IMG/VR virus record: IMGVR_UViG_3300010882_000004
Origin: a virus
Length of the DNA: 33,937 bases
Reading direction: 5' to 3' (one strand)
Made by a program: the position numbers and the translations under genes. How positions within the stretch are numbered: position 1 is the stretch's first letter; each line of letters opens with the position of its first letter. Positions 1 through 33,937 of this stretch are shown piece by piece. The notes under the pieces were generated by a model. It did not search any database and had not been told where the DNA came from. It worked only from the letters and a program-made list of their open reading frames with translations.

Positions 1-123
1 AGCACCTTGAAAACTGAATACTGCATAGATGGAAAGGTGGTTCTCATGTTTAGGTTTTCTAAAGAGGACTGGATACTGTTTATTGTCTGGACGCTAATAT
101 GCGTTGCACTCAACCAGTTGGTC
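1..123. repeat. Terminal direct repeat copy A (identical to 33815..33937)
   Basis: Read base by base. The 123 nt from agcaccttgaaaactg to caaccagttggtc are identical at both window ends. Confidence 0.97.
8..29 (+). repeat. 22-bp element TGAAAACTGAATACTGCATAGA, left arm of an inverted repeat (also present at 33822..33843)
   Basis: Its reverse complement matches 566..587 at 21 of 22 positions. It ends 16 nt upstream of ATG 46. Confidence 0.9.
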
Positions 124-144
124 GGTTATCTATTCTTTAGGTAA
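46..144 (+). CDS. Small hydrophobic peptide, 32 aa (MFRFSKEDWILFIVWTLICVALNQLVGYLFFR)
   Basis: Below the ORF-track cutoff. Strong SD GGAAAGGTGG at 31..40, five nt before the ATG. One predicted TM helix. First ORF downstream of the rightward switch promoter. Overlaps the 3' end of 126..557 by 19 nt. Confidence 0.35.
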   Translation: MFRFSKEDWILFIVWTLICVALNQLVGYLFFR

Positions 145-557
145 TCAATAATCTGGTTGAGCGCAGCCGAGGCTGCGAGTGTGCCCAAAGCGATGGACCA
201 ATTGAACCGTTGAGTCGCCCTTAAGCGGTCAATTGATTCCTGCTCCTGTCTCGCGATTTCGTCAAAGTACGTTCGGGCTTTCGAGGAGATGCCGCGTATG
301 ACAACGTCGCCTTCTTTTGTGATCTCGAACAGCTCTTTGGGTATAAACCCTTGCTCGATGAGGTCTTGGAATAGACCGATAAAGGCATAAGCCTCATCGT
401 TAGGCATTTCGCTCACTGGTATTGGCACAGCGAGAGTCCCATTCCTTTCGTGATTGCATAAATCACGAACCAGGTCTTCCATCTGACTGTTGACTCGTTC
501 AATAGGCACACCAACCACCTTGCTTCTTCGATGGATGACAAAGACTCCAAACCTCAT
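126..557 (-). CDS. Hypothetical protein with a winged-helix-like core and C-terminal TM anchor (possible superinfection-exclusion or immunity accessory)
   Basis: 143-aa ORF. The segment FIGLFQDLIEQGFIPKELFEITKEGDVVIRGISSKARTYF looks wHTH-like. The C-terminal WSIALGTLAASAALNQII is hydrophobic. No SD precedes ATG 557, so it may be leaderless. An alternative GTG at 509 has the SD AAGGTGG. Confidence 0.55.
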   Translation of the reverse strand: MRFGVFVIHRRSKVVGVPIERVNSQMEDLVRDLCNHERNGTLAVPIPVSEMPNDEAYAFIGLFQDLIEQGFIPKELFEITKEGDVVIRGISSKARTYFDEIARQEQESIDRLRATQRFNWSIALGTLAASAALNQIIDYLKNR

Positions 558-565
558 TCTATCAG

Positions 566-587
566 TCTATGCAGTACTCAGTTTTCA
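566..587 (-). repeat. 22-bp element, right arm of the inverted repeat (reads TGAAAACTGAGTACTGCATAGA on the minus strand)
   Basis: 21/22 match to 8..29 in inverted orientation. It ends 8 nt upstream of the minus-strand ATG at 557 and lies 19 nt upstream of the Cro-like start. Confidence 0.9.
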
Positions 588-605
588 CCGACGAAGGGAG
601 AGCAA

Positions 606-821
606 GTGTCAGTAACGCACCCGAATCTTAGAGCAGAGATGGCGAGGTACGGAATTTCACAATCAGCTATCGCCGAGCTTCTCAAAATGACCCCCGAGAA
701 TATACGAGCAAAAATTGCCGGTCGCGTCAAGTTCTCCTATGAGGAAACGCTTGCCATCAAGGATGAGTTCTTCCCCGAGCGACCACTCGAATATCTCTTC
801 GCAACTGAGGAGGAGGAGTGA
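606..821 (+). CDS. Cro-like or antirepressor-like small HTH regulator
   Basis: GTG start 5 nt after the SD AAGGGAG (594..600). HTH-like segment GISQSAIAELLKMTPENIRAKIAG. First substantial rightward gene. Confidence 0.6.
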   Translation: MSVTHPNLRAEMARYGISQSAIAELLKMTPENIRAKIAGRVKFSYEETLAIKDEFFPERPLEYLFATEEEE

Positions 822-1045
822 ACTCTTTTTGCCCAGCCTACATGGAATGCATCAAACAGCTTGAATGGTGGGACGTCGAGCAAGCCAGTCTCTTCGGCAA
901 CGAAAGCAAGCAGTCGGTCAGAGACAGGGCAAACCGTGCGGCCTTTCCTATTCCATCAAGACGTGTGGGTCGTGGACATAAGATCGTGGTCCATCGCGAC
1001 AGTTATCTCGAAGATCTATTCGCAACCAAGGAGGAGGACAACTAA
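818..1045 (+). CDS. Excisionase/MerR-like (HTH_17-type) DNA-binding protein
   Basis: Start overlaps the upstream stop and is preceded by GAGGAGGAGGA. The pattern WDVEQASLFG...IPSRRVGRGHKIVVHRDSYLEDL resembles Xis-type HTH proteins. Confidence 0.5.
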   Translation: MNSFCPAYMECIKQLEWWDVEQASLFGNESKQSVRDRANRAAFPIPSRRVGRGHKIVVHRDSYLEDLFATKEEDN

Positions 1046-1116
1046 TGGACCCCTACATCGCACTCATCATGCTCATTGTAACCGTCGCATTCGTAGCGAA
1101 CATATATTCGCAGTAG
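1045..1116 (+). CDS. Tiny hydrophobic peptide, 23 aa (MDPYIALIMLIVTVAFVANIYSQ)
   Basis: Below the track cutoff. TAATG stop-start overlap. SD AAGGAGGAGGA lies 6 nt upstream. Confidence 0.3.
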   Translation: MDPYIALIMLIVTVAFVANIYSQ

Positions 1117-1128
1117 TCGGGAATCGAA

Positions 1129-1770
1129 ATGCCACTAATCGACTTAACGGGTCAGAAGTTCGGAGAACTCACGGTTTTGGAACGTGCCGGATCAACACGA
1201 TACAGCGGTAACGCCCGATGGTTATGTCGGTGCAAGTGCGGATCGGTTATTAAAGTTGGGTCAGGTGAGTTGCGTTCTGGACACTCGAAATCTTGCGGGT
1301 GCTCGCGACCCAATCGTGGGTGCAGAGGCGGACACAGTGACGACCCCCTCGGCTATATCAACCATCGTATATATCGAATTTTTTCAGGTATGCATAAAAG
1401 GTGCTCGAACAGTAACGAACAAGCCTACAAAAATTATGGTGGGCGTGGTATATCGGTCTGCGCCGAGTGGCAGGCTTTCAAGCCCTTCATGGAGTGGTCT
1501 TTGGCGAATGGATATACAGAAGCCCTAACACTGGATCGTATTGACAACGATGGCAACTACGAACCGTCAAATTGTCGATGGGCGACGATAAAAGAACAAG
1601 CGAACAACAGACGGACCAATACTCATATCGAAGTAGATGGAGCCACACATACTATTGCCGAATGGTCAGAAAAAACGGGAATTTGCGCGAGCACAATCAG
1701 GAATCGTCTAGATCGAGGGTGGAGTGGACACGACTCTGTTTCTAGGCAAGTTATGAGCAACCAATGCTAG
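1129..1770 (+). CDS. HNH-like (HNH_3-type) DNA-binding or homing-endonuclease-like protein
   Basis: N-terminal Cys cluster CRCKCG...CGC. Motif LDRIDNDGNYEPSNCRWATIKEQANNR. C-terminal HTH-like TIAEWSEKTGICASTIRNRLDRGWS. Partly low GC. Confidence 0.6.
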   Translation: MPLIDLTGQKFGELTVLERAGSTRYSGNARWLCRCKCGSVIKVGSGELRSGHSKSCGCSRPNRGCRGGHSDDPLGYINHRIYRIFSGMHKRCSNSNEQAYKNYGGRGISVCAEWQAFKPFMEWSLANGYTEALTLDRIDNDGNYEPSNCRWATIKEQANNRRTNTHIEVDGATHTIAEWSEKTGICASTIRNRLDRGWSGHDSVSRQVMSNQC

Positions 1771-1888
1771 AGAGGATATGTTCTCCAAGGCGGTGCGTGT
1801 ACCTCAAGTACATGATGGCTGATCTAAGACAGGTGTGGTGCTTTTCTCGTCGGCCCGCCGTCTTGTAGAGCATATCGAAAGGAACCAA

Positions 1889-2044
1889 ATGAAGTACCGA
1901 GTCAAGCACGTACTAGCCGACGGAAGAGAACTCGACTCACTTGACGGATATATCGTCAAGAGATCGAGCGCAACTGAAGGGGTATATCGATTAGCAGAAC
2001 GATTGATTAGAGAAGGAGAAAAACGTGCAAGCGACACTGTGTGA
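1889..2044 (+). CDS. Hypothetical protein
   Basis: ATG preceded by GAAAGGAA. 51 aa. Start trimmed from track ORF 1835. Confidence 0.4.
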   Translation: MKYRVKHVLADGRELDSLDGYIVKRSSATEGVYRLAERLIREGEKRASDTV

Positions 2045-2366
2045 TTTCAAGTTAGAGGACGGAAGCCTATGCAAGGAAGAAGGCGCAAAGACCTACAAGC
2101 TGGTTAGACCGGGCAGAGGCAGTACGCTGGCAGAGGAGACGCTACACGCGCATCTATGTGACAAGCACGGAGCGCTATGCGAGGACACGTTCTTCTCAGC
2201 ACCTTCGGTAGCAAGAGCCGATACGACGTTTAACGCTATCGGAGCAGGAGAGCTGATCGAGCCATCAGAGGCGATCGTTGACCCTCAGTTCCTACGCGCT
2301 ACCGAACAGGTACAGGCGATGCACGATGAGCTCGCTGACGATCTCAGGGGAGTTCTCAATGTCTAG
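2025..2366 (+). CDS. Hypothetical protein
   Basis: GTG start after the SD GGAGAA. 113 aa. Coding-dense context. Confidence 0.45.
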   Translation: MQATLCDFKLEDGSLCKEEGAKTYKLVRPGRGSTLAEETLHAHLCDKHGALCEDTFFSAPSVARADTTFNAIGAGELIEPSEAIVDPQFLRATEQVQAMHDELADDLRGVLNV

Positions 2367-2583
2367 CCTGAGGATCAAAAGGGACAAGATAGATTATCTG
2401 GATTCTAAGAGTAAAGCTACCTCCGCCAAGAAAGTAGCTCCCCGCAATTATACCATCCCGCGACATACAGCGCTACCGGCAGACGGTGACGCACTTATGC
2501 GTACGATCATAGCTTGGACGCTCCTTATCGGTCTGCTCGTCCTCTTAGCCATCGCACTATACGCTTGCGTGGTGAGTCGCTGA
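2359..2583 (+). CDS. Hypothetical membrane protein (C-terminal TM)
   Basis: ATG after the SD GGGGAG. C-terminal IIAWTLLIGLLVLLAIALYACVV. Confidence 0.45.
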   Translation: MSSLRIKRDKIDYLDSKSKATSAKKVAPRNYTIPRHTALPADGDALMRTIIAWTLLIGLLVLLAIALYACVVSR

Positions 2584-3035
2584 TGGCACACATCAAAGAC
2601 TGCGTGCACTACGGTACGGTTCGCGGCATCGGTCCGATGTGTCATGCGCACGACGCGGTCGTGTTTGACTGTCGCAGGTGCAAAGACTACCGAGTGCTTC
2701 AGCGTGAGAGAGTCAAGACGCAGCAGATGCGACTTGGTGCCATCGACGCAGGAGAGGTAGTCAAACTTGAGATGCTAATCAAGTCCAAGAGACGCTACAA
2801 CCTTGTCCGCGCACTCTATGAAGCCAACGGCTGGGTATCGAATAACTACCTATCAACCGAATCGGTCGCGGGTCGAGACGGACGTAAAAGATGCTCAGAG
2901 CTGCGTAAGCAAATGGGCGATAGCTTTATCGAGTCTCGACCCGATCCGAACCCGGCTGTCAATAGCTGGCAATACAAACTATCAAATCAAGCGAGAGAGA
3001 TCGTACGTCTCGCACTGGAAGGGAAAGTCGCATGA
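2583..3035 (+). CDS. Hypothetical protein (Cys/His-rich N-terminus, possible DNA binding)
   Basis: ATGA stop-start overlap with the upstream gene. 150 aa. Confidence 0.5.
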   Translation: MAHIKDCVHYGTVRGIGPMCHAHDAVVFDCRRCKDYRVLQRERVKTQQMRLGAIDAGEVVKLEMLIKSKRRYNLVRALYEANGWVSNNYLSTESVAGRDGRKRCSELRKQMGDSFIESRPDPNPAVNSWQYKLSNQAREIVRLALEGKVA

Positions 3036-3595
3036 GCTATCACAAGATATGGCACGCGGTGAAAAACCCACCGCTTGACTCTACCAACCCTCACTACAAA
3101 AGCAAGTTCTCAAGCCTTGAGGCTGTCGAGAAGGTCATTCGTGAGGCAACCCCTGATGGGGAGGCTGTTATCTGCGCACCGCGCTTCTACGACGGCGTGT
3201 GTGTGTTCGTCGTCACTCATATCCAAGAGGATGGCGCAAGCGAGATACTGCTCGAACTCCCGGTCAATCTACCGACCGACCCGCAAAAGGTACTGGCGTT
3301 TATTACCTACATGAGACGTGGGTGCCTGTGCGCTGCGCTAGGGATCGTGGGCGAGGAAGATGACGATGGTAATACCGCAGCCGGAGTAGGTGAGAAAAAG
3401 CATCCCAAAGACCTCACTGCGAAACAAGCTGAACTGTCAGAAGCACTGATTGATACCGCAAGGAAACATGAGGTGACCGTCAAAGCCCTGACGACACTTG
3501 TCACTATGGAGTTTGGACCGAGTCCAAGAGACTACAGCGACGCCGAGTGCCAAGCCGCTGTTTTGTGGCTTCACGAGTGGGACGGTGAGGCATGA
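3032..3595 (+). CDS. erf: ERF-family single-strand annealing recombinase
   Basis: Motifs NPHYKSKFSSLEAV and ITYMRRGCLCAALGIVGEEDDDGN are typical of the ERF family. Sits in a recombination-module context. Confidence 0.75.
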   Translation: MSYHKIWHAVKNPPLDSTNPHYKSKFSSLEAVEKVIREATPDGEAVICAPRFYDGVCVFVVTHIQEDGASEILLELPVNLPTDPQKVLAFITYMRRGCLCAALGIVGEEDDDGNTAAGVGEKKHPKDLTAKQAELSEALIDTARKHEVTVKALTTLVTMEFGPSPRDYSDAECQAAVLWLHEWDGEA

Positions 3596-4101
3596 TGGGC
3601 GACTCACTGTTTGAGCTGTCAAGCAAGTACAACGATCTGATGGGGCTGCTTCTCTCAGGAGAGATCGACGAGGACACGTTTGCAGACACCGCAGAAAGTA
3701 TCCACGACGTAATCGAGCTGAAAGCCGATTCATACGCTTGGATGGTGAGAGACATCGAGGGCAGGATCGATACGATCGATAAAGAGATCAAGCGCCTGCA
3801 AGCCTTGAAGAAAACACATACCAACGCCAAAGCAAGGCTCTACTCGATGATGGAGTGGGCTCTGAGCGCTCTAGGCAAGCGAGAGCTTAGGACGCAGACC
3901 AATTGGTGGAAGTTCCGCAGATCCGGAGGTAAGCAGCGGATGTGGGTCAACGAAAACGTTGATCTGTCCCAACTGCCGCAATCCTACATACTGACCGAGT
4001 ACACCATCGACAAAGAAGCGGTACGCGCCGATCTGGAACGTGGCGTCGACCTACCGTTTGCCGGACTGTGTGAGCGCACCGAGACGTTGAGGCTATCGTG
4101 A
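3592..4101 (+). CDS. Siphovirus Gp157-like protein
   Basis: N-terminal LFELSSKYNDL...DEDTFADTAESI, coiled coil with KEIKRLQALKK, and C-terminal LP..Y...YTIDK..V...L pattern. Located directly after erf. Confidence 0.6.
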   Translation: MMGDSLFELSSKYNDLMGLLLSGEIDEDTFADTAESIHDVIELKADSYAWMVRDIEGRIDTIDKEIKRLQALKKTHTNAKARLYSMMEWALSALGKRELRTQTNWWKFRRSGGKQRMWVNENVDLSQLPQSYILTEYTIDKEAVRADLERGVDLPFAGLCERTETLRLS

Positions 4102-4496
4102 GGGAGTTCTTCGTCGCCATGATCCCGACAGGTAAGGAGCGCCCACGCAAAGCCGCTGGCGGAGGCTTTTACACGCCACCTAAGACCCGTGACGCTGAGA
4201 ACTACATTGCAGACTGCTACCGGGTAGCCTGCATAGGCAAGCAGCCCTATACAGGGCAGGTAAGCGTTCACATCGACGTGTTCAAGCCACTCCCGCAAAA
4301 GTCACGGGCAGAGGCATATCAGCCGTTTACCTGCAAACCCGACATCGACAACTGCGCGAAGCTGGTGCTTGACGCGCTCAACGGTGTAGCCTATCTCGAC
4401 GACTCGCAGGTAAACGTGCTCTCCATCGTAAAGCACGACCGGGAAAGAGATCAGGTAGCGGGTTTCGGTGTCAGGTTGGATAGTCCGCATGAATGA
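4098..4496 (+). CDS. rusA: RusA-family Holliday junction resolvase
   Basis: Motifs GKERPR, YTPPKT and KPDIDNCAKLVLDALNGVAYLDDSQV. Confidence 0.85.
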   Translation: MREFFVAMIPTGKERPRKAAGGGFYTPPKTRDAENYIADCYRVACIGKQPYTGQVSVHIDVFKPLPQKSRAEAYQPFTCKPDIDNCAKLVLDALNGVAYLDDSQVNVLSIVKHDRERDQVAGFGVRLDSPHE

Positions 4497-4842
4497 GTAT
4501 CAGCTAGCCATGATGGACGCACCTTCACTGGCTCCCGGTCACTGCGTAGTATGTCGCAGAGCTCACTGCATGGGCTTTCTCACCCGCCACCACGTCGTGC
4601 CACGCTCACAGGGTGGAGCAAAGGGTCCTACGTTGCATCTATGCGGTCATGGCACCATCGGCTGTCATGGACTGGCTGAAGGCGTCTCCAAGTACCGTAA
4701 AAACGATCCAAACGACGTCAGGCTGTACCGTCTGTACTTTCGCTACACGGATCGCTGGGAGTACCTCGAAGTCGCCAAACCCTACGTCAAGTATGAGACG
4801 GCGCTCGAGTCGTCAGGTTGGGAGCCGTGCCATGGGAGGTAG
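4489..4842 (+). CDS. HNH endonuclease-like protein
   Basis: Motif HHVVPRSQGG...LCGHGTIGCHG. Start overlaps the rusA stop. Confidence 0.6.
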   Translation: MNEYQLAMMDAPSLAPGHCVVCRRAHCMGFLTRHHVVPRSQGGAKGPTLHLCGHGTIGCHGLAEGVSKYRKNDPNDVRLYRLYFRYTDRWEYLEVAKPYVKYETALESSGWEPCHGR

Positions 4843-4844
4843 CG

Positions 4845-5234
4845 ATGACAAATAAGAAGGATATCGGTTCATGGTTTCGGGCATCTGTGAACTTCGTACG
4901 CGACAAGGCGGTTATAGCCCTGACCGGACACCATAAAACAGGGGACAGCATCATCGCCGCAGGGACCATGTGGTTTATCGTCGCCAAGAGCTACGAGCTT
5001 GATTCCGAGGGTGTTCTCACGACGGCTGAAGCCTATGGCGCGTTTCCCCGTTCGGTCACGAACAAAGAGGTTTCGACCGCTTTGGCGATCATCGAGCAAT
5101 GCGGGTTCGTCACCGTCACCAGTGAATATGTGACCATCCGACAGTACCGAAAATGGCAGACGACAGGAAGCGAGAGAAGCGAGATTGCACGCAAAGCAGC
5201 AGAGGCACGATGGGATGCTAGAAGCAATGCTTAA
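4845..5234 (+). CDS. Replisome-organizer-like (replication initiation) protein, tentative
   Basis: SD GGGAGG upstream. N-terminal WFRASVNFVRDKAVIAL resembles the phage replisome organizer N-terminus. Immediately followed by an iteron-rich gap. Confidence 0.4.
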   Translation: MTNKKDIGSWFRASVNFVRDKAVIALTGHHKTGDSIIAAGTMWFIVAKSYELDSEGVLTTAEAYGAFPRSVTNKEVSTALAIIEQCGFVTVTSEYVTIRQYRKWQTTGSERSEIARKAAEARWDARSNA

Positions 5235-5420
5235 AGCATGCTACGAGCATACCTACAGCATGCTAGTAGCACCTTTTATGCAATGCGTAAAGTATGCCTA
5301 TTACAGAGTACAGAGTACAGAGTACAGAGTATACAGGGTTTATACCTTATCCCAAATGAAACAAACACACTCTCTAACTACTAACTACCAAGTGACAGTA
5401 GGTACAGGGTTAGAGGCGGG
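5223..5420. repeat. Iteron-rich, origin-like noncoding region
   Basis: AGCATGCTA x2 (5235 and 5257, 22 bp apart). ACAGAGT x4 in tandem (5303..5330). TACAGGGTT x2 (5332, 5403). CTAACTA x2 (5374..5387). Confidence 0.55.
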
Positions 5421-5432
5421 AAAGGAAAGTTT

Positions 5433-5906
5433 GTGAGTGACGATTACAAAATGATTAAGGGCTTCGTTCTCTCAAAGCTGGGAAGCAGCGAACAAGCGTA
5501 TCAGATGATCGCACTGCTCGAGTCGACCAAGTGGGGAGCTCTCTATCCCGATCTGTTCTACGACTGGCTCAAGAAATACTTCGACTCGATCACGTATGGC
5601 AACTACTTGCTCCAAGAGGTCGAGAAAAAGATCGTCGCGTTCGACTCGTATGCCGCTGAACGCCAAGAGGACGAACGGCGTGCAAGTCCGGTTCACGAAT
5701 CCGCCAAAACGTGGAAGTGCCAACGGTGCGGATACTACGAGGAAATACTCACCCCGATCTGTTCGTTGTGCGTTGCGTCCGTTGAAAGCGGGGATCACCA
5801 ACCGCTTGCCAAAAAGGACGTTCTACTTGCCATGAACCCCGATGCTTATCCCGAGCAAAAGACCAGACTGCTTGAGCAGTACGCCACATTCGAGGTGGGG
5901 CAATGA
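5433..5906 (+). CDS. Hypothetical protein with a zinc ribbon (CQRCG...CSLC)
   Basis: GTG start after the SD GGAAAGGAAAG. 157 aa. Confidence 0.5.
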   Translation: MSDDYKMIKGFVLSKLGSSEQAYQMIALLESTKWGALYPDLFYDWLKKYFDSITYGNYLLQEVEKKIVAFDSYAAERQEDERRASPVHESAKTWKCQRCGYYEEILTPICSLCVASVESGDHQPLAKKDVLLAMNPDAYPEQKTRLLEQYATFEVGQ

Positions 5907-6121
5907 GCGACAAACTGGAAACAACACTTGAAGACGCGCATCTTCTCATGGTCGAAGTTATCAGCGCGATGGAATCGTTGGAGATCATCAACACCGACAT
6001 CTTTGAGCTTAGAGCTTCAGGTGTACCCAGGCATGAAGCGTCAAGAGCCTACAGTGCATCGTGTGAGCTCTTCGACAGTATGGTCAAGCTGATCGCAGAA
6101 TTGGAGAAAGACAATGAGTGA
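5903..6121 (+). CDS. Hypothetical protein
   Basis: ATGA overlap with the upstream gene. 72 aa. Confidence 0.45.
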   Translation: MSDKLETTLEDAHLLMVEVISAMESLEIINTDIFELRASGVPRHEASRAYSASCELFDSMVKLIAELEKDNE

Positions 6122-6473
6122 CACCGTAACACTGGGAGACGGCTCGGTAGCCAAAGTAGGCGATAAAGTCATAGGATACCCGATCAAGCATACGACTAGC
6201 ACGATCATCGGTATACACGTAGCAAGAAAACTATGGCTACTCGATGCGTCCGGCTTCTATCGCACCGGCGATGCACGCATCTATCAACCCTACACCGAAC
6301 CCGATAGCTGGGAGAAGCTAGAAGCTGAACTAGTCGAAGCCGCGAATAAAATGGCATGCGCTACGTGCATGCAGTTTCTCGGTAAAAGGTGTAGCTCCAT
6401 CCCCCATTGCTCCACATGGGCAGAGGTAGTCATCTCCAGAGCCAAGGCATTGGGAGGAGTTAGCAATGACTAA
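6114..6473 (+). CDS. Hypothetical protein
   Basis: Overlapping start. 119 aa. Confidence 0.45.
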   Translation: MSDTVTLGDGSVAKVGDKVIGYPIKHTTSTIIGIHVARKLWLLDASGFYRTGDARIYQPYTEPDSWEKLEAELVEAANKMACATCMQFLGKRCSSIPHCSTWAEVVISRAKALGGVSND

Positions 6474-6669
6474 AGCGATAGTACAAGTAGAAATGCCGGC
6501 GCGTTGTTGTAAGGGCAAGCCATTTACCGTTGAATGCGAGTTAGTTTACCTCGACAAACAACGAGCTAAGCGATGCTACGCAACAGGATTATTGGTCGGT
6601 GACTACTTCAATTCAAGACACCCTGAGTGTCCATTGGTTGAAATGACCGGGAAAGGTGAGAACTTATGA
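6466..6669 (+). CDS. Hypothetical Cys-rich protein
   Basis: SD GGGAGGAG upstream. 67 aa. Confidence 0.45.
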   Translation: MTKAIVQVEMPARCCKGKPFTVECELVYLDKQRAKRCYATGLLVGDYFNSRHPECPLVEMTGKGENL

Positions 6670-6851
6670 CCGAACTAAAGCCATGCCCATTCTGTGGCGG
6701 TGAAGCGCACATATACCCAGATGATCCTAACTTCGCAAAAACTTGGTTCTACGTCGAGTGTATCGACTGCCACGCTAACAGCAAGCTTTGCAAGACAAAG
6801 CAAGGAGTTATCGAGGCATGGAACAGACGCGAGGGAGCCAAGAATGGCTAA
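6666..6851 (+). CDS. lar: Lar-family restriction-alleviation-like protein
   Basis: The pattern CPFCGGEA...YVECIDCHA...EAWNRR matches the Lar-family zinc-ribbon signature. Confidence 0.65.
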   Translation: MTELKPCPFCGGEAHIYPDDPNFAKTWFYVECIDCHANSKLCKTKQGVIEAWNRREGAKNG

Positions 6852-7164
6852 AGGACAAGCACTTCTCGACGCATATGACTATGCCCATGGGCGCATGGAT
6901 TATGCCGTGACCACCTCCGCCCCAACAGAAGAGAAGGTGAAGCGTGGCAACGCGCTCAAGGAAGCACGCCAAGCCGTCATAGACGCAATCGACAACCCGC
7001 CAGCGCGGACGTGCAAGTGGTCGCAAGATGGATACTACGATGAAGATAACGGGAAATGGAATACGTCCTGTGGTGAATCGTTCTATTTATCCGATGGTAC
7101 GCCTAACGAAAATAGCATGAAGTTTTGTCCTTTTTGCGGGGCACGTATAGAGAGCGAGGACTGA
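6844..7164 (+). CDS. Hypothetical protein with a C-terminal zinc ribbon (CPFCG)
   Basis: ATG after the SD GGGAG. 106 aa. Trimmed from track ORF 6694. Confidence 0.45.
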   Translation: MAKGQALLDAYDYAHGRMDYAVTTSAPTEEKVKRGNALKEARQAVIDAIDNPPARTCKWSQDGYYDEDNGKWNTSCGESFYLSDGTPNENSMKFCPFCGARIESED

Positions 7165-7421
7165 TGAGCAAAGGTCACCCAAAATGCCGATATTACCGAC
7201 GCTGTCCATACCGTGATGTGCGCTGGCAAATGACTGACGCTGAATTGTTCGAGCAACGAAGTTTGTACCATCACAACATTACCAGATGCAAAGACTGCAA
7301 ACATTATCGTACATGGTACATTGATTGTGACGTGTGCGAAAAGATACCGGTAACTGACTTTCACGAATCTGCTGAGGTAGAACCTGATTTCTTTTGCGCC
7401 TATGGAGAGAGGGATAGCTGA
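7164..7421 (+). CDS. Hypothetical Cys-rich protein
   Basis: TGATG overlap with the upstream gene. 85 aa. Confidence 0.4.
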   Translation: MSKGHPKCRYYRRCPYRDVRWQMTDAELFEQRSLYHHNITRCKDCKHYRTWYIDCDVCEKIPVTDFHESAEVEPDFFCAYGERDS

Positions 7422-7693
7422 TGACAGACCTATGTGACACCTGCACGGATCTCCCACAATGTCTGCGGAATAAAGTGCAAATGCCAAAGACTGAATGTAC
7501 GCGATATAGGGGGGCTCGCAAGCAGACCAATTTTCAGCGGATCACGGCAAACCCCGAGGCACTCTGGGGTGGACTGTCACAAATGAGGAGTAGGTGCTGG
7601 AGGTGCGGGAAGACCAAAGGGGACGACGCCGTCTGCGACGGTTGTAGGAGATCGTGGCTGGAGTGGCTAGAGGGCGAGGCTGACGACCAATAG
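7421..7693 (+). CDS. Hypothetical Cys-rich protein
   Basis: TGATG overlap with the upstream gene. 90 aa. Confidence 0.4.
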   Translation: MTDLCDTCTDLPQCLRNKVQMPKTECTRYRGARKQTNFQRITANPEALWGGLSQMRSRCWRCGKTKGDDAVCDGCRRSWLEWLEGEADDQ

Positions 7694-7760
7694 AAAGACG
7701 ACCTGAACGGTCGCCCCTCTGGTAGTGCTTGTCCAAGCACATTCTATCAGAAGGAGCGGC

Positions 7761-8201
7761 ATGGGTGCTAAGTACGATCTACAGCTGGCGTGTAAAGCCC
7801 AAGAGGCGGTCGATGCCTTGACCGATACGGCACAAAGCCTTATGGCTACCCGAGACGCTGTGACCTCCATCATCACCAAAGCAGGACCGGTCACCTCATC
7901 GTCGGTCATTGACAGGATGCAGACAGCCTCGGCAGAGTTCGACGAGACGATCGATGAAATAGCCCTCCAGTGCGCCATCTGTCACTCGAAGATGGATGAT
8001 GCGCTCCATTGGATAGAGATGCTCAGAGATGACCGTCACAAAGCAGTACTCACCCACCGCTATATCAACGGCAGGAGCATGGACCAGGTAGCGTGGCGCA
8101 TCCACTTCACCAGACGACATACCTACCGTATTCATGATGAAGCTCTCGCGCTGCTTGGAGATCCGCAACCGGTACGTGATGAGGAAGATGAAGACGAATA
8201 A
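7761..8201 (+). CDS. Late-gene transcriptional regulator (sigma-70 region-4-like; ArpU/RinA/DUF1492-type)
   Basis: SD AAGGAG upstream. C-terminal LTHRYINGRSMDQVAWRIHFTRRHTYRIHDEALALL resembles sigma region 4. Position just upstream of terS. Confidence 0.55.
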   Translation: MGAKYDLQLACKAQEAVDALTDTAQSLMATRDAVTSIITKAGPVTSSSVIDRMQTASAEFDETIDEIALQCAICHSKMDDALHWIEMLRDDRHKAVLTHRYINGRSMDQVAWRIHFTRRHTYRIHDEALALLGDPQPVRDEEDEDE

Positions 8202-8263
8202 AGCTGAACATGTCACAAAATGTCACACTTTTCTGTGATATCGTGTAATCAGTAGTTTAGACG

Positions 8264-8286
8264 AACCGCCACCAGGCGGTTTTTTC
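8264..8286 (+). terminator. Rho-independent terminator
   Basis: Stem AACCGCC / GGCGGTT with loop ACCA, followed by TTTTT. Confidence 0.75.
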
Positions 8287-8395
8287 ATGACATGGTGTGG
8301 CGTACAGACAAAGCTTCTTCCAAACACATAATCCATACCACCTTTCGAGCATAGACTTCCCTGTACGCCACATCGCCCCCCAAGGAGGTAGCAGC

Positions 8396-8767
8396 GTGGC
8401 TTTGACCGCTAAACAACAAGCGTTCTGCATCGAGTATGCTACCTGTGGGATAGCGACCCTTGCTGCCGAGAGGGCGGGTTATAAGAGCCCCCGAAGCCAA
8501 GGATCACGCCTGTTGACAAATGCTGATGTCGTCGCTCATATCAAACGCGTCCAAGACGAATTGTCGACAGCCAAGATCCTGACCGCCAAACAGCGTCAGG
8601 TCATCCTCTCGGATATTGCCAATTCCGTCGGGTATCGCAACAATGCAGATCGCATCAAGGCAATCGACACGCTTAACAAGATGACCGGAGAGTACCTGAC
8701 CAAGGTCGAGGCAACGGTCAACACCAACGGAAAGATAAATGAGCTGATAGCCGCCGTTCGAGGTTGA
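8396..8767 (+). CDS. terS: Terminase small subunit (Terminase_2-like)
   Basis: GTG start after the SD AAGGAGG. Motif LTAKQQAFCIEYATCG...AAERAGYKSPRSQGSRLLTNADV. Confidence 0.8.
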   Translation: MALTAKQQAFCIEYATCGIATLAAERAGYKSPRSQGSRLLTNADVVAHIKRVQDELSTAKILTAKQRQVILSDIANSVGYRNNADRIKAIDTLNKMTGEYLTKVEATVNTNGKINELIAAVRG

Positions 8768-8768
8768 T

Positions 8769-10154
8769 ATGGCAACCATCAGACTCAGTGAGAAGTACTG
8801 TGACTTCATGCGGCACTCAGGCTCGCGCCTCGAGGTCTTGGAAGGCACCACACTTTCAGGTAAGACCACGGTCGGCATCATGAAATTCATCATGCTGGTC
8901 GCCGAATCAGACAAGACCCAGCACGTACTGGCGGGAAACGACCTAGGCACGATAGAGTCCAACATCATCAACGCAGACAACGGTCTGCTCGATGTGTTCG
9001 ACGGTGACGCGGTCTATTTCGCCAACGGCTCAGGAAACATCACGCGCCCTCATATCGCGCTGAACTGTTCGGGGGTGCGCAAGACCATCTACGTGGTCGG
9101 CTATGACACCGAAGCGCGTTGGAAAAAGATACTGGGCTCTCAGTCCGGTTGCATCTACATCGACGAGATCAACATTGCCAACATCCGATTCGTCAGGCAA
9201 GCCATGATGCGCAGCGACTACGTGATGGCAACGCTTAATCCTGACGACCCGTCACTGGCGGTCTATACCGAATACATCAACCGGTGCCGCCCCATCGAGA
9301 AGTACCAAGACGATGGACCCGCCGAGCTGCTGAGGATGCTTGACGGCGAGCCGATGGACGGCTATACGTGGTGGTATTTCAGCTTCGAGCACAACGACGG
9401 GGTGGCAGAGTCGGAGAAGGAGCACAAGCGCACCAGCCAGGTACCGGGTACCAAAGAGCACAAGAACCTCATCTTGGGACTTCGTGGACGCGCCACGGGG
9501 CTGGTGTTTTCAAACTTCGACAGGAACAAGCATGTTGTCAGTGCCGAAGAGGCGGCTGCACACGTCGGAAGCGATGTGGACCCGTTCGTTGTCTTTACTG
9601 CAGGACTGGACACCAGCTACTCGCAAAAGAGCGCGGACACCATCGCGTTGGCGTTTGTCGGTATCACGGCATCAGGCATCAAGTACACGCTTGACGAGAA
9701 GACCTACAACAACCGCGACATGGATGTGCCACTGGCACCATCGGATACCGTCACGCGCTTCATCGAGTTTTTGGAGCGCAACAGACAGACCTGGGGCTTT
9801 GCTCGGCACGTCTATATCGATAGTGCGGATCAGGCAACGATAACCGAATTCGCCAAGTACAAGCGCAACAGCGCCTGCATATACGACTTCATACCCAGCT
9901 ATAAAAAGACCAAGAACGTGGACCGCATCATCATGGAGCGCGGTTGGCTCCAGGCAGGTCACGCCTTCGTGGTCAAGACCTGCAAAGACGCAATCGCCGA
10001 GAGGGAGTCCTACTCATGGCGCGAGGATAAAGACAATGAGCCCGAAGACGGCAACGACCACATGATACAGGCCGACCAGTACGCCTGGTTGCCCTACAAG
10101 TCCAAGATCGGAGACAACAGTGTGGATAACAGAGAGGATACGGGACATGGCTAG
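8769..10154 (+). CDS. terL: Terminase large subunit (PBSX/Terminase_3-like)
   Basis: Walker A GTTLSGKT. Walker B-like CIYIDEI. 461 aa. Position after terS. Confidence 0.9.
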   Translation: MATIRLSEKYCDFMRHSGSRLEVLEGTTLSGKTTVGIMKFIMLVAESDKTQHVLAGNDLGTIESNIINADNGLLDVFDGDAVYFANGSGNITRPHIALNCSGVRKTIYVVGYDTEARWKKILGSQSGCIYIDEINIANIRFVRQAMMRSDYVMATLNPDDPSLAVYTEYINRCRPIEKYQDDGPAELLRMLDGEPMDGYTWWYFSFEHNDGVAESEKEHKRTSQVPGTKEHKNLILGLRGRATGLVFSNFDRNKHVVSAEEAAAHVGSDVDPFVVFTAGLDTSYSQKSADTIALAFVGITASGIKYTLDEKTYNNRDMDVPLAPSDTVTRFIEFLERNRQTWGFARHVYIDSADQATITEFAKYKRNSACIYDFIPSYKKTKNVDRIIMERGWLQAGHAFVVKTCKDAIAERESYSWREDKDNEPEDGNDHMIQADQYAWLPYKSKIGDNSVDNREDTGHG

Positions 10155-11616
10155 GTCATTTCTCAAGATAGACGACCCCAGCACCTCTCGTATACAGATT
10201 CAAGGTGCTCTTACACACGATGCCGAGATGTTTCGAGACTACGTGTGGTCGCGTGGCAATCCCACCGAGCTCAACGAGCTATTCTCACAGCTCAGCTCCA
10301 ACATGCATACGTTTTGGGGGGCCAAAGGATCACTGGCCATCCGCAAGATGCATACCGGACTGCCACGCATCATCATCAACAAACTGGTCGACATCACCGT
10401 TGCCGATCTGAACGGCATCACGGTCAACGACCCGGACAAAGTCGATGACGAGGCACAGCTCTCGAGACAACATGAGCTCTGGGAGGCGATCGCGACAGAA
10501 AACGATTTCATGCGTATAGCGAAACGCTCGACCAAGAAGGCTCTTGCCCTCGGTGACGGCGCGTTCAAGCTGACGTATGACCCCGATATCTCCAAGCTAC
10601 CGATCATTGAATTTTACGGTGGCGACCGGGTTGATTTCATCTACAAGAAAGGCAGACTGACAGAGCTGGTCTTTTACAGCAGCTACAAAGTCAAGGACAA
10701 GGTCTACGAGCTTGCCGAGCACTACGGCTTTGGCTACATCAACTACCGCCTCACGCATGGTGGCAAGGAATGCGAACTTGCCCGGGTGCCCGATCTGGCA
10801 CAACTGGTCGACCTGACCTTTGATGACTCGTACATCTTCGGTGTGCCCTACGTGATATTTGAGACCGACCGTGACGACGCAGAAGGAAGAGGTCAGTCGA
10901 TCCTTGCTGGAAAGAGCGATGCGTTCGACGCACTCGATGAGTCTATCTCGCAATGGTGGCAAGCGCTTCGAGACGGCAGGACGCGTGTCTATATCCCTGA
11001 CAACCTCCTGCCACGCGACCCAAACGGCGGTACGATACTCAAGCCGAACCCGTTTGACAATGCCTACATTGCGCTAGGCTCGAACATGCAGGAGACGGGA
11101 GAGGACAAGGTCTCAGTCGTCGAGCCCCAGCTTCAGACCGACAAATACCTCGAGTCCTACATCACCGCACTCGACCTCTGCCTGGAAGGGCTGATCAGTC
11201 CCTCGACGCTGGGCATCGATGTCAAAAAGCTCGATAATGCCGAGGCACAGCGCGAGAAGGAGAAGACCACGCTGTATACCCGCCAGGCGATCGTAGACGC
11301 GCTCGGCGAGGTGATCGCCTCACTGGTAGCCACAACGCTTCAGTTCGCGGCAGTGCTCAATAGTGTCACGCCTGAGGCTGTCGTGGTCGATGTACAGTTC
11401 GGCGAGTATGCCAATCCCAGCTTCGAGGCACAGGTTGAGACACTGTCAGATCCCAATACCCCGATGAGCATCGAGGCACGTGTCGACGAGCTCTACGGCG
11501 ATAACAAGACCCAGGAGTGGAAGGATGGCGAGGTCGATCGCATCAAGGCCGAGAGAGGACTTGGCGGCGTCGGTGAGTCCGCGCTAGAGCAAGATTATGG
11601 CTCAATCAGCGTATGA
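10147..11616 (+). CDS. Portal protein (SPP1 gp6-like)
   Basis: 489 aa. Located directly after terL and before the MuF gene. ATG after GAGAGGA. Confidence 0.8.
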   Translation: MARSFLKIDDPSTSRIQIQGALTHDAEMFRDYVWSRGNPTELNELFSQLSSNMHTFWGAKGSLAIRKMHTGLPRIIINKLVDITVADLNGITVNDPDKVDDEAQLSRQHELWEAIATENDFMRIAKRSTKKALALGDGAFKLTYDPDISKLPIIEFYGGDRVDFIYKKGRLTELVFYSSYKVKDKVYELAEHYGFGYINYRLTHGGKECELARVPDLAQLVDLTFDDSYIFGVPYVIFETDRDDAEGRGQSILAGKSDAFDALDESISQWWQALRDGRTRVYIPDNLLPRDPNGGTILKPNPFDNAYIALGSNMQETGEDKVSVVEPQLQTDKYLESYITALDLCLEGLISPSTLGIDVKKLDNAEAQREKEKTTLYTRQAIVDALGEVIASLVATTLQFAAVLNSVTPEAVVVDVQFGEYANPSFEAQVETLSDPNTPMSIEARVDELYGDNKTQEWKDGEVDRIKAERGLGGVGESALEQDYGSISV

Positions 11617-13234
11617 CATCCGACGAGCCTTCCAAGCAATAGAAAAAGAGCTCATAGCCTCGATGATGCGCAACATGGGCGGTCATCGCGACTGGGAGCT
11701 CTCAGAGGGCTTTGACTGGACGATGTGGCAGGTCGAACAACTTGCCGCGATGCAGCGGTACCGACTGGAGAACTACCACCGCTTCGGCAAGCAGTTTAGC
11801 GACATCAACAAAGAGATCGCCGAGAGTATCAAGAGGGCGTATGCCGCCGGTGGGTTTGACCAGGAGGCGCAGATACTACAAGCCATCGCCAAAGGCTTTC
11901 GACCACCGAGAACCGCCCTGACAGGCGATGATTCGCTCGGAGGAGCGTTTTTCGGGGTCAACCACCGCAAGATGGACGCGTTGCTTCAAGCCACCATGCA
12001 CGACATGGAGATCGCCGAGACATCGATGCTGAGAATGGCTGATGACCAGTACCGGCGCATCGCCTTTAACGCGCAGGTATATGCCAACAGCGGGGCAGGA
12101 ACGCTTCACCAAGCCATCGATATGGCCTCACGTGCGTTTCTCGCCGCCGGTTTTAACTGCATCGAGTACAAGAACGGGGCACGTGTCGGCATCGATGCCT
12201 ACGCCGAGATGGCTATACGCACCGCCAACAAGCGTGCCTACCTTCACGGAGAAGGTGCAAAGCGTCAAGAGTTCGGTGTGACAACGGTCGTCGTACATGG
12301 TCGCGTGATGGCGTGTCCGTCGTGTATGGACTGGGTCGGTCGCGTCTACATCGACGATGTGTGGAGTGGCGGCACCGCCTCCGATGGGGACTACCCCATG
12401 CTCTCAGAAGCTATCGAGGGCGGTCTGTACCACCCTAACTGTCAGGATATCCACTCGACTTACTACGAGGGTATCTCAGCTGAACCAAAGCCTCCAACAG
12501 AGGAGGAGAAGGCTGAGGCTGTTCGCAAGTACGAGGAGACTCAGAAGCTCCGAACCGCCATGCGGAGAGAACAGCGTTGGGAACGTACCGAGAGCGGAAG
12601 CCTGACACCAGAGAATAAACGACATGCTATCGCGCATAAAAAGCTTTCGCATCAACGCGTTATAGAGCTTGACACTGATGGTCTTCTGCCGAGAAAGAAG
12701 GAAGAGGGGAATATCTTTACTGGAGAGGGGATGTCGTTTTCGGCTGAACCGGAACTTGAAAAAATGAAGAATGAGTTTCCTGGATTCATAAGTCCGAATG
12801 TGGTTATTGATGATATCGGCAGTAGACTTGGTGGCATCTATGATCCCACGACGCACACGGTAACATTGGGCACACACCCGGATAGTCTTGCCGCTAAGAA
12901 AGAAAGCGCGAGACAGTATGCAAAGGGATATTGGTCTACGCCAGATCCTCGAGGAACGATTTATCATGAGTTATCTCATGCGATGATTGAGACATCTAAG
13001 CTCAACCAGATGCTAGCCGTAGATTTATTCCAGTTTGATGTGGGGACTGCGCTTCTAGAACACTTTAAGCAATTACAAAAAAGTGACAAAATCGCCGAAG
13101 CTCTATTATCGAGATATGGGGCGGAAACTTTATCGGAAATGGTGTGTGAATCTATTGCTGAGTATATGAGCACTTCGAAAACACGTCCGTTTGCACGTGA
13201 GGTGGTAGAATTAGTGAAGAAAGGAATGATGTAG
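11597..13234 (+). CDS. Head morphogenesis protein (MuF/SPP1 gp7 family) fused to a low-GC C-terminal HExxH zincin-like domain
   Basis: MuF-type core ends at ACPSCMDWVGRVY...GGLYHPNCQDIHSTY (about 12470). It is followed by a charged linker. The C-terminal ~210 aa contain HELSH (12965..12979) and ESIAEY. GC drops from about 57% to about 44% from ~12600 (hand-counted 60-nt lines). Confidence 0.8.
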   Translation: MAQSAYDIRRAFQAIEKELIASMMRNMGGHRDWELSEGFDWTMWQVEQLAAMQRYRLENYHRFGKQFSDINKEIAESIKRAYAAGGFDQEAQILQAIAKGFRPPRTALTGDDSLGGAFFGVNHRKMDALLQATMHDMEIAETSMLRMADDQYRRIAFNAQVYANSGAGTLHQAIDMASRAFLAAGFNCIEYKNGARVGIDAYAEMAIRTANKRAYLHGEGAKRQEFGVTTVVVHGRVMACPSCMDWVGRVYIDDVWSGGTASDGDYPMLSEAIEGGLYHPNCQDIHSTYYEGISAEPKPPTEEEKAEAVRKYEETQKLRTAMRREQRWERTESGSLTPENKRHAIAHKKLSHQRVIELDTDGLLPRKKEEGNIFTGEGMSFSAEPELEKMKNEFPGFISPNVVIDDIGSRLGGIYDPTTHTVTLGTHPDSLAAKKESARQYAKGYWSTPDPRGTIYHELSHAMIETSKLNQMLAVDLFQFDVGTALLEHFKQLQKSDKIAEALLSRYGAETLSEMVCESIAEYMSTSKTRPFAREVVELVKKGMM

Positions 13235-13238
13235 TACC

Positions 13239-13415
13239 GTGAGACTGACAGAGGAACAATCTGAGTATCTCGAACGTCTTGACACTTATAAGTTCAAAGC
13301 GATTCATATCGGCACAATGCCTGATGATATGAAAGCAGAGCTCAAGTTGCTTGATGAATTCGGTCACAGAGCAAGAGGCGAACATATTATCGCTAACTAC
13401 CAAGTATTAACATAA
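13239..13415 (+). CDS. Small hypothetical ORF, 58 aa (candidate partner or immunity protein of the MuF C-terminal domain)
   Basis: Below the track cutoff. GTG start with the SD-like AAAGGAA about 12 nt upstream, which is long spacing. Same low GC as the MuF tail. Followed by two terminators. Confidence 0.3.
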   Translation: MRLTEEQSEYLERLDTYKFKAIHIGTMPDDMKAELKLLDEFGHRARGEHIIANYQVLT

Positions 13416-13440
13416 AGACAAGTGCTATGCTAGTCAAACC

Positions 13441-13464
13441 AAAGACCCTTCGGGGTCTTTTTTG
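13441..13464 (+). terminator. Rho-independent terminator
   Basis: Stem AAAGACCC / GGGTCTTT with loop TTCG, then a T run. Confidence 0.8.
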
Positions 13465-13505
13465 ATGTCTGAAACTTGCTGAAGACATAAAACCCCGTAT
13501 TAAGC

Positions 13506-13526
13506 AGCCCCGCAAGGGGCTTTTTC
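13506..13526 (+). terminator. Second rho-independent terminator
   Basis: Stem AGCCCC / GGGGCT with loop GCAA, then TTTTT. Confidence 0.75.
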
Positions 13527-13585
13527 AATGGCTGACGAGCCAAAACCGCAATGGCCGTACGGGCCCAAAACGAAAGGATGTTGAA

Positions 13586-14227
13586 ATGGACAACGTAGCC
13601 AGCACCACGCCCGAGCCGACACCGCAAGCCGAGCCAGCGCCACCGGCAGAACCGGTCGCTGCACCTGTTGCAGCACCGACACCACCGGTAGCACCATCGC
13701 AAGATGATCTGCTTGCAAAGATCGCCCAGATCGTCGATTCGACCGCACCGGCCAAAGCCAACAAGGTCATCGACGGGATGAAGGGATCGCAGGGGCTGAC
13801 AGACGACGAGGCAGCCGAGCTTAAGGCAGCGTACAAAGACTACCGCAAGCAGGTAGCCGCCGCTCCCAACGAGGAGCTGCAGACTCTCAGAGATGAGAAC
13901 GCCGCCTTCAAAGCAGCCGAAGCATTGCGCCAGGTTCAAAAATCAGCGGCAAAGATCGCCAAAGAACTTGAAGTCGATGCCGACAGTCTCGAAGACGCTC
14001 TTACGCTTGCAAGGCTCGATAGTTGCGTGGTTGACGGTGTGCTTGATGAGGCAAAAGCCAAAGAGGCACTCGAAGCGGTCCTAAAAAGACGTCCGGAGTT
14101 CAAGAATCCAGCTGCCAATGCTGGGTTTACACCTGTAGGAGCCTCTGGGGCGACCGGAGGCGTGACCGGGGACGGTCTTGACGCCTTACTAAAGGCGGCA
14201 GGAGTCCCACCTAAACAGAAAGGATAG
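13586..14227 (+). CDS. Scaffolding protein
   Basis: Pro/Ala-rich N-terminus, long charged helical region, and position between the MuF and capsid genes. Confidence 0.7.
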   Translation: MDNVASTTPEPTPQAEPAPPAEPVAAPVAAPTPPVAPSQDDLLAKIAQIVDSTAPAKANKVIDGMKGSQGLTDDEAAELKAAYKDYRKQVAAAPNEELQTLRDENAAFKAAEALRQVQKSAAKIAKELEVDADSLEDALTLARLDSCVVDGVLDEAKAKEALEAVLKRRPEFKNPAANAGFTPVGASGATGGVTGDGLDALLKAAGVPPKQKG

Positions 14228-14229
14228 TA

Positions 14230-15117
14230 ATGGCTAACAACATTTTGACTGCTGTCAATTGGACCACCATTCTCGATGAAGTGTATCAGTATGCGTCCAA
14301 GACAGCCGTCTTAGACAGCGGAGCGGAGGTCATCAAAGCTGGCACAAACGCCGGTGAGTTCAACGTCGCGAAACTGTCGATGCAGGGACTGGGTGACTAC
14401 TCACGCGCCAATGGGTACGTGAAGGGCGATGTCAACCTTACCTGGCAAACGATTGCGCATAACTTCGATCGTGGACGCCTGTTCACGGTAGATGCGATGG
14501 ATGACGAGGAAGCTCTCAAGCTCATCGTTGCCAATCTGCTCGGTGAGTTTTTGCGTACGCAGGTCGTACCTGAGCTCGACGCGTTCCGCTTTGCAACCTA
14601 TGCAGGGATTGCAAAGGCAGCATCTACTGCGGCGACCTATGTCAAGACCGGAACGATCGCAAACGGGACCGATGCCGTTACCGCGATTCGCAAGATGGTC
14701 GACACCATGAACGACGCGCAGGTTCCAGAGACTGATCGTGTCCTGTATCTGACCAATGCTGTAAAGGGCTTTATCGATGATTTGGATACCACCAAATCAA
14801 AGGCGGTCCTTGATGGCTTTGCAGTAGTTGAGACGGTACCACAGGCTCGTTTCGTGACCGCGATCAAGCAGCTTGATGGAACCTCTACCGGCGAGACTGG
14901 TGGTGGCTTTACCACCGCGACCGGCTTTAAGAACATCAATATCATGGCGGTCCATAAGCCAGCGATCATTCAGACAACCAAGCATGTAGTTCCCAAGATC
15001 ATCGCGCCTGATGTCAATCAAAGCGCTGATGGCTGGCTGATCGCATATCGCAACTACGGTCTCGCGGATCACTACGATAACAAGCTTGCCGGTATCCAGG
15101 TCCATCACGTCGCTTAG
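14230..15117 (+). CDS. Major capsid protein
   Basis: 295 aa. Located directly after the scaffold gene. No closer family call is possible by eye. Confidence 0.75.
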   Translation: MANNILTAVNWTTILDEVYQYASKTAVLDSGAEVIKAGTNAGEFNVAKLSMQGLGDYSRANGYVKGDVNLTWQTIAHNFDRGRLFTVDAMDDEEALKLIVANLLGEFLRTQVVPELDAFRFATYAGIAKAASTAATYVKTGTIANGTDAVTAIRKMVDTMNDAQVPETDRVLYLTNAVKGFIDDLDTTKSKAVLDGFAVVETVPQARFVTAIKQLDGTSTGETGGGFTTATGFKNINIMAVHKPAIIQTTKHVVPKIIAPDVNQSADGWLIAYRNYGLADHYDNKLAGIQVHHVA

Positions 15118-15126
15118 GAGGTAATC

Positions 15127-15222
15127 ATGGCACGGATTGTTGGATGGGTCGATGAAGGCGTCGAGGAACCCAAAGAGGAAGTAGTCGATGAAGGCGTCGA
15201 GGAACCCAAAGCTAAGAAATAA
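15127..15222 (+). CDS. Small acidic peptide, 31 aa, with an internal 12-aa duplication
   Basis: Below the track cutoff. SD AGGAGG upstream. The 28-bp repeat GTCGATGAAGGCGTCGAGGAACCCAAAG occurs at 15148..15175 and 15184..15211. Confidence 0.4.
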   Translation: MARIVGWVDEGVEEPKEEVVDEGVEEPKAKK

Positions 15223-15236
15223 GTGGAGGTGGGGGC

Positions 15237-15623
15237 ATGTACAAACCTTATGTGACGTATCAGCAATACATTGATCTGGGGCGTAGTGCCCTTGCCAAGG
15301 ATGATGCTCCCGAGCGACTCAGACGCGCTTCACGCGACGTCGATGGTGCGACCTTTAACCGCATTCGCCGTAAAGGGTTCGATGTGCTGACTGATTTTCA
15401 AAAAGAGGTCATCGCCGAGGCGGTATGTCTCCAAGCAGAGTTTATCGCCGAGAACGCCGACATCATCGAGTCTGCGATCAAAAGCTACTCGATCGGTGGT
15501 GTCTCTGTCGCGCTCGAGGAATGTCCGGCACTGGTTATCATCCGAGGAGTCGCGTGGTCGCGAGAAGCCTTTGACACGCTCAAGCAGTCGGGGCTGACCA
15601 CGCTGAATCTGAGGTATCGATGA
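15237..15623 (+). CDS. Head-tail connector (gp6-like adaptor)
   Basis: SD GGAGGTGGGGG upstream. Size and position after the capsid gene. Confidence 0.6.
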   Translation: MYKPYVTYQQYIDLGRSALAKDDAPERLRRASRDVDGATFNRIRRKGFDVLTDFQKEVIAEAVCLQAEFIAENADIIESAIKSYSIGGVSVALEECPALVIIRGVAWSREAFDTLKQSGLTTLNLRYR

Positions 15624-15958
15624 AGTGGCCAAGGCTCGTACGTGAAGCCGACAGCCGCACCGAGGCGGTAGTCACCATCAAGAGCAACGATCCCAATTCA
15701 AGAGGCAAGTATGAGGTGCTTTTTCAAGACAACCTGAACTGCAACCTCACAATTGAGGCAAAGAGGATACTGACCCGCGACAAGCGCACGGTCGATATCC
15801 AAGCCGTTGCCCTGTTCAATGGAGACATTCTGCCTGGACACGAGCCGATCGTTAACGGGACGCTTACAGCCCATGGTATCGAGTATTCGATCCACGAGGG
15901 CACCAAGGCGAGAAACCCCGATGGCACGGTCAACTACACGCGACTGGTGCTGTGCTGA
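15620..15958 (+). CDS. Head closure or head-tail adaptor protein
   Basis: Overlapping start. 112 aa. Call is by synteny. Confidence 0.55.
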   Translation: MKWPRLVREADSRTEAVVTIKSNDPNSRGKYEVLFQDNLNCNLTIEAKRILTRDKRTVDIQAVALFNGDILPGHEPIVNGTLTAHGIEYSIHEGTKARNPDGTVNYTRLVLC

Positions 15959-16320
15959 TGAGCGGCGTCGAGCTCTATGCCGGCGCGATAGCCGGTATGA
16001 ACGCGAAGATGACCCAAGCACTTAAGATGACAGCTGACGCGATCATGGGTGATCTGAGAAACGCGGGTACCATTCCGCGCGACATCGGCATCCTGCAAGG
16101 CGAGGCGATGTATACCGAGGTGTTAGAGCTCGGTCGTGTGGTCGTCTGCAACGACACCGCATATGCGCGTCGCCTCTACTACCATCCCGAATACAATTTC
16201 AGCCGTGAGCAAAATCTCAACGCGGGAGCGCTCTGGTTCGAGCCGTATTGTGCGGGTGGGGATCGCAACGCGTGGGTATTGGAGACATTCGCAAAGATGT
16301 GTACGAAGGTAGGACTATGA
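15958..16320 (+). CDS. HK97 gp10-like tail or neck component
   Basis: TGATG overlap with the upstream gene. The IPRDIGILQG pattern resembles the gp10 family. Call supported by synteny. Confidence 0.55.
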   Translation: MSGVELYAGAIAGMNAKMTQALKMTADAIMGDLRNAGTIPRDIGILQGEAMYTEVLELGRVVVCNDTAYARRLYYHPEYNFSREQNLNAGALWFEPYCAGGDRNAWVLETFAKMCTKVGL

Positions 16321-16712
16321 CACTTGAAGATGTGCTCGAACTTATCGAGCGACTCAACCCCAACGAAGCCACATACTACTGTGGCTTTCTTAATGCCAAA
16401 GAGCAACGCTCCCTCGGCATCTACCAGGGGATGAACATAGGGCGCATTGAGGCACTTGCACGTGCCAAGGACGTCGCTGTCAAGACAGTCAGACTTCTCA
16501 TCCATTGGAGCGATGATTCGATCGAGACCGAGCAAGTTGCAAAGGATCTGCACGAGGCACTCAACGGGTGCGGACAAGTAGAGATGGACGGCTACGTCGT
16601 CGACTACCTCGACCTTGCCTATGAGGAGCCTGTTGATGTCGGACAAGATGCCGAAGGCATTTTCGAACGAGTAATTGAAATGACGATCTACTACCGTAAG
16701 AAAGGAGAGTGA
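16317..16712 (+). CDS. Tail completion or tail terminator protein
   Basis: ATGA overlap with the upstream gene. 131 aa. Precedes the tail tube gene. Confidence 0.55.
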   Translation: MTLEDVLELIERLNPNEATYYCGFLNAKEQRSLGIYQGMNIGRIEALARAKDVAVKTVRLLIHWSDDSIETEQVAKDLHEALNGCGQVEMDGYVVDYLDLAYEEPVDVGQDAEGIFERVIEMTIYYRKKGE

Positions 16713-16714
16713 GT

Positions 16715-17170
16715 ATGGCTACAACCCCACTATTTGTCGGAGTCGACGTTGTATGCAATGTCGAGTTCAAGGTTGGGACGAAAGGTGTTGCGTCAACCAA
16801 GACTGAGATGGTCACTCCCAAAGAGCTGACCTCTCTTTCAATGAGCATTGACGGCGGTGTTGAGGAGTGGACTCCAATGGACAGCGCCGGATGGCTCAGA
16901 CGCCTTGTCACGGCGAAGAACTGGACGATGAGCATTGCTGGCAAGCGCTACTATGGCGATCCGGGCAATGACTATCTCGATAGTCTCAAGTTCGCCATCG
17001 GGCAAGACGCATCGACCAAAATCTCGATCGGTCTACCTGATGGTTCGACCATCGAGCAAAACGTCGTCGCAAACATCACCGAGGTATTCGGTGAGTCCAC
17101 CGCCGTATCGGCGCTTGGACTGGACTTGATGAGTGACGGTGCTCCCACGATCACCCCACCTTCAAGCTAG
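16715..17170 (+). CDS. Major tail (tube) protein
   Basis: SD AAAGGAGAG upstream. 151 aa. Followed by a hairpin terminator and the chaperone pair. Confidence 0.7.
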   Translation: MATTPLFVGVDVVCNVEFKVGTKGVASTKTEMVTPKELTSLSMSIDGGVEEWTPMDSAGWLRRLVTAKNWTMSIAGKRYYGDPGNDYLDSLKFAIGQDASTKISIGLPDGSTIEQNVVANITEVFGESTAVSALGLDLMSDGAPTITPPSS

Positions 17171-17192
17171 GAACTACCTGACATACACGTAT

Positions 17193-17233
17193 GAGGGGCG
17201 GTGCTTTGTGTATGGGCGCCGCCTCTCACTTTT
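17193..17233 (+). terminator. Hairpin terminator or attenuator after the tail tube gene
   Basis: GAGGGGCGG pairs with CCGCCTCTC (one G-U pair), then ACTTTT. Confidence 0.5.
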
Positions 17234-17246
17234 GAAAGGAATTGCA

Positions 17247-17576
17247 ATGAGCAAAGTTGTCGATATCACAAGCCGACTGAGAACAGAAGAACTGTTCATC
17301 AAAATCGGCGATAAGCTCTACAAGGTCAACAACGGACGCACAAACGTTTTAGCGGTTATGAAGTTTGTGAAGGAATCCCCCGAAGACGATGTCGAAGCGC
17401 TCGAGCAAGGTTTGGACATGCTTTTAGGAAAGGGCTGTGTCAAGAAAATCGAGAAGGATCTCGGTGTCAAAGAGCTGTCGTTTTACTCGTATCAGATGCT
17501 GATAGAGTCAACTCTTGAAGCAGCGACAGGAAACGAGGGCTCCGCCGCCGAAGGCGACGGGTTTCAAAAGTCCTAG
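17247..17576 (+). CDS. Tail assembly chaperone (gpG analogue)
   Basis: Position between the tube and tape measure genes. 109 aa, acidic. Confidence 0.7.
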   Translation: MSKVVDITSRLRTEELFIKIGDKLYKVNNGRTNVLAVMKFVKESPEDDVEALEQGLDMLLGKGCVKKIEKDLGVKELSFYSYQMLIESTLEAATGNEGSAAEGDGFQKS

Positions 17577-17901
17577 CTTTTACGACTTATTTGAAGATTA
17601 CGACCTGATCGTTGCGTCGTTTGCGACGCAATACGGTATCAGGCTACAGATAGAAGACGATATGGATTTCCGCGAATTCGCGCAACTGCTCACTGGACTC
17701 AACGGCGACACTCCACTTGGTAACGTCGTGCGCATCCGCTCAGAGACCGATCCGAAACGCATCAAGGATTTCAGTCCTGCCGAGCGCCTGATTCGTGACA
17801 GGTGGAGGGAAAAACACGCCAAAGCGCCGTCGCTTGCTGTGCAGAAATCAAATGCTGCAGCACTGGTAGGCGCATTCAAACAGATAGCAAGAAACAACTG
17901 A
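17515..17901 (+). CDS. Tail assembly chaperone extension (gpT analogue, Gp15-like); probably made by recoding from 17247..17576
   Basis: No ATG or SD. Overlaps the gpG analogue by 62 nt in the +1 (= -2) frame. Motif DYDLIVASFATQYGIRL...FREFAQLLTGL. Confidence 0.55.
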   Translation: MKQRQETRAPPPKATGFKSPSFYDLFEDYDLIVASFATQYGIRLQIEDDMDFREFAQLLTGLNGDTPLGNVVRIRSETDPKRIKDFSPAERLIRDRWREKHAKAPSLAVQKSNAAALVGAFKQIARNN

Positions 17902-17916
17902 GAGCGAGGTGAGTAG

Positions 17917-20900
17917 ATGGCAACAACGGCTGGCCGAATCAATTTCGACATCGGATTTGATAAAGGCAGATTAGACGCGATGTGCAATTCTGGCGCTACG
18001 TCTATCAGATCGAAGCTGACGCAGCCGTTTGACGCTGCTCGTAATTCGTGCAGGGGCTTTATCGGCGAAGCGATGAAGATGGGCAAGATTACCGCTATCG
18101 CCGCAAGTGTCGGGGCTGCCCTCTCCCAGCTCGTTCTCGGTGCGCTGCGCAAGATTGGGTCGCTGATAAGCGATGTGGTCAAGCGTGTGGACACGCTCAA
18201 TAACTTCCCCGCCATCATGAAGAATATGGGGATCTCGGCGGCTGAATCGTCTCAGACGATCAAATACCTCGCCGACAAGCTCATCGGGCTTCCCACCGCT
18301 CTTGACGACGCAACACTTAGCGTCCAGCGCTTCATGGCCAAAAACGGTAACCTCAGAGCTTCAACCGAGATGTTTTTGGCGATGAACAATGCAATCATCG
18401 CCGGAAACGCCCCGATAGAGCTTCAGCGCAGCGCCGTCGAGCAACTGACACAGGCTTATTCGAAGGGCAAGCCAGACATGATGGAGTGGCGCTCAATGAT
18501 CAGTGCCATGCCAGCCCAGCTGACCCAAGTAGCGCGAAGTATGGGCATGGTCGATGCCGACGCGCTGGGAGCTTCGCTTCGTGACGGTTCTGTCTCGATG
18601 AATCAGTTCATGGGCGAGATCATGAAGCTCAACAAAGAGGGGGTCGACGGCTTTGCCTCGTTCGAGCAACAGGCACGAGAAGCCGCCGGTGGCATCGCCA
18701 CCTCATGGACTAATTTGCGAACCGCTATCGTGCGCGGACTGGCAAACATCGTCGACGCCATCGGGCAAGCCAATATCGCCGGATTCATCCAGATGATCAC
18801 ACGGGCGGTCAACAGGCTCATGACAGGGCTTGTGGCACTTACCAATATCGCCATGCGTGCGGTAGCTGCCATAGCCGCCCTGTTCGGCAAGAAGATCAGT
18901 GTGGGCGCCCAAGGGGTTACCGATGCCGTATCCGATATCGGTGCTGGGGTCGGTGCCGCCTCAGACGAGCTCGATGATATGGCGGGTTCTGCCGCCGATG
19001 TAGGCACATCAGCCAAGAAATCAGCCAAAGAAGCCATGAAAGCCCTGATGGGCTTTGACAAGATCAACCGTCTCAATGCTCCCGCAGTGGGTGCGGACGA
19101 TGTTGGTGGCGGTGGCGGTGGCGGTGGCGCCGGAGGCATCGGTGATCTCGGAGCACTCGACTTCGACACGTCTCCTGCAGAAAAAGCAATCGATAAGATC
19201 AAAAGCAAGCTCGAGTCATTCTTCGATCCCATCAAGTATGCATGGCAGACCAAAGGTGTAAAAGTCGTCGAGGCGTTCAAATATGCCTGGTCAAGTGTCG
19301 GCACCCTGTTCTCGCTCATCGGTCAGAGCTTTAACGCTATCTGGCAAAACGGAACAGGGCAGACAACCTGCGCCATCATCTTGCAGATCATCACCAATAT
19401 CTTTAACACCATCGGAAACATCGCGAACCAATGGAGCAGAGCTTGGCTATCTGAAAACGGGCAGAAGGGTCTGCAAGCCATCTGGGATGCAGCAAACAAT
19501 GTCCTCTCATTGGTGGAGCGTATCACTAAGGCGATCGAGAACTGGTGGGCATCAGATACCGCCGCCGAGTTTACCAACAAGCTGGTCGAGAACTTCGTCC
19601 GTGTATCTGAAGCGGTCAAGCGTATCACCGACAAGATCCTTGAAATCTGGGACGGTGGCGGAGAGCGGGTGTTTAACTGCATCCTCAACATCGGAAGCGA
19701 CATCATCGGTATCGTGTCTGACATCGTTGCGGCATTTGCCGAATGGGTCGACGAACACCTCGATGTTGAGAAGACCTCCGGTGTGCTCAACACCGTTGCC
19801 GACTGGCTCGACAAGATCCATGGCTGGCTTTCCAAGATAGATATCAACAAAGATAACGTCGGACGCATCATCGGAGCTGTTGCCACCTTTGGCGGTGCGA
19901 TGGTACTCAAGGGTGTGTACGACAAAATCGTCGATATTGGGACCGGCCTTAAGGATCTCGGAGCCAAGCTTAAGGATGCTAAAGATGGCTTTGTGTGGCT
20001 CAAAGATCATCTCGGCGATATCGCGACCAAGTTCAAAGATGCCGCAACCAACGTAGCAGAATTAGCGACTAATCTGGGAAGCAAACTCAAAGACGGTATC
20101 TCATTCTTGGCTGATAAAGGCAAAGAGGCATGGGACGCAATCGCCGGTATGGCGATCAGCTTCCTTGACGCGGCAAAGAACGCGGCGGCTTCAGCAATCG
20201 AGTTTTTGGCGGCGGCAGCAGCAAACGCAGCGCAAGCAGTACAGGCTGGAATTGCGGCGGCAGCCCAGTGGTTGCTCAATACCGCATTTCTTGGATGTCC
20301 AATTATCTGGATCATTGCAGCTATCGTAGCCCTTATCGCCATCATTGTGGTATGCATCAAGCATTGGGACGATATCAAGGAAGCCGCATCCAAATGCTGG
20401 GACTGGATCAAAGGTATTTGGGGTAAGGTTGCTGACTGGTTCAAATCATCTGTAGTCGAGCCTATTAAGAATCTCTTTGCAAATATCTGGAACAATATCA
20501 AGGAGATCTTCTCATCAATCGGTACCTGGTTCAAGGATCGCTTCTCCGAAGCTTGGGAAAACATCAAGGCTGTTTTTTCGGTTATCGGTACCTGGTTCAA
20601 GGATCGCTGGAATGATGTGGTAAAAGTATTCAGTGTTGTCGGAACTTGGTATAAGGACCGATTCACCGAGGCCTGGAACAATATCAAGGCTGTTTTTTCA
20701 GCGATAGGAACCTGGGCGAAGGACAGATGGACTGATATCACAAAAGTCTTTGAGGTAGCAAACACCTGGTTCAAGGATAAGTTCACCGCCGCGTGGACCG
20801 CAATAAAGAACGTGTTTAGCTCCGTCGGTTCATTCTTTGGCGGTCTTTGGGACACCATCAAGTCTAAATTCACGAATATCGGTCAGTCGGTCGGTGATGC

Positions 20901-21327
20901 GGTGTCTGGTGCCTTCCGAGGTGCCGTAAACGCCATAATCGGATTTGCCGAAAACACTATCAACGGATTTATCCGCAGTATCAACTGGGCGATCTCGATG
21001 ATCAACAAGATCCCCGGCGTGAGTGTCGGCCGACTTTCCGAGCTCTATGTGCCAAGACTGGCGCAGGGTGGATTTGTCGAGGCGAACACACCGCAACTGG
21101 CAGTCGTTGGAGATAACAAGCGTGAGGGCGAGATCATCGCGCCAGAGTCCAAGATTGCCCAAGCGGTAGCAGCGGGAGTCTCAGAAGCACTCAAATCAAT
21201 GGGCGGCTCAGAGCAATCGATTGTGATTCCGATATATCTGGACAGCCTTGAGATAGCCCGTCATGTCATGGGTCAAGGTGAGCTCAATGCTGTAAGGAGT
21301 GGTGGCTATGGCTTTGCTAATTGCTAA
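17917..21327 (+). CDS. Tape measure protein
   Basis: 1136 aa. Gly run, TM segment IIWIIAAIVALIAIIVVCI, and W/F-periodic repeats (TWFKDRFSEAW...). Confidence 0.9.
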   Translation: MATTAGRINFDIGFDKGRLDAMCNSGATSIRSKLTQPFDAARNSCRGFIGEAMKMGKITAIAASVGAALSQLVLGALRKIGSLISDVVKRVDTLNNFPAIMKNMGISAAESSQTIKYLADKLIGLPTALDDATLSVQRFMAKNGNLRASTEMFLAMNNAIIAGNAPIELQRSAVEQLTQAYSKGKPDMMEWRSMISAMPAQLTQVARSMGMVDADALGASLRDGSVSMNQFMGEIMKLNKEGVDGFASFEQQAREAAGGIATSWTNLRTAIVRGLANIVDAIGQANIAGFIQMITRAVNRLMTGLVALTNIAMRAVAAIAALFGKKISVGAQGVTDAVSDIGAGVGAASDELDDMAGSAADVGTSAKKSAKEAMKALMGFDKINRLNAPAVGADDVGGGGGGGGAGGIGDLGALDFDTSPAEKAIDKIKSKLESFFDPIKYAWQTKGVKVVEAFKYAWSSVGTLFSLIGQSFNAIWQNGTGQTTCAIILQIITNIFNTIGNIANQWSRAWLSENGQKGLQAIWDAANNVLSLVERITKAIENWWASDTAAEFTNKLVENFVRVSEAVKRITDKILEIWDGGGERVFNCILNIGSDIIGIVSDIVAAFAEWVDEHLDVEKTSGVLNTVADWLDKIHGWLSKIDINKDNVGRIIGAVATFGGAMVLKGVYDKIVDIGTGLKDLGAKLKDAKDGFVWLKDHLGDIATKFKDAATNVAELATNLGSKLKDGISFLADKGKEAWDAIAGMAISFLDAAKNAAASAIEFLAAAAANAAQAVQAGIAAAAQWLLNTAFLGCPIIWIIAAIVALIAIIVVCIKHWDDIKEAASKCWDWIKGIWGKVADWFKSSVVEPIKNLFANIWNNIKEIFSSIGTWFKDRFSEAWENIKAVFSVIGTWFKDRWNDVVKVFSVVGTWYKDRFTEAWNNIKAVFSAIGTWAKDRWTDITKVFEVANTWFKDKFTAAWTAIKNVFSSVGSFFGGLWDTIKSKFTNIGQSVGDAVSGAFRGAVNAIIGFAENTINGFIRSINWAISMINKIPGVSVGRLSELYVPRLAQGGFVEANTPQLAVVGDNKREGEIIAPESKIAQAVAAGVSEALKSMGGSEQSIVIPIYLDSLEIARHVMGQGELNAVRSGGYGFANC

Positions 21328-21667
21328 CGGAGTCACCATGCCGGAAGGCAAGATGACCGAATACACCGTCAAGCTCGAAGATGTCGACGGTCCGAATTCT
21401 GGTCGTGGAGAAAACGGCGTGATGGTCAGAGACAGGGTGCGTAGTGGCATTCACACCATCGCGGTCACCTTCGAGATGCTTACCAAGGCACAGGCAAGCC
21501 AGATACTGAGCGCGATAGAGCCCGCGTCGTTTAACTGCATCTATCACGACACCAAGACAGCAACCACCAAGACGGGACTGTTTTATGCGGCCGATGAGGG
21601 TCATGATCTGACCGCAAATATCGACAACAGTTACTGGTCGGGCAAGCTGACCTTCGTGGAGTTCTGA
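21308..21667 (+). CDS. Distal tail or baseplate protein, small
   Basis: SD AAGGAG upstream. Located directly after the tape measure gene. 119 aa. Confidence 0.5.
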   Translation: MALLIANGVTMPEGKMTEYTVKLEDVDGPNSGRGENGVMVRDRVRSGIHTIAVTFEMLTKAQASQILSAIEPASFNCIYHDTKTATTKTGLFYAADEGHDLTANIDNSYWSGKLTFVEF

Positions 21668-21668
21668 C

Positions 21669-23237
21669 ATGCAGACGACGCAAGCCTACAAAGATGCCAT
21701 CACCGCGCTCTCGCGCGAGTACACTCTCTCGGGCACCATCGGCGACTATGCCTTTACCGAGGCAAATGTCATGCCGGGAACACTCAAGATAGACAACAAG
21801 GCGGTGTATAACTCTGCATTCGAGTTCGGCGCATGCTACATGGGGCTTTTGGAGGTCACGCTGCGCGGTCTTGAAATCGATCGGCTCACTGCGATCGAGC
21901 TGCCTGTCGAGCTGACGTTTACTTTGAGGACGCTTGACGGGACCTTTGACGTCCCACTAGGGCTCTACCGAGTGATAGAGGCTGATCGTGCAGCCGGTGA
22001 CGCGGTATCGATCAAGGCTCTTGACCGAATGTACCGCTTTGAGATACCTCTACCGGAGGTAACAACCGATGACGAGCAAGATGATGAGGGTCTCGGACAA
22101 AGCGCTTCGCTGCCCTTTATCGGGGAAGGGGATGCCTACAGTATCATCACCATGGCTTGTGAGATATGCAACGTGGAGCTGGCGACCACCGAACAAGAAA
22201 TCAACGCGATGCCTAACGCTTCGAGGATATTCAAGATACTAGTAGATGCCTCGATGCAGCGATGGCTCGATGTGCTGGTCAATCTTCTCGCATGGCTTGG
22301 CGCGTTTGGAACCATCAACCGAGAAGGCCAGCTTGAGGTCAGACAATTCTTTGAGGGTGATTCTCATGCTATCCACCCAGATCATATCAAGACAAGCAAG
22401 ATCGCTGACGTCGATACGACCTTTAATGCGGTCTCGGCGAAAAGCGGAGGGCGCACCCTTCTCGTCACGTTAGATGATCTGGAGACCGGAGAGGTCGGCT
22501 CTCGCGGCATGACACTGTCTTTGGGTGAGAATCAGTTCGCGATGTATGATGCCAACGAAAACACCGAGGATATGCTCTCAGAGCTTCTCGACTACATCAA
22601 GGATATCGCTTATACGCCTTTTCAGGTCACATTTACCGGAGACCCCTCATTCGAGCTGGGAGAGCCCGTGTCAGCTCTCACGAGAAGCGGTGAGGTGCAA
22701 AGCGTTATAACTGCCATGACTTGGCGCTATGGTGGCTCTCATGACGTCATAGGAGTTGGGGAGAACATCGCCACAGCAGGTGGTGGCTTCACCCAAAAGC
22801 AGGTGGCAAGCAAACTCGCAGAGATCGGTTCTGCCATCATGCGCATGGAAGACCGCCTCATGCTCTATGTCGAGGGTGAGAGTAGCAAGACGATCTCACT
22901 TCTTGAGCAAACTGCGACAGATCTAACACTGACGTTTGAATCGATATTAGATAGTATCAACGAACTTGGTGATGACGTTGAAGCCGATCTCGAGAACCTG
23001 CGTGTGTTCTTTCGCTTCTCACAAGACGGCATTGTGCTCGGAAGAAGCGACAGTCCGTTTCAAGTTCTTTTGAAAAACGATCGAATCTCCTTTATGGAGG
23101 AAGGACAAGAGGTCGCATACATCTCGGACAAGATGCTCTACATCACTGTCGCTGAAATACTCGAATCACTACGGCTTGGTCCTTATGCGTTCATGCCGCG
23201 TTCAAACGGCAATATGAGCCTCGTGTGGATAGGATAG
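21669..23237 (+). CDS. Tail or baseplate protein (Tal-like or Gp37-like)
   Basis: 522 aa. Call is by synteny. The C-terminal segment ISFMEEGQEVAYISDKMLYITVAEILESLRLGPYAFMPRSNGNMSLVW is typical of siphovirus tail tip proteins. Confidence 0.6.
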   Translation: MQTTQAYKDAITALSREYTLSGTIGDYAFTEANVMPGTLKIDNKAVYNSAFEFGACYMGLLEVTLRGLEIDRLTAIELPVELTFTLRTLDGTFDVPLGLYRVIEADRAAGDAVSIKALDRMYRFEIPLPEVTTDDEQDDEGLGQSASLPFIGEGDAYSIITMACEICNVELATTEQEINAMPNASRIFKILVDASMQRWLDVLVNLLAWLGAFGTINREGQLEVRQFFEGDSHAIHPDHIKTSKIADVDTTFNAVSAKSGGRTLLVTLDDLETGEVGSRGMTLSLGENQFAMYDANENTEDMLSELLDYIKDIAYTPFQVTFTGDPSFELGEPVSALTRSGEVQSVITAMTWRYGGSHDVIGVGENIATAGGGFTQKQVASKLAEIGSAIMRMEDRLMLYVEGESSKTISLLEQTATDLTLTFESILDSINELGDDVEADLENLRVFFRFSQDGIVLGRSDSPFQVLLKNDRISFMEEGQEVAYISDKMLYITVAEILESLRLGPYAFMPRSNGNMSLVWIG

Positions 23238-23240
23238 TCG

Positions 23241-25196
23241 ATGGCATTACAAGGCAGGATTCAGACCGCAACGGCATCAGGTGCTGGTGGTGCGTATTTC
23301 TACATCTCATGGACCGCGACACAAAACATCGCGAAGAATCAGTCAACGGTCAAATGGACCGCTGGGCTTCACAACGGTACGGTTCGCTGGTTCAACCTGG
23401 CTGTTCAGCTGCTCTCAGGAAGCCGTATCGGGCTGTCTGGGATAGCTCCCGCAACATATTCGTACCTAGAGGCGTTAAATGTCGATATTCCCCTGCAATC
23501 GGGCTCTTTTACTATCACTCACGATGCGAATGGCTATGCTGATTTCGATGCGAACCTCAGGGGGTGGCTGTTCAGCGTCGGTAACCTCTCGGCGGACAAG
23601 CAGTTTACCCTCAACCAGATCAAGAGGGCGAGCAGCTTTACGCTCACCTCAGATGTTACTCTTGTCGGAGGATCTGGGACGACCGGTCCGACAGGCAGAA
23701 GCACGGTCAGCATCACACGTGAGGTCGCGGCTACGACACACTCTATCAAGTGGGTGCTTGGCACCAAGAGCTATACGATCAGTCAGGCAACCCAGGGGAC
23801 GTCGACGACCGCTTCCTACAATCCGCCTGTCTCGTGGAACGATGAGATACCCAATGCTGAGACGAAGACGGGCACCGTTACCGTCACGACATATCTGAGC
23901 GGCTCTCAGCTAGGTTCGGCTGTGACCAAGAACTGGACTGCGCGGGTCCCAGATCAAGCCCCCTATCTGCCGACTATCGGAGATTTTACCGATACCAGGG
24001 TTAACAACGCTCTATCGCCGGCAATTCCGTCCGGTTGGAATGAGTACGTCCAAGACAGAAGCAGGTCAACTCTTGCAATCACTGGTGCGGTTGCAGGAGC
24101 CGGAGCGACAATAAAAGCGTACAAGATAGCCGGTCATGGGTTCTCGACTGCGGCGTCAACCGCCTCAGCAACGACAAGCGTTATCACCCAGTCCGGAAAT
24201 ATCGTCTACACCGCCACGGTGACTGACTCTCGAGGTCGCAGTGTAAATAAGACGGTGCCCATTACAGTAAGGCCCTATGAGCAACCTCAGCTCAAGGACT
24301 ATTCGGCCCAAAGAAGCGACGTAACCGGCTCTGCGCAAGACGATGGGCAATACATCAACATCAAGATGGATGCGTGCAGCTACAGCACCGTCAACTCGAA
24401 AAACACCGCTACCGCAACCGCTCGATGGCGTGCAGTTGGCACTACTTCATGGTCTAGCGCCACAACTCTGAGTGGTTGGGCGTCACCAGGCGGAACCACG
24501 CTTGGCGCAGGTGCGATCAGTAACAATTTGTCCTACGAGGTCCAGTTGACTTTCGCTGACTACTTTATCACGCAGTCAGCGATCGTGGTGGTCCCGACAG
24601 CGTATACCACGATGGACTTTAAAGCCGGTGGCAGAGGCGTGGCTATAGGTAAGGTCTCAGAATACGATGACCTACTCGATGTGGGCATGGATGCAAGATT
24701 TCGTGGTGTGGCGACGTTCGATAATCCCATTTCTGGACTTATCAACGTTTCGGAGCGAACATATCCAACGACTGCAATAACAGCTACAGCAGGTGGTTCA
24801 TCGGTGACGGTCACACGCAATTACGCAACGCTCACAAGATATTCAGATGGCTACATACAGCTAGAGCTCGATCTAACACTAGGTAATATAGCCTGGGCGG
24901 CGCCGAATGCCCAAACAGGTGGTTTCTATAATCAGACAGTAAACTTCACGATTCCAACAGTAATGAGTCCTTTCAGCACGAGTTACACGCCGATGGTGGT
25001 CGCGACTGGTGGGCACAACATCGGGAACACACAGACAATGGGGACCTTCGCTATTGGAGCAGATTATACGGTGTCGACCAGGATTCTTAGAGTCCATATT
25101 GTAAACTCCGCCCCAACCAATTCGGGGGCACCGAACTATACGATCGTGGCTACTCCAGCCAGATTAAAGCTGATTGTAGTCGGTAGAGCCGCGTAA
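23241..25196 (+). CDS. DUF859-like minor structural protein (putative fibre or receptor-binding protein)
   Basis: The N-terminal pattern YFYISWTATQNIAKNQSTVKW...SGSFTITHDANGYADF...NQIKRAS resembles DUF859. Thr/Ser-rich. 651 aa. Confidence 0.6.
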   Translation: MALQGRIQTATASGAGGAYFYISWTATQNIAKNQSTVKWTAGLHNGTVRWFNLAVQLLSGSRIGLSGIAPATYSYLEALNVDIPLQSGSFTITHDANGYADFDANLRGWLFSVGNLSADKQFTLNQIKRASSFTLTSDVTLVGGSGTTGPTGRSTVSITREVAATTHSIKWVLGTKSYTISQATQGTSTTASYNPPVSWNDEIPNAETKTGTVTVTTYLSGSQLGSAVTKNWTARVPDQAPYLPTIGDFTDTRVNNALSPAIPSGWNEYVQDRSRSTLAITGAVAGAGATIKAYKIAGHGFSTAASTASATTSVITQSGNIVYTATVTDSRGRSVNKTVPITVRPYEQPQLKDYSAQRSDVTGSAQDDGQYINIKMDACSYSTVNSKNTATATARWRAVGTTSWSSATTLSGWASPGGTTLGAGAISNNLSYEVQLTFADYFITQSAIVVVPTAYTTMDFKAGGRGVAIGKVSEYDDLLDVGMDARFRGVATFDNPISGLINVSERTYPTTAITATAGGSSVTVTRNYATLTRYSDGYIQLELDLTLGNIAWAAPNAQTGGFYNQTVNFTIPTVMSPFSTSYTPMVVATGGHNIGNTQTMGTFAIGADYTVSTRILRVHIVNSAPTNSGAPNYTIVATPARLKLIVVGRAA

Positions 25197-25217
25197 GCTC
25201 TACTGCTTAAACATCCG

Positions 25218-25240
25218 AGCCGCAGCTAGGCGGCTTTTTA
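25218..25240 (+). terminator. Rho-independent terminator
   Basis: Stem AGCCGC / GCGGCT followed by TTTTT. Confidence 0.65.
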
Positions 25241-25258
25241 CATGGACAGGAGGAAATC

Positions 25259-26266
25259 ATGGCACTTAGCAAAATCCAAAAGGCAGTCGAGATCATGAGG
25301 CACTTAGTCACCCATGACGGAGACGCAGGACACGGATACGATCAGATCTACAGATGGGGTGATGGGACGACCGAGGTCATCACGCTATCTGATGGAACTA
25401 AAGTCACCGTACCAAACGGCGATTTCGACTGTTCCAGTGCGATCATCACCGCCTACAAATTGGCAGGAATCAACACCAACAATGCGAGTTATACCGGCAA
25501 CATGAGTAACCTGCTCTGTGCCACTGGTGCGTTCGTGCGCAAACCGGTCTCATTCATCGCATCGCCAGGTGATGCCTACCTACATGACCAGTATCATGTG
25601 GCGATGTGCTTATCACAGGTACCCGACAGATTGATGGAGTTTTCCATCAATGAGAAAGGTGGTATCGCAGGTGGCAAGAAGGGAGATCAGACTGGACGCG
25701 AATCTGCAATCAACAATTATTACAATTACCCTTGGACGTGCATTCTTCGCTATGTTGGCGCTGAACAAACACCGACACCGGTACCAATACCATCACAGCC
25801 ACCGCAACCGACACCGCCCACCAATTATGGGAGCGGAGTTGAGTACGAGGTCCACACCCGCAAGCATGGATGGCTCGGTCCGGTAAGTGAAGCGTCGGAT
25901 AACCTGGCGACTGGATACGCTGGTTGGCAAAGCGAACCGATCGATGGCATCCGAGCACGTCGCAAAGACGGCAAGCCATTGACGATCACCACGCTCATGA
26001 GCGGTGAGACCAAGTTCCTCAACACCACTACGTTTACTAACTCGCTGTTCGGAAAGAACAAAGAGGGCGACGGATACGCGGGAGATATCAACTCCGGCCG
26101 TCACATCGTTGGGCTTAAGGTCACAGGTTGCGATCTGCGTGTCGCTGTTGCTGGCCAGCCCTATTTCGGGTGGCTGGAAAATGGCAAGACACCAGAGGGT
26201 GATGATTTCGCTGGTGACGATGTCGGTAAGAATCGTCCGATCGTTGCAGTGCAAATGAAAGTGTAG
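25259..26266 (+). CDS. Endolysin: papain-like (NlpC/P60 or CHAP-type) peptidoglycan hydrolase, Pro-rich linker, ChW-like wall-binding repeats
   Basis: Candidate Cys nucleophile in DFDCSSAIITAY and downstream His in QYHVAM. Linker TPTPVPIPSQPPQPTPP. C-terminal VEYEVHTRKHGWLGPV... repeats. Confidence 0.65.
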   Translation: MALSKIQKAVEIMRHLVTHDGDAGHGYDQIYRWGDGTTEVITLSDGTKVTVPNGDFDCSSAIITAYKLAGINTNNASYTGNMSNLLCATGAFVRKPVSFIASPGDAYLHDQYHVAMCLSQVPDRLMEFSINEKGGIAGGKKGDQTGRESAINNYYNYPWTCILRYVGAEQTPTPVPIPSQPPQPTPPTNYGSGVEYEVHTRKHGWLGPVSEASDNLATGYAGWQSEPIDGIRARRKDGKPLTITTLMSGETKFLNTTTFTNSLFGKNKEGDGYAGDINSGRHIVGLKVTGCDLRVAVAGQPYFGWLENGKTPEGDDFAGDDVGKNRPIVAVQMKV

Positions 26267-26279
26267 GGAGGTAGGCGCG

Positions 26280-26525
26280 ATGTATTTGATACCGTTTTTC
26301 AGGGATTGCCCTGATTGGATGAGCTACGCATTCTGGCGTGGTTACAGAACCTGGTGGCAGACGTTTCCATCCGCTTTGCTTGCGTGGCTTCTCATCTATC
26401 TGGATGCTGGTTGGGACTGGCGCGTGTTTATATCAGTGGCACTTATCCCGCCTTCTGCGGCTACTTTGGGCTGGTTTTCCAACCGAGCGGCTCAAGAGGA
26501 TCTTGAAATGGATAGTGAACAGTAA
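26280..26525 (+). CDS. Holin (two TM segments)
   Basis: 81 aa. Two hydrophobic helices and a charged C-terminus. Adjacent to the endolysin gene. Confidence 0.6.
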   Translation: MYLIPFFRDCPDWMSYAFWRGYRTWWQTFPSALLAWLLIYLDAGWDWRVFISVALIPPSAATLGWFSNRAAQEDLEMDSEQ

Positions 26526-26842
26526 TGTGGGCTACAGCTATCAACGCATTCGGTGAGCTCGAAAGTGCACGTATGGTGCTCTACATCGTGGTTGCGGTCT
26601 ACATGGTCATTGGAAGATTTGACACCAAAAAGCTCCAAGAAGAGATCAGCTACATCAAGCGCAACCAGTTCAAGGCTGCGTTCTACAATGCCAACCTTCC
26701 CATCACCGAGCGTCTAGACGCCGGACACAAATACCTCGAAGAGGGCGGCAACTCACGCACGAAGGCGGATATCGAACTGTTGGCAAAAAAGCATGCCGAT
26801 AGCTGGCTCCAGATACAAAGCGCAGAAAGGAACGGCGAATGA
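26525..26842 (+). CDS. Hypothetical membrane-anchored protein (N-terminal TM)
   Basis: TAATG overlap with the upstream gene. TM segment MVLYIVVAVYMVIG. Confidence 0.45.
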   Translation: MWATAINAFGELESARMVLYIVVAVYMVIGRFDTKKLQEEISYIKRNQFKAAFYNANLPITERLDAGHKYLEEGGNSRTKADIELLAKKHADSWLQIQSAERNGE

Positions 26843-28422
26843 TTAACGTCACACTTGAAGGTCGCGAGCTTTATCGTGACAAAATCTACATCGGCGTCGA
26901 GGGCGACAATCGCGCAGAAGCCGTACGCTTTAACTTTCCTGCGACTATCGATGGATACCCTGATGATGACGGCACGGTCAAGACCTATGATACGAACAAG
27001 CTCGGGCTTTCTATCGCGGTGGCGGGCAAAGGTAAGAATAAAGGCATTGACGGTGGCGACGAGCTCGCCATCACCAACCGAAGCGCTATCTATGTCATCA
27101 CTAACGCCATCACAGCCAGTGGCGAGTACTACTACGGTCTGCGTTTTACCGATGGCAAGAAATTAGTCATGAATACCCTCCCCGCACAGATGATCGTGTC
27201 CAAAGGCATCGATTTTAGCAACTCCCCGATATTTGAAATCCCGCTGACGATCGCCGATCAACTCTCAGGGCTTATATCCTCACTTGAATCTCGCGTAGAT
27301 TTTCTTGAGGAGCATGGCGGTGGAGGCGGTGGGGGAGATGGCACATTTGACCACCGTCAACTGTTGTATCGTGATGCGGCAGGCGCCCATCCCGCAAAGG
27401 CAATCACCTTTGATGACGGCGAGACGTTTCAGCAAAAACTCGACGCGGGCAAGCTCAAAGGTGACGTCGGCGGTCCCGGTGATCCTGGTACACCTGGCGA
27501 GAAAGGTGACCCAGGCATAAAAGGTGACAAGGGAGATCCCGGTCCAAAAGGCGATCCCGGCGATTCAGGCTCAGGTGGCGGACCATCAAACGCACTTGGT
27601 GTATTTCCTGCAGAACTAGAGCAGCGTCCAGCTGGATATGAGAATACTCCGATTCTATGGACACTGGAGGGTCGCACTTTTTACGGTGACCCGAAAGGTG
27701 CGCTACTTGGCGACTTTTGGTCTTTGGGTACGGCGGGTGAGATACTCGTTTGTGCAGAGTGGTATAACCCCTCGAACATGGTGTGGGTCTTTGTCAATCA
27801 GTCTGAGCTGGACAAAAAAGTCCATACGTATGGTGATGTTCTGAGGTCCGGTAAGTTCACCAATCGAGGCAATATCGAAACGGACAACTGGGGTGCTACA
27901 ACAACTGGTCATATCATCGAGCGCGGTCAGCGCGTCTACTCCCCGAACAACCCGCCACCTGCCCCTGACCTGAGCGGACTAGCGACCGAGCAATACGTCG
28001 ATAACGCTATCAGCCAAATCGAGGGTGGCGAGGGCATCAAGGGCGACAAGGGTGATCCCGGAGAAAAGGGTGATCCCGGCGCACCCGGACCCAAAGGCGA
28101 TAAAGGTGACAAGGGAGACGCGGGCGCGACTGGACCCAAAGGTGACACTGGCGTGGCAGGTCCCAAGGGAGATACTGGAGCGCAGGGTGCGAAGGGCGAT
28201 CCCGGAGCCACTGGTGCTACAGGAGCCACAGGACCGCAGGGTAATCCCGGCAACACCGGAGCAGCCGGAGCCAACGGTGCCGATGGACTGACCACCGCCG
28301 TCAAGGTGTGGGCTAACATCTACACGCAGTCCGGCGGCACAGTCACGCTACCGGCTGATATTCTGCGTGGTCGGCTTAGTGGTGGAGTGCTCTACACGAC
28401 CACAGACGGGAGCAATCCCTAA
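26839..28422 (+). CDS. BppU-N-like fibre protein with two collagen-like G-X-Y tracts
   Basis: G-X-Y runs at about 27463..27570 and about 28030..28290. The N-terminus resembles the baseplate upper protein N-domain. Confidence 0.7.
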   Translation: MINVTLEGRELYRDKIYIGVEGDNRAEAVRFNFPATIDGYPDDDGTVKTYDTNKLGLSIAVAGKGKNKGIDGGDELAITNRSAIYVITNAITASGEYYYGLRFTDGKKLVMNTLPAQMIVSKGIDFSNSPIFEIPLTIADQLSGLISSLESRVDFLEEHGGGGGGGDGTFDHRQLLYRDAAGAHPAKAITFDDGETFQQKLDAGKLKGDVGGPGDPGTPGEKGDPGIKGDKGDPGPKGDPGDSGSGGGPSNALGVFPAELEQRPAGYENTPILWTLEGRTFYGDPKGALLGDFWSLGTAGEILVCAEWYNPSNMVWVFVNQSELDKKVHTYGDVLRSGKFTNRGNIETDNWGATTTGHIIERGQRVYSPNNPPPAPDLSGLATEQYVDNAISQIEGGEGIKGDKGDPGEKGDPGAPGPKGDKGDKGDAGATGPKGDTGVAGPKGDTGAQGAKGDPGATGATGATGPQGNPGNTGAAGANGADGLTTAVKVWANIYTQSGGTVTLPADILRGRLSGGVLYTTTDGSNP

Positions 28423-29603
28423 TGGGTGTGCTTGACATCACTGCGCTGTTCGTCAGCGGCTCCGAGGCGACCAAGTGGGTCAATGATGGCGTAACAGTGT
28501 GGGAGAAGTTCGTACCGACCGCTGATTTGTTCCGCCTAGTCTTTACCGATGGCTCGGAGCAGAGCTATTCATACGCCGACTTCCCAAGCGAGGAAAACGA
28601 GTTCTTTGGCGGTGAGCTTACACGCTGGTACGCAGACGAGATGTTCTGCGTCCACGTGATAGGAGCGCAAGGCATCAAAGAAGTTCACGTCCTTAATGAT
28701 GGTATCCTCAACGAGTTCAAGTTCCAAGACTGCGATGACTTGCTACTGGTCGATGCGAGCGGGTGTACGAACCTCATCAACCTATGGGTCAACGACAACC
28801 TCGACCTCGCAGCGGTTGACGCGAGCGGGTGCTCAAACTTGTATGAGATCAGCGCAGCGAGCTGCAACATCAGCTCGGTCGATGTCAGCGGTTGCACCTC
28901 ACTTGACGGTTTCTGCATTGACAATAATCCGCTCTCGACCATTGACATCAGCGACTGCGTGAGCCTTCAGCAGTTCAACGCTGGCGAGTGCCGGTTCAGC
29001 GAGATCGACATCAGCGCGATGGTGGATAGTGGAGCCGGAAACTTCGACCTTCTGCTATTCCCGCAGAGATCGGGGACACAGCTTACCAAGCTCACCGTTG
29101 GCGGCATGAGCGGGCATTATACACTGGGCGGAGACCCTTGGGCTGGCTCGACCTATACCTGTACGGTATACCGACCAACAGGCTCGACGGTTACGTTCTC
29201 GGCGGACAGCATCGACTTCGTTTACGCCGATGAAGAGGGCGGAGCGACAAGATACTACATCGACGTGCCTTGGGAGTTCTGGGTAGCAGACGACAATCCT
29301 TGGCTATGGGTGTCGTTACAAAACTCGCTAGGTTTGGAAATCGCTGCATCGTATGGCGACGTAACTCTCGGATACAACGAGTTCGAAATAGAAATATGGA
29401 ATAGCGGGACTGTCGTTAGCTATGAGATGTATTCCGACTGGGACGGGGTAGACGGCATATTACCTGTGCCAGTGACCTTCAGCCCTATAGGTAGCGCAAA
29501 GCTCTGCTGCAACGTCGTTGAAGCGAGCAGTATTGGCTACGGCGGCTACGGCAACGGCTGGATGATATTGCCTGGAAATATATGGATAGAGATAGGAGAC
29601 TGA
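28422..29603 (+). CDS. Leucine-rich-repeat protein (putative fibre-associated or receptor-binding)
   Basis: TAATG coupling to the collagen-like gene. About six repeats of roughly 22 aa of the form D.SGC..L..L. No signal peptide. Confidence 0.6.
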   Translation: MGVLDITALFVSGSEATKWVNDGVTVWEKFVPTADLFRLVFTDGSEQSYSYADFPSEENEFFGGELTRWYADEMFCVHVIGAQGIKEVHVLNDGILNEFKFQDCDDLLLVDASGCTNLINLWVNDNLDLAAVDASGCSNLYEISAASCNISSVDVSGCTSLDGFCIDNNPLSTIDISDCVSLQQFNAGECRFSEIDISAMVDSGAGNFDLLLFPQRSGTQLTKLTVGGMSGHYTLGGDPWAGSTYTCTVYRPTGSTVTFSADSIDFVYADEEGGATRYYIDVPWEFWVADDNPWLWVSLQNSLGLEIAASYGDVTLGYNEFEIEIWNSGTVVSYEMYSDWDGVDGILPVPVTFSPIGSAKLCCNVVEASSIGYGGYGNGWMILPGNIWIEIGD

Positions 29604-29605
29604 CA

Positions 29606-29767
29606 ATGGCAGTCAAAAATGTAAGCGTCCCTCTGGACTTCGACAACCCTTCGCTGGGACCGGCTCAGGCGGCTCTCCAAGACGAATTCGCTAAAGCGTG
29701 CACCGATGCCCAAGCATGGAACCGTCCAAGCTTCATCGCGGTCTGGGTGCCTGGAGTGCTATTGTAG
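29606..29767 (+). CDS. Hypothetical protein, 53 aa
   Basis: ATG after the SD AGGAGA. Confidence 0.35.
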   Translation: MAVKNVSVPLDFDNPSLGPAQAALQDEFAKACTDAQAWNRPSFIAVWVPGVLL

Positions 29768-29940
29768 AACAAGCAAGCCACCAGACAGGGAGCGATGCTG
29801 TATAGCGCTACCACACGGCTCACGACCGAGCCAGGACAAGACCCCGCAAGTCGTCCCGATCTGTATAAACCTATACCAAGGTAGAGAATATGGGCAGCGG
29901 AGTGGAGGGAAACTAACGGCACTTTTTGCACCATTTTCGT

Positions 29941-30151
29941 GTGCTCAAATGTGCTCTGGGGTGTCTAAATGTGCTCAAATGTGCAGTAAAAGTGAGAAAG
30001 CGTCAGAAAGCGAACCTATATCGACCTGCGGTTTTGCTGAAAAAAGTGGAGCCAGCCGGGGGACTCGAAACCTGTAGAGAAAATGGTTTGACCTGCGTTT
30101 ATAGTCCCTCCATGTGCTCGGATGTGCTTGAAGTGTCGGAAAGTGTCGGAA
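29941..30151. other. Candidate attP: arm-type repeats flanking a tRNA 3'-end-like core
   Basis: ATGTGC occurs five times in direct orientation (29949, 29969, 29979, 30112, 30122). GTGCTCAAATGTGC x2. AAGTGTCGGA x2 in tandem (30131..30150). Core at 30047..30069. Adjacent to int. Confidence 0.6.
30047..30069 (-). other. tRNA 3'-end-like segment (T-loop, T-stem, acceptor strand, discriminator and CCA); probable att core
   Basis: The minus strand reads TTCGAGT CCCCC GGCTGGC T CCA. Upstream bases do not complete a T-stem, so this is a fragment and not a gene. Confidence 0.5.
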
Positions 30152-30163
30152 AGCGAGACAACT

Positions 30164-31282
30164 TTAGACACCCGATGCACGTAATATCTGCGATATTTCG
30201 GACATATATTTCACCTGCATGGACCGGGTCGTCTTCACGTATTTGTTGAGTGTGGTCGCAGGGTTGGTATGTCCGAGCCATGCCGCAAGCGTCGTGTAAT
30301 CAATATCTGCGTTGACGCACGCCGTGGCAAACGAGTGGCGCATGGAAAAGATCGTGATAGCTGGAAGCTCATTGCGATCCCTGAAACGATGAAGCATATC
30401 CCTCGCGGCATTCGGACTCATTCGCCGACCAAAGGTATTGACGCATACAGGAGCGTTGACGATGACGTTTTTCGACCCGTACCTGGCTTGATGATTCGCA
30501 AGAAGCGCTGTAAGCCGCTTTACGGCATAATCGTTCATCGGGATAGTCCGATATGACCCTCCCGTCTTTAGAGGGGTCAGAGTAGCCCCACCTTTCTTGT
30601 ACGTGTACGTTTGGCGCACACGTATCTCCCGCGCATCGAGGTTGACGTCACACCAGTCCAGTCCGAGTATCTCTCCCTTGCGCAATCCAAAACACAAACC
30701 AAGCAACACGACAGGCTCAATTACGTGGTCTCTTACTGCGTCAAGCACCTGCGCGTGCTCATCAAACGTTGCTAGCACCACCCCGTAAGCGTCTGGCTCA
30801 GTCGGCTGGGTGTCTGGATAGGCAAACCTACCGCTTGCGACATTTTCCGTTACAAGTCCAAGCCCTTGGGCAGATCCCAGAACAGAACGCAACGTCTCCC
30901 GCGTGTTGGTGCCTACCTTGCGTGTCGGTAACTCGTTGAGCAGCTGCTGCACGTGCATACGTGTGAGCTTGCCTATCTCGATATTGCCGATACCCTTCTC
31001 GGCGTCTACGATACGTTTGACATCGCGTCTGTATCCGTCAAGGGTCGTTCCGCGCAGATTCTTCTTATCGGCCCAAAAGAACTGCTCGATAAACTCCGAT
31101 ACCGTGATGCGGTCGGATAGCCCTTTGAGGGCGTCGCGCTTGCGCTCCTGTGTGTTTCCCCAGATAACCGCTTGCTCGTAGGTTTCGCAGACTTTGCTGA
31201 CCTTATCCGATCTACCGTCGAGTTTCTTTCCGATGACGACGAATACGCGGTACTTTCCATCTTCACGTTTCTTTATGTGCAT
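30164..31282 (-). CDS. int: Tyrosine-type site-specific integrase
   Basis: Catalytic-type motifs GLRKGE, MRHSFAT, WLGHTN and LNKYV. 372 aa. Confidence 0.9.
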   Translation of the reverse strand: MHIKKREDGKYRVFVVIGKKLDGRSDKVSKVCETYEQAVIWGNTQERKRDALKGLSDRITVSEFIEQFFWADKKNLRGTTLDGYRRDVKRIVDAEKGIGNIEIGKLTRMHVQQLLNELPTRKVGTNTRETLRSVLGSAQGLGLVTENVASGRFAYPDTQPTEPDAYGVVLATFDEHAQVLDAVRDHVIEPVVLLGLCFGLRKGEILGLDWCDVNLDAREIRVRQTYTYKKGGATLTPLKTGGSYRTIPMNDYAVKRLTALLANHQARYGSKNVIVNAPVCVNTFGRRMSPNAARDMLHRFRDRNELPAITIFSMRHSFATACVNADIDYTTLAAWLGHTNPATTLNKYVKTTRSMQVKYMSEISQILRASGV

Positions 31283-31365
31283 GGCATGCCTTACCTGCCT
31301 TTTGTTCGGGGGGAATCGTTTTGCGAAGGTCGAGACACTCAGTTGTGGCGGGGCGCTTCGATGTT

Positions 31366-31566
31366 TTAATCCCCATCCTCAAGCAGATCCTCCATGCTCA
31401 CACCGAGAGCGCGGGAGAGTGGCAGAGCGCGTTCGATCGAGATCCCATTCAGTCGCACTCTGCCCTGCTCGTAGTCTTGTATCGTGCGCACCGATATACC
31501 GCTCTCCACTGCAAGCCCTGACTGCGAGAGTCCGGCTTCCTTGCGCAATTCCTGAAGACGGTTCAT
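31366..31566 (-). CDS. XRE/Cro-C1-family HTH regulator, 66 aa
   Basis: Motif LRKEAGLSQSGLAVESGISVRTIQDYEQG. Its start overlaps the stop of the upstream peptide ORF (ATGA). Confidence 0.8.
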   Translation of the reverse strand: MNRLQELRKEAGLSQSGLAVESGISVRTIQDYEQGRVRLNGISIERALPLSRALGVSMEDLLEDGD

Positions 31567-31658
31567 CTTTTGTTCCTCTTTGTACCCAGATACAGATTGA
31601 TCAGTGAGATGGCTAAGGATATCAAAGAGATTATCAGTACTAGTGTCAGCTTGTCCAT
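31563..31658 (-). CDS. Small membrane peptide, 31 aa (MDKLTLVLIISLISLAISLINLYLGTKRNKR)
   Basis: Below the track cutoff. SD AAGGAGG lies 7 nt upstream. One TM helix plus a basic tail. Translationally coupled to the XRE gene. Confidence 0.5.
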   Translation of the reverse strand: MDKLTLVLIISLISLAISLINLYLGTKRNKR

Positions 31659-31726
31659 TTCATTTCCTCCTTGGTGGTATACTTACATTGTCTGGGGCTT
31701 GGGGAGCCTTTCAGCTCCCCTTGCTC

Positions 31727-31846
31727 CTAGGTGTCCTCACTTTCGTCATCCTCATCTTTACCATCGAGAATGTCTCTTGCGAGGCTTGCTACTGCTACCG
31801 CCAATTGCGCCAGTGCGGTTGCGAGTAGCACGTCGTCTCTTTCCAT
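31727..31846 (-). CDS. Small peptide, 39 aa (MERDDVLLATALAQLAVAVASLARDILDGKDEDDESEDT)
   Basis: Below the track cutoff. SD AAGGAGGTGA upstream. Hydrophobic helix plus an acidic tail. Followed by the hairpin GGGGAGC-TGAAAG-GCTCCCC. Confidence 0.5.
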   Translation of the reverse strand: MERDDVLLATALAQLAVAVASLARDILDGKDEDDESEDT

Positions 31847-31878
31847 CGCATCACCTCCTTTCAAGTTCCTACTCTAAT

Positions 31879-31907
31879 AGTATACGATAATACTCGTATA
31901 ATGTCAA
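31879..31907 (-). promoter_or_regulatory. Near-consensus sigma-70 promoter with an embedded palindromic operator
   Basis: The minus strand reads TTGACA, 17 nt, TATACT. The palindrome TATACGA-N6-TCGTATA (31881..31900) spans the spacer and the -10 element. Confidence 0.7.
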
Positions 31908-31932
31908 GTAGTTTAGGAGGTTTTTCTCAATT

Positions 31933-32835
31933 CTAGCTCCTTCTTCGTTTCTCTATTTCGTGCAAAGACTCCACTCCCATTTTCCTTAATAACCCTTCTC
32001 TTGGAATGGAGTCAATACGCCTCAGGCACCCGTCGACAGACCTGCGTATCGTGCCTCGCAGATGCCTGCTGTCACTCTCACTCAGGAAGATATCCATATC
32101 ATCGAGGATATCGACGAAGCTGAGGTTGCCCTGCGAAAAACGTGCGCAATACAACCTTTCATCGTGCGCACAGATGTTGCGTGCCGCATTTATATTGTCC
32201 AGCGCATCGAGAACCTGTGGCGATCCGATTCTCCACTTGCTCACATTATCCATGCGATATCGGTCGCTGAAGTCCTGCGCTATCCTCTTGCGGAGATGCT
32301 CCTTTTGGAAACTGAAAAGCCTGAGTGTCTGTCCGAACGCCATAGAGTTTGCCAGAACCCAGATCGGAACCGCACCGTACTTTGATTGATAGTGTTCGAT
32401 GTAGGGTCTACGGTTCTTGTTGTTCAGTATTGAGGTCAGATTATCTATCAGGCGATTTACCTGCCCTTGATAGTTCCCGTCGTCGCGGTATGTCGATGGG
32501 TCGAGGTAGAAGCTGGTCAAGCCATCGTTTGCCTCCGCGAGACGGTAGGAAACCGTCGTCCTCATATATGCCTCTATGATAGCCGTATATCTGAAGAGAT
32601 CCATGCGAAGAGAGCGATCGAACAGGAACAACCTGTGGATTTCCTTGAATGCCGTTCCCCGCCTGAACTCATCGCCGGTTGCTGTCGTTCGGTATACGAA
32701 GAAGGATTTATAGCCGTTTACGACGGCATAGTAGCCCTCGCGCTGCAAGACGGCAGAGGTTTCGTTGTCGGTTCTCACCCCACGGCTCTCAAGCAATTCG
32801 ACCTGTTCCTTTATCGTGAGGAACTGCTTCTCCAT
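31933..32835 (-). CDS. Abi_2 (AbiD/AbiF-like) HEPN-domain abortive infection protein
   Basis: Overall Abi_2-like layout. R-x4-H motif RNICAH at 32164..32181. ATG 32835 chosen because the track GTG 32856 lies inside the upstream terminator T run. Confidence 0.7.
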   Translation of the reverse strand: MEKQFLTIKEQVELLESRGVRTDNETSAVLQREGYYAVVNGYKSFFVYRTTATGDEFRRGTAFKEIHRLFLFDRSLRMDLFRYTAIIEAYMRTTVSYRLAEANDGLTSFYLDPSTYRDDGNYQGQVNRLIDNLTSILNNKNRRPYIEHYQSKYGAVPIWVLANSMAFGQTLRLFSFQKEHLRKRIAQDFSDRYRMDNVSKWRIGSPQVLDALDNINAARNICAHDERLYCARFSQGNLSFVDILDDMDIFLSESDSRHLRGTIRRSVDGCLRRIDSIPREGLLRKMGVESLHEIEKRRRS

Positions 32836-32848
32836 GACGGTGACCCCT

Positions 32849-32877
32849 AAAACCACAAAAGGCGCAACGCGCCTTCT
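32849..32877 (-). terminator. Rho-independent terminator between the repressor and Abi genes
   Basis: The minus strand reads AAGGCGC GTT GCGCCTT followed by TTGTGGTTTT. Confidence 0.65.
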
Positions 32878-32997
32878 GGGGGTTGCTCCGATATTGCATT
32901 CGTCACAACCGCATCACATCCATTATGATACACCGATACTCCCATACTGTACAGTTTCTCCATCTCCTAATACCGATAATCGAACGGCTTTTCCTCT

Positions 32998-33654
32998 CTA
33001 AAACGCAGTCAGATAGTCGAACGGTGGGGTGTACCACACGACCGGACCGCGAATCACGATATTGGTGCAGTCTTCATCGGCGCACTTGTAGACATAGGAC
33101 TCATAGGTAGGATCGGTGCTATCAGGTATCAGCTCGACACCTCTATCCAGTATCCTCACCCGCTTGATAAGCCCCTCGGAGCCGTCTACGTTTACCAGTG
33201 CGATATCTCCGGTGGCAACCTGCCCCCCAAAGTCCACGAGGGCATACGTGCCGTCTGGGAGCACCTTGTCCATCGAGGTGCCGTTTACCCGCACGAGCTT
33301 GGCATTGGGATACTTCTTGCCCATAGCGACCGGTACAGGGTGTGTGAGGTCATCTACCGGCAGTTCCTCGTTAGGCACTCCGGCTGATACCGATAACACG
33401 ATGGGGAGATCGATGAATTCTGGATCGACATTATCGATCCTTCGGATACGCTTTCGAGCTAGAGATGATGGATCAAGATCCAGTGCTTTACACATGGCGA
33501 GAACCGTGTCTACACTTTTACCTTCGAAGCCGTTGTTAAGAATTGAATAAATAGTTGTCGGTGGAACACCTATTACCTCAGAGAACTGTCGAACACTCTT
33601 ATATCTTTCGAGGATAATCGCTCGCACTCGATCTTCTAATCGGTTTTCGTACAT
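32998..33654 (-). CDS. CI/LexA-like repressor (N-terminal HTH, C-terminal S24 autopeptidase)
   Basis: HTH segment SVRQFSEVIGVPPTTIYSILNN. Ser motif NGTSMDKVLPDG. Lys motif GLIKRV. SD GGAGGAAAG upstream. Confidence 0.85.
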   Translation of the reverse strand: MYENRLEDRVRAIILERYKSVRQFSEVIGVPPTTIYSILNNGFEGKSVDTVLAMCKALDLDPSSLARKRIRRIDNVDPEFIDLPIVLSVSAGVPNEELPVDDLTHPVPVAMGKKYPNAKLVRVNGTSMDKVLPDGTYALVDFGGQVATGDIALVNVDGSEGLIKRVRILDRGVELIPDSTDPTYESYVYKCADEDCTNIVIRGPVVWYTPPFDYLTAF

Positions 33655-33706
33655 CTTTCCTCCAATACATTACGAGAAAGTAACAATTCGCTATTCTATA
33701 CGAAAT

Positions 33707-33735
33707 ATTATAAATTATTTGCTATTTCGTGTTGA
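33707..33735 (-). promoter_or_regulatory. Candidate repressor (leftward) promoter
   Basis: The minus strand reads TCAACA, 17 nt, TATAAT. Its -35 is back to back with the rightward -35. Flanked by the 8-bp inverted repeat ACGAAATA / TATTTCGT. Confidence 0.55.
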
Positions 33736-33760
33736 CAGATTACGTAATCTCGCTTACTGT
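33732..33760 (+). promoter_or_regulatory. Candidate rightward early promoter
   Basis: TTGACA, 17 nt, TACTGT. The spacer contains the operator palindrome. Confidence 0.55.
33738..33749. promoter_or_regulatory. Operator candidate O1: perfect 12-bp palindrome GATTACGTAATC
   Basis: Self-complementary. Lies in the promoter spacer. Extends to AGATTACGTAATCTCGC. Confidence 0.6.
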
Positions 33761-33769
33761 CAGTAGTAG

Positions 33770-33782
33770 GCGAGATTACGTA
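33770..33782. promoter_or_regulatory. Operator candidate O2: GCGAGATTACGTA (inverted copy of the O1 flank)
   Basis: 13-nt match to the reverse complement of the extended O1. Lies just downstream of the -10 element. Confidence 0.5.
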
Positions 33783-33814
33783 CACATCTGGTAATATGCG
33801 AAATCTCATAAAAG

Positions 33815-33937
33815 AGCACCTTGAAAACTGAATACTGCATAGATGGAAAGGTGGTTCTCATGTTTAGGTTTTCTAAAGAGGACTGGATACTGTTTATTGT
33901 CTGGACGCTAATATGCGTTGCACTCAACCAGTTGGTC
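33815..33937. repeat. Terminal direct repeat copy B (identical to 1..123)
   Basis: Same 123-nt string as 1..123. It lies in the immunity region rather than near terS, so it is more likely a circular-assembly overlap than a physical DTR. Confidence 0.97.

Follow-up and report, generated by a model that had tools for sequence, protein, structure and literature searches.

The window, the whole 33,937-nt stretch of viral DNA analysed here, closes into a circular genome of 33,814 bp through a contig overlap (1..123 = 33815..33937). Its immunity region comprises a CI-type repressor gene, a candidate rightward early promoter (PR) and a Cro-like gene, and a cassette with two convergent genes lies between PR and cro (Table 1). 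The CI operator palindrome is found at 33737..33750, with a half-repeat at 33770..33782. In the nearest relative, whose CI and Cro are 58% and 46% identical to those described here, the CI and Cro genes lie 141 bp apart with nothing between them. The cassette is therefore an accessory insert, and an earlier note on this DNA was right that it breaks the CI/Cro adjacency. No CI relatives were found in IMG/VR. At the loci of Cro homologues (L014-L020), cro is preceded by other small minus-strand genes, with neither inverted repeats nor the arm motif described below. Neither a sigma-70-like promoter immediately 5' of cro nor an intrinsic terminator within 1..1200 was detected, making PR read-through across the left arm of the cassette plausible. 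Alignment and BLAST support homology inside cro only, and the relative's cro leader (AGCACC...GAC) was accordingly not accepted as an 'empty site'.

Table 1. Features of the immunity region and its accessory cassette
Feature	Position	Strand	Remarks
CI-type repressor	32998..33654	-	HTH_3 and Peptidase_S24; promoter TCAACA-17-TATAAT at 33735..33707
Possible degenerate third motif copy	33621..33649	-	over CI codons 2-11; 15/18 conserved positions
PR candidate TTGACA-17-TACTGT	33732..33760	+	spacer holds CI operator palindrome AGATTACGTAATCT
Left arm, second view	33822..33843	+	circular-contig overlap; no third copy
Left arm	8..36 (22-mer 8..29)	+	about 55 nt 3' of PR start, directly before ORF32 Shine-Dalgarno (SD) sequence
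ORF32, 32-residue hydrophobic peptide	46..144	+	SD AAGGTGGTT at 34..42; KD(19) 2.03
Local inverted repeat at ORF meeting point	105..165 (105..132 / 138..165)		21/28; formed by paralogous C-terminal codons
127-aa gene (short form of a 143-aa ORF)	126..509	-	likely start GTG 509, SD AAGGTGGTT at 513..521
Candidate extended -10 TGATAGAAT	556..564 (564..556)	-	candidate leftward promoter of 127-aa gene; consensus match only; overlaps ATG 557
Right arm	559..587 (22-mer 566..587)	-	covers -35 and spacer of candidate leftward promoter of 127-aa gene
Cro-like gene	606..821	+	GTG 606 start backed by homologues beginning M(F/K)..PNLRAEM

The cassette is bracketed by an inverted repeat. Its left 22-mer, TGAAAACTGAATACTGCATAGA, is matched by the inverted right copy at 21 of 22 positions, the sole difference being A18 versus the complement of C577, and the arms enclose 536 bp (30..565), as the earlier note had described. 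This is the best inverted repeat of the circular genome, and the match runs on inward to 29 nt at 86% identity, the top-ranked inverted repeat in the window. The pattern of the arm pair occurred in 0 of 100 shuffles, and any non-overlapping inverted 22-mer pair with at most one mismatch appeared in 3 of 1000 shuffled genomes. The sequence of a further copy, previously reported at the far end of the window, is indeed present, but it is the same left arm seen a second time because the contig ends overlap. On the cro side, the right arm stops 18 nt short of GTG 606.

The left arm holds three tandem heptads (TGAAAAC, TGAATAC and TGCATAG). The arms are non-palindromic and lack dyad symmetry; the upstream motif of the gene family reads TGAnAnCTGAnTA....ATAGA. 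No further copy of the exact 22-mer, with R at its variable position, was found in IMG/VR, JGI metagenome contigs or 185,579 GTDB genomes, and a search of INPHARED phage DNA with 1..1100 gave no match. A third, degenerate motif copy over the start of the CI gene is possible; it was scored at the 18 positions conserved among three good copies, and 0.05 matches of that grade are expected genome-wide, which makes it a weak, post hoc case. The arm was also compared by eye with cre/LacI-type, ECF-sigma and sporulation-sigma sites, and nothing convincing was seen.

The minus-strand gene had been described as a 143-aa ORF starting at ATG 557, 8 nt from the right copy, with no SD and perhaps leaderless. 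Several features suggest that both this start and a leaderless mRNA are probably wrong. Firstly, GTG 509 is preceded by AAGGTGGTT, and other assemblies annotate the 127-aa form (P0002). Secondly, the sole distant homologue (P0005) aligns from the 127-aa N-terminus, with M1, E4, R5 and N7 invariant. Finally, the best leftward promoter candidate, the -10 element TGATAGAAT, which a relaxed promoter scan places just inside the right arm, overlaps ATG 557 itself. With GTG 509 as the likely start, the right arm lies 56 nt, not 8 nt, upstream of the gene. A strict scan of 1..1200 found no -35/-10 pair at 16-18 bp within or beside either arm, and the relaxed scan gives a usable -10 only after the right one. 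The arm is thus not a self-contained sigma-70 promoter.

On the other strand, ORF32 has the strong SD and hydrophobic character previously ascribed to it, with AAGGTGG 5 nt 5' of its ATG, and it overlaps the minus-strand gene by 19 nt (126..144), again as described. The two genes are related in a way that goes beyond their position. The left unit (arm, SD, ORF32) is collinear with the right unit (arm, SD, 127-aa gene), the match extending over 25 of 29 positions in the arm, 9 of 9 in the SD and 21 of 28 in the C-terminal codons. Both ORFs terminate in R-TAA, and the differences between their C-terminal codons are synonymous or conservative (GCA/GCG, TAT/TAC, AGG/AGA, L/I and V/I). At the protein level, ORF32 matches the tail of the 127-aa protein with an E-value of 0.003 and, over 22 aligned residues, the tail of P0005 with an E-value of 8e-4. 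The segment where the ORFs meet (105..165) also folds into a hairpin that has no U-tract; since P0005 is encoded on an unrelated contig, the similarity is not merely a product of this local hairpin. By sequence comparison, ORF32 is a mini-paralogue of the C-terminal hydrophobic helix predicted for the 127-aa family. The earlier description of one upstream element placed before two convergent, 3'-overlapping ORFs in the immunity region stands, within the accessory cassette.

The two units have diverged unevenly. The arms are 21/22 (95%) identical versus about 75% for the co-duplicated coding segment, and by our own calculation the probability of at most one change in 22 nt under 25% neutral divergence is about 0.015. 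The left unit is also short of 37 nt between arm and SD, and of most of the ORF. Further evidence for constraint on the arm comes from the P0005 locus (L013), where the right arm plus 7 nt matches at 21 of 29 positions, ungapped, upstream of the gene. The best local alignment opens at the first base of the arm, and its score was equalled in 10 of 5000 shuffles (p about 0.002) and in 3 of 3000 random genome segments. Only the 127-aa/P0005 family is clearly homologous between the two loci, the divergent neighbours giving an E-value of 0.042 and no match. Conservation of the arm upstream of so distant a homologue (29-31% protein identity) points to a conserved cis-regulatory site, with binding itself a prediction. 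The family has three members among about 15 billion proteins, so this comparison rests on one 684-bp contig, which stops before any possible second arm.

An AlphaFold2 (AF2) model built from the two-sequence alignment (pLDDT 80.8) predicts helices at residues 8-22 and 37-52, a beta wing at 61-71 and a helix at 76-126; modelled from a single sequence, the 143-aa form gave a poor result (pLDDT 47). In the better model, the 127-aa protein comprises a winged helix and, after it, a single long helix whose end is hydrophobic. The top Foldseek matches are nearly all winged-helix DNA binders (BusR, RbkR, MarR, DtxR/IdeR, GntR, the LexA DNA-binding domain and RTP), with E-values of 0.17 or higher that are not significant, and a BFVD fold search returned uncharacterised phage proteins only, none significant. 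Pfam, PHROGs, PADLOC and Rfam gave no match for the 143/127-aa protein, ORF32 or the family alignment, the same queries found only non-significant PDB sequences (best E 0.77), and when the two-member family alignment was used as a protein pattern, IMG/VR, JGI metagenome contigs and GTDB genomes yielded no confirmed relatives. The gene product is a probable DNA-binding protein. Its tail has a hydropathy (KD) of 1.26, weaker than the approximately 2.0 of the P0005 tail and ORF32; since those two are transmembrane-like, a membrane function instead of DNA binding is possible.

We consider it somewhat less than an even chance, at a probability of roughly 0.45, that the repeat marks where a small gene unit was duplicated tail-to-tail in inverted orientation, its arm having been kept as a cis-regulatory site, likely protein-bound. 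Of the three explanations that the earlier note offered, a duplicated operator or promoter under common control is the best fit, given the collinear paralogues and the arm conserved upstream of the homologue. In the ancestral unit, a 5' control element would have been followed by an SD and an ORF. The left unit may since have been reduced to that element and SD plus a 32-residue peptide corresponding to the C-terminal hydrophobic helix of the protein. As a functional cis-regulatory site, the 22-29-bp arm would have stayed near-identical during the decay of the remaining duplicate. We infer that the arm is most likely a protein-binding operator built of tandem heptads, for which the 127-aa protein itself would be the most economical binder; the lack of dyad symmetry is unusual for the operator of a dimeric winged-helix protein and counts against this reading. 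The right-arm site would overlap the -35 and spacer of the protein's own candidate leftward promoter. On the left, a protein occupying the arm in the PR leader, 5' of ORF32 and cro, could block or modulate rightward early transcription, and a 558-bp loop between the arms is conceivable. ORF32, expressed from PR, could antagonise the 127-aa protein via the shared helix.

Taken further, these parts might make the cassette a self-contained second switch between PR and cro. The 127-aa protein, made leftward in the lysogen, would bind the heptad-repeat operator at both arms, autoregulate its promoter and, with a 558-bp loop, roadblock PR transcription ahead of ORF32 and cro. ORF32 would titrate it once PR fires, closing a double-negative loop that consists of a gene and its inverted mini-paralogue. 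We regard this full circuit as quite unlikely.

The near-identity of the arms could alternatively stem from gene conversion or from a recent origin of the arms alone, which counts against selection for a site. In a relic reading, the duplication is real and the arms now have no function of their own, their identity owing to recency, gene conversion or chance and the right arm belonging at most to the region of the 127-aa gene promoter. A usable -10 behind one arm only, the losses from the left unit and the absence of other copies of the 22-mer from the collections searched agree with this explanation. It is nevertheless unlikely, as it sits poorly with arms so much better preserved than the coding segment duplicated with them and with an element conserved upstream of the homologue, and ORF32 has kept its SD, frame and stop intact with conservative substitutions relative to its paralogue.

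The arms might instead act in RNA, pairing as a 22-bp long-range stem around the cassette in a PR read-through or long leftward transcript. Such a stem, as an insulator or a processing structure of the RNase III type, would release a cro mRNA with a short leader. A stem of 22 bp makes roughly two turns of the helix and so falls in the size range of RNase III substrates. The long-range stem is retained by both the MFE and the centroid predictions for 1..640 on both strands (z = -5.0 and -3.5), but any 22-bp inverted repeat folds in this way, so these folds are not independent evidence. The single mismatch turns into a G.U pair on the minus-strand RNA; however, the likely leftward transcript starts 3' of the right arm and so would not carry both arms, and in the PR transcript that position is an A.C mismatch. 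The stretch from PR to cro has no terminator, which speaks for this reading. The conservation at L013 concerns the primary sequence of one arm, with no covariation available, and no Rfam family matches. An RNA element is accordingly improbable.

Terminal inverted repeats of a mobile cassette were another proposal of the earlier note. The arms would be the ends of a non-autonomous element, a mobile insertion cassette or MITE with passenger genes, placed in the cro leader and mobilised in trans. They are non-palindromic, read 5'-TG...CA-3' and stand at both ends of an accessory block that the nearest relative lacks at the same place; moreover, block 1..591 is a separate unitig in one assembly, which may mean more than one context in that sample. 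Against mobility, neither the cassette nor the phage genes for which Pfam hits are recorded include a transposase, the flanks (..CACCT, then TG...CA, then CCGAC...) contain no clean target duplication (at best CCT versus CCG), and the exact 22-mer is single-copy across the collections searched. Nor would mobility explain the SD and C-terminal paralogy. The comparison with relatives that the earlier note had proposed bears out the absence of the block but does not place clean boundaries at the repeats, the similarity between the leaders being statistically insignificant. The proposal is weak, with a low probability. Weakest of all, site-specific recombination at the arms would flip 30..565 and swap the ORF read from PR, a highly improbable reading that suits the geometry of 22-bp inverted arms around a 536-bp segment beside a promoter and might draw on unexplained assembly-graph branches near the block, but all assembled contigs spanning the block have the same orientation and are 100% identical, the unitig (1..591) and its branch nodes (1..141 and 451..591) differ from the 8..587 or 19..576 unitig and junction unitigs that inversion predicts, and the called genes with Pfam hits include no resolvase or invertase, the only recombinase seen being an integrase whose attP core (30047..30069) lies about 3.5 kb away and resembles the 22-mer neither in its core nor in its arm-type repeats. 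When the unitig ends were checked against inversion, against a circle or tandem junction (591|1) and against a precise deletion of cro (591|817), none of the three accounted for all assemblies. Neither a flipping switch nor a jumping element is supported by what was found.

If the duplication with a retained operator is correct, this temperate phage would have gained a second layer of control between its early promoter and cro, made from an inverted, trimmed copy of one gene, such that regulator and antagonist share an operator and a helix. It would be a compact, testable case of switch parts arising by local duplication and of accessory genes insulated from early lytic transcription. If it is wrong, the locus remains a clear case of an accessory cassette, encoding an extremely rare protein family, inserted in the cro leader. 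The present practical value is modest: a gene start is corrected, and the inversion and transposon readings are dropped as leading ideas.

Several known systems share parts of this arrangement. Temperate-phage switches can use paired distant operators with DNA looping, as in lambda OL-OR and the flanking CI sites of coliphage 186. Here too the same predicted site occurs twice, hundreds of bp apart around the lysis-lysogeny region, once at a promoter and once 3' of PR. In contrast to those systems, the arms are unlike the CI operators of this phage (AGATTACGTAATCT), are non-palindromic and bracket an accessory cassette, and binding and looping are hypothetical. Mobile insertion cassettes and MITEs are small blocks with terminal inverted repeats; the cassette resembles them as a small block without transposase, with repeats of about 22 bp and passenger ORFs, but it has no target duplication, is single-copy and has no related ends in the collections searched. 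Type I toxin-antitoxin loci of prophages, such as txpA/RatA, bsrG/SR4 and par/Fst, have 3'-overlapping convergent transcripts. ORF32 is reminiscent of their toxins: it is hydrophobic, has roughly 30 residues and a strong SD, would be overlapped by a convergent transcript and ends in a hairpin at the common 3' ends. At 32 residues and a KD(19) of 2.03 it would fit a small hydrophobic toxin in size and hydropathy. However, the gene converging on it encodes a protein, of whose tail the peptide is a paralogue, and, because the repeats are inverted, they give the same 5' sequence and not a complementary one. Searches of Rfam and PADLOC gave no match.

For the 127-aa protein, winged-helix regulators with a long coiled-coil helix behind the domain, such as BusR (PDB 7b5t), offer a likeness in the predicted three-helix winged helix followed by a long helix. 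The match to BusR has a Foldseek E-value of 0.17 and about 14% identity, and the 127-aa protein differs in lacking a ligand domain and in its hydrophobic, possibly membrane-spanning helix end. A further parallel is sieB/Esc/sas of P22 (Ranade and Poteete 1993, as summarised in PMC12197685), in which the immunity region of a prophage encodes an accessory protein and a short polypeptide, corresponding to part of the same protein, counteracts it, with antisense transcription in the circuit. The cassette would similarly combine an accessory protein in the immunity region, a short polypeptide matching part of it and antisense transcription. Esc originates from the sieB gene itself, whereas the short form here is a separate, inverted paralogous ORF; the cassette proteins have no sequence similarity to SieB, and ORF32 is a putative antagonist.

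The 22-bp inverted repeat described in the earlier note is real and not a product of chance. Its left arm (8..29) differs from the inverted copy at 566..587 by a single base, A18 against the complement of C577, and the match continues inward to 29 nt (86%), making it the top inverted repeat of the window. No shuffle reproduced the pattern of the arms, and a non-overlapping inverted pair of 22-mers with at most one mismatch arose in 3 of 1000 shuffled genomes. The additional left copy listed at 33822..33843 is present in the sequence but is the same DNA as 8..29: the contig that forms the window closes into a circle, 1..123 recurring at 33815..33937, so the genome measures 33,814 bp.

The arms appear to be the best-kept part of a larger inverted duplication. 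When 1..150 (+) was compared to 121..600 in reverse complement, three matches emerged in the same order (see table). In the third, R-TAA ends both ORFs and the codons differ by synonymous or conservative changes (GCA/GCG, TAT/TAC, AGG/AGA, L/I, V/I), a pattern indicative of diverging paralogous coding sequence rather than a conserved hairpin. ORF32, which encodes a 32-residue peptide, resembles the tail of the minus-strand product (ALNQLVGYL / ALNQIIDYL, E 0.003) and, over 22 residues, the hydrophobic tail of P0005 (E 8e-4), the sole distant homologue of that product, encoded on an unrelated 684-bp contig (L013). Thus, the cassette between the rightward early promoter candidate PR and cro probably arose when one unit, consisting of control element, SD and ORF, was duplicated in inverted, tail-to-tail orientation; the left copy would have lost 37 nt of leader and the entire N-terminal domain. 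Where the convergent ORFs meet (105..177) lie two adjacent strong hairpins, 109..161 and the GC-rich 162..177; both lack a U-tract, whichever strand is read, and they may stabilise transcripts or cause pausing rather than termination.

Features of the immunity region and matches between the two units
Feature	Position	Strand	Remarks
Integrase	30164..31282	-	
Small HTH gene and Abi_2 gene	31933..32856	-	
CI-type repressor	32998..33654	-	HTH_3 and Peptidase_S24; good promoter TCAACA-17-TATAAT
PR	33732..33760	+	TTGACA-17-TACTGT; palindrome AGATTACGTAATCT inside spacer
ORF32	46..144	+	
Minus-strand ORF	126..557 or 126..509	-	
Cro-like gene	606..821		followed by ORF75 and HNH endonuclease
Arm match	8..36 = 587..559		25/29
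SD match	34..42 = 521..513		9/9
Last-codon match of the two ORFs	105..132 = 165..138		21/28

Several features point to GTG 509 as the start of the minus-strand gene, giving a 127-aa product. Firstly, AAGGTGGTT lies 5 nt before GTG 509, and the identical nine bases form the SD of ORF32. Secondly, the 127-aa form (P0002) is called in other assemblies. The third feature is the alignment of P0005 (122 aa; 29% identical, E 1.6e-6, and 31% in a separate alignment), which begins at the N-terminus of the GTG 509 form. Finally, the best leftward promoter candidate, an extended -10 TGATAGAAT at 564..556, overlaps ATG 557. The earlier note, otherwise right in its observation, had placed the start at ATG 557 on a possibly leaderless mRNA, and these features argue against it. 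With translation from GTG 509, 56 nt would separate the right arm from the start downstream of it, and this arm covers the candidate promoter's -35 and spacer. The distance from the left arm to the ORF32 ATG is 16 nt, and no -10 follows the left arm.

Between the two units, identity is 95% in the arm versus 75% in the co-duplicated coding stretch. The 90 nt preceding the P0005 gene include TGACAGCTGAATAAGAGATAGACTGGTAG, an ungapped match to the right arm and the next 7 nt at 21 of 29 positions. When both intergenic regions were aligned locally, the best alignment began at the arm's first base, and its score was reached by 10 of 5000 shuffles and by 3 of 3000 random genome segments. Positions common to all three copies (the two arms and L013) read TGAnAnCTGAnTAnnnnATAGAnnGnnAG. 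The arm consists of three tandem heptads (TGAAAAC, TGAATAC, TGCATAG) and lacks dyad symmetry; its motif is absent from all fetched relatives without the cassette. We propose, with a probability of about 0.45, that the arms are two copies of a putative protein-binding operator, produced by inverted duplication and tying the cassette to early transcription. Among the three explanations offered originally, a duplicated operator or promoter is the best supported, given the collinear units, the better preservation of the arm than of the coding part, and the L013 match. A relic without function, which would leave both that preservation and that match unexplained, is unlikely. A long-range RNA stem between the arms is present in folds of both strands, but any repeat of this kind folds so, and the right arm would be missing from the likely leftward transcript, making this reading improbable.

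The most economical candidate binder of the putative operator would be the 127-aa family itself, since it alone shows clear protein homology between the window and L013 (divergent neighbours: E 0.042 and no match). The 127-aa protein has no match in sequence libraries, and its family has three members among ~15 billion proteins. A fairly confident AF2 model from a two-sequence alignment (pLDDT 80.8) comprises H8-22, H37-52, a beta hairpin (61-71) and a long helix (76-126). Foldseek against the PDB returned nearly all winged-helix DNA binders, none significant (best E 0.17); matches included BusR, RbkR, the MarR family, DtxR/IdeR/MntR, the GntR family, the LexA DNA-binding domain and RTP. The helix end, whose hydrophobicity is strong in P0005 and ORF32 (KD ~2.0) and weaker in the 127-aa protein (1.26), may serve to anchor the protein in a membrane or to drive oligomerisation.

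In the nearest relative by CI (58% identity; Cro 46%), CI and Cro are adjacent, with a 141-bp gap and no gene inside, which makes the PR-cro block an accessory insert. Immediately before cro no sigma-70-like promoter was found, nor did 1..1200 hold an intrinsic terminator; the earlier proposal that PR transcription crosses the cassette to reach cro seems reasonable. Terminal inverted repeats of a mobile cassette would suit both an accessory block and ends reading TG...CA, yet no transposase, clean target duplication or further copy in any collection searched was found, and the 'empty-site' similarity is not significant; little probability attaches to this explanation. The likely CI operators (33737..33782) comprise the 14-bp palindrome in the PR spacer and, 15 nt from it, a 13-bp inverted partner, TACGTAATCTCGC / GCGAGATTACGTA; TGGTAATAT at 33789..33797 is a second candidate for a rightward extended -10. 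A degenerate, weak match to the arm motif, CGAAAACCGATTAGAAGATCGAGTGCGAG (33621..33649, -), lies over CI codons 2-11 and keeps 15 of the 18 conserved positions, with 0.05 such matches expected across the genome. The divergent CI and PR promoters are each followed at ~50-55 nt by one of these elements, CI by the weak match and PR by the left arm. On the lysogenic strand, CI is followed directly by the Abi_2-domain (abortive infection) gene, which an intrinsic terminator-like hairpin (32878..32856) precedes; in the CI relative (L009) a SNIPE/T5orf172 gene occupies the corresponding place. The HNH endonuclease (1129..1770, +), an early gene soon after cro and ORF75, matches phrog_374 (E 2.5e-71), with no Pfam match at E up to 0.1. 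Low-GC relatives with Cro homologues (L014..L019) carry accessory genes (AntA/ANT, 105-aa ORF) between the repressor and the Cro-like gene, and, immediately before cro, a minus-strand ORF that is small (74-85 aa) and rich in Cys; small divergent genes thus recur in front of this Cro family.

Other assemblies also contain this phage at 100% identity. In ERZ27257304 (MEGAHIT, k = 141) it lies in unitigs 817..141, 1..591 and 451..957, whose summed lengths minus three 141-nt overlaps equal 33,814. A Logan contig (k = 31) spans 1..30069 and a JGI contig 30047..33746. Between the ends 30047 and 30069, beside the integrase, lies the attP core TGGAGCCAGCCGGGGGACTCGAA, 23 bp that are the reverse complement of a tRNA 3' end; two independent contigs (L004 start 30047, Logan contig end 30069) bound it exactly, which shows that unitig ends here mark real alternative junctions. 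Repeated (A/G)ATGTGCTC and GAAAGTGTCG motifs on both sides of this core (context 29920..30160) look like arm-type sites. Unitig ends recur at 0|1, 591|592 (or 450|451), 816|817 (or 957|958) and 33746|33747 in assemblies with k = 31, 123 and 141, the 0|1 branch being k-independent. Because these positions persist across k values, the simplest reading suggests a co-existing variant in which the cassette (1..591) is common, and the PR/operator segment (33747..33814) and cro (592..816) are different. Precise cro deletion was rejected, as the GA microhomology would shift a node. An invertible switch at the arms, also raised in the earlier note, is highly improbable, as the unitig ends differ from those predicted by inversion, and neither the 8..587 or 19..576 unitig nor the 271-bp junction unitigs were seen.

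Under the duplicated-operator reading, one copy would sit on the promoter of the 127-aa gene and the other within the leader of PR, before ORF32 and cro. Their occupancy would couple cassette expression to early rightward transcription via a roadblock, and perhaps a 558-bp loop. This mechanism is inferred from one genome and one short homologous contig. The locus rests on an extremely rare protein family and is a new variation on duplicated operators, truncated-paralogue antagonists and accessory cassettes in immunity regions. Expressed from PR, ORF32 might counteract the full-length protein via the common helix, an arrangement that would be functionally reminiscent of P22 SieB/Esc/sas (PMC12197685).

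Follow-up and report, generated by a model that had tools for sequence, protein, structure and literature searches.

A predicted lethal-factor-like peptidase and its small partner gene as a probable exchangeable cassette on a phage MuF head protein

The DNA analysed here, a stretch of 33,937 nt from a phage held as IMG/VR record IMGVR_UViG_3300010882_000004 (the window), carries a MuF head-protein gene whose 3′ third, together with the 58-codon open reading frame (ORF) and the terminators that follow it (about 12620-13530), probably constitutes one exchangeable cassette, grafted on a conserved head-protein gene and specifying a capsid-delivered peptidase with its cognate inhibitor. From sequence and structural modelling, the cassette is predicted to encode a lethal-factor-like zinc metallopeptidase with its catalytic residues intact, fused through a linker to the MuF core. 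The 58-aa protein is a candidate inhibitor or immunity protein, as suggested by the gene arrangement and its co-inheritance with the peptidase.

The phage is temperate and of siphovirus type, the former assignment being based on two genes annotated for lysogeny, an integrase (30164..31282, minus strand) and a CI-like S24/HTH repressor (32998..33654, minus strand). In the packaging module the TerS, TerL, portal and MuF genes overlap or abut. The portal gene (10120..11616, plus strand; PF05133 SPP1_portal at E 2.7e-4, which is under the gathering score) is placed between TerL (8769..10154) and MuF, as it is in relatives, and its 3′ end overlaps the start of the MuF gene that directly follows it. 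Downstream of the cassette lies a gene with a GC content of 0.58 (13586..14227, plus strand), which we call scaffold-position since it agrees in position and size with the PF06810 Phage_scaffold genes of relatives; its protein has no significant Pfam match. A similarity search against GenBank phage DNA returned only two short matches of 68-72%, both in the portal gene.

The MuF ORF (11597..13234, plus strand) encodes 545 aa comprising a core, a linker and a 150-aa HExxH domain. The conserved, head-associated core (aa 1-340; 11597..12616, plus strand) is assigned to PF06152 Phage_min_cap2 over aa 7-338 (E 4.7e-38, 131.5 bits with the cut-off at 26.3) and to the minor head protein family phrog_581 (E 3.8e-74), and the CPSC (C240/C243) and YHPNC (Y278-C282) motifs, correctly taken as MuF hallmarks in a preliminary description of this DNA, are invariant among MuF relatives. 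Identity with hundreds of relatives is 50-60% and is limited to this core: the BLASTP alignments of 96 relatives that do not have the peptidase domain stop at a median residue of 349.5, clustering at aa 340-349. These end points and the GC profile define the charged linker (aa 341-395; 12617..12781, plus strand), at the start of which, at about residue 345 (nt ~12630), lies the junction for both conservation and recombination. A breakpoint with core retained and tail replaced had been anticipated at 12500-12600; the replacement is evident, at a site slightly 3′ of that interval. A model of the full-length MuF protein, which is poor (pLDDT 61, pTM 0.35) and was used for the description of the linker only, has helices up to aa 358 followed by a low-confidence segment at 360-379.

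Beyond this junction the relatives are polymorphic while their N-terminus is conserved. Tails include PF03496 (ADP-ribosyltransferase), PF14424, PF18451 (CdiA_C), PF15542, PF18810/18812, deaminase and other domains, giving at least eight other Pfam domain types at the C-terminal position, and some relatives have no tail. Among the 120 closest MuF relatives the peptidase domain occurs in 23, and another tail or none is found at 73 of the 78 closest viral loci. The adjoining junction between the MuF and scaffold genes is a hot spot with varied inserts, among them YjcQ, resolvase and Bro/ANT genes.

[quoted passage not shown] Word-seeded protein searches recovered nothing with the tail alone as query and only seven proteins with the domain profile, and a single-sequence search of the PDB gave chance matches only. 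The family was recovered via full-length search, exhaustive search and local profile work; the exhaustive search yielded 44 cluster representatives. The domain is fused to both core types, PF06152 (18 proteins) and PF04233 (13 proteins). A tblastn search of GenBank phages with the domain or the partner as query gave at most one match, an unannotated faecal contig, and no isolated phage in that collection carries this peptidase clade. Cultured hosts with relatives are Hathewaya proteolytica DSM 3090, in a prophage, and Clostridium sp. YIM B02555. The module is widespread in phages of gut and rumen Clostridia.

The motif HELSH (12965..12979, plus strand; H457, E458 and H461) is preceded by GGIYDPTTHTVTLG and followed by ESIAEY. 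More than 50 diverged homologues keep HExxH invariant or nearly so: H457 and E458 do not vary in alignments A1, A2 and A3, and H461 is invariant in A1 and A3 and at least 90% conserved in A2. Further downstream, Y507, E514 and E518 (YGAETLSEMVCE; 13115..13150, plus strand) are likewise invariant or at least 90% conserved in family alignments with an overall identity of 25-45%. A comparison of the family profile with the PDB finds anthrax lethal factor, in its catalytic region (E 5.6e-5), the profile alignment placing H457/E458/H461, Y507, E514 and E518 on H686/E687/H690, Y728, E735 and E739. The signature HExxH ... Y-x6-E-x3-E, in which the presumed catalytic Tyr stands seven residues before E514, is thus common to both. 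In lethal factor the roles of Y728, E735 (the third zinc ligand) and E739 are established. We predict that H457 and H461 are two of the zinc ligands and E458 the catalytic base, and that E514, within LSEMV, is the third ligand by homology with lethal factor. Of the SprT-like or gluzincin layout that the preliminary description had seen in HELSH and ESIAEY, the zincin-like combination of HExxH and Glu is retained and the SprT assignment is not, the putative third ligand lying just upstream of ESIAEY. The latter motif contains E518 and E522.

The AlphaFold model of the domain (pLDDT 88.7, pTM 0.86) is zincin-like: it has three strands, helix 58-71 holds the HExxH motif and helix 117-129 the Glu residues. 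The conservation on which the zincin suggestion had been made to depend was found, and the modelled fold is in line with it. Among PDB structures, lethal factor is the top Foldseek match with a probability of 0.97, but with a weak E of 0.07 and a TM of about 0.46; other top fold matches are 4l7a and PPEP (Pro-Pro endopeptidases), with E >= 0.07. Matches to viral structures reach E 6.7e-4, the top ones being a ‘Minor capsid protein’ and a ‘Lethal factor’ of gut phages. The window domain matches no curated model in Pfam, NCBIfam or PHROGs. The ATLF model has no match in the window protein and only weak ones in 3 of 54 relatives (best E 1.2e-4), and none of the 54 family members matches PF18818 (MPTase-PolyVal) at E <= 0.01. 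Taken together, alignments and model indicate that the HExxH domain represents a real family that is lethal-factor-like (MEROPS M34-like) and not SprT-like.

Two other identities for the domain were considered and rejected. For a SprT-like peptidase, Pfam scans of the window protein and 54 relatives returned no SprT family, and a SprT-like viral structure comes no higher than rank 47 (E 0.71). For an essential prohead maturation protease, the domain is missing from about 80% of those closest relatives that have the same portal-MuF-scaffold-capsid order.

The small ORF (13239..13415, plus strand), whose 58 codons had been noted as a low-GC frame in the preliminary description, begins with GTG 4 nt after the MuF stop and is also predicted by an independent gene caller on the source contig. 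Its relatives form one family of 37 distinct sequences of 49-80 aa, conserved in length, position and sequence, for which Pfam, NCBIfam and PHROGs hold no model. An HMM of this family built without the window sequence finds the 58-aa ORF at E 1.4e-6, as its sole match among the 380 six-frame ORFs of the window. A family member lies directly 3′ of the peptidase at 85 of 86 viral loci and at all 11 genome loci, with a start between -25 and +9 nt relative to the MuF stop in 85 of the 86 viral loci, and none occurs at 73 MuF loci of the same clade with other tails. It also accompanies MuF-ART-peptidase proteins (L194, E 6.7e-21) and versions in which MuF and peptidase are split. These counts bear out the earlier reading of the ORF as a partner and indicate a conserved gene tied specifically to this peptidase clade. 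The partner is missing from one subclade with a terminal peptidase (P0088/L193) and from two proteins with an internal one (P0060/L191 and P0106/L192), implying that an inhibitor is not required by the peptidase fold in every case.

The small gene and the peptidase share one history of inheritance, separate from that of the MuF core. Partner identity follows peptidase identity (Spearman 0.63) far more closely than MuF-core identity (0.25), and in nine pairs whose peptidases are more than 80% identical and whose cores are less than 35% identical, the partners are 82-100% identical. At two loci (L051 and L050) a 1039-bp block covering domain, partner and terminator has 93.6% DNA identity and ends at a terminator-like hairpin, while the flanks of the block are unrelated, as are the MuF cores (24% identity).

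The base composition of the region is as the preliminary description had estimated. GC content in 200-nt windows is 0.56-0.60 up to about 12500, begins falling at the linker, is 0.41-0.47 over 12600-13500 and recovers towards the scaffold-position gene (0.62 at 13500-13700). Positions 12617-13530 are the lowest-GC 914-nt stretch of the whole window (0.437, about 3.5 sd below the sliding 914-nt mean of 0.529, sd 0.026), and GC3 drops from 0.668 for the MuF core to 0.415 for the C-terminal part and 0.397 for the small ORF. The two tandem terminator-like hairpins are likewise present, at 13441-13460 and 13506-13521, each with a T-run after it. With its T-run, the first (13441..13464, plus strand) has an 8-bp stem and a UUCG loop (-11.5 kcal/mol), the second (13506..13526, plus strand) a 6-bp stem and a GCAA loop (-12.2 kcal/mol). 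The second hairpin marks the 3′ boundary of the low-GC block. Neither feature, though used as an argument in the preliminary description, is specific evidence for a cassette, because both are general to the MuF-scaffold junction: the GC dip is seen in 48 of 48 MuF relatives with other C-termini, and terminator-like hairpins precede the scaffold gene at 42 of the 48 long and all 8 short MuF loci. We consequently rejected the GC dip, a general property of the variable region, as proof of a recent foreign origin, and the terminators as cassette-specific evidence. Promoter-like matches at 12816-12844 and 13363-13390 inside the cassette are weak and do not justify a claim that the partner is expressed on its own.

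In keeping with the MuF literature, we suggest that the MuF core would carry the peptidase into the capsid, that a few copies would pass with the DNA into the next host cell, and that the peptidase would there cleave a host protein, either as a mild toxin or as an effector of takeover or anti-defence. The gene arrangement and the co-inheritance further suggest that production of the small protein would be coordinated with that of the peptidase, to which it would bind as a cognate inhibitor or immunity factor, so that the enzyme stays inactive in the producing cell, the lysogen or both. Delivery in the capsid and a downstream immunity gene have support from previous studies (Zhang et al., 2012, PMC3482391; Jamet et al., 2017, PMC5576092; Iyer, Burroughs, Anand, de Souza and Aravind, 2017, PMC5512222).

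The architecture would look identical if the peptidase were an anti-defence or takeover effector of benefit to the phage and not a toxin for competition between bacteria, cleaving a host immune or regulatory protein early, with the small protein as a chaperone for folding or packaging, or as a timer. This fits with the logic of polyvalent proteins (PMC5512222) and with the proposal that peptidase or ART MuF domains of low toxicity may steer lysis-lysogeny or resist cellular defences (Jamet et al., PMC5576092); tail turnover at the locus is high, as in arms-race genes, and the tight start-stop spacing suggests that the partner is produced with the peptidase in late expression, rather than in the lysogen. 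However, a single enzyme domain paired with a small gene beside it is how toxin-immunity pairs are classically laid out (PMC5576092), no target can be identified from the sequence, and the MuF protein and its partner have no match to known anti-defence families in Pfam or PHROGs. We hold this alternative to be rather unlikely. We are similarly doubtful of a more elaborate scenario, in which capsids would carry the peptidase and its ~55-aa partner as an enzyme-inhibitor pair not described before, the partner capping the zinc site until DNA ejection and the freed peptidase cleaving, within minutes of the start of infection, one particular protein of host defence or regulation, as a proteolytic anti-defence effector swapped between phages as a 1-kb plug-in. 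In two prophages (L167 and L168) an in-frame stop codon, TAG or TAA, separates MuF from the peptidase, so that the fusion may be dispensable; if the enzyme is capped in this way, these stops could set the number of MuF copies that bear it.

A role in processing, in which the substrates of the domain would be the MuF fusion itself, adjacent effector domains or proteins of the head, in the procapsid or after injection, and the small protein would hold cleavage back until assembly, appears decidedly unlikely. The peptidase follows the linker as the sole and final domain in the window protein and most other members, which leaves no evident part to be set free; since relatives with the same set of head genes have no peptidase of any kind, head maturation does not need one; and a dedicated, co-inherited partner is typical of toxin-immunity pairs. 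The case for processing comes from autoproteolysis, as proposed for phage MPTase domains such as that of P1 DdrB (Iyer et al., PMC5512222), and from other domain arrangements: the peptidase occurs beside an ADP-ribosyltransferase in the same protein (P0003, P0004, P0009) or upstream of CdiA_C or other C-terminal modules (P0036, P0060, P0078, P0106), so that in some proteins bona fide toxin domains flank it on either side and a processing role also fits, and internal versions of the peptidase exist without the small partner. Finally, a reading in which the tail lacks catalysis or is in decay, or in which the small ORF is no gene at all, the low-GC stretch being junk from a recombination hot spot, is disfavoured and highly improbable: the junction does receive varied inserts, and the tail has no curated family match and drew nothing in the word-seeded search, but its catalytic residues are all intact and kept throughout a family of low overall identity, its domain model is confident, and the small ORF matches the HMM of a family kept in 37 versions.

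With a capsid-delivered peptidase and its cognate inhibitor as the favoured reading, our analysis defines a clean module, a 150-aa lethal-factor-like peptidase with a dedicated partner of ~55 aa, in phages of gut and rumen Clostridia. MuF toxins are abundant in gut phages, and apparently no peptidase-type member has been studied experimentally. The peptidase clade and the partner family currently go unannotated in phage genomes because the model collections named above hold neither. The catalytic residues, the cultured hosts with relatives and the natural domain-swap pairs make packaging, toxicity and inhibition directly testable.

Among known systems, the MuF polymorphic toxins (Jamet et al., 2017, PMC5576092; with a first mention in Zhang et al., 2012, PMC3482391), which are defined by an N-terminal domain of the MuF superfamily (PF04233, PF06152, MuF3 or MuF4), resemble the window in having a MuF core (MuF2 = PF06152) after the portal in a temperate phage, and in their variable C-terminal extension with a small ORF immediately 3′, the latter reported for 89.4% of MuF toxin genes (PMC5576092). 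This architecture of core, swapped tail and small gene, on which the preliminary description had built its proposal, is supported by our in silico checks. The window tail is undetected by Pfam and would count in that study as an extension with an unknown domain; neither the partner family nor the joint transfer of peptidase and partner is described in the papers that we consulted. The prototype short MuF proteins, SPP1 gp7 and Mu gpF, have a homologous head-associated core in the same position after the portal, but are single-domain proteins with neither the C-terminal peptidase nor the partner ORF of the window (PMC5576092).

For the peptidase itself, the nearest solved folds are anthrax lethal factor and the Pro-Pro endopeptidases (MEROPS M34; ATLF PF07737), which have the catalytic signature in common with the window domain at only about 14-20% identity. 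They are an exotoxin or secreted peptidases, whereas the window domain is a minimal one of 150 aa that has no secretion signal and sits in a phage capsid setting. A lethal-factor-like HExxH domain is listed among polymorphic toxins as Tox-ALFMetallopeptidase (Zhang et al., 2012, PMC3482391); the window domain is lethal-factor-like at profile level and matches no curated toxin model. The delivery routes listed for that toxin are PVC and type II secretion, not MuF, and its immunity protein is SuFu-like (Imm-SuFu), unlike the ~55-aa partner. Closer in setting is the MPTase of polyvalent proteins (PMC5512222), which likewise has an HExxH helix with a Glu on a later helix, was unified with lethal factor by profile comparison, and is virion-associated, linked to MuF and ART in the domain network and proposed to act on or after injection. 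Lethal-factor-like peptidases are in fact the commonest domain of phage polyvalent proteins (PMC5512222), so that the novelty first attached to the HExxH effector was overstated. The window differs in that its protein has two domains and is not a giant polyvalent protein, does not match PF18818, and has a dedicated small partner, of a kind not described for MPTases in PMC5512222. The cassette is a further case of the known MuF polymorphic-toxin or polyvalent-effector design, one for which we infer toxicity, packaging and the role of the partner.

The product of the MuF gene (11597..13234) is 545 aa long, and the gene's 5' end overlaps the 3' end of the portal gene. Residues 7-338 match the MuF-superfamily model PF06152 (Phage_min_cap2, E 4.7e-38) and PHROG 581 (minor head protein, E 3.8e-74), while the remaining tail carries the motif HELSH (12965..12979). 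GC content falls from 0.56-0.60 to 0.41-0.47 across about 12600-13500 and returns to about 0.6 in the next gene; the stretch 12617-13530 (GC 0.437) is the lowest of all 914-nt stretches in the window (mean 0.529, sd 0.026). At third codon positions, GC is down from 0.668 for the MuF core to 0.415 for its tail and 0.397 for the 58-codon ORF (13239..13415) that begins with GTG 4 nt past the MuF stop and was also predicted by an independent gene caller on the source contig. Two hairpins with T-runs follow, at 13441-13460 (-11.5 kcal/mol, UUCG loop) and 13506-13521 (-12.2 kcal/mol, GCAA loop). The features listed in the preliminary description are thus real and no counting artefact.

In essence the window is the genome of a single temperate phage; it comprises a small terminase (8297..8767), large terminase, portal, MuF, genes in scaffold and capsid position, tail genes, among them one for a collagen-repeat protein, and an endolysin-like gene. 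Contigs of 30-34 kb from sequencing-run assemblies carry the same MuF protein with its start called shorter. The collagen-repeat protein (26839..28422, + strand, 527 aa; PF01391 triple-helix repeats, E 1.5e-17) is probably a fibre or receptor-binding protein. The lysogeny module holds an integrase (30164..31282, - strand) and an HTH/S24 repressor (32998..33654, - strand), and around the latter, at about 32900-33900, the second-lowest GC of the window is seen (0.466-0.473 in 914-nt stretches). Between the two lies an abortive-infection-like Abi_2 gene (31933..32856, - strand; PF07751, E 1.7e-37), likely a prophage-encoded defence gene.

A search with the full-length MuF protein returned 2765 relatives at E <= 1e-10, and for most of the best 120 the alignment reaches only some 62% of the query (50-60% identity). 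Precomputed Pfam hits show that other tails in these 120 include PF03496 (ADP-ribosyltransferase exotoxin), PF14424, PF18451 (CdiA_C), PF15644, PF15542, PF21814, PF18810/PF18812 and PF01129, and some proteins end at about 350 aa. The view that the core is kept and the tail replaced was borne out: BLASTP alignments of 96 relatives lacking the window's tail stop at a median residue of 349.5 (mode 340-349), equivalent to nt ~12630, where the GC fall sets in, and of the 78 viral contigs closest in core sequence, 73 carry another tail or none.

About ten of the best 120 relatives can be aligned from end to end and have the same tail, and a local iterative profile detected the peptidase domain in 23 of the 120. 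An exhaustive HMMER search with the tail yielded 44 cluster representatives at E <= 1e-3, with the match nearly always at the C-terminal end of the protein and 28-46% identity in those other than the window's own. Among 54 domain carriers, the core is of the PF06152 type in 18 and of the PF04233 (Phage_Mu_F) type in 13; weak zincin-family matches (Peptidase_Mx1, M90, ATLF, Peptidase_Mx, Tox-MPTase2) are scattered among them. No Pfam, NCBIfam or PHROG model was passed by the window domain. In an alignment of 32 sequences, about 25-30% identical to the window domain, H457, E458, H461 and E518 are invariant and S505, Y507 and E514 are conserved at >= 90%. Run against the PDB, the resulting profile hits anthrax lethal factor in its catalytic region (2l0r, E 5.6e-5; 4pkq, E 6.7e-4), placing HExxH onto HEFGH and Y507, E514 and E518 onto lethal factor Y728, E735 and E739. 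In lethal factor, zinc is bound by H686, H690 and E735, and catalysis involves E687 and Y728.

The AlphaFold model of residues 396-545 is confident (pLDDT 88.7, pTM 0.86): three strands precede the helices, and HExxH lies within helix 58-71 and the two Glu within helix 117-129, a layout corresponding to the zincin core described in PMC5512222. Foldseek ranked lethal factor first in the PDB (probability 0.97, E 0.07, TM 0.46), followed by the putative zinc peptidase 4l7a and Pro-Pro endopeptidases, with nothing at E 1e-3 or better; among predicted viral structures the best matches (E 6.7e-4 to 8e-3) were proteins of gut phages labelled 'Minor capsid protein', 'Lethal factor' and 'Phage head morphogenesis domain'. 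The conserved tail is a lethal-factor-like zinc peptidase, probably an active one; the proposed HExxH metallopeptidase stands, and a SprT-like identity is rejected.

The 58-aa ORF, previously described as a small downstream partner, proves to be a conserved gene coupled to this peptidase. In 85 of 86 peptidase loci (the window's own phage included), an ORF 52-80 aa long begins at -25 to +9 nt relative to the MuF stop, and the 37 distinct sequences form one family with an aromatic-Leu pair near residue 10, a D/N-x-P motif, an Asp at about 39 and Gly-x-His near the C-terminus. An HMM built without the window sequence matches 13239..13415 (E 1.4e-6) and no other of the window's 380 six-frame ORFs. 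The partner also follows the peptidase in 11/11 loci of bacterial genomes, most of them gut and rumen Clostridia MAGs, and in a MuF-ADP-ribosyltransferase-peptidase protein (E 6.7e-21), whereas it occurs in 0/73 control loci of the same MuF clade with different tails, where other small ORFs are found. Neither Pfam nor PHROG has a model for the family. Exceptions lacking the partner are the P0088 subclade, with a terminal peptidase, and P0060 and P0106, in which a further domain follows. Behind more divergent lethal-factor-like MuF tails, ORFs of 45 and 53 aa (L146:5198-5340, L150:5124-5285) show by eye a partner-like D-x-P and acidic-helix pattern below the HMM threshold, and the family may therefore be wider than counted.

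Peptidase and partner travel jointly, independent of the core. The MuF cores of two loci, L051 and L050, belong to different families (24% identity), whereas the two share 98% identity over the last 170 MuF residues and have one and the same partner ORF. Within these 6.3-kb loci nothing aligns outside one 1039-bp block (93.6% identity), which runs from about 540 nt before the MuF stop to a terminator-like hairpin ahead of the scaffold gene; the window's low-GC block, about 0.9 kb long, equals this exchanged unit in content and size. Across 46 distinct cassettes, partner identity follows peptidase identity (Spearman 0.63) far more than core identity (0.25), and partner identity is 82-100% in 9/9 pairs with peptidases > 80% and cores < 35% identical, L040/L042 among them as a second, independent case. 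Because the pairs are not independent of one another, p-values carry no meaning here.

Low GC and two terminators had been read as signs of a cassette. Both are present, but in 48/48 relatives with other tails GC likewise falls on passing from the core into the variable region (mean 0.08), as it does in nearly all peptidase cassettes, and terminator-like hairpins lie between MuF region and scaffold gene in 32/40 peptidase cassettes, 42/48 other long MuFs and 8/8 short MuFs. Being seen with other tails too, they are properties of the junction and no evidence about this particular cassette. The junction is a point of transcriptional punctuation and, since varied extra genes occupy the cassette-scaffold gap in relatives (YjcQ, PF09639; Bro-N/ANT; an RHH protein; a resolvase; L002:4381-4710, L192:4852-5175, L006:2168-3441, L167:3876-4493), a general insertion hot spot; the window's gap spans only 170 nt. 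Just ahead of the scaffold gene several relatives have a second small ORF of 50-74 aa (L005:4488-4676, L192:5240-5464, L194:4576-4728), absent from the window, which starts M-x-V-[KR] and contains '...LI[SK][KR]GF.EEV', one copy weakly matching PF23976 (DUF7302). Several relatives encode a conserved 72-84-aa ORF ('MKVKV.NR.Y.M...') between portal and MuF (L191:1776-1994, L192:1774-1998, L193:1731-1985, L194:1774-2001); the window lacks it because portal and MuF overlap there.

The gene joins a conserved head core, through a junction at about residue 345, to an intact, conserved lethal-factor-like catalytic site, and it has a dedicated adjacent small gene that is co-transferred with the peptidase. 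By analogy with the MuF literature (PMC3482391, PMC5576092, PMC5512222), the core would take the peptidase into the capsid, and a few copies may enter the next cell with the DNA. The arrangement and co-inheritance suggest that the partner could bind the peptidase and keep it silent, as its inhibitor or immunity factor. The enzyme might serve competition between bacteria or the phage itself (takeover, lysogeny decision, anti-defence); milder roles for peptidase-type MuF tails were suggested by Jamet et al. (PMC5576092). A processing role, as proposed for the MPTases of polyvalent proteins, is the main rival and finds support in architectures with the peptidase beside ADP-ribosyltransferase or CdiA_C domains and internal copies without partner, but in the window the peptidase is the only and terminal module, and we consider this role improbable here. 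Two prophages, one in Clostridium sp. YIM B02555 and one in a Lachnospiraceae MAG, have the peptidase annotated as a gene of its own behind a 'short' MuF; both ORFs lie in the same frame with one stop codon between (L167:2875-2877, L168:2881-2883; one is TAG, the other TAA), the translated spacer is the normal linker and the partner is kept. These are either nonsense-inactivated fusions or read-through cases with a minor fused product.

The main value of these observations lies in a well-defined, experimentally tractable peptidase-partner pair. Its design is that of the MuF polymorphic toxins: the window has the MuF core, its place behind the portal gene of a temperate phage, the polymorphic tail, here a candidate toxin domain, and the tail-specific small ORF downstream. 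The domain most often found in phage polyvalent proteins is the lethal-factor-like MPTase (PMC5512222), and some phage homologues of the window domain are already labelled 'Lethal factor' by automated annotation. As far as the literature and libraries searched show, what had no earlier description is the peptidase clade as a defined family, the partner family of ~55 aa with its near-obligate pairing, and direct evidence that the two are transferred as a 1-kb unit between MuF1-type and MuF2-type genes.
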